Shown here: in pieces, positions 1 through 64,000 of the stretch
Layout: each line of letters begins with the position of its first letter
How positions within the stretch are numbered: position 1 is the stretch's first letter
DNA from: Octopus vulgaris
Lineage: Eukaryota
Reading direction: 5' to 3'
Length of the DNA stretch: 64,000 nucleotides
Assembly (NCBI GenBank): GCA_951406725.2
Contig: OX597816.1
Span: 96,472,001 to 96,536,000, forward strand
The notes under the pieces: generated by a model
What the model was told of the DNA's origin: nothing
Database searches by the model: none
What the model saw: the letters and a program-made list of their open reading frames with translations, nothing else
Position numbers and translations under genes: made by a program

Positions 1-1082
1 CTACAAAACGAACGCATTTGAACGCTTGAGAATAAATCCACGCCCTAGCAATTCATCGGAGAAATTGGTTAGAAGACGATTCTTTTATATATAACAGGTA
101 TCGTGAACGGAGAAAAAGACAATGGTTACATTTAAAGAGAATTATCCATCCCCGCGCAAAATAAAAAAAAAAAAAACACACTTTCGCAACCACGCAACAC
201 TACTGACACGGCGGCAGGATGCTTACAGTGAATAACCTCTGGGGACGTGGGTCACACCGGCAAGTTCTCTGTGGGCCCAAGCTTTGTCCGAAACTCTTAA
301 ATTTCCTGCAAAGTCTCCCCAGATGAATGCAAGCTAATACTAAGATACCCAACAATCACCGACATTAAATTTTAATTGCAAAAGTGTAACACTCTGTAAG
401 TAATCGTTAAAGCATATCTATTATGTATCTTCATACAAAGTTTGTGCAGAACTCAATAACCGTAATTTAAGACCACCTCATATACATAAATATATACAAA
501 CATACAATAATACATACATACATACATACATACATACATACATACATACATACATACATACATACATACATACATACATGTATGCATACATACATGCATA
601 CATACATACATACATGTATGCATACATACACAAACACTTATATACATAGAATGTATGTATATCAGATTATTATAGTTAATAGAAAGCATTGTGAAATAGA
701 GTAATTGTGTTTAAGAAACCCACTTAAATGCAAGTATGGATATAAATGAGTGTAAACAGACGCAAAACCAATAGAAAACGAACAATGGTTTGCATCTTTA
801 TTGGTTTTTAAATTCAAAATATTGAAATAGAAGGTAGAAATGTAAACCATTGTTCTGGTGCTTTTGGTTTTGATTCTGTTTACACTTTATTTTCTAACTA
901 CATTCTAGTGGATTAGTAATAGTAAAAATATAAAGAATAATATATCCAGAAAGAATTATGTATATACTGAAACACACATACACACACACACAGACACACA
1001 TATATACACATGTATATATATATAAATAAATAAATATATATATGATTACCTACATACACGCATATATATGCATTTATATATA

Positions 1083-1149
<67 letters not shown>

Positions 1150-1540
1150 ATATATATATATATATATATATTCGAGACCACGCGTTTCCCGACTCGTGAG
1201 TAGACTTTTCTTTAACTACAAATTATTTTCATAAATTTAAGCAAAACTACACACTCTTATGAGAGAGTATTTATTTATATATACACCCCATCAACACCTT
1301 CTGTTAACAAAAGGATCACCCACACAATAAAAAATAGAAAGAAAAATGAGAAGATAAGAAAGATAAAATTACTGCAAGCTCATAATTCAAATACAATCAC
1401 ATATTTCTCAGTATTCCAGCAAATATCCTGTACAATATATTCTATTCTACATACTTCTCCCTAAACAAAGAACACATTTTAAAAAAATAATCAACAAAAC
1501 AAACAAATAAAATAAAACTTAGTAAAAATTATCCACCGGA

Positions 1541-2141
1541 ATGGCTAGCCATCAAAAGTCAAAAAAAAAATTGGTCTGATAATGAAATTGATGTTCTTAT
1601 AAATACATGGCATTGCCTTACCCAAACGGAAAACATAGGTGCTTCGTGTCTGAACGAAATTGCTGAACGGACAGTTCATATTTTGCTAACTCGATCTGAA
1701 CAGCAGATACAAAATAAATTAAAGCAAATCGAAGTTGTTTTTAAATTAATTGATAAACACTTCGATAAACTGAGATGTGTTTTCTCTTCGAACACATCGC
1801 CGGCGCAACAACAACAACAACTTCCGCAGCATGAACAGCAACAACCTCAGCGGCAACAACAACAGCGGCAGCAACAACAACAGAATGAACCACTCCTTGA
1901 TTCATCTACAATCGACAATTTGTTAAACGAAACGATTGACCCCCCCCCCCAGTCACCGGGGTCTCACAGCAGGAAGCACCATCCCTTCCTTTTACTGCCC
2001 CAGTAGCTCAATCATCATCACTGTCAACATCATCTCTTCTGCCTACTACTACTATTACTACAAACACTATCAAACCAAAAACCTCTTGGTCTACCGCTAT
2101 CTCATGGAATCAATCATCATCACTGTCAACATCTCTTCCGC

Positions 2142-2194
<53 letters not shown>

Positions 2195-2772
2195 ACCTCA
2201 AGGAATCTACCTCCTACTACTTCCACTGGTCACAAAGGTCGCCAAAACCTCGACAATCTATCATCCACACCTCTCACAACTCACACACGCACCCACGCAC
2301 CCACTCGAAACCCCATCATTTGCCGTTATTCTCTCCGCCATAGATTGTGCACTGATAGAGACTGCACATTCACCCATTTACCCGGGACAAAACGCATTAT
2401 CCCCACAAACTACAAAAACCACCACCCTATTACAACACCACCACAACCACCAAAAACTCAAACAAGGAATCCCCAAATCTGCCGCTATTCCCAGCGAGAC
2501 AGATTGTGTTTGCACAGGGATTGTCCCTTTACCCATCTCCCGGGGACTCGTCGGACAATAATAATAAAAATAAAAACCAAAAAACCTACGACTCATATAG
2601 AAATAACCACTCATATAAAAATAACCACAACCACAGTCACCTACAGTTCCCTAGACAGGAAACTTCTTCCTCTTTTTTAGCTATAATGAATCTAGCAAAA
2701 GAACTGGAAAAAAACATCCGAGCTATCACCCACCACCATCCACCACTATCACCCCACTGCACATGCCATTAA
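1541..2772 (+). pseudogene. CR1 ORF1 (frameshifted): Myb/SANT-like N-terminus, polyQ and Ser/Thr linker, two C-x8-C-x4-C-x3-H zinc fingers
   Basis: ATG 1541, shifted in the A10 run. From 1572 it reads WSDNEIDVLINTW...LNEIAERTVHILLTRSEQQIQNKLKQI, in frame with ORF 1683-2006. Fingers CRYSLRHRLCTDRDCTFTH (~2321-2377) and CRYSQRDRLCLHRDCPFTH (~2480-2536). Stop at 2772 overlaps the ORF2 ATG at 2763. Confidence 0.7.
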
Positions 2773-5762
2773 AAAGCAATCAAATAAACAAATCACCAAA
2801 ACAATTAAAACCATCCACTCTCACCTCAACATTTTTGCTTAATGCCCAAGGCATCAGCCCTTCCACCAATACCCAAAAATGGAAGATAAAATTCCTGGAG
2901 GACTGGGTCGATGCCCATCCAAACCACATCCCTTTCTTCGTCCTCACTGAAACCCATCTTAGTAACCTTCACTTGGAAGCCGAGGTGAAAGTTAAAAATT
3001 TCAAAGCCATTCGTGCTGATCGTGCTGGCAAAAGAAAGGGTGGGACTGCCATTTATGTTCATGATTCATTCTCAACAGAAGCTATGAACATATTTTCCAA
3101 TGGATACTGCGAAGCAGTCGCTGTATTCAGTCAAACCAACAACTTAACAGTAGTTGGGCTCTACAGACCACCCCGAACGCCCCTACCATGACTTCAAGGA
3201 ATGCCTCAACAACATAAAGTGTTTCATTTAGCAGTGTCGACCTGACAACATTTTAATAATGGGAGACTTCAACCTTCCCGGGGTTGACTGGTCTACAAAC
3301 AGTCTGCCGCCAGGTTCTTCTCTCTTAACCCCTGACAGGGAGGCAGTGGAATCGCTTCTTGACTTCATGGATGATTTCTTCCTGTCCCAACTGGTGCTCG
3401 AACCAACGAGATGTCATAAAAACGTCTTAGACTTAATTTTCAGCAATCACACTGATACTATCCACAATATTGCAGTGGAGAAAACCCTACTCTCTGATCA
3501 TGACATGGTTCTCTGTGATCTGAGATTTCACTGGCCAAAATGCAAAACAAATGCCATCCCTCCTGTTCATCCATTTGACACTATGGATTTCCACAATGCA
3601 AACTGGGAAGCGATCAATAATGATCTTGCACAAGTCGATTGGTCCTTCACGCACACCCACTAACATCAAAAAGTCCTGGCAGTCATTTGTAGACACCATT
3701 ACGAACATATGTGCAAAACACACCCCATTAAGATCTGCAAACAAATCTAAGTGTCGAATCCCTAGAAATAGAAAATCTCTCATCAGGAAAATTAAAAGAA
3801 TTAACAAAAAAATCAACAAGCTGAAATACTGTCAACAGGAACACACCAACCTGACTGCCATCTCGTCGCTAGAGATTAAAAAACATAAACTCCAAAACAA
3901 CATGATGTCTATCATCAATAGTCAGCGAAGAGCTGAAGAGGCCTGGGCCATTGAGAAGATCAAACTCAATCCCAAAGTGTTCGTTTCATTTTCAAAAACA
4001 CACAGAGTCACTGGTTCTACTGTTGGCCCTCTGATTGATGAAAATGGTACTCTTCAAGACAATGCCAAAACCATGGGAGAGATATTGCAGAAACAATATT
4101 GCTCTGTTTTCAGCAATCCTGATATGACTGATCTGGGCTGTATCAGTGATGTTACTCCCCAATACACTTTATCGGACGCTCCTGATGTCTTAGCAGCAAT
4201 AAAGGAAATGAAGCCTAATTCAGCAGTAGGTCCCGATAGGTTCCCTGCTTGTGTCTTGAAGATCTGTCAAAACCAACTTGCACCCCCTCTAGCCAATCTG
4301 TGGCGGAACTCACTGGATGCTGGATATATACCAGAAGACCTTCTATCCCAGTCTGTTGTCCCAGTTTTCAAAAAAGGAAACAAATCGCTTGCCGTGAATT
4401 ACCGTCCAATCTCACTCACCTCTCATATCATTAAGGTATTTGAGAGAGTGCTGAGATCGCGTATGACTCACTTCCTTGAGAGTCATAATATGCTGAACTC
4501 CAACCAGCATGGATTCCGTAATGGAAGAGATTACCTGACGCAGCTACTGCATCATTTTGATGACATTTTGAGAGCCTTGGGAGAGGGTTCCAACACTGAT
4601 GTCATCTACCTTGATTTCAGCAAGGCCTTTGACAGGGTTGATCATAAGATCCTTTTGAGAAAGCTGTCCAATATTGGTGTCACTGGAAAGCTGCTGCAGT
4701 GGATCAAGTGCTTCCTGTCTAACAGAACCCAACATTTTGTAGTCGAAGGAGTCAAATCCAGCCCAGCCAAAGTCAGCAGTGGTGTCCCACAAGGCACTGT
4801 GTTGGGCCCACTTCTCTTCATCATCTACATAAATTATATTACTGACACCATCAAACACAGTAACATCAGAACCTTCGCTGATGATTCCAAGCTCCAGAAG
4901 GTCATCAATGGCGTGGATGACCGAATAAGCCTTCAGTCAGACCTACTGGCTGTTGTCCAATGGGCGGAAAAGAACAACATGTTGCTAAACGAAGACAAAT
5001 TCGAACTGATCCACTTTGGAAGGGAGGACGCTCTGAAACTCCCATACTCCCTTCCTTCTGGAGAAATTCTCATGGCGTCCAACAACATCAGAGACTTGGG
5101 AGTAACAGTGGACAACAACATCAAGCTGGGCTACACATATAAGCAGCAAAGTTGACATGGCCCGCAGAATGTGTTCCTGGATTCTCAGAACCTTCCAGTC
5201 GAGAGATTCCCACATTATTATCCTTCTCTTCTCCACTTTTGCCCGACCCCACCTTGAATACTGCTGTCCACTGTGGTCTCCCTACACAAAATAAAATATT
5301 ATGAGAATTGAAGCTCCCCAAAGGTCAATCACAAAAAAGATAGATGGCATGTCAGACCTTGACTACTGGGGTAGACTAGAGAAGCTGAAACTGTATTCAC
5401 TCCAACGACGCCGTGAACGCTATATTATCTGTATGATGTGGAAAATATTCCATCAGCACTGTCCGAATGATGTTGGCATCACCTTCAAAATACATCCAAG
5501 GCTTGGACCACGTGCCATCCGTCCACAACAAAAATCTAAATCGCATAACATAACGACAATACGGCACAATTATTTCACCTCAATTGGACCCGCTCTCTTC
5601 AACATTACATCAGGACACGTCAAAACAGAAACTGACCACACAAAATTCAAGAAGTCTTTGGATAAATTCCTTCAAACAGTCCCGGACAAACCACCCACAC
5701 CCGGATATGTCTCCGCAAACAATAACTCTCTGCTCGAATGGGCCTCGGTGCCCAAATCCTGA
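2763..5762 (+). pseudogene. CR1 ORF2 endonuclease-reverse transcriptase, broken by stops and frameshifts
   Basis: ORFs 2763-3191, 3259-3663, 3551-5155 and 5301-5762 give APE, RT and the C-terminus in order. Confidence 0.92.
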
Positions 5763-5879
5763 ATTGAAAGACTTCGCCAGGTGGTGCTATTAAGTTAGAC
5801 ATGGCCTGGGCCAATACTGGCCAAAACCTTTCTAAGCTATTCTAAGTTATATGTATATATATATATGTGTATGCATATA

Positions 5880-6100
5880 CTCTCTTTTACTTGTTTCAGT
5901 CATTTGACTGTGGCCTTTAGTCGAGCAAACCAACCCAGGACTTATTCTTTGTAAGCCTAGTACTTATTCTATCGGTCTGTTTTGCCGAACCGCTAAGTTA
6001 CGGGGACGTAAACACACCAGCATCGGTTGTCAAACGATGTTGGGAGGACAAACGCAGAGACACAAACACACACATACATATATATACATATATACGACGG
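5880..6100 (-). mobile_element. 3' portion of a SINE family also seen at 21170 and 34165, truncated where the RTE begins
   Basis: Ends in ...tatatacgacggg, the reverse complement of the (ccc)gtcgtatatat segment at ~21325; the RTE 5'UTR follows immediately. Confidence 0.55.
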
Positions 6101-9100
6101 GATTCGGGCCCCTATCCAAGGTTACGGAAAGGAGACAACCTTCAAAGAAATCCGGAGTGGAGCCCCGAAGGCGGTTTAGCGTTCGACTCGACACTCTTCC
6201 GGCGGCTCCTGCAACCAAGCTGGTGCCAAATGTAATGCTCTGCACTCCTTTGGACTACATCAGCAAGGTCGAGAGAGGAAACCTGACGATTGGGCTACCC
6301 AGGACTTACTTATCTCTAGCCCAGGCCTGCGCAAAACTGGAGAGGACACTTCAGTGCTGCTGTAAAAAGCTGCAAAAACAACACGGGAGGTAACAGTCAC
6401 GAGTGATAAGTCCATCCAGATTGGCGTAAGATATGGGCGCTACGGGTTACCTCTGACGGTGGGAGGGACCTCCGTGTCCCCTATTGGTTAGCTACTGCCC
6501 ACCTCAAGCTGGGCAGCCCCCAGTTAATAAGGTTCTGACCCGCCACAGGCCGACTGCTTCATTGGGTGCTTGGAGCTAAAAGTATGACTTGAAAAGCGGC
6601 CTGCAACCTCTGCACCAGGCAAACAACTAAAAGTAAAAAAACCACCAGTCCTGCGGTTGGCAAGCTGGGAATGTCAGGACCATGTGCCCTGAAATATCTG
6701 ATGATCTACTCAGGGTTGAAGACACAAGGAAAACGGCCATCATTGACCGTGAACTAAAGAGGCTCAACATAGATATTGCTGGGCTACAGGAGACAAGACT
6801 TCCCTCAAACGGCAAACTCAAAGAACAGGATTTCACCTTCTTTTGGCAGGGAAGAGATCCAGAAGAACCTCGTCAATATGGCGTTGGCTTTGCAGTGAGA
6901 AACTCATTACTCTCCTCAATAGAACCATCATCAGGAGGCACTGAGCGTATCCTCTCACTGCGCCTCTCGACTTCTTCTGTCTCAGTACATCTACTCAGCA
7001 TCTATGCTCCCACTCTCTACAGCTCAGAGGAGACCAAGGACCAGTTCTACAAAGATCTCAACTGTATCATAGAAAATATACCAACGACTGAAAATATCTA
7101 CCTTCTAGGGGATTTTAACGCTCGCGTGGGATCTGACCATGATTCGTGGCCCATTTGTCTTGGACACTTTGGTATTGGCAACATGAATGACAATGGTCAG
7201 AGACTACTCGAATTCTGCACATACCATAACCTGTGCATCACAAACACATTCTTTACCAACAAGCCATCCCACAAGGCATCTTGGAGACATCCAAGATCTC
7301 ACCACTGGCATCAGCTGGATCTCATCATTACACGGAGATCCTTTCTGAATTCTATTCTATTGACCCGCAGTTACCACAGCGCGGATTGTGACACAGACCA
7401 CTCACTAATTAGAAGTAGGGTGAGGATTCTGCCTAAAAAAGTCCATCGCTCCAAGAAAGTGGGCCGACCACGCATTAACACTGCCAGAACCTCGGACCCT
7501 ACACTGCGAAAATGTTTTGCTGCTTCTATCAAGGTTGCCCTCAGTAGCTGCCCAACCTCCTCTGCTGAAAGTAGGTGGAACTATATCAGGGAAGCTTTGT
7601 ATACGACATCAATAGATACTTTCGGTATGAGAGAAAGGCAAAACCCAGATTGGTTCAATGCTGGGCTCTCAGAGCTGGAGCCAGTTATCGAAGCAAAGCG
7701 TGCAGCTCTGATGCAATACAAGAGTGACTCTTCTACAAAAGTCACTCGAAGAACTCAGAAAGGCAAGAAATAAAACCCAACTGACAGCCAGACGCTGTGC
7801 AAATAGGTATTGGCAGGAAATCTGTCAGAGTATCCAGTCAGCTGCTGACGGGGGCGACAACCGTGGGATGTATGCCGGTTTGAAGAAGGCCCTCGGTCCA
7901 TCCGCAACCAAGTCAGCCCCTCTGAAATCAACTACTGGAGATCTCATCAGGGATCAAAGCAAGCAAATGGATAGATGGGTGGAGCACTACCAGGATCTCT
8001 ACTCACGGGAGACTACAGTGGCTGAGGCTGCAGACGAGAGTGTCAAGATCTTGCCAGTCATGTGCGAACTTGACAGTCCGCCATCTATAGCAGAGCTCAA
8101 TAAGGCTGTTGACTCCCTAGCAAGAAACGAGGCTCCGGGAAAAGACGGCATCCCCTCAGAGATCATCAAAACCGGCAAAAACACCATCCTGCTTCGGCAC
8201 CTTCATGAGCTTCTGTGTCAGTGCTGGGAAGAGGGTACAGTCCCTCAGGATATGCGGGATGCTAACATCATTACGCTTTACAAAAACAAAGGTGACCGTG
8301 GTGATTGTAACAATTACCGTGGAATATCTCTTCTAAGCACTGTTGGAAAGACCTTTGCCCGCGTTATCCTGGCCAGGCTACAACTACTTGCTTCTCGAAT
8401 CTATCCGGAATCGCAGTGTGGCTTTAGAAGAAGCAGATCAACTATCGATATGATATTCTCCATACGCCAACTTCAGGAGAAGTCCAGGGAGCAGAAAACG
8501 CCATTATATATGGCCTTCATTGATCTAACAAAGGCCTTTGATTCGGTAAGCAGAACAGGCCTCTTCATCCTGCTCCAAAAAATCGGATGTCCACCAAAGC
8601 TGCTGAGGATCATCAAGTCTTTCCATGATGATATGCAAGGCACCATACAGCACAATGGTTCAACATCAACCACCTTCCAAATAAAAAACGGGGTAAAGCA
8701 AGGTTGTGTCCTCGCTCCTACATTGTTTGGCATCTTCTTCTCGCTCTTACTCTCACGTGCCTTTCAGACATCAGATGATGGAGTGTTTCTGCACAGTAGA
8801 AGTGACGGGAAACTGTTCAATCTCTCGCGCCTGCGCTTGCCAAGACCAAAATCAGAAACGTCCTGATCAAGGAGATGCTATTTGCTGATGATGCCGCTCT
8901 GGTATCACACACAGAAGAAGCCCTCCAAATGCTCAGTAACTGTTTTGAGTAAACATGTAACGACTTTGGCTTAAGAAGACCAACATCATGGGTCAGGCTA
9001 CATCGGACATCCCAATACAAGAGGTGGAGAAGTTTACCTATCTTGGCTCTACCGTCACCTACAACCTATTCCTTGACTCTGAGCTCAATATACGCATTGG

Positions 9101-9868
9101 CAAGGCAGCTGCTGCGATGGCCCAACTCTCCAAACAGGCTTGGGACAAAAATATGCTGACCAAGACCACAAAAATGAAGACTTACCAGGCATGTGTACTT
9201 AGCACTCTACTGTATGGAAGTGAGACTTGGACGCTATACACACGCCAAGAGCGTCGCCTAAACATCTTTCACCTGCGCTGCCTCCGGAAAATCCTCCGCA
9301 TCAAATGGCAGAATCATATCCCCAACAAAAATGTCCTCAAGCAAGCAGGAATACCAAGCATGTTTGTACTCCTCACACAAAGACGTATGAGATGGTTTGG
9401 GCATGTTAGCCGTATGAAATATGGCAGAATCCCCAAGGACATACTCTACGGAGAGCTTGCTAGGGGTACTAGGTCTGTGGGTAGACCGTTCTTACGTTAC
9501 AAGGATGTTTGCAAAAGGGACATGAAGGCCTGCAACATCAATATTAGCGGTTGGGGGGCAGTTGCCAGCAACTGTGGAGACTGGCGACGTACCGTAAAAG
9601 AGGGAATACAAAGGAGTGACAGAGATAGAGAGGAGAAATGGAAAGACAAGAAAAAACGTCAACAAGAAACTATGGCATTACAACCAGCCAGGAACAGTCT
9701 TCGCTACATTTGCGGTACCTGCCAGAGGGAGTGTATGTCCAGGATAGGACTACACAGCCACAGCAGGAAATGTATCAGGACATGAAATGTAAAAGCCGGA
9801 CTAGACTACTTTATGCGCAACTCCATTGTCTCCTGAGACAAAAATGATGCCAACCAACCAACCAACCA
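6101..9868 (+). mobile_element. Near full-length, decayed RTE (BovB-like) LINE with (CAAC)n tail
   Basis: APE WNVRT, GLQETR, GVGFAV, GDFNAR, TDH (6682-7773); RT NYRGISLL, QCGFR, FIDLTKAFD, GVKQGC (7724-8866), MLFADDAA at ~8875; C-terminal LYGEL and C2H2-like CGTC..SRIGLHSH (8988-9785); tail caaccaaccaacc at 9851-9868. Confidence 0.92.
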
Positions 9869-10039
9869 TATATATATATAACAATTAATAAGAGGAATGA
9901 CCACTAAAGTGGATTCCTATATACTAAATATAGACGTCAAATCGCCTTACCTTGAAGAAAGTGTTCTCAAGAAAAATATCTCTGCACACGCCAGAATGTA
10001 AAAAATAAGCAAGACAAATGAAAATATAGAAAATAAAAC

Positions 10040-10111
10040 GATTACCTACGTATCATGATTTCATCATAAACACTTGCAAAATGCAAGGATCTGTAACTCC
10101 TCAGCGTAACC
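10040..10111 (-). ncRNA. Degenerate type I hammerhead-ribozyme-like motif (Penelope pLTR/retrozyme type)
   Basis: Minus strand: GGTTACG-CTGAGGA-[GTTACAGA..CTTGCA TTT TGCAAG..TTTATGAT]-GAAA-TCATGATAC-GTA-GGTAATC. Core boxes are present and stems I and II can pair. Confidence 0.45.
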
Positions 10112-10236
10112 TATCATATTTCTTCGGATTTATCTCTTTTTTTTAAATAGCTAGATCACTGGTTTAAATTGATATTAATTGAATGATATCAATTTCTACC
10201 CTCATTATTTACCGTATATATATATATTTATATATA

Positions 10237-10272
<36 letters not shown>

Positions 10273-10323
10273 TGTATGTATGTATGTATGTATGTATGCA
10301 TTTATGTATGATATTAATATGGT

Positions 10324-10386
<63 letters not shown>

Positions 10387-10389
10387 GGG

Positions 10390-10580
10390 AGAGAGAGAGG
10401 TGTGAGAGTTGGTATGTGAAAGCACGTGTTTGGATGTATAAAGGACAAAATAGAGTGAAAAAACTACATGATATTTTGAGATTTATACATCTCTTAGTCG
10501 GCCTGCAATAAAAGGCGGGGGTGTCTGTACTCTTTAGAGAAGACCTGAATCTCGAGGTTCGTATGATCTTCCTCCAGCCG
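10390..10580 (+). mobile_element. Short L1/Tx1-like APE N-terminal relic after a (GA)n tract
   Basis: 10478-10575 aligns by eye with 42858-42960 (gattt.tacatctcttagtcg..c.g.aata...gg.gg.gg...ctg.atctcgag). Confidence 0.45.
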
Positions 10581-12037
10581 TGGCTAACTATAAAAATGAC
10601 AAAGTGTGGTTGAGTCCGACATATTTCAATTAACCACTTACGAGCCTTCTGCCCACTGAACAAATACAGAAGTCACCCGCCTTTTCTGCCGACACCTTTG
10701 TCACAACGGCACAACCAGCAGCAAAAGCAGCAGCAACATCAGCATCGATACCGACAGTATCAAGACCAAGAATAATTTTCACCAAAATGAACAACAGAAC
10801 TTCACTACATCAGCAATAAACACCAACACCACATCCAAGAAAAACAAAAAAAAAAAGCATTATACTGGGAATTGACGGAGATTAGTCGATAACTTCGTGC
10901 TAAGGTTCTTGACTGATACTTTATTTATTGATACTGAGAGAATGAAAGGCAAGGTTGATCTGGACAAATAAATTTGAATCAGAATGTCGGAACAAATAGA
11001 GCAAATTCTTTTTTCCTACACCCTAACTTTGCTGCCAGCTCACCGTTTTCAACCATGTCATGTTAAGAAAATTTTAATAAAAACAGAAACGGTCAATTTA
11101 ATTACTGATAATTTTATAAGAGATCGAACTTGTGAATATTCCTTACTCAGACGTGTCAAAGTGTATTGCAAATATTTCCTTTACAATTATTTCCTGACAT
11201 CAGTAACCGAATGATCTGCGAAATTAATGTTGAAAAGACTAATATAATCATAAACTGTTTATAGGCAGGTAATCTGTTCATCATTGATCTCCTTCAAGAT
11301 CTTTCGTTATCTCCAGACGAATCACGAAATCTATAACTTGTTAAATTGAAGTAATTTTATGCTAATTGATTTTCGTTATTTGAAGTGATCGACTCTTCGA
11401 TCTCCGCGATGCGCTTTCACTTTTCCACTGACTGAAATATTCGAAAAATTATGGTCTAAACAGTTAGGTATTCCAGAAGCACATATACCCTTTACTAAAC
11501 TCTCAGGTCAAATCAAAATACCATAATATAACAAGGATAACTTTGTGAAGTAAAGGTATAACAAGAATAAAAAAGCGAGAGAGAAAATTTATACTAAACA
11601 GTTTTATTTATCGACTGCAAGATTTGAACATGGAATGAAGAGATCTTAAAGAAATACAGAAAGGTATTCTATTCAATACTAACGTTTCTGCCAATTAGAC
11701 ATCTTTTCGTTATTTGATAGCAGTGAAAAATTCAAATGGCTTAACTATTTGACAACAGGTTAAAATTTCCAACGCAATATTATTCGTTAAATGTGGTAAA
11801 GAATAGAATAACAATCAGTATAGAAAAATACTGAGATCGTAAGATATTTTTAATTCCTCATTAAAGCTATTTCACTTAACTATAAATGCCATTGACAAAG
11901 CCTGACAGTCACATTTCTCATTTGTCTTCCTCTAAAATAAAGACCATTTGTGTCTTTTAAAGAAGAAATCAAGAACAAACTTTTCAAGAAGAAATCAAGA
12001 AACAGATTAATTTCGGTTTCAATATTGATGATGGGGA

Positions 12038-12650
12038 AAGGCGGCGAGCTAGCAGCAACGTTAGCACGCCGGGCAAATTGCTTTGCGGTGTTTCGTCTGC
12101 CGTTACGTCGATTAAATAAGTACCAGTTACGCACTGGGATCGATGTAATCGACTTAATCCGTTTGTCTGTCCTTGTTTGTCCCCTCTGTGTTTAGCCCCT
12201 TGTGGGCAATAAAGAAATAAGAAATGTTAGTACACCGATGAAATGCTTAGCGGTATTTCGTCTATCTTTACGTTCTGAGTTCAAATTTCACCGAGGTCGA
12301 TTGCCTGACATCCTTTCGGGGTCGATACATTAAGTACCAGTTGCATACTGGGGTCGATCTAATCGACTGGATCCCCTCCCACCAAAATTTCGGGTCTTGT
12401 GCCCAGAGTAGAAAAGAATATTGATGAAGGGAAATACGGCGGTAAGCTGGCAGCATCGTTAGCACATCGATCAATATTTTTAGCAGCATTTCGTCCGCAT
12501 TTAAGTTCTAGGTTCAAATTCCGCCGAGATCGATTTTGCCTTTTATCCTTTCGAAGTGGATACGATAAGTACCATCAAATGCTGCAGTTGATGTGATCGA
12601 TTTGCACCCATCTCAAAAACTGCTGGCCCTGTGCCAGAATTTGCAACCAA
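12038..12650 (+). mobile_element. Three head-to-tail copies of a tRNA-derived SINE
   Basis: Repeated ggcg..gagctggcag..cgttagcac...gagttcaaatt (B-box-like) and central gtcga.tttgcctttcatcctttcggggtcgata.ataagtaccag, resembling the Sauria/MetaSINE-type domain. Confidence 0.75.
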
Positions 12651-13224
12651 TTGACGATTTGGAACGGAGAATAGATTTTTGTTTAAATATTTTAGTCTTC
12701 TTATTCATATTTATAATCTATCTCTGTGAGAACTTACTTTCTAGTGAATAAGGGGAAAATCTAAATTTTCGATACCTAAAGAAAAGCTGCAATGCCCATA
12801 CCCTAATCTAACATCATTATAGATACAACTGAACAGATTAAGCAAATATTTAACTGAGAATTGAAATCAGATCGTATTTCCTAGACATTGAAATTTTCTT
12901 TATCGTATCAACTTTTCAATAGTATCATTTTGCAGTTCAATGGTCTCTAACAAGGAATTGAGGGAAACAAAGCGACGAATTTGGAGGTTAGAAAACTAAG
13001 TACTAATTTGAGAGTTCATAGCTTTCTCAATGGTATCCAAGCTATATCTGTGGGTGGTGACTTGATTCAAATACTAAACTAGGCTACTTAGGATACAGCA
13101 AGTGGCAAAAAATATATTTTCTATGATACAACTTGCCACAGGTTGCAAAATAATGCATGGTTTTAGAGCACTCCCTTTAAGAGATAGAACAAATCGAATA
13201 TATATATTCTCGGTCTACGCGTGC

Positions 13225-13650
13225 ATTGGGATTCAAGGAAGGAAGTCCGATAATGCTGCTTCGGAATCAGGAACCACGGATACTCTGTAATAACAAACGA
13301 CTGGTTGTAAAAAAAAATCTAGTCCATGTCATCGAAGCGACCGTTTTAATGGGATGGGGACAAAGGAACGACGTATTTATTCCAAGAATTTTCCCTCATT
13401 CCATAAGGAGGGATATTCTCGTTTAATTCAGAGATTCCAATTCCCAATCCGTGTCAGCTTTGCGATGTCCATCAACAAGTCCCAAGGCCAAACCCTATTT
13501 GTGGCTAGCCTTCTTTTGGTAGAGTCATGTTTTTCACACGGACAACTGTATGTTGGCTGTTCAAGAGTGGGAAGCAAGACGGATCTTTTTGTCTTCGCCC
13601 AAAACAGGAAAACACGGAACATTGTATACAAGGAGGTGCTGCAATCGCAA
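13225..13650 (+). mobile_element. Helitron Rep-helicase (Pif1-like) C-terminal fragment
   Basis: GSPIMLLRN..LCN..RLVVK; QFPIRVSFAMSINKSQGQTL; FSHGQLYVGCSRV; TRNIVYKEVL; frameshifted. Confidence 0.88.
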
Positions 13651-14053
13651 CACCAGGGAGAATGGTAAGTACTTCCTGTTTCTTGAACATATGTGTTACA
13701 ATTCTTCATCGCTGTATGCCCAATATCATTTGATTTTTTACGTAAAAGGACAAAAGAGCATATACTCGATTAGTTGAGAAGAGAAGACACTTGATGTATC
13801 AAGTGCCTTGATGTATGAGGCATGTCTCCATGCTGAGTCTGAGGCCGTGTGTGAAAATGAATGGAGGTATAACGTCACCATCACTAGTGATTACTCCAGA
13901 CACCAATGAAATGCTCGCATTGGAGCTTTCGGCAAGAATGCTAACCAGTGCAGCATGTCGTTTCAGAATTTCCGACAGGGGGTGCTGTTTTATTTACAGA
14001 CAGTGCCCAACTGATCCTATTATACTGTCGACCAAATCAAAAACAATGTGCAT

Positions 14054-14087
<34 letters not shown>

Positions 14088-14163
14088 CAATTGCAGCGTG
14101 CAATTGTTTTCGTTCTAGCAAACGATCTCAGATCAAATCACTTGCTATGCAAGTACATCTCCG

Positions 14164-14227
<64 letters not shown>

Positions 14228-14458
14228 TTTCTAGTTTCAGCTCAGAGCTGCGGCCATGCTGATGCACCGCCGTTTTGTGCTACACTGTTATTGCGACGAA
14301 CCTCGTCTGTTATATGGCACTTGGTGAAGAATGGAGTTTGATACAACTACTCTCATTTGCACCTCTTGCCGTGAGGTAGGTTCATCTGGGACTCTTGACA
14401 GGAAGATGTCCAGTTTTGATTTAAAAACCGCTACATATATATATATATAGTATATACA

Positions 14459-14671
14459 TGAGGGGCGCTGAAAAGTTCCTGGCTATGGGTAGAAGAAAAT
14501 ACAGGAGGGTCAGTTAATTATGATTTTATCCAACCTATTCCCGTCTCAGATTCACACACTTGTCTCAGCGGTCTTCCAGTTTTTCTAAGTCCTGTAAAGA
14601 ATTCGGAAGTTTGGGCCTCCTTCAAGACTCTTGGCGATACTTTTAGAACCTGGAACATTTCAGCACCTTAC
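14459..14671. mobile_element. Mariner-derived MITE-like element
   Basis: Imperfect TIRs gaggggcgctgaaaagttcctgg / cctggaacattttcagcacct; the left TIR resembles that of the 28.9 kb mariner. Confidence 0.55.
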
Positions 14672-14680
14672 AGGATATAC

Positions 14681-14752
<72 letters not shown>

Positions 14753-15144
14753 GTCTATCTATAGATAGATGTTTGTGCGTGCGTGTGCGTATACGTGTCT
14801 GTATATAAAGATATATGTTGGTATATATGAATGCATGTATATAAGTATTGGGTGGAATATCGTATGAGCACTCCTTGAATACAAACTGGGATACAGAAAA
14901 AAATTGAATATCAGAGAAAGTTGCATAGTGAAATGTGTGTCCATGAGTATGAAAAAATATATTTGCTAATCTAATAATGCGCAGGCACATCTCATTGTAT
15001 GTTTCAAAATATATACATGTGTGTGTGTTTGTGTATGTGTGCGTGCACGTGAGTGTGTGTAATAAATAAATTTCTATATGCATATATACGTATATTTGTA
15101 TTATATATGTATATAAATACATATACATATAATGTATATATATA

Positions 15145-15231
<87 letters not shown>

Positions 15232-15789
15232 ATATTTATGTTGATAGATAGATGGATAGATGAATAGATAGATATATGTTTATACGTGTCTGTATATAAA
15301 CATATATGTAGGGATATATGAATGCATGTATATAAGTATTGGTTGGGATATCGTATGAGCATTACTTGCATACAGAATGGCATATATACATAAATGTATG
15401 CATATATATATATATATATATATATATAAATGTATGCATATATATATATATATAAATGTATGCATATATACGTTGGAAGCATGCATATATATGTGCATAT
15501 GTATACATATGCATATGCACACATCTTGTTAGTAATAATTCAGTTACGAAATATGATATCAGTCAAAGTTGATGCCGGCATCGAAAAATCGACCAACCAA
15601 ACAAAGTGAGTAAAATTATGTACAGTAAACAGCTTTACACTGGTCGTTGATGAAAGGCTTACTGGTATAAAGCCAAAATTGATGACTGGAGCGAACAAAT
15701 AAATCATCAACAATCCTGACACTGGTAACTTACATCATCGGGGTCATGACGCAAGTCGAGCTGGTTATACATATATATATATAAGCATA

Positions 15790-16149
<360 letters not shown>

Positions 16150-16942
16150 AAATGAAAGAACGTCCTTGGGCGCGTGGGGCATATAATTGAACTTATTTTA
16201 GGATATCGCCCACGATAATGAAGCAAGCGTAGGGGACTACAACAACAATAATAGCAAGAAACGGAAGTATCCCTTTACATATGATGCTGTTTATACCGTC
16301 TCGTATGCACGCATATACACCATCGATGACAGATATACAGACACTTGTTTACACATAGACATGCGTATGGAGGTAGTTTCGTCTGCATATACACAGGCAA
16401 GAAAGCACACATAACTATAATTGCGTGTTAGTCTCTGAATGCCTGTGTGTGTGCGAAGCTTTATGTAATTACAGTAAAACGGATATATATGCTTATACAA
16501 ATATAAAAGAGTTGATTACATAATCACACTTTCTTGGACATAAATACAAGTATATGTATGTATGTATGTATGAATTTATTTGTGTATGCGTATGTATAGT
16601 GATAGCTATTTCCACACACCCATCGGCACACGTATGTAAACATTTCTACACACATTAAAACACGTGTACATAAATACGATTGTACACAAATATATCTTAT
16701 CACTACTTCTGCTGAAGTTAGCGCTAACTTAATTGATGCAGATAGCGAGGAAACTTTAATTCATGCGCATAGCGAGCGAAATATAGGAAGAAAGCTTGAA
16801 ATTTATACAAATAAAATTGGGTAACAAATCCATATCTGAAAATTGAAATAGGTTGCTTACTCTGAAATATTCTTAAAATTGAAAATAACCATGTAGTGAA
16901 AAGGAAAATTTAATCTCATCTTTGTTAGACACAGTAACAACT

Positions 16943-16980
16943 CCAGACATCTTTCGATTTTACTTCACCTCCTCAGTGAC
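16943..16980 (-). ncRNA. Minimal degenerate hammerhead-like motif
   Basis: Minus strand GTCA-CTGAGGA-GGT(GAAGTAAA)ATC-GAAA-GATGTC-TGG; one change from the minimal GAAACATGTC form. Confidence 0.3.
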
Positions 16981-19344
16981 GAAATGTTTCTACCGATTGT
17001 CAGATTTGTAATATAAAAGATGCTTATTATATTTGCATACCGTAGTGGATATATAGCCACACCAATTAACTACTCCGACTGAAGCAAATCATCTACATGT
17101 TCAGTCCCTATCTTCGGATTTTTCGGTGGGAAGTAGCAGTGATTCTATTGTCAAAATATGAAATTCTTTGGCAGCACATGACATCTCTGGGAGTGTGCGT
17201 CTTTCTTTGACGCATACTAATCTTCTGACATTTGAAGAATGTTTGTGGAAAACCATTGTTTGATAGAACATTCTTGAAATATGTGGGGGTGACAGCTTTA
17301 TCTGCCTGTATCTTCGTTATCATCACACCTTTTTTTCTTTCTTCTCTTCTGATGTATTTCTCAAATACCACCGTGACAGCCCGCTTCACTCCTTCCCCTG
17401 CATAACTTCGAACTCAACGCTAACTTAGCTAAAATCATACAGTATATTTTAACATTTTACTGAAACCCTGACCCAGTCCTTAAATCCCGTTACAAAATCT
17501 GATAACTAAAACCTTCGGACAAGTGGAGGGAGTTCTGCTTCGTCGATAAGATTACATACAGCGACTTAGCACTCGAACACGTTAGAGACACTGCATAAAG
17601 AAAGTTCCCAGCATCACATCTAGTCAGTATGAATTGATTATTCGTTCATTTGGTGAAAATAATAACCGGATAAATATTTGTAGCAACAGAAAATTTTACT
17701 GAAGTACCCAAAATGTAAACGTTACTGCAAATTTAAACTGTGCTTTATTCTACCCTTACTACAAGAAAATAAAGAAATACCTCCAGTGTATTAATATTAA
17801 ATCCACTCACTCTAGATCTGTTTTAAATGACGTCATCACCAGTATTTGTACTGGAATTTCCAACTTCCCCGTCCAGTGCAGCTATTTTCAGTTACCGTAC
17901 CCTGTTCTATAACCAAGCCATCCTCGGCAGTAGCTCCTTCAAGAAAATAACTTGCGTCCACAACACCAGGTTGATAAACAAGTTAGAAATGTTAACTGCA
18001 TATTATTTCATCTGAATCCAACAATATCACGAGCCAGATTAACACTAAACTTACTGCTACTGATGACAATCACGTCCCCCTATGTAAATTAGCCTGGATA
18101 TAGAAGGCCCACGATACGGTCATCCCTGGTAAGCTACCTCCATCTACAATCTAACGGAAATGATAAGCATGATAGGAGGATTGAGATACGTTGTTTGATA
18201 TTACAGTTCTATTTACATGTGAAATTCCAATCCAAACACATCTTTAAATTTAATTTCCCACCTCAACATAAATACCACTATTTTAAATAGTTCTCGTATC
18301 AAACTCTTCTATTTCACCATAAGTAAACTCGGCTCTACAATTGCAGCATCGAATAGAAGAAAATTAGGACATGTATGAAAGAAACCTCATAATTCCCGTT
18401 ATAGCAATCGTTAAAATTATCGCAGTAATAATAATTCCACTTATAGTTCCCATTAAAATAATACTGATAGAGGTAATATCACTTATAATAAAAATGACAA
18501 CTTCAGTAACAATAACAACTGTATAAGCAATATGGACCGCGACAAAAGTTATGGGAAGAACAACTGTGAATCAGCTAAAAGTGAAAGTAAAAATTAAACG
18601 AAAATATAATTGAAAACGTTTATGACATTGCTGACAATAACAGCGATACGGATCGTAATATTAGTAATAGTGTCCGTAACTACAATAATAATGATTATAA
18701 CGATTATGAAAGTAGTGATCATAACGTTAATACCAACAACAAAGAAATAGGTATCCATAATAAGAATTGTAATCCTAGTTATGCCATTAAGAGCTACTAT
18801 AATGACTTAATTTACCTGTCTCGCAATCACTAAGACGGTAAAATGACTCTCGCTAATAAGGATGTCCATCTTATCTAGGCGTGGAAAGAAGAATGGTGGT
18901 TTCTATATCTTTTTCTTAAAATTCACATTCACATCTTTTTCTTTTGAATTTCATTATTTTGTAAAACTGAAGTGACTTCAGTTTCGCAAATAACCTACAT
19001 AACCATGCATACCCGGCCAAGTGTGAAATTGTCTGGGTCCCGAAAGTTATATTTTGGAGTAAGTGCCTGGTATCTATTGCATATAATATTACTTTTCATG
19101 TAATGGCAGTATCTGTAAGAAACTTTCCCTCAATGTCTATTAAATATTTTCTTATACCTATAGTTATCCGGAAAATGCTTATCTATCAAGGTAAAGCATT
19201 TTCTATCTACATTTGTCAAAGAGGAAAGGGGCAAACCATATAATCTCCTATAGCGAAATATTTAGGTTTCATATTAAAAGTGTAAGTTGTCCTCTCTCTG
19301 AAGCCACTATTATCAGGGCTATATTATAGAAGGGGCTGCCTTAC

Positions 19345-19386
<42 letters not shown>

Positions 19387-21169
19387 ATGTGCGTGCGTGT
19401 GTGTGTGTAAATAGATATATACACACGTATATGATATAGTAAGTATGAATATGTGTGATTGTGTATGCTTCCATACTGTCAGTATTCACATTGACGTTAT
19501 CATATATATCAATTCCTATTTCATCTTGTTAACTGGAGTATAGGATTTTCTTATTGAACTCCTTTTGCCGTAAAGAATAAAGAACCATGAACTAATTTCT
19601 TTTGAAATGGAAGTTTACTTCTTTTCATATGACATGCTTTAATTCGCGGGTCAGTTCACATTACTACAGATTAGATAATTATGACATTGATTCGAAATAG
19701 AAAACATATTCCCCTGGATAAAATAAATAAAAATAGAATAGCTATAATAGGATTTGTATGATCAGAAAAAAAAAAAGGAAATTGTTTTTCTCCACTAGGA
19801 GTTTTTATATCTTTTGAAGATTTTTTTATGTCAGTTTAATAAAGATGAGATACAATAATACTACAATTTATTTCCAAATATCTGCTGGGATGCTAGTTCA
19901 AACTGGTTTTATAGTAACATGAATAAAATAAAATGTCTTTATTAAAGGAAATACATATTCCTGTTTTCGTTTCAGCTTCAAAAGGAATGCTAGGTCAAGT
20001 TTGACCATGGACGAATCTGATCATGTTTCAGCACATATATTCGCAGGGTAAGATATTTTGAAGAGAACTAGCCAATGCCCATGCAGGCATGTATTTCCTT
20101 TACACACAACGGATGTTTCTCTAATGGAAAGGCAAACAACTTAGGCCGGTACATTCTCGACATCAATATCACCTCCAGCGAAGCTGTTAAAACACAAATG
20201 GAACAGATAGCGCAAATCTATCTGTTTTTTAATAACAGTTCTTTTAACACATCCATTCTAAATCAGCACTTTTTAATCCGCTTCAATAGGCTGATTAACG
20301 AATTTGAACTCAGATTGTAGAGAGTTGGAACAACTACCACAAGGTGTTCTGTTCAATATTTTACCAACTCTGCCAGTTTGCCGCCGTTTGATGGAATTGT
20401 GCAATGTTATCAATAGTTTCTAGAATAGTCCAGAGATACGAGGAAGAATCTAATCGTTCATATCAACCCCTGTTCTTGCTTTTTATTTCCGCCATGCCTG
20501 ATGGCTCAAAAGCAGAATCGATGCAATTGGATTTGAAATAAGGACTTAAAGAAACTCAACTTGATATTCCAAGGCCTTTTGCATCACTGCACAAGGGATT
20601 CAACTAGCTAACCTGCACCTATATCATTCTTTCTTTTATTGGCAAAATGCCTGAAATTTGGCGTGAGAGGAGCAGGTTACTACATTGAGCCTAGTATTTA
20701 ACTAGTTTCTTATTTTCTCGACTCGAAGAGGATGGAAGGCAAAGTCGAACTCACCGGAATGGCTTTATATGTAATAATAGTTTTTGATGTATTCTCCAAT
20801 ATTCTTATACGATACAATGAATTTCAAACATTATTTATTTATTGAGGTAAAAAGGAGAATGTATGACCTTAAGCAGATGAGTAGTATATATATCTACATC
20901 ACTTGATGAGATTAATTAAAAGTGAAAAACATTTATTCCTGATAGATCTTGAAAGTTTAAGGCTCTTTAAGATTCAATATTTGTTGGAGATGAATTTTCC
21001 CCATCTTCATTTGGGATTTCTTTTTCTTCCTGTTCTGTAAACATGGACGTATATAAAGAATGGAAGAACATATTGGACGATATAGGCTGAGTTACACAAA
21101 AGTCGCAAGGTTACGGGAAGAATGGTTTTGATCATAAGTCTGTCCTAGTGTTATTTTCTATTAACTAAA

Positions 21170-21340
21170 GGTGCAGGTGTGGGTGTGTGGTGAGAAGTTT
21201 GCTTCCCAGCCACATGATTCCGGGCCTCCACTGTGTGGCACCTTGAGCAAATGTCTTCTACTGTAGCCCACGACCGACCAAAGCCTTGTCAGCGTATTTC
21301 GTAGACGGAAACTGAAAGAAGCATGTCGTATATATATATA
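21170..21340 (+). mobile_element. tRNA-headed SINE, second family; another copy at ~34165-34440
   Basis: Shared aag..tttgctt.cc...acat...aaa.ccttgt.ag.g.attt.gtag..g.aa.tgaaagaag followed by (TA)/(TG) tracts. Confidence 0.65.
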
Positions 21341-22084
21341 TTTACTAGAGTAAGCACATAGATATTTGTAGCTGGATATGCGGTTGTTCAAGATGAAAAG
21401 AAAGAAAAGAATACAAACACAAGAACACATGAACACACAGAAACACATACACATACATATTTACCTGTACGCATTTACACGTATCTATCCATATACATCT
21501 ATGCATACAAAGACGCATAATCCATAGATGCGTACTTATAGGTACATACACCACATGGTATACATCAACGTAGTACAGGACAAAGACACATATGTAGCAC
21601 CACAATCATCCCTACAACAACCAACACAGTCGCCGATGTATTCATTTTTACGTAAGAATATCATAGTTGTGTGATACCATAAACAGTTGGAATCATGAAG
21701 GATTCGAGAAGGGAATTCAAAAGCATCTTCTTTTGTAATGACAGTAGTATATGATGGTAAAAATTGATTTATTTCCTATAATTCACTAAGAACTAATCAA
21801 CTTTATTCACAGATATCGTATCGGCTTTAGATATTGTAAACATCATTCAGCAGTCGATATATTTATTGAGATACGATAAAAATTACTTTCATCGTTGTTT
21901 CTGTGTCTTCCCTTTACAAAGGATCAAGCTTCTGGATTTCATGTTTCCTTTAACTTGCTCCTCTTCTTATTCACTCTCCTGGGGCCTCCAGCCCCATTTC
22001 CTATTATATAATAATTATATAACAATAATTACATAATAATAATAATGATGATGATGATGAAGATAATAATAATTATTATTATTA

Positions 22085-22535
22085 TAACCCTTTCTACTAA
22101 AGGCACAAGGCCTGGGATTTGGGGGAAGGGAAATAGTCGATTACATCGACCCCAGTGTTTCACTGGTACTTAATTTGTCGACTCCGAAAGAATGAAAGGC
22201 AAAGTTGACCGCGGTGTAATTTGAACTCAGGACGTAGCTACGGGCGAAATACTGCTAAGCATTTCTTCCAGCGTGCTAATGACTCTGCCAACTCGTCGCC
22301 TAAGTAATAATAATAATGGTAATCCTATCTATTATAGGCACAAGGCCTGGAATTTGTGGAAGGAGGACTAGTCGATTACATAGACCCCAGTATTTCACTG
22401 GTACTTATTTCATCGACCTCGAAAGGATGAAAAGTAAAGACGACCTCAGTGAAATTTGAACTCAGAACATAGCGACGGACGAAATGCCGCTAAGCATTTG
22501 CCCTGCGTGCTACTGATTCTGCCACCTCGCCGCCT
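22085..22535 (-). mobile_element. Two tandem minus-strand copies of the 12 kb SINE family
   Basis: Reverse-complement motifs tcgattacatcgaccccagt..ctggtactt..gaatgaaaggc..aatttgaactcag..gctaagcattt..gactctgcca occur twice, each flanked by (AAT)n. Confidence 0.75.
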
Positions 22536-22869
22536 GAATACCACTACAAATTAATTCTACACATCATAAATTCTTACGTGCCTGGCTATTGTCCTATAGT
22601 GATTCTCTTCCACAAGAAAGGTACCTTTCACTAACTCGAATCACGTCGCCACATTTTCAAGTGATTTATATGTTTCTTTTATTTTCTCTCATAAAGCACA
22701 AACAGTCTGAAAGGTAAACATCTTATTTCATTTTCTTCGTTCGTTTGTATAACTATTAGCTCAAATTAGTATAGCCATTCATTGTGAGTTTTTGCTTTGT
22801 TTTACGATACTTCTTTTTGTGGTTGCGAGTGTTTGTGTTTCTATGCGTACATATTTCTGTATATGTGTG

Positions 22870-22948
<79 letters not shown>

Positions 22949-22976
22949 CTACACACACGCACCTACATAATCACAA

Positions 22977-23030
<54 letters not shown>

Positions 23031-23115
23031 TATATGCATAATATATATATATACATACATACACATATATATATGTATATATATATATATATATATATAC
23101 ATATGTATATATATG

Positions 23116-23166
<51 letters not shown>

Positions 23167-23167
23167 A

Positions 23168-23201
<34 letters not shown>

Positions 23202-23790
23202 TATATAAGTACACATACATACACCCATTCACATAGCTGTACGTATGTGTTTGTGAGCATGTGTATGCGTGTATGTAAATTAATGAACTGTTTTTAATTC
23301 CCTAAGTTTTTAATGCAATAAAACTCAATTTTATTTCTGTGTTTATGTCAATTTAATTATATAATATATGTTCTCGTGATTATATTATCTCTCCTAATGA
23401 TGCCATACTAAAACTAATTCCAAAATTGGGAATCTGATTTCAAAGCAATTAAAATTCAACGAAGGATTATTGAAGACACGACGAAACCAATTCTTTTTCC
23501 TGTAGTTGCCAGTTAAATATTTCTAAATCTCGGCTAATTTGTTTTTCAAGAAAGACTAAACTTTATTTTACTTGTATACGTAAACCTTTTGCGGGATTAC
23601 ATTTGTAATTTCCATTTTTAATGGCTTAACCAGAGGAGGAACGGTTGCACACATAATTTTGTGAGTGGCCCTGGAGACGGATGGCTGAACCAGAGCTCAA
23701 TGGTTATATGCAAATCGTAATCACATTCGGATTTTTCGAACAAGTATGTCTCAAATAAACGACCTCCTCATCGTGCTAAATCATGATATA

Positions 23791-24032
23791 TGTTAAGTTA
23801 AGTTAATTTTTTGGCTCAAAAAGCAAAAAGCAAGGCCATGTAGGGGGACATGGAGTTGTGTACAGCGAGGGTCTTCATGCAGAGAGTTCAGGCCATTTCT
23901 GGTTAAGAGAGACTTTGAACGGGGCGTCGTCGGCATCTTCACTATCTCGTCCGGCAGCTTATTGCACGGATCCGCAACCCGGACGGAGAAAGCCCCTCTC
24001 CTTCGATTGAGATGAAATCATCGCAGATAGAG
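23791..24032 (-). mobile_element. 3' end of a CR1/L2-group LINE with (TTAAC)n tail
   Basis: Minus translation HLNRRRGAFSVRVADPCNKLPDEIVKM matches the FSxRVxxxWNxLP C-terminal motif. Confidence 0.7.
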
Positions 24033-24787
24033 CTATGTGTTCTCACTTTCACGAACATTTGAACTCACTGAATTTTTCAGTCTACCCAGTCCCATTCAGA
24101 AAACATATGTTTAAAATACGAACATCTGGCAGTAGACACTTGCCTAAGATACAGCTTTAAGCGTTGACAGATCAGTTTTGATGCGCACTCCATAAACATG
24201 CAGTATGATTGTCCGTGTAGATATACATACCCGAATACGCCCCCCCACACACACACACAGACACAGAGACACATACACTAAAACACACGCTCACACACAT
24301 ATATACGAACTTAATATACATATATAATATACATGCGCGTATTTGTATCAAAGCACTAATGGACACATGCTTCACTCTTCCTCTCTTTCTCTGTCTCTGC
24401 CTGTCCGTCTGTCTGTCTCTCTGTCAGCCTATCTGTCTGTCTGTCTCTCTCTCTCTCCCCACTCTCTCTAAATATATTGCATCGTGCAGGACCTGGTAAT
24501 TTCTATTACAATACGTTAATTGTTTTTGGAGCCTGTGTCGTTTCGAGGAGATACAGATACCCCTTAGCCCCCCACTCTTAACCTAGGGGAGAATCATGAA
24601 TGTAATAATTGGAGGGAGAGAATTTTTTACCCGTGGTATGTTCGTATTCATCTCCAATTTAGAAGACTGAAGCAACGGGAAATAAAGTGCCGAATTGCTC
24701 GAGGTCACAGTGCGGCGTTCAGGAATCGAAATCAGCTCCCTAAACGCTAGATCTCTTGATGTCCGTATATAAATATATGCGTGACTA

Positions 24788-24828
<41 letters not shown>

Positions 24829-24830
24829 TA

Positions 24831-25628
<798 letters not shown>

Positions 25629-26269
25629 GATTTAATCGTGTCGCTCCGTCGCTCTTACGCTATTGGTAACATTTAAGCCAGTACAGCCTGGTGCGTGGTC
25701 AGGTCATCCGAGACTAAACTGGCAACCCCTACTAAGCTTGCATCGTAAGGTGCGAAAATTTTGGGCACCCTGAGGGATGTAAACCAAGACCCATTAACGG
25801 GTGCATGAACGCAGGGGAGTGAACCGCTATTCAGTTTTGTCGAGGTTAATTACTGATCACCAATAGCTGTGTAGGCATTCCATCGAGGAGAAGACGATCT
25901 CCGCGAGTACTTGCAAAAGGTTGATACTATTTTACACAGAAAATTATGACATGAAGATGCTATAGATTCCTCCACGGACGGCTGTTAATAATAAAAATAA
26001 TGCGTGTGTGTGTGTCTATAATCCGGACGAGAAATATTTTTTCTGTCGGTCTTCATTATATATTATATATTGGATGGTTTCGTCCGTTCTGGGCAGTTAT
26101 TGTCTGCTTTGCGCGTAGTTTAATGTCATTTACTGATTTTTCTTTTGTTTTGCGTGTGACATTATCTGAGACGTTATCTGTGGGTATTGTTTTTATAGCT
26201 TCGTTTTCTTTATTCTTTTGTTGTAGTTTTGTTTATGATTTGGATGTTAGCATATTCTAGATTATTAAA

Positions 26270-27050
26270 TCCAGGAAGTTTTTAGATAAGCTCGAAAAGT
26301 TTTACGTAACACAAACTTTGCATATGTGTGATTTCTTTATACTGTATACAAATCTAGATTTAAAATAGTGGCAGACGGTATTTAGTATGATTTTCATAGT
26401 GTTTGATAAGTGTTATAAATTAGGCGTCCATTTAAAATGGAGATCTTATTTTACTTTTCTCCAGTAGTTGGTGGAATGAATTTACTAATTTAACTAATGG
26501 CAGATTAAAGGAGCTGGGTAGTTTTATTATTAATATCACAAATATTGATATGTTGATTTTATTCTTAAGATATTTAAACATGTTAAAGGCACTCCTGTAC
26601 CTACAGAGAAATATTGGTTTAGTTAAGCTGCTAAATGGCTGCTGCAGATATATTAATGGTATTTTATTCCTAAATACAACTATTTTTAATATTTGCTTGT
26701 TGAAACACCCCCAGGAGATCGCGTAGCAATTGGCATGGAGACACAGTGAATGCGGCTAATAATGTTAAATTAGTATCGATGATAAGTTATTAGCGTTTGT
26801 AATAAAAACTGGTAGCAACTTTGTTCTGAGCATTGGGTAGAACTCCCGTTAAGGATAGGGTATGATGGGCTCTCCAGTCAAGTTTAGTCGCTAGAACTAT
26901 ATAGATGATGTATTTATAGCTAAAGTCGAGCTGTTAATGAAACAAATGGAAAAATATGGATATGTCAGGAAATTATCACTTAATAGATTTAAGTATTGCT
27001 TCGGAAAATAATGTAAGTTTAAAAAAAAAAAACTTGAGGAAAATTTTTAT
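26270..27050 (+). mobile_element. Highly decayed Penelope-like RT relic
   Basis: CDFFILYTNL (DFSTLYT-like, ~26328), IFKHVKGTPV (QxxGIPMG-like, ~26570), CRYINGILF (RYIDD-like, ~26645), LLMKQMEKYGY near 26940. Confidence 0.55.
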
Positions 27051-28568
27051 TTGGAATTTCGTATGAGTGTTTGAAATGATTAAGTATTATTTTAATTGTT
27101 GCCTTGCAACTGTTTCATTATTTTGCGGGTATGCAAATTATCATGTATGATGTCACTTCCGCTAAATTCTATAAAAGGTTGGTAAGGTAAGCATTAACTG
27201 ACCTCGTTGCACCTGGGTGATATGTTCCTTATCTGGAGAATACTTTCGGTACGGTTGGTTAGTTTTAGTCATTCTTTCACGTTTTAAACATGACAATGTC
27301 CGTTTTGGTTCATTTTCTTTAATTAATCTGTTGATCAGTGGTTCTAGAATACCGTATTCCACTGTTTTTGGTAATGTATGTTACTTCGGGAAGCTGCAGT
27401 ATGATAATCTTTTGCTAATTTTTATTTTTCTGTATTCTATTGATTTATATGTTTACAACTTACTCTTTTCTTTATGTGTCTTTAATAAATTCTGTTTGCT
27501 ACATTTTATATGCTTCTATATCATATAGCTTTTATGTTCTATAGTTATTTAGGAAGCAATGACCATTTTTTATTTATTTTCCATTTACTATATTCATTTT
27601 TGTTATATTTTATGCTTTTATTTGGTGATCTATTTGTGTTTTGCAACTATAGACAAGTATCGACTTAATAAATACACTAAGTTAAAGTTGGACTTTTGTT
27701 TCTGTACATTTTCGACACTGTCAACAACACTGGATTAAATAAAATGGAATCGAAAGTACAACGTTATCCATTTGGCAACTGTAAATGGGTTTTATATCTT
27801 GGTCATGTTCGTTATTTTGTATGTTTTCGTTGTATACACTTTATATCATATACTCTCATTTTTTCCGAGGTTTCCTTCGTTGACATTGTATTATATTTTT
27901 TGGTGGGTTTGCTGCACGTCCTCCCCCCGTACACATGCACACACTTACAGGAACAAAGACGCTCTTATATACATGCATAAATACATAACATACACACACA
28001 CATGTAAAAATGCATAATATTAGCAAGCATGTATGTATATATATGTATGTATACCTGCATGTAAGTATATATCTTTGCAGCCAAAACGAAATCCGATAAT
28101 AAAACATGTAACAGGATTGTTCCTCGACATATTACGCTGGGTATAGTGAATCAGTATCAGCAGTTTCTATTCCATTGCCAGTGAGAAACTTTACGCAGTA
28201 TTCTCTTTTCCTTCACATTTACCGTATTACAGTAGTAATTAATCTCTGTAGCTAAAACAGAATGCACGACGAACAATCTGTTCATTATGCGCCTCTCTTC
28301 CCGTGCTCTTAGCGTCTAACTTTACAGACAATCGTATACTTTCGTCCACAGTGTATCTTCCCAGCTAGTGGTGCATCCTCAGCTCGTAATTTTCCCCCTG
28401 CTGCTTGGGGAACCGTCAGAAACCTCCAGCTGAAATAAGTATATATTTGTGCATGTATGTATGTGTGTGTATATATGTATGTATGTATGTATGTTTGTAT
28501 GTATGTATGTAGGTGTACAGGTGATATGTATGTGCTCAAATACGACCAGGCATATATCATTCAATCTG

Positions 28569-28693
<125 letters not shown>

Positions 28694-28879
28694 TTGTCTG
28701 TCTGTTTGTCTGTTCTCTCAGTGTATATATATATATATATATATATATATTTACATACAGACTTGGCCAAAATTATTAGGCCAATGTTTTGGGGTTCTGC
28801 TATCTCAATGTATATACACACATATATATGGTAAGGTGATGTAACCAGGAGGAAAAACAGAGCTCAAACTGAGAGTATA

Positions 28880-30129
28880 CGAGGGGCGTTCAATAAGTAA
28901 TGCCCCTGACCCACTTCCCATAGCAGTAGAGCAACGAAACTTGGCACAGTTATTAGTATTTTTCTACATAGGAACCACCCAGAGGTACGCATTTCTCCCA
29001 TCGTTTGATGCAGTTCTGAAGACCGTTTTTGTAGAAGACCCCAGCTTGGTCCTCCAACCACGACGTGACTTCAGAAATCAAGGCATCATCTGGGAAACGC
29101 TTTCCTTTCAAAAACAACTTCATGGCTGGGAAGAGGTGAAAATCAGAGGGTGCAGGTCAGGAGATGGGGGATGAGTTCATAGCCGCACGCCTGTGCTTCT
29201 GATCTGGCGACACGCGAGTTGTGGATCGGAGCGTTGTCCTGCAGGAGGAGGATGCCTTTGCTGATCTTGCCCCGCCTCTTGATTTTGATAGCTTCTCATA
29301 ATTTCCTCAAAACTGAAGCATAATAGGCTCCTGTAATTGTGGTACCCTTTGCCAGGAAATTTGTCATCACTACTCCGTCCTGGTCCTAGAAGACTGTGAG
29401 CATGACCTTGCCAGCGGAGGGCTGCACCCTTGCCTTCTTTGGAGGAGGTGAGTCACGGTGCTTCCACTGCATTGACTGGGCTTTGGTCTCTGGATCATAG
29501 TGATGGACCCAGGTTTCATCCTGTGTAATCAGTCTTTTGAAAAATTTTGACTCATCTTCTTGGCACATCTTCAAATTCATCCTCGCACTATCGACGCGTT
29601 CTTGCTTCTGGAAAGGTGTGAGCAGCCTGGGAATCCATCTGGCAGACACCTTTTGCATATGCAAATGGTCATGAATGATAGTTTCCACAGACCCGGTACT
29701 AATCTTGACCTCATGGGCTATTTGGCGAATAGTTATGCGTCGATCTTCCAAAATGGCAGCCTCAACTTGACGGACAGAGGCCTCATCAATGGCAGAAGGG
29801 GCGACCAGATCTGGGAGCTGTTTCCACAAAGTTCCAACCATGTTTGAATTCACGATGCCAGCGTTTTACAAGGTCATATGATGGGGCATCATCACCATAA
29901 GTTACTTTTATTTCATCAAAAGTCTCCCGTGGTGTGCGTCCTTTCAAATACAAAAACCGCATCACTGCTCGACACTCAACAGGCTCCGTTTCACACTTGA
30001 CTCAGTTCAAACACCTGTAAATCAGAAACCACAATTAGTTCAGAGCTGTAATTTCGCACTTAATCTATAGAGATATAGGTAATTGCACAGGCAAGTGGGT
30101 CAGAGGCATTACTTATTGAACGCCCCTCG
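28880..30129 (-). mobile_element. Full-length mariner (DD34D) transposon with inactivated transposase and TA target duplication
   Basis: 37-bp TIRs cgaggggcgttcaataagtaatgcc(c/t)ctgacccactt, TA at 28878-79 and 30130-31. Motifs WIPRLL, QDETWVHHYDPE, LLQDNAPIH, SPDL.PSDFHLF. Start codon ATG>ACG at ~29989, W>stop at 29386, frameshifts. Confidence 0.93.
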
Positions 30130-30194
30130 TATGTAAAAGAAACACTCGGACCTTGATTTACTCTTTTACTTCTGCTAAATATTACATACAGATG

Positions 30195-30735
30195 TGTGTT
30201 TGTCTGGACGGGTCGTCGGCGACTAAACGGGCAACCCCACCAAACTTGCTTGGTGAAGAGGGTGTTTATTGGACACCCTGCGGGATGAAAAACAAAACCC
30301 GTCAAAGGGCGGAGGAACTCTTGAGAGTTAACGGCCATCCAATAAATGTCTTAAGGCTGTATCATGCGCGGGGACATAGAAATAATCGGACTGAATACCC
30401 GATCGCGCGGTTAAACCATTGGGAGTGAAGGACTCCTAGCCTTTGTTAGGGCATCCTTCTAGGAGAAGGCAACTCAGGTAACTGGGGTAACCCCGACAGA
30501 AAACCTGCGGCTCAGTGGTTACCGATGATGTTGACCTGTTCTTCTTTTCGGATTATGACTGCTGTTGCTTAGTGAGTGGGATTGACTCAGTGCACAGCCT
30601 TTCCTCACTTTAACAAAAATCTTCTTGCACAGGCGTTGCACGATAACAACATTGATTAAGCTTTGTGCAATGGACATACTCGATAACGAGGGGGCAGCCA
30701 CTATGTATGTATGTATGTATGTATGTATGTATACC
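30195..30735 (+). mobile_element. Non-coding GC-richer retroposon (RTE-derived SINE-like) with (TATG)n tail
   Basis: gggcatccttctaggagaaggcaactc resembles an RTE 5'UTR motif; ends in gcagccac(tatg)n; no ORF. Confidence 0.4.
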
Positions 30736-30999
30736 TCATACACACACATATATCATACACTTGAATCCATCGATATCTTATATTTTTAGTTACGTCTGTG
30801 CATATAAATATCACATTCTCCATACATAGACAAATTTTCATTATTAATACACCAACTAACATTTAACATTCAAAGGCTATTTTTATAATTTCTAATGCAC
30901 ATAACACCTCGCCCACATATACACAATAAATCTCGCCTTATGCGAATATCCACATAAATATACAAACATACATGTACATGTACATGAGTGTATGCATAC

Positions 31000-31055
<56 letters not shown>

Positions 31056-31949
31056 ATGTATGTGTGTGTGTACATATATATATGCATATATATATATATA
31101 TACAGATGTATATATATGTGTGTGTGTATATATTTATTTATGTGTGTGTGTATACATACATATATGATACTATAATATTATATAATATCTGATATCGATG
31201 TATTTATAATGGATATGATAAATGTGTATATTGATAAGATTTTATTGTATTTGCACTGACGTAAATACTTTGATATTACATGGCGTAGAAATGTAATCAT
31301 TACATCATGTTGTAGCAATTCCAAGACACGGTTTTCGTTGATTCTGTTACTGCAATTATTTTATTTCTTTTCTCTTCGTAAACAAATTTTTAATTATCCT
31401 TGTATACAACTATTCAAATCAATGAAATGTTAAGACTTTGTAAGAACTCAATTGTTCTCAGAATGGCGCGGTCGATGAACTTGATGTCCAGCGTTTTTAG
31501 TTACGTTGCCATGGGTGTGTGGCAACAATTCTCTCTACGCAATCACAAGATTCCAATTTGGGCTGGTGGATAAGTTTTAGTCTCTCGAGGGCGTATTTAT
31601 GAGTGATGGCAAGCAGAATATTGAACTGGGTGTTAGAATTTAGGTGTTGGCAGAGTAATGCGCCAGCTTCAGCATTCTATCCTCATGGTCATGAGTGTTT
31701 GGTAATGACCGAAAGAGTTCGATCGCAAATACCAGCCGCCGTAAAGGATTCCATCCAAAAGACTTTTGGAGAACATCACTCAACAAAGCGCGTAGCTCGG
31801 AAATCAGCGAATCTCGCTAGGTAAGTCTGCTACCTCGCCGTATTGAGAAGTCACAACTCCACTACTACGGACTTGTGATTAATATATGGAAACCACACTG
31901 TTCTCCAGCTAGCTTGAACTCAACAATTTCCCAAAATCTCTTCTCTAGA

Positions 31950-32430
31950 CACCTAAGGTAGACGTTCCCTCTTCTTTTTTCAATTGGGATTAACACTACA
32001 GATTGGTATTAGTCTTTGACCCTAGATCTAACATGGGTCCACCAGAAGATTTTATAGTTACTGGATGTAAGAAAACAGCGAAGTATTCCCCCCACCTTTT
32101 TAAGATGCTCTTTTCTGTGGAGAGAAAATATCAGCTGAGACCTTAATGGTTACTGTGAAAAGTTTTCTTGTTACGAAGTTGACGGCTGGTCTGCTAAAAC
32201 ATAATGCGGATGGAGAGGCATTACTTGATTTCTGTGCTAGATATTCTCTATTACGAACATCTTAAGTATGTTCGTAAGCATACTTGGTATTGGAATAATT
32301 TACGACGGAAGTCACTGATAGATTTTGCTATCGTTTCGCAACCTTTTGATGTGTGCTGGACGCTCATGTAAAGGAAAGGGATACGCTATCACCTGATCGC
32401 TACCTACCTAGTTGTCTGCAGCTTAAGACT
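31950..32430 (+). mobile_element. Decayed LINE APE-domain relic (RTE-like)
   Basis: Fragments NADGEALLDFCA, KHTWYW, RKSLIDFAIVS, VLDAHVKER, LVVCSLRL. Confidence 0.55.
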
Positions 32431-32894
32431 ATCTACAACAGGGAGAAAAACTCACAAAACTGGTAAGTCCGCAGCGATTAAGCAACACTGGGATTAAGCA
32501 ACACTGACCTTAGATCTTCCTCTGATTAAAATATACATGGTTCGATGCCGCTTTATACATCGTGGAGAACTGATTCGTTCGAAAGTAGGAGCAAGGTGGA
32601 TGATGGAATGAACTTGTTTGACATTATACACTAGTTGCTAAATTATAGATGCAGAAAAAATCCTTCACGTAATGGGTTAGTGATAATAGTGTAGTAGTAG
32701 GTGAGGTTAGCTTCAGTAATTTGTTGAGTAAAACCTTCGCAAATTAGCCAAGTGAATTAGCAGTCTTAGTTCTTCATGTATTGCTTTGCCTCAGGTCAGC
32801 ACTAACCGAGAAAACCTATGATCAAAAGCGTTGTAATTTAAATTTATAACATTAATTAAATCAATTAGGTGTACTTACGTTTCATATCTATCTT

Positions 32895-32983
<89 letters not shown>

Positions 32984-33310
32984 AGTGTATGCAACCTAAA
33001 GCACTTACAAAACAGAAAACAAGCAAGTTAATTTTTCCTCTTTAAGAAACCTGAGCAAACATTTTCTCTGAATTGATATTTTAAGTGTTCAAGAAAGTCC
33101 AGAATATAGTCTTAAATATATTAAGTGTACTTCACTTCAGAATACATTCGATATGTTTGTATCTTGGTAAGTTTGAATATGTTCAAAATGATATTTTTAA
33201 TGTTTTCCCAGGTAATTTCCGGAATTTTCGGATTTGGTGTGTGTTCTTCACGCTTTCTGAAGACTAGATACTCAGGAGTGCTGCTGAGATAGTTACACGT
33301 GCAGCAAACA

Positions 33311-33436
33311 TAGGTATAAATCTAAAGTTATGTTATAGGTATAACTCTAAAGTTATATTATAGGTATAACTCTAAAGTTATATTATAGGTATAACTCTAA
33401 AGTTATATTATATACATAGGTATAAATCTAAAGTTA
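33311..33436. repeat. 25-bp minisatellite, ~5 copies (taggtataactctaaagttatatta)
   Basis: Units at 33311, 33336, 33361, 33386 and a partial at 33417. Confidence 0.9.
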
Positions 33437-33594
33437 GATTTCTCTTTAGATCGATATAGATGTTTTGTCGTAAGTGCTATGTTAAAGGATGCTGATTTCT
33501 GTCTACTACAGTTAACTTCTAACTTTTACTTGTCTTTATATACTTGCTATGGCAACAGTCCGGATACTTATTGATCAGACCTACCTTGTGTATG

Positions 33595-33990
33595 TACAGA
33601 GTGCGGTGAATAAACTGTCGTCAAAATTATGCAAATATGACAATAACACTAACATCTCATTTTAACAGATATATTTACCAAAATTATATAAAAATATCTT
33701 GAAATACTAAAAAGTAAATTTATTGAATAAAATCGCCATTGGCTTGAACCACGACCTCCAGACAACTTCAGAATCTTCAGCAACTCTTCTGGACAGTCTT
33801 CTTGTTTAAGTTGATGAATGCTGTCATAATCCTTGCCTTCAGTTCATCTTTTTGCTGGTCTCTCGCTCAAATGCGCCCCACACATAATAATCGAGGAGGT
33901 TGCAGTCTGGGAGGTTGTGTGGACAGATGTTAGGAGTGATGTGGTCGCAGAAATTGTCTCAGAGCCATGATTGGGTTCTCCTGCTTGTGT
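33595..33990 (-). mobile_element. Tc1/mariner-superfamily transposase C-terminal relic with one terminus
   Basis: Minus translation PHNLPDCNLLDYYVWGAFERET..KDELKARIM..EVVVQANGDFIQ* (SPDxNPLDY-like); TA-CAGAGTG end at 33595. Confidence 0.7.
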
Positions 33991-34317
33991 GGCATGGTGC
34001 AGAGTGCTGTTGCCCTTTCTGAAATTAAGTCTTCTTACTGTTTCCAAGTAAAAGATAACACATTCACGCACATATGCATTTGATTGCACTTGCGTGCGTA
34101 TTTATGAGTGTACATGTATGTGTGTGTGTATGTGTGTGTATGTGCCTCTCTGTGCGTGTGCATATATATGGCTGCTTAGTAAAGCATTTGCTTTCCTAGT
34201 ACATGGTTGTGGGTTCAGTACCATTGCGTAACAAATTATGTAAGTGTCGTATACTATAGCCCCGTGGTGAGCAAAACCTTGTGAGTGGATTTGGTAGGGC
34301 AAAGTGAAAGAAGTCTG

Positions 34318-34364
<47 letters not shown>

Positions 34365-35662
34365 TGCGTATGTGTATTTCTCTCTGTGTTTGTCTGCCAG
34401 AAACGCTTGACAATCGGTGCTGGTTTGTTTACGCCCCACTAATTAAGAAGTCCTGGAAAAATATATCTCTAGAATATGTACCAGGTTTAGTGTGAGCTGA
34501 GAGCTCTGACGAGCGTATGTAATACGTTTTCGGATGTAAAGCTTTCTGGTCCCGTTTACTTCGTTGCAAATGAGATCATGGAATATATTTTCACCCGTAT
34601 TTAGGTGCTTGTAGCATTCTTTGTTCGATATCAGAGAAATAGTTGAGACATTGATTTAGATGATGTTATTGTGGTTACCACACAGCCACACCTGCGCCTA
34701 TAATGGTCATTTTTTTTTCTTGCTAGTCCCGAAATATAACAATATCTGTTTCAACACACAATTTCACATCAAGAATCTTGCAAAACAAATTCATAAACAT
34801 TATTTTAATTATTTTAACAAAATCCCCTTTTTAAAAACTTTGAGAATGCCCAAACATAGAAAAAGGCTTTCTTTCATACCTTCAATATCTTTTTGGCATA
34901 GATAGTTTTCCACTATTAAACCCTAGATCGGGTTGTTATTTCTATTCCCGTGTGAATCAATAAAATATTCCTCAGATCTCCCAAAAGAAAAAAAAGGATA
35001 AGGAGCTGACAGCATGCGATAATTCATCCAGTCAAACACAAGGTAGTAAATTTCTTTACAGAAAACTTCAGGGTCACCTGTATATTTACCGCTCTGGTTA
35101 TAACTAATGGTATTTAACCATCACTAAATCCGGCCTTTTTAACCATGCCGCCTGTTCCTCTACCTCCAGGATTTCTTTGGAATTCTCATCCTCTTCATGT
35201 AATGATTTAATATTTTTTATCCTGATTTCATATGGCTGGAATCGAAAGCAAAGCCAAATACCAAGCGTAAGTTCAAGAGCTCATAACAATCTCATATAAG
35301 TATACATACATACATACATACATACATACATACATAATTGCATACATACACACACACACAAGCAAACACGCATACGCAAACACATGCAAACACGCGTGTG
35401 TGTATTCGTTCATGTACAATTAACAAGCGTTCGTATTTGTATGTTTTGTTATATCAGGAACGCTTGTACAGTTTATCCCTGATACTTCTCTCTTTTCAGA
35501 CGCTAATCTCTTATCTCGGCTCTCAACAGAAATACAATTGGGAAACGAGTTATCTTCTCACTCAACGTAAAATTAATTAAATAGACGCACATAAACACAC
35601 ACAAACATACACACACACACTCACACACACACACACATCACACACACACTTTACACATACAG

Positions 35663-35780
<118 letters not shown>

Positions 35781-35961
35781 GTATATATATATACACATAT
35801 ATATGTAAATATATCTATACATACACACACACACACACACATATATATATTATATATATACATATATATATATATATACATACACACATACATATACACC
35901 TATATATATGTACATGCATAATTATGTGTTTATATATACACACACACATATATACATGTTG

Positions 35962-36048
<87 letters not shown>

Positions 36049-36923
36049 TGCATAAGTTTGATAAGTATACCTGTAAGTGAGTATTGCTTTAAATGTTCTG
36101 ATAATTAGTAATACTATCATCATAATCACTACGTTATTTCATTCTGTTTTATTTTAATGATTAATATATATATCTTCCCGATTATTTATTTCAGCAGCGG
36201 AGGGATTCCTAGTTGCCGAGAGACAAAGCTATTGCTTTAATCTTTATTTTAATTTTCGCTAATGTTTCATTTTAACGGAGATAACACAAATGAGATTTAA
36301 GTGTATGTTTTTTTCCTCTTTTTTTTTTTCCTGTATTTTTCTGCATTTGTCTTTTTGGACGTAGATTCACGTTTCACGTTAAGATGATAGTGCGTAATAT
36401 GAGGGAGACGTAGTTGTTCTCTGTACACTTTGAACAGCAGCGTAGAGGCACTTGTTGCTATTGGTGGTGCTGGTGATGGTGGTGATGGTGGTCGTCGACG
36501 TTTGTAGTGAACAAAGACCAGGTCAGCGTTTACGTAGCAAGATTTTGTCAAAGACTGCCCATCCTTGCCCATCAAGTGTTTTTCTCAGAACTTCAATGTC
36601 CGATGCTTCCTTCTATGTTCAAGGTAGCAATTTATGATTTGAAGGAGATTTTTGACATCTCTTCCTCAATCAACGAACATAGTAACATTGCATAAACTAA
36701 AACATCATTGTCAACGACGCAATGCGGAGAAATATATCGGTGCCTGTATGTACGCCTCTATTTAAACACATACGCACGCACATAAACACATACACACGCA
36801 CATACATCCACACGTACATAAACACATACACACGCACATACATCCAAACGTGCATAACACATTCATACAAACACACACACACACATGTATATGCATATAT
36901 ACATGCTTACGTATATACATGTG

Positions 36924-36968
<45 letters not shown>

Positions 36969-37601
36969 TAAATGTATGTATGCATATATATATGCATGTA
37001 TGTATATATGTATATATATATGTATGTTTATATATATATGTGTGTATATATATATATACATATACATATATATATATACATATATATATATGTATATGTA
37101 TGTTTATATATATATGTGTATATATATATATACACATATATATATACATATTTATATATGTATATGTATATATATATTTGAATGTATGTATGTGTGTGTA
37201 TGTGTGTGTGTGTGTGTGTTGGAATCCGAGAAATCTGTTGATCATAAAATAACCCACAAGCTAATTAGCTTTTCAAACTAAAGAACAAGATAATGTACAA
37301 ATGCCTCAAGACAACAAATTTTCTTGACGAATTACACCAGGGGATTATAACCCAATCGATCTACCCGATATATTCAAATGTTGACTATCCAAAACTAAAC
37401 GACACTCACGTATTTCACAACACTAAACGCCAACGTTAACTGTATTACTATTTTCAAAGTCTTTTTGCATTCTTACACGATATCATCAACGCATCTTCCG
37501 TTCAAAATTTGAAAAATCCTAAATTAATAATAACTCTGTCTATATATTCATATATACATACATACTTACGTACGCACATACATACATGCATACACACATA
37601 C

Positions 37602-37659
<58 letters not shown>

Positions 37660-37789
37660 TTTGTAAAAAGCATAAATCGGAAAGAAGGACACTCTAAGAT
37701 GTTGAGCAGAATATAATAAAAATGGGTAATGCCGTTTTATGGGATTACCTAAGGTTTCCAGTCCATAAAGAGTTTAGCTCTATGTCGTA

Positions 37790-38290
37790 TCGTCAGATCC
37801 TAAAAACCTGTTGGCCCCATGACCTCTTAAAAATGTAGAGGAGGCCTTCTTTTTTTCACTAACACTCTTTACCAGGTTTTTGAATACGATAGGTGGGTGG
37901 CAGGAGGCTATGTTAATAATGTACGTTAGCCTCCCGTTTGGTTTGCGGAAGGGCCTGTAATATACCAAGGTCCAAGACATGATCTTCCTAGAATGTTATC
38001 TAGATGTTTCTAACATCCCTTTTTTTATCATACCTAGGGCACCTATAACAACAGGAACAGATCTAAGAAGTCCGTGGTTGTAAGATTGGTCTCTATGGTG
38101 ATTTTCAATCCCATGGAGGCAAGTGTGTTGATTAGATCTTTTCTAAGCCTGTCCAGTTTATGCCCGCTTGACCGCATAGAGATGGCCAGGGCGTCATCTC
38201 CGTAGAGACCAAAGCGGGCAGAGGGAAACTTTTCCTAAGAGTATCGAGGATATACAACCCGATGAAGTCGCATACGTCAGCGTTTTCATA
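37790..38290 (-). mobile_element. Penelope-type RT relic interrupted by a 90-bp foreign patch
   Basis: NADVCDFIGLYIL; FGLYGDDALAI..DRLRKDLINTLASMGLKITIETNLTTTDFLDL; then YRPFRKPN..YI..SCHPPIVFKNL. Confidence 0.75.
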
Positions 38291-39009
38291 AACCCTTGAA
38301 GGCGGTGCTCCAGCATGGCCGCTGTACAATGACTGAAATATATAAAAGGTAAAAGGTAAGTATGTGTATATATATATATGCATTTATGTATGCATGTATA
38401 TACGTATGCGTACATGAAATCAAATTCTACTAAAAACTTAAAGATTAATTTTAGACTTCGGTACAAGACACTTTGTCAACGTATCCTGAAGAAGTGAACA
38501 TCGTTATCACACATTCATCACATTTAAAATTGCAACCCCAGGACGAGGAAACAAGAGATCAAATATCACTACTATATGTGTAATACCTGCCTAGCAATAA
38601 CACCACAGATTATACCAAATAGGTTTCACCAATTTCATCCGTCAAATAAGCTCCTTAATTGAATAAAATAGTATTATTACGCTGTCATCTATCTCATGAG
38701 AATCAGACAATCTGTAGAACCATCGCCAATAACTAATAGGCTTTCCGTACAAGATTTCATCGTAGTTTACTATTATCGCATATCCACACATGAAGCAAAG
38801 CTCCATGTGTGGATAGTAACATAGCGGATATATATTTAGAAGTATAGATTAAGAGACAAGCAATGAAAATATTGCATCACTAATCGACACCTTGCATCTA
38901 TCGCTTGATGGTGTTTGGCGTGTGAACCAAACTGAAAGCGAACGGTGTTCTTTCGATTAAATGAAACTAATAAAACATGCCATAGGTCTTCTATAATATG
39001 ATCCCCAGA

Positions 39010-39073
<64 letters not shown>

Positions 39074-39074
<1 letters not shown>

Positions 39075-41225
39075 TATGTTTGACTTTTGCTTTATATTTG
39101 TACAAGTTGGCTCCAAGTCTCACCCAGAGACCTCAAGAGACAACAGGGTTGGAAGTTCATGTTGTTGTTATGCCTAGTGTGCCATATATTTGGGGGGTGG
39201 GGATGTTGTACTAATGAATGTCTAAAAATAAAAAATTAAAAAAAAAAAAAAATTATGTTTGTTTTAAACCTTGAGATTACATAGAGAGTATTTTGCGTAG
39301 GATATGAGCAGTTCCCATGAGCACTATCTTTTGAACTTCTGCCATTTTTGGGTTTCCTGGTATCTGAGTTAGGTAGCTATTAGCCCCTTTTGCTATCATT
39401 CCCAGGGCACCTATGACAACAGGTATTGTTTTAGTCTTCAGCTTCCACATTTTGCTGATTTCTATTTCAAGATCTTTATATTTGCTCAGTTTTTGGTAGG
39501 TCTTGACAGATACGTTTATATCGATTGGGACAGTCATATCAATGAGGAGGCATGTTCTTTGTTTGAAGTTTTTCAATATGATGTCTGGCCTATTTGCATC
39601 TATCTTCCTGTCAGTTTGAATGGTGAAGTTCCAGAGGAGTGAGATGTGGTCATTTTCAAGCACTGGGGGTGGTTTGTGTTCCCACCAGTTTTTTTCATGG
39701 GGCAAATCCAGGTTTTTACAGATTACCCAGTGAATATATTGTGCAGCTCTATCGTGCCTGTTGAGATACTCTGTAGGCGCTAGAAGACTGCACTTGGAGA
39801 CCACATGGTCAATGGTTTCATTTTGTTGCTTGCATACACGACACGTTGGACTGCTTCTGATCTTTAATATGTTGGCCTGGTAGTTTCTTGTTGGTAGGCA
39901 TTGATCTTGAGCTGCTATGATAAACCCCTCTGTTTCAGATTTTAAGCCAGAGGCCATTAGCCATTGATGGGTCAGGGCTTTGTCGATATCTGCATTATTC
40001 GCTCTCTTTGGGTATTTGCCATAGAGAGGTTTTTCTTGCTATTTATTATTCAGAATATCTAAGGCCGCAGTTTTGGCACGGGTTTTCATGCGCCTAGCTT
40101 TTTCTGTGCTTGTTTCTTGTATATCTATCTCTAATTCCGAAATTGGTTGTATTCGGAATTCACTTAGATATTCCTTTGCCTGTTTTGTGACTGAGTATGA
40201 TGCTTTCTTGTTTTCATGTTTTGAGACAAGTTTTAGCATCCAGTCCTCAGAGTTTTTCAGGTAGGTGTCTAGGCCAATTGTAGCAATCTTCATTGTTATT
40301 GCCAGTTGCAAAAGACCACGGCCTCCCTCTTTTCTTGGCAGATAGAGTCGTTCTGTATCTGCCTTAGGGTGGTGCATTCTATGCATTGTCAACAGTTTCC
40401 TTATTTTTCTGTCGAGCTGACATATTTCAGTAATTGACCAGTTAACAATATTGAAACTGTAAGTCACGACTGGTATAGCTAATGCATTGATTGCTTCGAT
40501 CCTGTTTCTTGCATTCAGCTCTGTCTTGAGTATTGCTCTCACTCTTCGATAGCATTCTCTCCTGATCCTTTCCTTCATCTCTGAATGCCTTATTCCGTTC
40601 CCTTCAATTATCCCTAGGTACTTGTAGCTCTCCGCTGGGTCTAGTTCTTTTATGACATTCTGTTGGTCAAGGTTAACGTTAGATGTTTCTGTCATTTTTC
40701 CTTTGATAAAGGTAGCCTTTGCACATTTATCGAGGCCGAATTGCATTCTGATGTCGTCACTGAATTGTTTGACTATCGCTAGTAAGCCCTTGAGTTGTTC
40801 ATCATTTTTTGCAAAAGCTTTAAATCATCCATGTAAACGAGATGATTTATATTTTTATCAAACATTTTATACCCGTACTGCGCATCATTGAGCAGCTTTG
40901 AGAGAGGTATTAAGGATAAACAAAAGAGGAGTGGTGACAGTGAGTCACCCTGGAAAATGCCACACGAAATTTTTACATCACCAGCATTTAGGGATTCACT
41001 GTCACTGTTCAGAGTTAGTGTGGTTCTCCATGATCTCATACTTACAGTCAAGAAGTTTCGCAGAGTTGGTGCTATCTTATACATTTCAAGGCATTTCCTA
41101 ATCCAGCTATGTGGTAGGCTATCAAAAGCCTTTTTATAGTCTATCCAGGCTATTGATAAGTTTTTGTGTCGTTTGTGACAATCTTCTAAGATCATCTTAT
41201 TGATGAGTAGTTGGTCTTTACAGCC
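39074..41225 (-). mobile_element. R4/Dong-type RLE non-LTR retrotransposon, family A copy 1 (5'-truncated)
   Basis: GCKDQLL, WIDYKKAFDS, GIFQGDSLSP, YMDDLKL, CRVC..HVVSKC knuckle, RHD, RPDII..DMTVP, KLSKY; 3' end abuts (TAA)n 39009-39073. Confidence 0.92.
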
Positions 41226-41269
41226 GTCAAATAAGCTCCTTAATTGAATAAAATAGTATTATTACGCTG

Positions 41270-41303
<34 letters not shown>

Positions 41304-41371
41304 CATTATTATTATTATTATTACTATTATTATTATTATTACTATTGTTGTTGCTGTTGTTGTTGTTGTTT

Positions 41372-42090
41372 ATTTTTAATCAGCATGCTTGTTACAATCA
41401 ATTGCTGAAACACACCCAGCGTCCTAGGGCGAGTGAAGGATAAGAGATATTACAGTATAACGGAAAGCTTGGGGAGGGGTCGTGGCTGGGGCAGTAGTGA
41501 AATATCTTCATGTACAACACAGACATTTAAACTGATAGCGTTTTTCTAAGGATGGGGGCAGTAAATGTCAGCAAAATCTTTTAGATGTCTCTTAGACATG
41601 ATCTTCCTACAATGTTATCTAGATGTTTCTAACATCCCTTTTTTTATCATACCTAGGGCACCTACAACAACAGGAACAGATCTTGCTTTAAGATGCCACA
41701 TCTTTTGTATTTCAATTTCCAGGTCCTTATATTTTTCTTAATTTGTCAAATTCCTTTACAGATATACTTTTATCAGTGGGAACACTTACATCTATTAGTC
41801 AACAAGCATTTTCTTCCTCGACTTTAATAATCATGTCTGGTCGATTAGCTTAGATCTTCTGTCAGTGTTGACTGGAAAATCCCAGAGGATAGTGATATTT
41901 TTACCTTCAACGACTGGTTCAAAATGGTCTTCATATCAGTAAGTAGGTGTGCCGATTTTATAGTGTTTACATATCTTCCAATGTAAATACTGTCTTACCC
42001 TATCGTGCCAATTTTTTGTATTCGTTTGGTGTCAGCTTAAGACATCCCGAAATGAGGTTGTCTATTGTTTCGTCAAATGCGTCACAGAAT
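41372..42090 (-). mobile_element. R4/Dong-type family B copy 1 (RLE domain and 3'UTR)
   Basis: Homologous to 48296-49170; FCDAFDETIDNLIS, ILWDFPVNTD, RPDMI, VPVVVGALG. Confidence 0.8.
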
Positions 42091-42357
42091 CTTTTCGTCT
42101 GCCTTCTTGATTATTCGTGAGTCAAAGGGGCATGCAACATCAACTATATAGCATATGTAGTGCACCTTGTCCACCACCACTAGGACTGGTCTTTTATGGT
42201 CTAGCACCTGATCTGTTTGCATTGGAAAATCACACCACTCTCTGCAGTTCGTGCTCATGCCACATCTTGCCTTTCACTAGCCCCTACTATTCTCACACTT
42301 TCCAATGTAGCCCTTTCGCTACCTGGTTGCATCACCACAAATTGTAGTCGCTTGGGA
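42091..42357 (-). mobile_element. R4/Dong-type fragment of another family (C), RLE region
   Basis: Minus translation QVAKGLHWKV..WHEHE..DFPMQTDQVLDHKRPVLVVVDK..IVDVACPFDSRI; its 5' end abuts (TAA/CAA)n. Confidence 0.7.
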
Positions 42358-42382
42358 TTATTATTATTATTGTTGTTGTTGC

Positions 42383-42413
<31 letters not shown>

Positions 42414-42829
42414 CTTGTTCTTGTTGTTGTTGTGGCTGCTGCTGTTGTTGTTATTAATGTTATTGTCGCCATAGCTGGAGGTATGGTTTTGGAGCGCTGT
42501 AAGTTTATGGCCAATTCACTTGTTTTAAAAGGTTCTATACTGTATTTTGTTGTTTAAATCGTTTTTGCAAGGGGGTGGGTTGATGTTTGTTAACTAAACA
42601 TGTTGGGGGTTATAGAAACCTTTTTGTTTTCAAATTTCTTCGAAAATTAACTTCGAAGAAACTAAGCATTGAAGATGGCGACGAAAAGCGGGAGTGATGA
42701 AGGGAGTAGGGGGAGGATGAAAAGAAGAAGAAGAAGAAGAAGAAGAAGAAGAAGAAGAAGAAGAAGAAGAAGAAGAAGAAGAAGAAGAAGAAGAAGAAGG
42801 TGAAGAGGAGGTAGAAGTAAAGTCTTCCA

Positions 42830-43740
42830 CACTACATGAAAATTGTAGTAGCACGAAGATTTTTACATCTCTTAGTCGACCGTGAATAGGGTGGAGGGGT
42901 TGGCAATGTTCTTCAGAAAATGTCTGGATCTCGAGATACGGTCGGTCTTTATGCATCCTGAAGGTAAGTCGATGGTCCTAGACGTGAACGATAACGAAGA
43001 CACTATTTTAGACTGGTGGTAGTGTGCGCATCGACTGGTGAGGGGTAACCGGAGTTCTTCAGACGCCTGGAGGCCTTTCTAGGGACGTCTCGCTCTTTAG
43101 TGTTAGTGGGCGACTAGAACGCCATTTTAAATGCACGTGTGGATTGGGTGGGGCGAGCAGATGGGAAAGCCTCGCAAAACTGCTCAGTCGTTTTCAGCTG
43201 GCGGACAGGTTCAGACTGGATTTTCAGAACACTCCAGTGTGGACATGGGCAAACAGTGTAGGGTCATCCAGATGTTATCGTATTCTATAGGCCAGCATAG
43301 AGTGTCCACAGTTTGAATTCCTCAACAAACAGACCACAGATTTGTGATCTGCACAGTTGACCTAGGTAGGCTCTATAGGCAGGGACCCGGATAGTGAAAG
43401 CTAAACGCGTCCTTCCCTGTGCGTCAAGCTTTCAGAGACCGGCTTAGCAAGTTAGTCCATAGAAAGTTGACAGGTGTAATCGTCAATAACCTATGAATGG
43501 ATGGGGGCCTAAAACGTGCGGTTAGTGTAGAAGCTGTAGAATTTAACAGAGAACTAGCAATAGAGAAGACTAGAGTAGAAGGAAATCAGGCTATGAAATT
43601 AGAAGAGACACTCAGTAGAGACATAGCAACCTCTGGCAGCGAGATCGGTTCTGAACCAATTCTTCAACACCAAGCATTGTCAGAGCTAGGGTGCATGCTC
43701 TAAAGCAGGAGGGAACGAGAGCCGTTCGATGGGCCCGGGT
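42830..43740 (+). mobile_element. Decayed L1/Tx1-clade LINE APE region following (GAA)n
   Basis: LVLVGD*NAIL, QLADRFRLDFQNTPVWTW, TDHRFVIC, QGPG**KLNAS (GPGYWKLN-like), IVRARVHALKQEG. Confidence 0.7.
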
Positions 43741-43899
43741 GTGAAAATATGGCTCAAAAAGACTGGTAAAAAATGAAAAGATAGAACATCTACAAAAATC
43801 ATCAATACCTGGGACTGCAAGAGTGAAAATGTAGCCCTTCTCTTCTCTCTGTCAACTCGAATATGTAAACGTACCTTTTGTTCCAACAACACTATTAAA

Positions 43900-44228
43900 C
43901 GCACAACAAAAAGTTTGTTCCACATATATCCTCAAAGGGTTTACAAAATGGACCATGCAAAGTTTTCCCTTCAATCTATCTAACTCTCTCCCTTTGAATA
44001 TCATTCTTGTCCTTTTTTTCCTATTCCTCATTTGAACACCTGTTCCTTGTTCACTGTCTTTAATAGTTTCTCTGTGCTGACCTGTAAATATTCTAGTAGG
44101 CCTTTTCTTTCCATAAGTACACACACTTCCACAGCAATTGAGCTTCTTCCACCCTAGTCTCTCTTCAAGCACGACCGATTCATATTAGCTTTTCTATGGT
44201 GGGCTCTATGCATTGTCAACAGCTTTCT
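43900..44228 (-). mobile_element. R4/Dong-type post-RT fragment (family D)
   Basis: RKLLTMHRAHH..LKRD*GGRSSIAVEVCV, homologous to RKLLTMHRMHHPKAD..GGRGL of family A. Confidence 0.6.
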
Positions 44229-44599
44229 AAATGAAAACTCTCAGCTTATTTTGCTGGGTATAATGGAAATTATCAACTGCCCCCAGCCAGCAGACTAAGG
44301 TGATACTTGTTTACTGATCACGCTTCAATAAACATGCAGAGTATTCTTGCAGTCCCAGGTGTTGATGATTTTTGTAGATGTTCTATCTTTTCATGTGTAC
44401 CAGTCTTTTTGAGCCACATTGGTAGATAGCAATTTCCAAGCGCGCCAATCACTATTGATGTCACGTCCACTCTCTTTATTGCCCACATCCTGCATATTTC
44501 CGACTTCAATTCATCATAGTTGTTCAGTTTGTATTTCGCTTTTACTTCGATCCTCTTGTCATCAGGATATGCTATGCCGATTACCAGGCATGTTTTATC

Positions 44600-44601
<2 letters not shown>
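44229..44601 (-). mobile_element. R4/Dong-type family E 3' fragment (others at 49438-49920 and 57990-58850)
   Basis: KTCLVIGIAYPDDKRI..YDELKSEICRMW..IVIGALG; 3'UTR (tttgctgggtat.atggaaa..cagactaagg) shared by all three copies. Confidence 0.78.
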
Positions 44602-44656
<55 letters not shown>

Positions 44657-44668
44657 ATTATTATTATT

Positions 44669-45181
44669 GTGTGAGAGAGCAGCATACGACATCAAAATGA
44701 CAATGGCGTACAAATATACGAAGCCCAATTTCGTATCATGGCTACATATCTGGTAAGGGTACATCAGGCGCATGCATCACAGCCATGTCTAAGCGGCATG
44801 GCAACCTTATATCAAGAAAAAACAGCACTTGAATTTGTAGATGGAGACCAGTTAAAATTTTCTTCACGTCAATTAGCCCATCTTGCTCAAAAGGTCCCGG
44901 AATACGGATTGTTTAAGTATGATGAACGAAGCACCCATGTTTCCAGTGTTGAATTAATCAAACCCTAAAGAATGCATTTGAACACATAGCTGTGGTGATT
45001 CTCCACCGTGACTCCAAGCGCAAATGGCTAAGGTCAAGCAACTGACAAGGAAATATATAGTATTCAGCAGAGTATTTGTTGTAGCACATCTTTTACACGA
45101 AGAAAAATATGTTCTTGATAACACTTCCAATTACTTAAGATCAGCAAACATGAGACCAACTGCCTGGTATTATATTACGGC

Positions 45182-45185
<4 letters not shown>
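44669..45185. mobile_element. ~510-bp non-coding repeat X, copy 1, flanked by (ATT)n; copies at 47241-47706 and 51611-52066
   Basis: Three homologous copies all end in ..ctgcctggta.tgcatcagggcattt; no ORF; orientation uncertain. Confidence 0.8.
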
Positions 45186-45215
<30 letters not shown>

Positions 45216-45216
<1 letters not shown>

Positions 45217-47147
45217 TATGTTTGACTTTTGCTTTATATTTGTACAAGTTGGCTCCAAGTCTCACCCAGAGACCTCAAGAGACAACAGGGTTGGAAGTTC
45301 ATGTTGTTGTTATGCCTAGTGTGCCATATATTTGGGGGGTGGGGTGTTGTACTAATGAATGTCTAAAAAAAAAAAAGGTTTTTAAAAAATTTTTTTTAAA
45401 CCGAAAATTATGTTTGTTTTAAACCTTGAGATTACATAGAAAGTATTTTGCGTAGGATATGAGCAGTTCCCATGAGCACTATCTTTTGAATTTCTGCCAT
45501 TTTGGGGTTTCCTGGTATCTGAGTTAGGTAGCTATCAGCCCCTTTTGCTATCATTCCCAGGGCACCTATGACAACAGGTATTGTTTTAGTCTTCAGCTTC
45601 CACATTTTGCTGATTTCTATTTCAAGATCTTTATATTTGCTCAGTTTTTGGTAGGTCTTGACAGATACGTTTATATCGATTGGGACAGTCATATCAATGA
45701 GGAGGCATGTTCTTTGTTTGAAGTCTTTCAATTTGATGTCTGGCCTATTTGCATCTATCTTTCAGTCAGTTTGAATGGTGAAGTTCCAGAGGAGTGAGAT
45801 GTGGTCATTTTCAAGCACTGGGGGTGGTTTGTGTTCCCACCAGTTTTTTTCATGGGGCAAATCCAGGTTTTTACAGATTACCCAGTGAATATATTGTGCA
45901 GCTCTATTGTGCCTGTTGAGATACTTTGTAGGCGCTAGAAGACTGCACTTGGAGACCACATGGTCAATGGTTTCATTTTGTTGCTTGCATACACGACACG
46001 TTGGACTGCTTCTGATCTTTAATATGTTGGCCTGGTAGTTTCTTGTTGGTAGGCATTGATCTTGAGCTGCTATGATAAACCCCTCTGTTTCAGATTTTAA
46101 GCCAGAGGCCATTAGCCATTGATGGGTCAGGGCTTTGTCAACATCTGCATTATTTGCTCTCTTTGGGTATTTGCCATAGAGAGGTTTTTCTTGCCATTTA
46201 TCATTCAGAATATCTAAGGCCGCAGATTTAGCACGGGTTTTCATGCGCTTAGCTTTTTCTGTGCCTGTTTCTTGTATATCTATCTCTAATTCCGAAATTT
46301 GTTGTATTCGGAATTCACTTAGATATTCCTTTGCCTGTTTTGTTACTGAGTATGATGCTTTCTTGTTTTCATGTTTTGAGACAAGTTTTAACATCCAGTC
46401 CTCAGAGTTTTTCAGGTAGGTGTCTAGGCCAATTGTAGCAATCTTCATTGTTATTGCCAGTTGTAAAAGTCCACGGCCTCCCTCTTTTCTTGGCAGATAA
46501 AGTCGTTCTGTATCTGCCTTAGGGTGGTGCATTCTATGCATTGTCAACAGTTTTCGTATTTTTCTGTCAAGATTACATATTTCAGTAATTGACCAGTTAA
46601 CGATACTGAAACTGTAAGTCACGACTGGTATGGCTAATGCATTGATCGCTTCGATCCTGTTTCTCGCATTCAGCTCTGTCTTGAGTATTGCTCTTACTCT
46701 GCGATAGCATTCTCTCCTGATCCTTTCCTTCATCTCCGAATGCCTTATTCCTTCTCCTTCAATTACCCCTAGATACTTGTAGTTCTCTGCTGGGTCTAAT
46801 TCTTTTATGACATTCTGCTGGTCAAGGTTAACGTTAGGTGTTTCTGTCATTTCCCCCTTTGATAAAGGTAGCTTTTGCGCATTTATCGAGGCCAAATTGC
46901 ATTCTGATGTCATCACTGAATTGTTAGACAATCGCTAGTAAGCCCTTGAGTTGTTGGACATTTTTTGCAAAGAGCTTTAAAAAATCCATGTAAATGAGAT
47001 GATTTATATTTTTATCAAACATTTTATATTCGTACTGCGCGTCATTGAGCAGTTTTGAGAGAGGTATTAAGGCTAAACAGAAGAGGAGCGGTGATAGTGA
47101 GTCACCCTGGAAAATGCCACATGAAATTTTTACATCACCAGCATTTA
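45216..47147 (-). mobile_element. R4/Dong-type family A copy 2 (5'-truncated)
   Basis: ORFs 45432-45731, 45762-46931 and 46924-47289; near-identical to copy 1 including 3'UTR; (TAA)n on both sides. Confidence 0.92.
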
Positions 47148-47159
47148 TTATTATTATTA

Positions 47160-47241
<82 letters not shown>

Positions 47242-47701
47242 ACTAGGCACATGCATCACAACGAAATGTGTGTGAGATGGTGATCTCATATCAAGATAAA
47301 CAGCACATGATCTTGCAGGTGGGGTCCAGTTAGAATTTTCTTCTGGTCGAGCATCCCATCCCGCTTAAATGATCCCTGAATAAGGGTTGTTTAAGGATGA
47401 TGAACAAAACACCCATGTTTCCAGAGAGGAATAATTCAAACCCCAAAGAATCCTTCTCAACACATGGCTATGATGCTCCCCTCACTACTTCTGCTCGTGA
47501 TCAGAGATGCACATATCGTCAGCCACTAAGGGACATGCTCAACTGGTTATGGTCAAACAACTAACAAGCAAGTGTGTGGTATTGAGCAGAATATTTGCTG
47601 TAGTTCATCTTTTATACCAAGACAAAACAATGTACATGATAACACTTCTGATGAGTTAAGATCAGAAGCCATGAGAGCCACTGCCTGGTATTGCATCAGG
47701 G

Positions 47702-47752
<51 letters not shown>

Positions 47753-47753
<1 letters not shown>

Positions 47754-48212
47754 TTTTTTTTCTTCTTTCAAATTTGCTTCCATTTCTTGCCGAGTGTCTT
47801 CCCGACTCCTAGGGCAAAGAAACTCATAGTATACATTGGTAGGCCATTAAACCAAACTCAGTAGTTCGTTCATTTTTTTTTTTTTTAAAGTTAAATTAAA
47901 ATACATGAGCAGCAACAGTTCTCACATCGACAATGCTCTTCTCAATACGTGTGATGTACCAGTTAAGACAATCTTTTGCACTTCTTGCAGGGATGGTAAG
48001 CCAGGGATCATTCTCATATAATTTTCGGTTCCCTTCTTGATCATTCCTAGTACTCCTACGATCACTGGTATTGTAACCGCCTTGAGATGCCACATTTTCT
48101 CAATTTCAATGAGTAGGTCTTTATATTTTCTGAGCTTGTCAAACTCTTTCGCTGAGATATTATGATCACAGGGGATGCTCATGTCGATCAATAAGCAAAC
48201 TTTATTGTTTGC
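47753..48212 (-). mobile_element. R4/Dong-type family F 3' fragment
   Basis: LIDMSIPCDHNISAKEFDKLRKYKDL..PVIVGVLG; (TAA)n on both sides. Confidence 0.85.
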
Positions 48213-48295
<83 letters not shown>

Positions 48296-49170
48296 GTCAT
48301 TTACTTTTAGTCTGCATGTTTGATGCAATCACTTGCCGGGGCACACTCAGCGCCCTAGGGCAAGTGAAGGTTAAGAGTTGTTGAAATATAGCTGAAAGCC
48401 TGGGGAGGGGAAGTAGCGAAATATCTCCATGTAATACAACACAAACATTTACATTGATAGGGTTTTTCTAAGGATGTGGGCAGTACTTGTTAGCACAATC
48501 TTTTGGATTTCCTTGAGACATGGTTCTCCAGGGATATTGCCTAGGTGTTTCTGACACCCTTTTTTATCATACCTAGGGCACCTACAATAACAGGAACAGT
48601 TTTTGTTTTAAGATTCCATATCTTTTGTATTTCCATTTCCAGGTCCTTATATTTACTAAGTTTGTCAAATTCCTTTAAAGATATCAGTGGGGACGCTTAC
48701 CTCTATTAGTCTGCAGGTATTTTCTTCCCTGTCTTTAACAATTATATCTGGTCGATTAACCTTGATCGTTCTGTCAGTGTTGACTGGAAAATCCCAGAGG
48801 ATGGTGACATTTTTACTTTCAACAACTGGCTGAGGATGATGTTCATACCAGTTAGCAGGAGTGCCGAATTTGTAGTGTTTACATATCTTCCAATGTATAT
48901 ACTGTCCTACCCTATCGTGGCGATTTTTGTATTCGTTTGGTGTCAGCACAGGACATCCCGAAACGAGGATTATTTCGTCAAATGTGTCGCAGAATCTGCA
49001 TTTAGGGTCAGTACCCTTTCGGAGAACGCTAGCCTGGCAATTTCTGGTAAACAAGCTTTGATCTTGTGCTGTCAGTATGAAGCCTTCAGTCTCTGCTTTC
49101 AATCCTGAACTCTTCAGCCACTGATGGGCTGCTTCTTGGTCTACATCAGCATTTTGGCTTCGGAGAATAT
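48296..49170 (-). mobile_element. R4/Dong-type family B copy 2
   Basis: KAETEGFILTAQDQ, CRFC, RHDRVGQYIHW, RPDII; (TAA)n on both sides. Confidence 0.87.
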
Positions 49171-49174
49171 ATTG

Positions 49175-49234
<60 letters not shown>

Positions 49235-49435
49235 GATCTGGAAGAATCGTTAGCACGTCATGTCCAATGCTTAGCAGCATTTCGTCCGTCTTCACGTCCT
49301 GAGTTCATACAGTACCGTGGTAGACTTTGTCTTTCATCTTTTCGGGGTCGATAAATTAAGTAGTAGCTGAATATTGGACTTCACCCTTCTCCTAAATTAT
49401 TGGCTTTGAGCTAAAATTTGAAACCATTATTATTA
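49235..49435 (+). mobile_element. tRNA-type SINE (12 kb family) with short (ATT) tail
   Basis: agaatcgttagcacg..tgcttagcagcatttcg..gagttca..tttcatcttttcggggtcgataaattaagta. Confidence 0.7.
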
Positions 49436-49437
49436 TT

Positions 49438-49920
49438 TCATAAAAACTCTCTGCTTATTTTGCTGGGTATGATGGAAAGTGTCAGCTGCCCACAGCCCTG
49501 CAGACTAAGGTGATACTTGTCTACTGTTCATGCTACAAGAGCCCAGCAGAAAACTGATGCAGTCTCAACAAATGATGATTTTTGTAGGTGTTCTATCTTT
49601 TGATTTGTACCAATCTTTTCGAGTCATGTTGGTAGTTGAGTACTGATTATTCCAAGCGCGCAAATCACTATTGGTATCACATCCACTCTCTTCATTGCCC
49701 ACAATCTGCGTATTTCCCCTTCAATTCATCATAGTTGCTCACATTTTAATTCGCTTCCTTTTCGATCCTGTTGTCACCGGGATATTCTATGCCGATTAAC
49801 AAGCAAGTTTTTCCTATTCATCACAACAAAGTTAAGTTTCCGATGCCTAATCTGATGGTCACGCTGAATTATTGCAGCCCACAGGATTATGCAATCCTCA
49901 TTCTCAATAAATCCTTTTGG
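49438..49920 (-). mobile_element. R4/Dong-type family E copy 2
   Basis: PKGFIENEDCIILW..DHQIRHRK; family E 3'UTR; 5' end abuts (TAA)n. Confidence 0.78.
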
Positions 49921-49934
49921 ATTATTATTATTAA

Positions 49935-50010
<76 letters not shown>

Positions 50011-50026
50011 CATCATCATCATTATT

Positions 50027-50239
50027 AAGGTGGTGAGTTGGCAGAATTGTTAGCACGCCGGGCAAAATGCTTCGCGGTGTTTCTTCTGTCGCTGAATTCT
50101 GAATTCAAATTCTGCCGAGGTCGACTTTGCTTTTCATCCTTTCGGGGTCGGTAAATTAAATACTAATGAGACACTGGGGTCGATGTATTCTAATATCCCC
50201 CTCCCAACAAACTTTAGGTCTTGTGTCTATAGTAGAAAG

Positions 50240-50240
<1 letters not shown>
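50027..50240 (+). mobile_element. Full-length tRNA-type SINE with long (ATT)n tail (50241-50306)
   Basis: aaggtggtgagttggcagaattgttagcacgccgg..gaattcaaattctgccgaggtcgactttgc..cctttcggggtcg..agtagaaagc. Confidence 0.8.
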
Positions 50241-50306
<66 letters not shown>

Positions 50307-50309
<3 letters not shown>

Positions 50310-50800
50310 TAGTTTTATTTTTATAGCGTGCTTTCACTTCACTACCGAGCGGATCTCTGTGCGCTTTGGGTATGTGCTGTGGTTTGCTGTGATGCTCTTG
50401 TGGTTACTGTATTGAAAGTGTTTTGCGTAGGATGTGTGAAGTGCCTAGTAGTGCAATTTTCTGTATGTTATATATATTTGTAAGTCCTGGTGTTTTTGTT
50501 ATGTAATTCTGAACATTTTTTTTCATACCTAATGCGCCTACTATGATAGGAATTGTTTCTGTTTTTAGATTCCATATACGAGTTACCTCTATTTCCAGGT
50601 CTTTGTATTTTGAAAGTTTCTCCATTTCTTTTAGAGACACGTTGTCATCTGCTGGTATTGATACATCAATTAGAAAGCATTTTTTTCTTCCTGATCTCTG
50701 ACAACTATATCTTCTAATGGGGATGGCTTTGGTTTTCACGAGTCCCTCTTTTGTTTGGAGCACTGTCTGCCATTTATTTATAGTGTGTCTTATATATTTT
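50307..50800 (-). mobile_element. R4/Dong-type family H, internally deleted (RT piece fused to RLE piece)
   Basis: KWQTVLQTKEGLVKTKAIPIRR joined to DIVVRDQ..CFLIDVSIPADDNV..KLSKYKDLEIE..PIIVGALG. Confidence 0.8.
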
Positions 50801-50827
50801 ATAATAATAATAATAATAATAATAATA

Positions 50828-50892
<65 letters not shown>

Positions 50893-50896
50893 CATT

Positions 50897-51610
50897 GCTA
50901 TATGTTTGACTTCTGCCTTGTATTTGTACTAGTTGACTCGAAGTCTCACCCAGAGACCTCAAGTTAGATGTTCAAGTTGGTGTTATGCCTAGGGTGTCAT
51001 ATATTTGGTTTTATATATAGTATTGTTCTAGAGAATGTTTAAGAAAACATGACAAAGTTATAAGTTTGTTTTAAACTATGGCATTACATATACAATTTAT
51101 TATGAAGGATATGGGAAGTTCCCATGAGTACTATCTTTTGAAAATCTGACATTTTTGGGTTTGATTTCAGGCCTAGGTAGGAATCAACCCCTTTTTCTAT
51201 CATTCCTAGGGCACCTATGACAACTGGTATTGTTTTAGTCTTGAGATTCAACATTTTGCCAATTTCTATTTCAAGCTCTTTATATTTGCTCAGTTTTTGG
51301 TAGGTTTTAACAGATACAGTTATGTCCATTGGGACAGTCATGTCAATGAGGAGGCATGATTTTTGTTTGAAGTCTTTCAATATAATGTCTGACCTATTCG
51401 CATCTATCTTTCTGTTAGTTTGAACGGTGAAGTTCCAGAGGAGAGGAGTGAGATGTGATCAATTTCAAGCACTGGAGGTGGTTTGTGTTACCACAAGTTT
51501 TTTTCATGGGGAAGGTCCAGGTTTTTTGCAAATTACCCAGTGAATATATTGTGCTGCTATATCATACCTGTTAAGATACTCTGAAGACGCAAGAAGACAG
51601 TATGATCAAT
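50897..51610 (-). mobile_element. R4/Dong-type family A, diverged subfamily 3' fragment
   Basis: KDFKQKSCLLIDMTVP..KLSKYKELEIE; A-type 3'UTR (gtctcacccagagacctcaag). Confidence 0.85.
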
Positions 51611-52066
51611 ATGCCATCAAAATGACACTGGGGTAAATTATACAATGCCCAGTTTACTCATCCTGACTACCCGTCTGATATTTGTACACAAGGCACATGC
51701 ATCACACCCATTTGCGCGATACAGTGATATCATATCAAGATAAATAGCGCATGACCTTGCAGGAAGGCGCAGTTAGAATTTTCGTCAGATCGAGTAGCCC
51801 AAACTAATCAAAAGATCCCTGAATAAAGCTATGATGCTCCCCCACTATTTCTGCTCGTGATCAGGGATGCACATATCGTCATCCACGAAGGGACATGCTC
51901 AACTGGTTATGGTAAAACAACTGACAAGCAAATCTGTGGTATTGAGCAGAATATTTGTGGTAGCCCATCTTTTATACCAAGACAAAACAATGTACATGAT
52001 AACACTTCGAATCAGTTAAGACCAGAAGTCATGAGAGCCACTGTCTGGTACTGCATCAGGGCATTT

Positions 52067-52097
<31 letters not shown>

Positions 52098-52324
52098 CCA
52101 TCACCCCCCCACCACCACCATCCTCCTCCTCCTCCTCATCATCATCATCATTATTATTATTGTTATTATTGTTGTTATTATTGTTATTATTGTTGTTGTT
52201 GTTGTTGTTGTTGTTATTATTATTATTATTATCATTATCATCATCATCCTCATTATTTTTTTCCTTCATTCTTCAAATGAGTGTTTTATTATTACTATTA
52301 TTATTATTGTTGTTATTGTTGTTG

Positions 52325-52370
<46 letters not shown>

Positions 52371-54224
52371 GTTTTTTCCTTCTTTCTTCAAATTTTGTTC
52401 CGTTTCTCGCCGAGTGTTTCCATACACCTAGGGCAGAAAAGAGCATTGTATGCATTCCCAGATTACACGCGCAAATTCACAGATTAAATATGTAACTAAA
52501 AATTAATAAATAAATAAATTCATGGATCGATGTTATTTTCACAGCGAGTGTTCTTCTCAGTACATGAGCCGTTCCACCTAATACGATTTTTTGCACTTCC
52601 TGTAAGGATGGTAAGCCTGGAGTCATTTTCAAATAGGGTTCAGTGCCATTTTTTTATCATTCCTAGAGATCCTACAATCACTGGTACTGTAGTCGCCTTG
52701 AGATACCACATTTTTTCAATTTCCATTAGCAGGTCTTTATATTTACTAATCTTGTCAAATTCTTTCGCCGCTATATTATGATCACATGGAATACTCATGT
52801 CAATTAATAAACACATCCTTTTTGTCTGATCTTTTATAATGATATCCGGTTTATTGGCTTTATAGTCCTGTCGGTCTGCACGGGGAAGTCCCATAGCATC
52901 GACACATTTTCTCCCTCAGTCACAGCTTCAGGATGATGTTTATACCATTTGTCAGCGGTTTTGATTTTATAATGCCGACATATTGTCCAGTGTAAATACT
53001 GGCCGACTCTGTCATGTCTTGCTTTATATTCTGCCGGTGCTAAGACTCTACACCCTGAGATTAGGTGGTCTATTGTTTCAATCTCATCGTTACAGAATCG
53101 ACATTTTGAGTCAGCTCCATTTTTCATCACATTGGCTTGATAGTTCCGGGTAAATAAACTTTGGTCTTGAGCAGCTAATATGAAACATTCACTCTCTGCT
53201 TTTAGCCCTGAACTTCGTAACCATTGGTGCGTGTGTTTCTGGTCGACATCAGCTTGTCGGGCCACATACTTGCCATGGAGAGGTTTCTGTTCCCATCTGC
53301 TAGCTAAATTTTCATGTGCTTTTGTCTTCGCAATTAATTTTATTTTCTTTGCAGCTGCAGTTGGCGCAATTCCTTCAGCCTGCTCAATCTGGCGGGTATC
53401 TAAGAGATCAGCAGCGAATTTTTTGCTCTCTTTGAGAATAGAGTGAAGTTTTTTAGGTCTTTCATGTTTTTCAACAAGTTTTAGCATCCAATCGTTGGTT
53501 GCTTCAAGGTATTTGGCCAATCCGATTGTGGTGGTTTTGTATGTAAGTTCAAGCTGGATCAAACCTCGACCTCTCTGAGCTCTGGGAAGGTAAAGGCGAT
53601 CCACGTCTGCCTTTGGATGGTGCATCTTATTACAAGTCAGTAGCTTGCGGATTTTCCTGTCAATTTTCATTATTTCAGTAGTATTCCAGTTAAGCACATT
53701 GAAGCTATAAAGAACAACTGGTACTGCTAAGGAATTTATGGCTAAAACCTTATTATATGCATTCAGCTCAGACTTCAGGACTGCTCGAACTCTTCTATAA
53801 CATTCTTTCCTAACCTTCTCTTTCATGCTTGCATGCTGGATACCAGAGCCTTCATTTATTCCTAGGTATTTATAGGTTTGTTCCTGCTCAAGTTCCTTTA
53901 TTACTATTTCGACATCTAATTCGATTGAACTAGACTTTACCAATTTCCCTTTCTTAAAAGTGGCTTTGGCACACTTTTCAAGGCCAAACTCCATCCCGAT
54001 ATCATCACTGAATCCTTTCACAGTATGTAATAATCCTTCAAGCATTTCATCATCTTTGCCATATAGCTTTAAGTCATCCATATAAAATAGATGGCTTATT
54101 TTCTTGTTGTCAATTTTGTAGCCATATCCTGTTCTATTCAGTTCACTTGAGAGTGGTATTAGTGCTATGCAGAATTATCCTGTTCTATTCAGTTCACTTG
54201 AGAGTGGTATTAGTGCTATGCAGA

Positions 54225-54226
<2 letters not shown>
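52371..54226 (-). mobile_element. R4/Dong-type family G (F-related), 5'-truncated
   Basis: ORF 52834-54081: YMDDLKL, KYLG, GRGL, CRFC..HLISGC, RHD; then KPDII..DMSIP in 52640-52894; (TAA)n on both sides. Confidence 0.92.
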
Positions 54227-54319
<93 letters not shown>

Positions 54320-56859
54320 TCGTCATCAATATCTGTGATGAAGACAGAGAAACGGCAGGATCGCTAGCATGCTGAACAAAATGCTTAATAGTAGTTCGTC
54401 CATTTTTACGTTCTGCGCTCAAATTCTGCCGAGGTTAACTTTGCTTTTAGATTAATGTATACTTTTCAAGCTTGACTGAATCAATAACTCACGAGGCAGA
54501 TGACGTTTTTTTGAATTCAGTTATAATATCGTGACATGGATGCTAGTGAAGTTATAGCAATATATAGTATTAGAACTGCAATGTAAGGAACACTACAACA
54601 GACAATGCTCGTGGACTCAGTTGATCTTTACGGTTATTGATTTCCATTTTAATTTACATTCTCTGGAATAAGTGCGAAACTGCGGTGACATAAATTTGAG
54701 TAACTTAATACAGATTTGAATCTTTCTGCCTGATTTGACTTATTTTCATTGGTAGCCAGCCGCAGTAAACTGAGTTTCAATGTAAGGGTTTGACTTCAAT
54801 CATTCGACCTAATCATCTATGTATTTCATGCTTCTGACAAAGATTTGAATGTAACAGATATATTAGAGAAATAATTATATACGAAATACTTTCTTCATCA
54901 GCTATCCTGCATTCTTTAGCGACAGTTTAACTAGCTGTGGGTATCGTTAGTGACAGTTTAACTGGCTGTGGGTGTCGTTGATTTAATTGAAATACAATGT
55001 ATATTTGATTACATTATACAATATGTTCTTCCATCCTTTTTAAAGACGATAGGGCGTGATTTGAGTGAAATTTGACTATTGGTTTTGGCAGTTAGAAAAC
55101 ACCTCGAGACTTCCTCGTTGACTCGCTTTCAAATGCAGTAAGCCATTGAAATCTATAACTTATAAAACCGATGGCTTCAAAACCGTGTATCACAATTAAT
55201 CCTTGCTTCTCGATAAAAAAGAATAAAAACATTTATCAAATGAAAAATATTGAAAATTAAAAAGAAAATAATTTCATTGAATTTAAAATAGAAATCTTAA
55301 GAAAGAGATGAGATCTATCAACTAACTGTTCAACCAGTTACTGATTAGGTTGATTAAGTTAAAGAATCCATTATCAATGAACATTCTATATGGCAACCAG
55401 TTTAAATCATAATTTCGGAAGGAAAATATTTCAGAAAGGAGAAAAGATTTTTTTTTTTTCTAAAGCATATATTTTTTTCACCTTGTTTCTCAGAAAACCT
55501 TTCATCTCAGCATTTTCATTTCACATGCGAAAAGAAAAAAGATTAAAAAAAAATAATTCTGCGCCATTCAAGTTTATTGTGAGATCAGCAAATGGTGGCA
55601 ATAAGGAAGTAGTCATGAATAAAAGATGAAGATATTTTTTATAGAGGCGAGTGATTGCAGGCGATGTTCAAACCATTCACTTTCGTGTCCAACATGTTGA
55701 ATAAAATTGAAATTTTAGTTAGAAAACGAAAGCGCTTCCTGTTTCCGAAACGGCTACATAATGTTGACATTAATGCAGGCCAATGTTGTGGTAATGCGTG
55801 TTGAAAATCTAAATTTGTTAAACAAAGTTGAAGATTCGGAGATTGTGAAAAGTTCACGGATATGCCCAAAAGCCCAATTCTTACAATTTATTCTGTGGTT
55901 TCGTCTACAATACTGCTGCTGGTCGATAAAGTATTAGTTCATTAAAAGGTATACTCAAGCTATGACTTCATACAGATACGGCGCTACCCAACCACAAAGA
56001 ACACTGACAATGAACAAGACAATACAATTCACAAATAAGACGACTTTGATATTGAATATTTACAAATAATACCTTAACTGTTGAAAGCGCTAGCTTGAAT
56101 ACCCCAAATAATAATATTGTCACTATCACTCTTCACCAAATGAGTATCTTTCCACTACTTTGCATACCAGTAGCAACTTTGATGGAGAAGTAAGCACTAG
56201 AGAAATTCTGAATAGAATCTTCTCACATAAAAGTCAGCGTTGGGTCGAGGCACACCACAAAAGACGGTACCTCAGTATCTGATAACTACATAAACAAGCA
56301 AATAAAACATGGCCTCCTAAAAACTGGAGTTGAAATCCAAGCACGTGGAACTAGCAGGTAGTTAATCATAAATAAAAATTCCATTTATTGTGTTATCTGT
56401 TTCCTGACTGAAATATATCTTTTATTTTATATATAATATTATATTTCTTTAATTATTCTATAAAATTGATTTTATTCTAAAAACTTCACCTTCTCGTAAT
56501 TCCATTGTTGAATGTGTGAAGGCGGTTTTAATAGCTAAGTTAATCGTTATAAATATTTGTGGACAACTTTACCTTTCATTCTATCGGGGTCGACAGATAG
56601 GTATTTTGAGGTAATCAGCCTGCTCACACCACTCGACATTACTGGCTTCCTACTAAAATTATAAAGGATTTATTATTATTGATATTGCAGTTGAAAGGGA
56701 GGTAAGACAGTAGAATCTGCGCAATACTGGCCTTACTCTTTGACTTCCGAGTTCAAATTCATCGTAGTTGTTCTCTTTTTCTTTCTTTTCCACTTCAATC
56801 CTGTTTATGTTATTATTTATGTTATTGTTTATGTTAATTACCCGGCATGTTTTATTTTA

Positions 56860-57750
56860 TTTTCTGTTCACTACAGCAACGTCAGATTTTCGATGTTTTA
56901 TCTGCTGGTCATATCGTATTTATTACATCCCACAGGATTTTGCAATCCTCATCATCAGTAACTCCATCTGAGAGTTGCTTATGTCACGTCTTCGAGCTCT
57001 CTAGGCCGTAATTTCCACAAAGCTCCCAATGGATTATTCTTGCAGCTTTGTGGTGTCGCCTTTTGTATTCACGTTGTGTTAATTTCGGGCACTCACTAAC
57101 AATGTGGCACGCTGTTTCACCCCTATCACCACATGTACCTCATTTGTCGCTATCAGTTGTTTTATCAATTCTGCACTTCACACTTTTTGTCCCCAGTGCT
57201 TGTTCTTGTACCGTACATATAATTGCTTCTGTTTCACTGCTCTGTATGCATAGCCACCAGCCTTCTGTATCTGTATTTGTGCTTGTGTCTCTTGCAAACT
57301 GACCGTATATATATTTTTTTCCTTTCCAAACCATTTCTGCTTTTCGTTATTTTTCTCCCTCTTTCAATTCCCCTTTCTCGATTCAGTTATTAGTTTTGAT
57401 TATGCCAGACTTCGTAATCATCATCAATGGTTCCACGACATACTTACATAACACTCTAAACTATTTTCTTCTGATTCAGCACAATGCTGACAGCTGATCA
57501 GTCCCCACCCCCCGCCATTTTCTCTGGCCAGGTACAACCGATCAGTGTCACTTTTAGGGTGAAACGCTCAGTACAATGTCAATAATTTTCGTGTCTTCGT
57601 AACCATAGTTGATTTTCCTTCTGCCAGTTTACGATTCCAGCTCCATACCTAAGTGATGGTATCGCCCATGTTTTTACCGCTTAAAATTGATTCTAAGTGT
57701 TCGGAAATACACTTTCTTCAGCTGTTCTTTCATTTCCTTCTCCGTGATGA
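56860..57750 (-). mobile_element. Old, decayed R4/Dong-type fragment (E-like)
   Basis: WLCIQSSETEAIICTVQEQAL, TCGDRGETACHIVSECPKL..EYKRRH..IIHWELC, KILWDV. Confidence 0.72.
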
Positions 57751-57989
57751 TTGAAAAGTAGTATGCCAAAATACATACTACTTCAAATTATCCGTGAAAA
57801 GAAGATATTTGATTCTGAGTAATTTACTTGAACTTATATTCCAGATTCACTTTCCTAAACCCTAAGGTCAGAGGGATCGGGTTAAGTACAAAAACCAACG
57901 GAGATAAACAATTTCCTGGGAAAATCTGCGTCTCACATCATTATTGTTGTTATCGTCGTCGTCGTCGTCGTCATCATCATTGTCATTAT

Positions 57990-58850
57990 GTGATGAAAGC
58001 TCACAGCTCATTTTTGCTGGGTATGATGGAAAGTGTCAGCTGTCCACAGCCAGCAGACTAAGGAGACACTTGTTTACTGGTCATGCTTCAAAAACCCTAC
58101 GAAGAATTCTTGCAGTCCCAAGCAATGCTGATTTTTGTAGCTGTTCTACCCTCATACTTGCACCAATCTTTTGCATCCATGTTAATAATTGATGCTGATA
58201 CTACCAAGTGCACCAATTATTATTGGTATCCCATCTACTCTCCTCATTGACCACAACCTTCATATATCCCACTTTAAGTCGTCATAGTTGTTTGTTTTTA
58301 TTTCTTTCACATAGATCCTGTTGTCACCGGGGCATGCTATGCTCATTATCATGCATTTTCTTTCTTTTTTATTCAGCACAACGATGTCCGGTTTCCTATG
58401 TCTGGTCAGGTGATCACAATGGATCATTGTGTCCCACAAGATTTTGCAATTCTCATTCTCGGTGACTCCTTCTGGGTTTTACACATACCACGCCTTTGCT
58501 CTTTGGAGGCCGTGATTTCCACAGAGCTCCCAATGGGTCGTTCTTTCCACATTATCATGGCGTCGTCTGTATTCGCGTTGTGCCAATTTCGGACATTCGC
58601 TAACGATGTGCCATAGCGTTTCAATCCTCTCACCGCATATTCTGCATTTGTTGCTGTCGGTAATGTTGTCTACTCTACACTTCATATAGTTGGTTCTGAA
58701 TGCTTGTTCTTGAGCTGCGCATATGTGTGCTTCTGTCTCTATCTTCAGGCCACTCCTCCTCATCCATAGCCACCGGTCTTCTGTATGTCTTGGCATTCAC
58801 ATCTCTTGCAAACTGACGGTACATTTTCTTTTCCATCCACGCCTTTCCTT
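57990..58850 (-). mobile_element. R4/Dong-type family E copy 3
   Basis: WLWMRRSGLKIETEAHICAAQEQA..CRICGERIETLWHIVSECPKLAQREYRRRHD; family E 3'UTR. Confidence 0.82.
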
Positions 58851-58869
58851 TTTTGGGGGTTCATTCGCA

Positions 58870-59110
58870 AGCCGGGGAAATAGTTAGAAGCATTTCTTCC
58901 TTACTCATTATGTGTTCTGAGAACAAATTCTTCCGAAGTTGACTTTGCTTTACATCCATTCAGGATCGATAAAATGTTCTGAGAACAAATTCTTCCGAAG
59001 TTGACTTTGCCTTACATCCATTCAGGATCGATAGAATGAAGTACCAGTTAAGTACTGCAATTGATGTAATCGATGCCCTCACATCACGAAACTGCTGTTG
59101 TTTTAATGAT
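58870..59110 (+). mobile_element. SINE (12 kb family) with a 62-bp internal tandem duplication
   Basis: tgttctgagaacaaattcttccgaagttgactttgc.ttacatccattcaggatcgata at 58913 and 58975. Confidence 0.7.
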
Positions 59111-59769
59111 ACTGACGTGGAATTCTTCTGAACGTTACACGAAGTTGGTAATAGTGCACTGTTGCTCAAAACAAGGGAATACTTGTTTTTTTCATCGGCT
59201 GCTATCAAGCTATTTGTTGCATCCTGTAACTAAAATATCTAAAATAATTTTTCGATACATGAATCAACACAACGAATTAGCTCTCTAAAATCAGTTGCAT
59301 GACTTGATCAAAGAAACATTAAATTTTACATGTTAACCTTGCTTTAGAGCTATTTTTGTTGTCATAGAGATCGGAACTGTAATCGACTTTATTTCAGCCT
59401 TTCAAAAATAGAAAATAAGGAAGCTGTTACATACCACAGAGAAGAACGGCAACATTACTTTGAAAACGATAAAATGTATTTGTTACAACATTAATTTCCT
59501 GGTGTATGTTGATCTCGTCTTAATATAAGGTATTCTGAATAATAAAAGCGTAACATATTTGACCTTTGGCTGGTCTGATGACTACGTTTGAATGAGCACG
59601 ATGAGGACGTCGACGGAGGAGCTGACGATAGCGATGACGACAACGACGGTGACAATGATGATAATTAAAGACGATAGACTATGATAATCAGGATTGTATC
59701 GTTTGTGCGTATCGTCATCGTTACCATCATTTTGCCACTCAGCTCTCCTATGCTTATAAGGATTATAAT

Positions 59770-59975
59770 AATCCTTTCTACTATAGGCACCAAGTCTGAA
59801 GTGGCGAAAGGAGTAGTCGATTACATTGACACCAATACTGGACTGGTATTTATTTTATCGATCTGAAAGGAAGAAAAAGTAAAATAGACCTCAGCAACAT
59901 TTGAACTAAGAATATGACATAAATGCTGCTAAACTTTACGTTCGGTGTGCTAAGGGTCTGCTAGCTCTCCGCCTT
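59770..59975 (-). mobile_element. SINE (12 kb family), minus strand
   Basis: cctttctactataggcac..gtcgattacattgac..ctggtatttattttatcga..atttgaact..ctccgcctt. Confidence 0.65.
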
Positions 59976-59983
59976 AAGGATTA

Positions 59984-60945
59984 TCTATTATATAAAATCC
60001 ATTCTCTCTGTCTGTGTGTGTATCTTCTAGGATCTCGGGCATCCGCCATCCGATTGCGCTAAAATTTGATATGTAAATACCGACGGTATCAGAACATGTA
60101 TAAGTCTCGAAAAGATTACAAAAATCGATTCCAGGTGAGAATGCGATCGATAAAGCCGTGGGAACGTGCATTTGTAAAATCGTTTTTCTTGGAATAGAAA
60201 AATGATCTTTATTTCTTCTTTTGCTGTGTCTCAAATTTAGGTTAAATCAGTGTTTCTCAAAGGGGAGGCCAATGGGACGGTCGGACAAGTTGTTTTAAGA
60301 AAATTTGGTTTAAATGTTTGACAACTCAGCACCGTCCGTTGGACGGGGGGCGTTTTGCTCGTAATAATATAATTATAAACTGAAAAGAGAAAGGTATATA
60401 CTTAGGAAACCTGAGTAAAGGTAGAATGGTTCAATTCGCATTATTGGATTTTAATGTGTATCGAAGACAATAAATACACAAGTTTCCCAGTTCAAAGATA
60501 CAGAAAAATGAAAGGAATTTGAAATAGGAAGAAGTGTTGACCTGGTTGAAAGAAACATTGCAAAGAAAATTGTTACAGCCCTAGACGATCATAAATTAGT
60601 CTGCAATCAGAAAATCTGTTGAGTTTAGAAAGTGTATTCTACTTCGTAAAATTTTGTGCTAATTGATATAATCTTTTGTCTTTGTGCACCAAAACATAGG
60701 CAATTCCTGTGATGGCTATTACTTCCACTCAACATAGTCAGGCACCAAATATATAGCACTTATAAATTGTTTTAACCAGTCACTTGAAATAATTTGAAAA
60801 GGTCAACATATTTAATATACATCTCGCTGCCCAAACCAGGGATCTAATCTTCAAATTTTATATGTGTTGAAGTAACATTCAGTTCAAATATAAGCTAATT
60901 GGATTTCAATAAAAATCAATAATGGACCGAGTACCGGGGTTGGGC
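59984..60945 (+). mobile_element. Probable non-autonomous Helitron/Helentron-like element
   Basis: Starts A|TCTATTATATAAAA followed by (CTGT/GT) microsatellite; 3' boundary uncertain. Confidence 0.4.
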
Positions 60946-61042
60946 TATTACATGAGAAAATGAGGGGAGTGCAAAAGTGTTAGGTCCAGGAAAATGTGGC
61001 ATATATATATATATATATAGATATATATATAGATATATATAT

Positions 61043-61118
<76 letters not shown>

Positions 61119-62010
61119 TTCAACACATAAGAGTTGGCCCTAACAGGACATCTGACTCGCTAGGCTAAATGTATATACTACTTTTTATATTTTTATATGA
61201 ATAATATATAGTCTATTGAATAATTGTTTCTTCTCGCTAGACCACTGGTAGCAAAGAATTTTTCTAAAATGTGTTGCTACCCTAAGATAAATATATATAT
61301 ATATATTCTTATATCTATAAGAATGCCATATTAACATGGCGATAACAATTAATTTCCAGTAAACGCTGTCGTAATCTCTTTTATAGAGACTTAGTAATTT
61401 TAATATTTCTATATATATATATATATGTATATATTATGATTATAATTAATATTTTCTACAAGTAGAGTATACTTTTTGCTTCAGATAATTTGTCGCTTGC
61501 TGTTTCATCGAGAGACACCCATCGCAGAAGTTGCCTACAGTTTAGTGAACACAGACAAAAGGTGTACACCAATTAGTCGATAGAGATTAATCAAGTAGCA
61601 GATGACTCTTCGTATTACATAGATTTATGATGTTGAAAATGTCTCTCATAGACAGAATGTTCAACAGAAGAATTTCAAATAATTGTATTATAAGAAAAAA
61701 TACGAGGATTAATAGACAACTAATGTATGTATGTATGTATGTATGTATGTATGTATGTATGTATGTATGTATGTATGTATGTATGTATGTATGTATGTAT
61801 GTATGTATGTATTATGTATGTATGTATATGTATGTATATGTAATTATGTATGAATGTATGTATCTATGTACGTGCGTATGTACGTATGTATGTTGTATGT
61901 ATGTTTGTATGTATATCTATATATATTTGTTAAAAAAGAATATCAAGAATGTATTCAGTAATAAACGTTGAAAACAAATTTACTTTACAGTCACTCATAC
62001 ATGCTTACAC

Positions 62011-63549
<1,539 letters not shown>

Positions 63550-64000
63550 ACCCATTATATATAGAAATGTATACAAATTATATATATATATATGTATAAA
63601 TTAAATTAGAGATAAAACCACTAATAGGCAAATCAAACAGTGAAAAATCAAAAACAAAAACATGAAAATAAAAATATAATATAGAAAATATATAAAATAT
63701 AAAATTGAAAAATTTAAATTATTTAAGTTTAAAATAAAAATTATCAAATTATATTTATAATTTGTTTAAAAATATATATAACTATCAAAAAGTATTAAAA
63801 AGTTTAATATACATAAATACAGATATATACACTTTGTATATATACATTATATATACATATTTATATATAGAACACCCACACACACTCATATATAAATGAA
63901 CGCAAGAAATATCTGATTCATAATATTTGTTCTCATGATTGTGTGTTGTTGTGGCGATGATAATTCTCTCTATGAATGCAGACAGCGAGATAAAGAACGC

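Follow-up and report, generated by a model that had tools for sequence, protein, structure and literature searches.

How did fourteen fragments of restriction-like-endonuclease (RLE) LINEs come to face the same way within some 20 kb of Octopus vulgaris DNA? In the window, meaning the whole 64,000-nucleotide stretch analysed, frameshift-aware translation resolved 14 such fragments at 39.07–58.85 kb, 14/14 on the minus strand, in agreement with the first-pass annotation, which had counted about 14 minus-strand fragments in about 20 kb. They very probably form a nest of dead, 5′-truncated Dong-type (R4 clade) copies of at least five lineages, lying in one direction between (TAA)n tracts and likely grown through splitting and reuse of those tracts.

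With 84 of 120 homologues, those of 1050–1300 aa, used as tblastn queries, matches between 39280 and 58839 were on the minus strand only, and a 60-bp scrap was matched outside the main cluster (38017–38076, minus). The remaining matches were weak RT cross-matches to two APE-type LINEs on the plus strand (3.8–5.1 and 7.7–9.0 kb); the first 37.9 kb, although repeat-rich, are without a Dong copy, as had been noted earlier. All 14 fragments, and not just most, are 5′-truncated, the longest having its start some 660 aa upstream of the C terminus in an ORF of about 1200 aa, and Dong sequence makes up 64% of the 19.8 kb. Naive chance figures for the clustering in the window (2 × 10−6) and for the polarity (1 × 10−4) are inflated, because it was this feature that led to the choice of the window and because the copies cannot be treated as independent of the target. 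The array, previously taken as continuous, consists of three blocks, the last lying beyond 2.1 kb of single-copy sequence; a 1.3-kb interval (42453–43745) contains neither a Dong match nor a telling ORF. The features of the nest are as follows.

39010..39073, minus: terminal (TAA)21 tract, 3′ edge of the nest
39074..41221, minus: Dong-type copy A1 with RT part, CCHC, RLE and UTR class A; longest copy, 5′-truncated, high-copy family
41218..41273, minus: 56-bp piece joined to the 5′ end of A1 through about 4 nt of microhomology; 96% identity to flank 38633–38688
41272..41362, minus: (TAA)n/(CAA)n tract
41363..42092, minus: decayed copy B1, UTR class B
42093..42356, minus: decayed fragment H of another lineage, joined to the B1 5′ end, without UTR
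42357..42452, minus: decayed (TAA/CAA)n tract that bounds block I on its 5′ side
43746..43822, plus: inverted 77-bp piece, likely copied from a local template; identity of 93.5% with E1, 82% with E2 and 77% with E3
43928..44230, minus: fragment T (thumb region), without UTR, joined to the E1 3′ end
44231..44600, minus: copy E1, UTR class E, without 3′ tract
44669..45183, no strand assigned: non-coding repeat Q1 of probable plus sense, flanked by tract at both ends
45216..47144, minus: copy A2, flanked by tract at both ends; its 5′ junction shows TAA microhomology
47241..47704, no strand assigned: repeat Q2, one end shortened, tract on both sides
47753..48212, minus: copy C with a class C/F UTR, flanked by tract at both ends
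48296..49176, minus: copy B2, tract on both sides
49233..49425, plus: SINE copy S1, preceded by (TTA)n, with (ATT)n tail
49441..49920, minus: decayed copy E2
50027..50241, plus: SINE copy S2, (TTA)n on both sides
50307..50800, minus: copy D with its own UTR class; short RT piece joined to RLE part (internal deletion)
50801..50828, plus: inverted run of nine TAA units at the D 5′ junction, the sole long tract of opposite polarity
50897..51590, minus: copy A3, older A subfamily; its 5′ end meets Q3 without a tract
51609..52066, no strand assigned: repeat Q3
52067..52370, minus: long decayed tract of TAA, CAA, GAT and GAG units
52371..54226, minus: copy F, running from the RT part into a class C/F UTR; 51 bp at the 5′ end are perfectly duplicated in tandem (54125–54227)
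54227..54318, minus: (TAA)30 tract, 5′ edge of block II
54354..54448, plus: SINE fragment S3, about 35 nt past the tract
54450..56560, no strand assigned: spacer separating block II from block III; read depth was that of single-copy DNA in 4/4 runs
56561..56680, plus: decayed SINE S4, (ATT)3 tail
56734..57925, minus: E-like relic Er, at the same place also in organism E
57991..58854, minus: copy E3; decayed tract on its 3′ side at 57940–57990

Pfam matched RVT_1 and zf-RVT in the window copies; YMDD was found in A1 and F, CCHC in A1, A2, F and E3, PD..D in 6/14 fragments and a K..KY/NY motif in 12/14. This is the R4/Dong layout, with RT, a CCHC knuckle and a C-terminal PD..D/E-xK RLE in one ORF and without an APE domain; full-length relatives contained RT (with zf) as their only Pfam domains. 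A FastTree phylogeny of 62 rows, built without any sequence named Dong or R4 and with long outgroup branches, placed six window copies within a 55-row group (SH-like support 100) that includes louse, Spodoptera, cnidarian and fish proteins and stands apart from an R2-like and another RLE protein; a C-terminal tree took in 13 window copies. Among the homologues retrieved no protein was named Dong or R4, and the R4/Dong identity proposed earlier is supported by domain order and by tree placement through host species that PMC7998251 lists as R4/Dong.

Dong of Bombyx mori, DongAg and DongBg, of the R4 clade, likewise carry RT, CCHC and a restriction-like endonuclease in one ORF with (TAA)n on both sides (cited passages of PMC3812793, PMC7998251 and PMC3774820). 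Those passages describe elements and their target, whereas this locus gathers 14 fragments of at least five lineages in one nest, every copy truncated and dead. The nearest solved relatives of a full-length homologue were R2 proteins (8GH6, 9NL2, 9DOU; E 4 × 10−28), which share the RT and RLE design but are distant: the R2-like control protein scores E 1 × 10−90 against R2 and falls outside the Dong group, and R2 targets rDNA rather than (TAA)n. The N-terminal divergent Myb/SANT domain without zinc fingers that marks R4/Dong elements is absent from the window, where every copy is truncated. Regular expressions found C2H2 in 0/10 and a W[TS]xxE Myb-like start in 7/10 full-length relatives, but also missed the finger of the R2-like control. 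A loose descriptor run without positive control gave 0 matches to an HDV-like ribozyme in 37.5–59.1 kb, where no 5′ end survives; Dong has such a ribozyme at its 5′ end (PMC3774820, passage cited). Rfam yielded nothing at gathering level and seven chance-level matches (E up to 1), and scans of IMG/VR returned no relative.

The whole 3′UTR is kept in 11/14 fragments, and (TAA)n or a decayed derivative adjoins 10 of these 11 3′ ends, confirming the earlier description; the 5′ end is preceded by a tract in 10/14. Runs of (TTA)≥5 on the plus strand numbered 17 in 39.0–54.3 kb and 0 elsewhere in the window, with one inverted (TAA)9 at 50802. Fold-back (TTA)n was present at the 5′ junction of 1/14 copies here and of 2/26 relatives, and snap-back 5′ junctions have been described for R2 proteins (PMC11371274, passage cited). 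Family E ends in (TAA)n genome-wide: its loose ends at 58012 read TATTATTATT in 4/4 runs (89–148 contigs each). In relatives from metagenome contigs, (TAA)≥3 was found within 600 nt past the ORF at 46/72 ends and (TTA)≥3 at 0/72 (coding background, 5/142 windows), and (TAA)≥3 lay ahead of the 5′ break in 14/26. These counts bear out the claimed targeting of (TAA)n, a target that PMC7998251 gives for most insects, molluscs and cnidarians (passage cited). At locus L046, a pair of relatives separated by 170 bp point in opposite directions, each within its own tract, indicating that direction is tied to the tract and not to the region. A same-strand neighbour was found at 1 (L031) and an opposite-strand neighbour at 2 of 80 short metagenome loci, in 88.6 kb of flank, suggesting on contigs of only 1–7 kb that large nests are not typical of the animals concerned. 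Since 4/14 fragments lack a 5′ tract and E1 lacks a 3′ tract, deletions and rearrangements have also shaped the region.

Four SINE copies lie in the nest, 4/4 on the plus strand and thus opposite to Dong, and most of these and of the three Q copies are inside the same tracts as Dong. Their interleaving with the Dong copies was overlooked by the first-pass annotation. The array it called unidirectional is so for the Dong fragments (14/14 minus) but not for the SINEs. The variable end and terminal hairpin of Q suggest that its sense is plus, and Q may possibly be a 3′-truncated minus-sense element; it did not resemble the 3′ end of either APE LINE of the window.

It is conceivable, though unlikely, that the (TAA)n is mostly the elements' own tails grown by slippage and that the cluster reflects low purging more than target multiplication, in a permissive region such as a gene desert, a region of low recombination or an intron tolerating one orientation. 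Each long tract indeed touches an element end, and the window has no empty long tract. Family A is also very abundant, being dispersed and high-copy in 4/4 runs (8,678–34,284 contigs, identities spread over 90–100%), with a summed depth, not to be read as a copy number, of about 1 × 10^4–2 × 10^6 against 6–60 for single-copy DNA in the same runs; the read-depth work covered two stretches without long tracts (39075–41290 and 54330–60990). The three blocks moreover share polarity despite unique DNA before at least one of them (chance 0.5–0.25, or a regional bias), and transposon hotspots exist in octopus (PMC13282606, passage cited). Tails alone, however, would not give the tracts ahead of 10/14 5′ ends here and 14/26 in relatives. 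No regional strand rule was seen either, because SINEs outside the nest are divided into 4 plus and 4 minus and the LINEs at 2.6–9.8 kb are plus, and the repeat-rich first 37.9 kb has no Dong copy.

Flamenco-type loci contain transposons of all kinds oriented one way; here the 14/14 minus Dong fragments face 4/4 plus SINEs. This strand opposition, the collection of one LINE clade only, the lack of strand bias in the flanks and a tract that fully accounts for the polarity make it very improbable that selection has kept or shaped the nest as a unidirectional source of piRNAs, even though several Dong lineages occupy 64% of the 19.8 kb on one strand and molluscan piRNA clusters are enriched for transposons (PMC6128900, passage cited).

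The 3′UTRs fall into five classes (A ×3, B ×2, C/F ×2, D and E ×3, the letters differing from those first used), with local scores of 75–349 within and 11–29 between classes and a shuffle maximum of 26 (one pair shuffled), in line with the at least five types first reported. Near-identical pairs had been reported as well, but the closest, A1/A2, is 95.4% identical, with dS 0.118, dN 0.022 and dN/dS 0.19 (95% bootstrap 0.11–0.30; Fisher P value, 2 × 10−11) and with 35 purine and 18 pyrimidine transitions evenly divided between the copies. The dN/dS was 0.32 for A1/A3 and 0.14 for F/C; for E1/E2 (1.05) and B1/B2 (0.64, interval spanning 1) it cannot tell insertion from duplication, so that for these pairs only the different 5′ ends and flanks argue. 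For every pair, homology stops at the element ends, and 5′ breakpoints and neighbours differ. On their sequences, the A copies evidently derive from different active masters and not from local duplication, and the earlier view of independent insertion holds. An origin by duplication of a few initial insertions, whether tandem or segmental, or an assembly artefact, is largely refuted and the least probable: same-family pairs exist (A1/A2, B, E), and three short local copies attest to copying of DNA inside the region, but the element-bounded homology, the dN/dS of the closest pair, the five UTR classes and the spacer and relic found contiguous in contigs of other organisms all stand against it.

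Organism E shares the oldest part of the nest, with an identity of about 93%. Younger copies are mixed with older ones along the nest (Spearman −0.06, P value 0.83, on a noisy age proxy that was lowered by hand for A1, two of whose three stops sit in the junction piece outside the element). One-ended growth was rejected for want of an age gradient along the copies by this proxy. No RNA-editing scars were detected, as an excess of A>G over T>C occurred in 0/23 polarised comparisons (lowest P value, 0.125; H, T, C and D left out). A common 3′UTR hairpin was weak (−5.1 kcal/mol), with some double change in 4/6 pairs on an uncertain alignment.

Growth of the nest through tract splitting and reuse may be pictured as follows. 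The endonuclease would nick the TTA strand and reverse transcription would start at a UAA-ended RNA, as known from R2-group biochemistry, so that the strand of the tract fixes the direction of the element. Copies end in UTR-(TAA)n and most start right past (TAA)n, one with demonstrable TAA microhomology, and each target-primed insertion would split a tract into two of the same polarity for later copies; those of family A come from different active masters. SINEs with ATT tails occupy the opposite strand of these tracts, and because the tails read TAA on the Dong strand, polarity is kept. The SINEs, presumably carried by some other LINE, may both seed and use tracts. More tracts would then allow more insertions, and the nest would grow from within over a long time. 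Such self-amplification is plausible, and no host function is needed for the nest. A single founder tract is not supported, given a last block behind 2.1 kb of single-copy DNA; the three blocks may stem from two or three founder tracts.

A broader reading, which we hold tentatively and at somewhat less than even chances, is that TAA/TTA constitutes a shared niche of two strands, with Dong on one and ATT-tailed SINEs and Q on the other. Each class would seed and split targets for the other with polarity unbroken, and this rich-get-richer loop would produce polarised nests of many lineages, accounting for a measurable share of the transposon hotspots in octopus; fold-back (TTA)n would be a rare flip of polarity.

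Dong targeting of (TAA)n (cited passages of PMC7998251 and PMC3812793), the abundance of Dong-R4 in octopus and tandems by double insertion (PMC5932611) are already published, and the mechanism is ordinary. The literature searched contained no paper on a multi-lineage Dong nest, nor on one that uses both strands, an absence that is weakly shown. The nest copies likely belong to the same superfamily as the Dong-R4 LINEs of O. vulgaris, for which five recently active families, 1,129 insertions and 4.73 Mb have been given (cited passages of PMC13282606, PMC8967140 and PMC9115989); the words nest, orientation and piRNA are absent from the main text of PMC13282606. Compared with tandem transposons by double insertion (McGurk and Barbash 2018, PMC5932611), tandem Utopia in U2 genes (PMC4640811) and Drosophila telomeric arrays, the nest differs in that its microsatellite target survives on both sides of the inserts and is common to many lineages and to opposite-strand SINEs, and in that growth appears internal and not at one end.

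If ordinary, the nest is a clear natural example of a microsatellite-specific retrotransposon building polarised nests without selection, and a caution that strand bias need not point to a piRNA cluster. The young families A and C/F point to (TAA)n-specific RLE enzymes without a solved structure. If cross-seeding were true genome-wide, it would provide a simple, testable cause for part of the octopus transposon hotspots and a dated record of several Dong lineages on one target.

A tblastn search of the window with 84 full-length homologues, out of 120, gave homologue matches on the minus strand only, at 39280–58839, along with a short 60-bp piece at 38.0 kb. The remaining matches were weak reverse transcriptase (RT) ones to two APE-type LINEs on the plus strand. 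Frameshift-aware read-through resolved 14 Dong-type fragments, all 5′-truncated and together occupying 12.7 of 19.8 kb, with five classes of 3′UTR; the first-pass annotation had likewise claimed about 14 minus-strand fragments, mostly 5′-truncated, and at least five 3′UTR types. The whole 3′UTR was present in 11 of the 14, and the earlier claim that 3′ ends adjoin (TAA)n held for 10 of these 11, decayed forms included. Ten of the 14 fragments started after a tract. The description as one array was not upheld, as the nest consists of three blocks, the last set apart by 2.1 kb of single-copy DNA:

39.0–42.5 kb, minus strand, first block of Dong-type fragments
43.7–54.5 kb, minus strand, second block
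56.6–58.9 kb, minus strand, third block

Between the first and second blocks lies a 1.3-kb non-Dong stretch with (AAG)26 (42453–43745). All 17 plus-strand (TTA)n runs of at least five units fell within 39.0–54.3 kb, so the first 37.9 kb, where Dong copies are absent, is devoid of long targets as well; the sole run in the opposite direction had nine units, at 50802. Young and old copies were intermixed, showing no age gradient along the nest. In organism E, a single contig (2,870 nt, ~93% identical) extended from beside the (TAA)30 tract across the spacer and on into the E-like relic, indicating that the old part of the nest predates the organism E split.

The fragments carried RT, CCHC and PD..D/K..KY motifs. 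In FastTree trees their group also took in proteins of louse, moth, cnidarians and fish, and an R2-like protein fell outside it. Pediculus and Spodoptera members are listed as R4/Dong (PMC7998251). Both results favor the earlier R4/Dong assignment, a placement that is indirect because no sequence in the comparison was named Dong or R4. Families A, B, C/F and D form related lineages (52–67% identical to whichever of three reference proteins is closest), lineage E is a deep branch (32–46% on the same measure), and fragment H may be a sixth lineage. Two full-length relatives, P0091 and P0105, had an N-terminal OTU-like protease domain. A weakly conserved 3′UTR hairpin with some compensatory changes, ~40–60 nt before the tract in classes A, B, C/F, D and E, is a candidate protein-binding element.

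Dong targets (TAA)n (PMC3812793, PMC7998251); for most insects, molluscs and cnidarians, (TAA)n is named as that target (PMC7998251). The (TAA)n targeting claimed at first pass was supported by the nest junctions, by family E 3′ ends, which continued into (TAA)n genome-wide in 4/4 runs, and by metagenome relatives. Confirmed metagenome loci numbered 431; in the best 80 of them, at least three TAA units followed the relatives' ends in 46 of 72 scorable cases (at least three TTA units in 0/72) and preceded 14 of 26 truncated relatives. At locus L046, two relatives pointed apart, each with its own tract. Element orientation therefore goes with that of the tract.

Tandem segmental duplication with flank homology, which the first-pass annotation had set against its reading, was contradicted: copy-to-copy homology ended at element ends, 5′ breakpoints differed, and A1 (39074–41221) versus A2 (45216–47144) gave dS 0.118 and dN 0.022, a ratio of 0.19 (interval, 0.11–0.30). 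Ratios were 0.32 for A1/A3 and 0.14 for F/C; those for B (0.64) and E (1.05, 0.70) were uninformative on insertion versus duplication. Family A was dispersed and abundant in 4/4 runs from three organism codes, its depth dropping toward the 5′ end, most clearly in runs X1, X3 and X4. Judged from sequence, the Dong copies are independent insertions.

The 5′ junction of A2 showed TAA microhomology, the 5′ end of A1 a 56-bp piece of nearby flank, and copy F (52371–54226) a 51-bp duplication at its junction. These junctions, and an inverted tract at copy D, look like in-place TPRT products; R2 proteins produce snap-back junctions of a comparable kind (PMC11371274). The inverted TAA/TTA tract (50801–50828) immediately adjoined truncated copy D (50307–50800) at its 5′ junction, and inverted (TTA)n was similarly placed in metagenome loci L009 (about 225–268) and L028 (about 5795–5885), making three unrelated cases. 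Such tracts could reflect target fold-back and could seed opposite-polarity insertions. No editing scars were found among the Dong copies compared (H, T, C and D lay outside the comparison).

All four SINE copies inside the nest were on the plus strand, versus four plus and four minus outside; a (TTA)n tract preceded three nest copies, and three kept an (ATT)n tail. The claim of a unidirectional array thus stands for the Dong fragments (14/14 minus) but not for these SINEs. The nest also holds three copies of an unnamed non-coding 0.5-kb repeat, Q, in all of which the same end is fixed and abuts a tract:

44669–45183, probably plus-sense, repeat Q, bounded by TAA/TTA tracts
47241–47704, probably plus-sense, repeat Q, bounded likewise
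51609–52066, probably plus-sense, repeat Q, bounded likewise

Tracts flanked two of the three on both sides. In the window, Q occurred inside the nest only, and it had no Rfam match. As an ATT tail on the plus strand is TAA on the minus strand, these passengers keep Dong polarity, and they may seed it.

The window is AT-rich, with a high density of AT, GATA and TG microsatellites, SINEs and LINE relics; this composition, its SINEs in particular, suggests an octopus genome. Two LINEs of the APE type, both almost complete and presumably CR1/L2-like and RTE-like, stand side by side:

2655–5762, plus strand, APE-type LINE
6637–9785, plus strand, APE-type LINE

Outside the nest, SINE copies stood in tandem at 12038–12650 and 22085–22540, the ATT tail of one holding another; a ~20-bp direct repeat framed one copy at 12.0–12.4 kb. 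A mariner-like transposase fragment lay at 29386–29865. A minus-strand RT relic (37820–38300), which we take from its motif to be Penelope-like, contained a 90-bp piece (37975–38064) of copy B1, 97.8% identical and joined via short microhomologies, likely a local templated insertion from a source 3.6 kb away. Just past the 5′ edge of the nest was a SINE with an internal 62-bp tandem duplication (58913–59038). The repeat at 59905–60350, very high-copy in organisms A, B and C and almost nil in depth in organism E, is reported here as a young lineage-specific element.

LINE site preference gives tandems of truncated LINEs (PMC5932611), and among the recently active LINE classes of O. vulgaris, Dong-R4 has the greatest length (PMC13282606, Table 1). 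The nest displays the junctions, several lineages, independent insertion and use of both strands; every Dong insertion would raise the odds of a further one. Such growth is less likely to be general, since only 1/80 short metagenome loci (best 80 of 431) had a same-strand neighbor. A putative piRNA source locus is not needed: in molluscs, piRNA clusters are rich in transposons (PMC6128900), but the strand bias of the nest has a mechanical cause. Dong elements, their (TAA)n target and tandem formation are already known; in the literature covered, which did not take in key older papers or Repbase, we found no account of a Dong nest that combines several lineages with use of both strands. The nest is real and well explained by known biology, of which it is a good example.

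What the first reader, a model, noticed from the sequence alone, without database searches (positions are those of the whole stretch)
39109..58068. Covarying 3'-terminal bulged stem-loop shared by otherwise unalignable R4/Dong 3'UTRs
Seen (element sense, ~30-45 nt before the 3' end): B2 48332-48364 CTTGCC-CTA-GGGCGC-TGAGT-GTGCCC-C-GGCAAG; A 39111-39139 CTCT-TGA-GGTCTC-TGGGT-GAGACT-T-GGAG; F 47787-47817 TTGCC-CTA-GGAGTC-GGGAA-GACACT-C-GGCAA; G 52408-52435 TGCC-CTA-GGTGT-ATGGAA-ACACT-C-GGCG; E 58034-58068 TGTCTCC-TTA-GTCTGC-TGGCT-GTGGAC-AGCTGACA; H 50343-50372 TACC-CAA-AGCGCA-CAGAGA-TCCGCT-C-GGTA. The architecture recurs (outer stem, 3-nt bulge ending in A, 5-6 bp inner stem, 5-6 nt loop, usually a 1-nt bulge) while the stem sequences differ with compensatory changes; E has the weakest outer stem. 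Established: R2 and stringent LINEs recognise 3' RNA structures. Inference: this is the cis template-recognition signal of these elements. I know of no description of it, and it could matter for RNA-templated insertion tools.
Basis: partly seen in the sequence, partly recalled or inferred. Interest (0 to 1): 0.85.

Follow-up and report, generated by a model that had tools for sequence, protein, structure and literature searches.

The report
Conserved 3' hairpin of Dong retrotransposons
Dong/R4-like retrotransposons that insert into TAA repeats carry a small hairpin 30-60 bases from their 3' end whose base pairs covary across very different families, and it is likely the RNA tag their reverse transcriptase binds to choose its template, a kind of signal known from other retrotransposon groups.

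Summary
Confirmed and extended. The six hairpins lie at the stated places on the minus strand, at the 3' ends of truncated RLE-type non-LTR elements stacked in (TAA)n; five more lie in the window. The motif is: outer stem closed by C-G, 3-nt bulge (YNA), 6-bp inner stem opened by G-Y, 5-nt NGGNW loop, 1-nt bulge. Ten families of this genome give 88% pairing and 13 of 15 pairs with double changes. A model trained on them finds the hairpin in 15 of 20 families from other collections (controls 2 and 1 of 20). In a tree-aware test the ten best of 666 column pairs are all proposed pairs. Its place is tied to the tail (32-58 nt), not to the stop codon (-6 to 160). G-U outnumbers A-C 42 to 13, pointing to sense RNA. 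Against: folding energy is ordinary, young families tolerate a stem mismatch, within-family selection is not significant, and no function was tested. Bulged 3' stem-loops are known for L2, R1, RTE, Tad1 and plant L1; ten searches of an open-access library found none for R4/Dong. A new variant of a known kind.

The parts
39106..39144 (-). 3' hairpin, family A (element about 39073-41271)
   Evidence: ORF homology
41398..41436 (-). 3' hairpin, family B subfamily (element about 41340-42356); third inner pair A-U where B2 has G-C
44269..44307 (-). decayed 3' hairpin, E-type element (about 44225-44600), no tail
   Evidence: (E 0.22)
44669..45183 (-). N1, non-coding element between AAT runs; decayed copy; family carries a variant hairpin 66 nt before its 3' end
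45248..45286 (-). 3' hairpin, second family A copy (element about 45216-47144)
47241..47704 (-). N1 copy cut at its 3' side just before the hairpin
47783..47821 (-). 3' hairpin, family F (element about 47753-48212); A-A mismatch in inner stem
48329..48367 (-). 3' hairpin, family B (B2; element about 48296-49176)
   Evidence: z -3.76
49478..49517 (-). 3' hairpin, E-type element (about 49438-49920)
50338..50377 (-). 3' hairpin, family H (element about 50307-50800), 6-nt loop
50934..50966 (-). 3' hairpin with shortened outer stem, older A-type element (about 50891-51605)
51611..52066 (-). N1 copy with internal deletion
52403..52440 (-). 3' hairpin, family G (element about 52371-54226)
58032..58070 (-). 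3' hairpin, family E (element about 57990-58860)
39010..54318 (.). array of (TAA)n runs (TTA on + strand) that separate the elements: target and tail

Best explanation
The motif is a covarying stem-loop at a fixed distance from the 3' end of R4/Dong-like retrotransposons, and it likely forms in the element's RNA and is likely the cis signal that the element's own RT-endonuclease binds to select and position its template for target-primed reverse transcription at (TAA)n sites. Shown: the hairpin, its covariation, its place, the protein domains, the TAA flanks. Inferred: the protein would read the conserved faces (C-G/YNA/G-Y internal loop and the loop G) while stems drift freely; the 32-58 nt unpaired spacer would carry the 3' end to the RT active site, where it would prime on nicked TAA repeats; the internal loop would act as a hinge, as tested for eel UnaL2; the likely binding surface is the basic, conserved helix just before RT motif 0 (the NTE-1 position in R2), by analogy only.
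For: G000 families: 88.0% of 150 cells paired, 13 of 15 pairs with double changes, slid controls 32-47%; RNAalifold gives the same structure unprompted. Held-out: 15 of 20 non-G000 families at p<=0.01 against 300 shuffles; reverse complement 2 of 20 and coding region 1 of 20 at p<=0.05; pairing-only score 12 of 20. Infernal with structure: 18 of 19 held-out hits at E<1 are the 3' hairpin, sequence-only model 3 hits. Held-out alignment 85.7% paired, 15 of 15 pairs with double changes. Tree-aware G-test on 25 families (protein identity 18-85%, median 38%): 7 of 15 pairs at E<0.05, top 10 of 666 all proposed. Distance to tail 32-58 nt (SD 6.8, n 23) versus stop codon -6 to 160 (SD 42, n 25); G-U 42 versus A-C 13. 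162 of 178 tailed G000 3' ends match a family hairpin within 10 mismatches without gaps. The one full-length A copy lacking it is unique in G000. Tested analogues: PMC1636434, PMC10499050 (passages read).
Against: No binding, probing or transposition data. 5 of 20 held-out families fail (L101, L102, L105, L162b, L217). Folding z-scores are weak, and the MFE often pairs part of the internal loop. The commonest forms of F, G and H each keep one mismatch in the inner stem. Shared versus single variants within families: p 0.15 and 0.06. Alignments were put in register on the structure, and the tree-aware null is home-made, not R-scape. The held-out search covered only the last 130-150 nt, which bounds the tail distance. 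The structure model meant to test the NTE-1 analogy never finished.
Confidence: 0.72

Rival explanations
1. The hairpin is a real RNA element but acts in 3'-end formation, stability or export of the transcript (elements are probably read through from neighbours in the array and need a defined 3' end), recognised by a host factor rather than the RT.
For: It also predicts a fixed distance to the 3' end and sense-strand pairing. AATAAA-like words sit in the spacer of some families (H, B). Conserved bulge and loop bases across distant families could reflect one conserved host protein.
Against: In the LINEs where it was tested, the like-placed bulged hairpin is bound by the element's protein and needed for retrotransposition (PMC1636434, PMC5135761, passages). 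The AATAAA-like words are not present in all families (not counted).
Confidence: 0.17
2. The hairpin works in translation (termination, readthrough or ribosome hand-over that gives cis preference).
For: It overlaps or abuts the stop codon in 5 of 25 families (X, Z, L107, L113, T3; in X and Z the bulge is the stop codon).
Against: Distance from the stop runs from -6 to 160 nt, six times more variable than distance to the tail.
Confidence: 0.05
3. The hairpin acts at the DNA level (cDNA or cruciform) or is a by-product of RT template switching, not a selected RNA structure.
For: Weak folding energies; one copy shows a rearrangement at the hairpin.
Against: G-U 42 versus A-C 13 favours the sense RNA; the reverse strand scores at background; fixed 3x1 internal loop and loop G across distant families; deletions are not enriched in the hairpin, 13 versus 9, p 0.52.
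Confidence: 0.04
4. Chance hairpins picked by eye.
For: A pairing-only descriptor with G-U scores 10 of 12 or more at wrong places in AT-rich UTRs.
Against: Held-out tests and controls.
Confidence: 0.02

Closest known systems
3' stem-loop of stringent LINEs: eel UnaL2, zebrafish ZfL2-1/ZfL2-2 (L2), SART1 (R1), also reported for RTE, Tad1 and plant L1 (PMC1636434, PMC5135761, PMC3747384; passages read)
   Same: Near the 3' end, before a short repeat tail; 5-nt G-containing loop (GGAUA in UnaL2, NGGNW here); asymmetric internal loop about 4-6 bp from the loop; compensatory changes with variable stems.
   Different: Those are APE-type clades; this is an RLE-type clade. Internal loop here is 3x1 with C-G and G-Y closing pairs, not a single bulged C plus U-U. 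It lies 32-58 nt from the tail. Function is tested there, not here.
R2 3'UTR core (P1, J0/1, J1/2, P2; 43-nt 'R2 tag'; PMC10499050, passages; pseudoknot in A-clade R2, PMC12503042, passages)
   Same: RLE-type element, homologous protein (nearest solved structures, E 1e-29); a core of about 40 nt with variable stems and conserved unpaired A.
   Different: R2 uses two stems joined by a single strand, or a pseudoknot, and its structure changes across lineages (PMC13188248, passages); here one compact hairpin of nearly fixed geometry.
R4/Dong clade elements (Dong of B. mori, DongAg, DongBg; PMC7998251, PMC3812793, PMC3774820; passages)
   Same: RT plus REL endonuclease, no N-terminal zinc finger, (TAA)n target.
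   Different: Known RNA structure of this clade in the papers read is the 5' HDV-like ribozyme; no 3' structure is mentioned in the passages retrieved.

Membership tests
R4/Dong clade | single long ORF with RT | tested here: met
   open frames of 1313-1316 codons in 3 of 3 fetched copies; RVT_1 E 2.9e-27
R4/Dong clade | C-terminal CCHC knuckle and PD..D/E.K restriction-like endonuclease, no APE | tested here: met
   invariant C, C, H, C, PD and K columns in alignment A1; zf-RVT weak hit, no APE family; nearest PDB chains are R2 proteins. The motif names are recalled.
R4/Dong clade | no N-terminal zinc finger | tested here: met
   0 of 58 full-length homologues have a C2H2-like pattern in the first 350 aa; no such Pfam hit in family A
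R4/Dong clade | diverged N-terminal SANT/Myb-like domain (PMC7998251) | tested here: inconclusive
   W[ST] motif in 53 of 58 homologues and in family A, but no Pfam hit
R4/Dong clade | (TAA)n target | tested here: met
   elements are flanked by AAT runs on both sides
R4/Dong clade | 5' HDV-like ribozyme (PMC3774820) | not tested
   no Rfam hit in window 38500-60000, where all copies are 5'-truncated; full-length 5' ends were only looked at
R4/Dong clade | phylogenetic grouping with named Dong/R4/Rex6 references | not testable with these tools
   no named reference among the 120 listed homologues
stringent-LINE 3' stem-loop | stem-loop near the 3' end with 5-7 nt loop and asymmetric internal loop 4-6 bp away | tested here: met
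   loop 5 nt in 21 of 25 families, 4 or 6 nt in 4
stringent-LINE 3' stem-loop | compensatory changes with conserved loop/bulge bases | tested here: met
   7 of 15 pairs E<0.05; middle loop G in 24 of 25
stringent-LINE 3' stem-loop | shared by a non-autonomous partner | tested here: inconclusive
   N1 folds a variant hairpin, 18 of 18 majority pairs standard, but is missed by R1, scores p 0.07-0.57 and shares no sequence with sampled UTRs
stringent-LINE 3' stem-loop | needed for protein binding and retrotransposition | not testable with these tools
   needs experiment
R2 3'UTR core | two stems joined by J1/2, or a pseudoknot | tested here: not met
   one nested hairpin by RNAalifold; no non-nested pair among the ten best covarying pairs; only the 40 hairpin columns were examined

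The most novel reading that the evidence does not exclude
R4/Dong elements across animals share one ancient 39-nt RNA tag of fixed geometry that alone makes any RNA a template for insertion into (TAA)n; the non-coding N1 element, with no sequence homology to any sampled family, became mobile by presenting a look-alike of that tag, so recognition is by shape and the tag is portable.
Probability: 0.3. Interest if true: 0.78.

Novelty: new variant of a known kind. Interest (0 to 1): 0.6.

Why it matters
It gives the R4/Dong clade, for which I found no described 3' signal, a defined and testable cis element: 39 nt, with named invariant positions and natural compensatory variants ready for mutagenesis. 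R2's template signal varies between lineages; this one keeps its geometry over proteins only about 38% identical, and resembles the hairpins of APE-type LINEs, which bears on whether stringent hairpin recognition is ancestral in LINEs. Family A has many near-identical copies with intact frames, so a matched protein and RNA exist for biochemistry. Use for gene insertion is speculative: the (TAA)n target is dispersed, not a single safe site.

Tried and rejected
Rfam: 7 weak matches, none at a hairpin or above a gathering score. Pairing-only descriptor: too permissive in AT-rich UTRs, replaced by trained models. Whole-end folding z-scores: 1 of 13 below -2. Shared-versus-single variant test in 7 families: not significant; same for N1, p 0.17 (the second-helix register in that script was wrong and is not used). 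Deletion enrichment in the hairpin: none. The first protein tree took the neighbouring element's protein for rows Y and L162b; redone without the five hairpin-negative families. MAFFT misplaced two rows in A5 and one (L095) in A6; A6 was counted as it stood and the row was re-gapped. Viral collection: nothing with A1, P0110 or P0003, one locus with A2; so the insect Dong lineage itself was not tested. Plasmids: no match. Sequencing runs: no RNA holder listed; contigs laid on the A 3' end say nothing on expression. Earlier findings: none.

Full report
Setting. The window lies in a 2.8-Gb AT-rich assembly. From 39 to 58 kb the minus strand holds 5'-truncated non-LTR elements separated by (TAA)n runs. 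They encode RT, a zinc knuckle and a restriction-like endonuclease. The first look found 78,568 candidates for the family A C-terminus in the assembly; the 150 scored were 99-100% identical, and three fetched copies have open frames of 1313-1316 codons. The nearest solved structures are R2 proteins. Absence of N-terminal zinc fingers, a conserved W[ST] motif and the TAA target fit R4/Dong as described in PMC7998251 (passages read); placement against named references could not be tested.

Observation. The six strings are at the stated places. A covariance model of ten families ranks all 11 RLE 3' ends of the window first (E 1.5e-8 to 0.22); this is partly by construction, as the families were in the training set.

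Families in the same genome. Four protein searches and one DNA search supplied loci. I chose one natural copy per family, the one closest to the column majority; Y and Z rest on single copies. MAFFT put the ten in register. RNAalifold predicted the same 15 pairs: 88.0% of 150 cells pair, 13 of 15 pairs show double changes, no shuffle of 500 reached the covariation score, slid registers give 32-47%. Of 178 tailed 3' ends, 162 match a family hairpin without gaps; most of the other 16 show small insertions or deletions or decay.

Held-out test. 80 metagenome loci, 12 genome-collection loci and 1 viral-contig locus encode relatives. With default filters the structured model gave 22 hits at E<=10 in 321 kb, 17 at the 3' hairpin and 5 elsewhere; the sequence-only model gave 2. 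With filters off on 27 of these 93 loci plus two G000 loci, 18 of 19 held-out hits at E<1 were the hairpin, against 3 hits for sequence only; T3 copies were missed. I then scored all 20 distinct held-out families with a usable 3' region (L207, cut by its contig end, and decayed single copies of T1-T3 were left out): 15 of 20 at p<=0.01, controls 2 of 20 and 1 of 20. L101, L102, L105, L162b and L217 fail; by eye L101, L105 and L217 look like decayed or variant forms, which I do not count. The 15 positives pair at 85.7% with double changes at 15 of 15 pairs; they were selected by the model, so that figure leans upward.

Phylogeny-aware covariation. On 25 families and a tree from their endonuclease domains (identity 18-85%, median 38%), a G-test with a parsimony-based null gave E<0.05 for five inner and two outer pairs, and the ten best of 666 column pairs are all proposed pairs. 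The closing pairs barely vary (C-G 22 of 25; G-C 16, G-U 8, A-U 1) and so cannot covary. Unpaired constraints: first bulge base a pyrimidine in 25 of 25, third A in 22, middle loop G in 24, the base before it G in 20. A mismatch at the second outer pair (C-C four times, C-A once) marks E, E2, Y, L110 and L108, which form one branch (support 0.82).

What it does. Three observations point to an RNA signal tied to the 3' end: distance to the tail 32-58 nt against -6 to 160 nt from the stop codon, G-U 42 against A-C 13, and background scores on the opposite strand. In five families it overlaps or abuts the stop codon. A full-length A copy without the hairpin occurs once in the assembly, so it shows no spread, but one case proves little. 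In contigs of four other runs laid on the A 3' end, many loose ends lie just 5' of the outer stem, and the only listed variant inside the hairpin falls on a mismatched position; a weak hint. A conserved basic stretch precedes RT motif 0 in 75 aligned homologues and motif 0 aligns with R2; that this stretch equals R2's RNA-binding NTE-1 helix (PMC10499050) is analogy, since the structure job did not finish. Against: weak folding energies, one inner-stem mismatch in the commonest F, G and H forms, non-significant within-family tests, no functional data.

A possible partner. N1, a 558-nt non-coding element, has a fixed 3' end and variable 5' ends; of 34 copies with intact 3' end in 30 loci found by DNA search, 32 have an AAT run 3' and 25 also 5'. 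It folds a hairpin with 12 outer pairs, a GGGUA loop and one extra bulged A, 66 nt from its end; its four commonest variants keep pairing, but the test is not significant and the models miss it. I count it as suggestive only.

Literature. Ten searches of an open-access library returned no paper describing a 3' structure for R4/Dong; I saw listings and abstract starts, and keyword passages of PMC3774820, PMC9115989, PMC4640811, PMC3747384, PMC1636434, PMC7998251, PMC12503042, PMC13708176, PMC13188248, PMC10499050, PMC3812793, PMC13580325 and PMC5135761; no whole text or supplement was read. The term 'R4' alone cannot be searched, and subscription papers (Kojima and Fujiwara 2004, Burke 1995, the Fell et al. 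survey and its supplements) and Repbase notes were not seen, so a prior mention is possible. The class is known: PMC5135761 gives the stringent-LINE consensus as a 5-7 nt loop with a bulge 4-6 bp away, and PMC1636434 shows loop G and bulge are needed in UnaL2.

Verdict. A real, conserved, covarying RNA hairpin of R4/Dong-like elements; likely the template-recognition signal (0.72); a new variant of a known kind; interest 0.6.

Noticed in passing
window 44669-45183, 47241-47704, 51611-52066 (-); L071:1933-2490, L218-L247: N1: abundant 558-nt non-coding element inserted in (AAT)n with fixed 3' end and 5' truncations; no similarity to the family A ORF or sampled UTRs; likely a non-autonomous partner. 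Its first 65 nt can by eye be drawn as nested pseudoknot stems (untested).
   Followed up: partly
L028/L032/L204 (G000:C8:18002014-18002044): Full-length family A copy with an open frame whose hairpin is replaced by a short AAT-rich piece; unique in the assembly.
   Followed up: yes
L031:30-130, L033:50-150: 5' ends of full-length A copies start after AAT runs with differing extra bases; a short GCAA-capped hairpin followed by CGAA recalls P4-J4/2 of HDV-like ribozymes (recalled, not tested).
   Followed up: no
window 49231-49425, 50011-50240, 54319-54500, 22084-22300: A short, very common SINE-like repeat, also flanked by AAT/ATT runs; two copies scored lack the hairpin. Its orientation and partner were not worked out.
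   Followed up: partly
window 3524-9785 (+): APE-type LINE remnants (Exo_endo_phos and RVT_1 hits); no hairpin hit below E 1 near them.
   Followed up: no
L217:2501-4795: A viral-collection contig carries a distant RLE element (35% identity) with a hairpin-like fold 83 nt from a weak tail; not significant (p 0.19).
   Followed up: partly
L205-L216; P0083: Several prokaryote MAG contigs hold Dong-like elements with AAT tails, probably animal DNA binned into the MAGs.
   Followed up: no
P0061, P0120: Two homologues carry an OTU-like protease domain (N-terminal in P0061), a feature recalled for other RLE clades.
   Followed up: no
window 54125-54227 and 58913-59038: Exact or near-exact tandem duplications of 51 and 62 bp, the first at the 5' junction of element G.
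   Followed up: no
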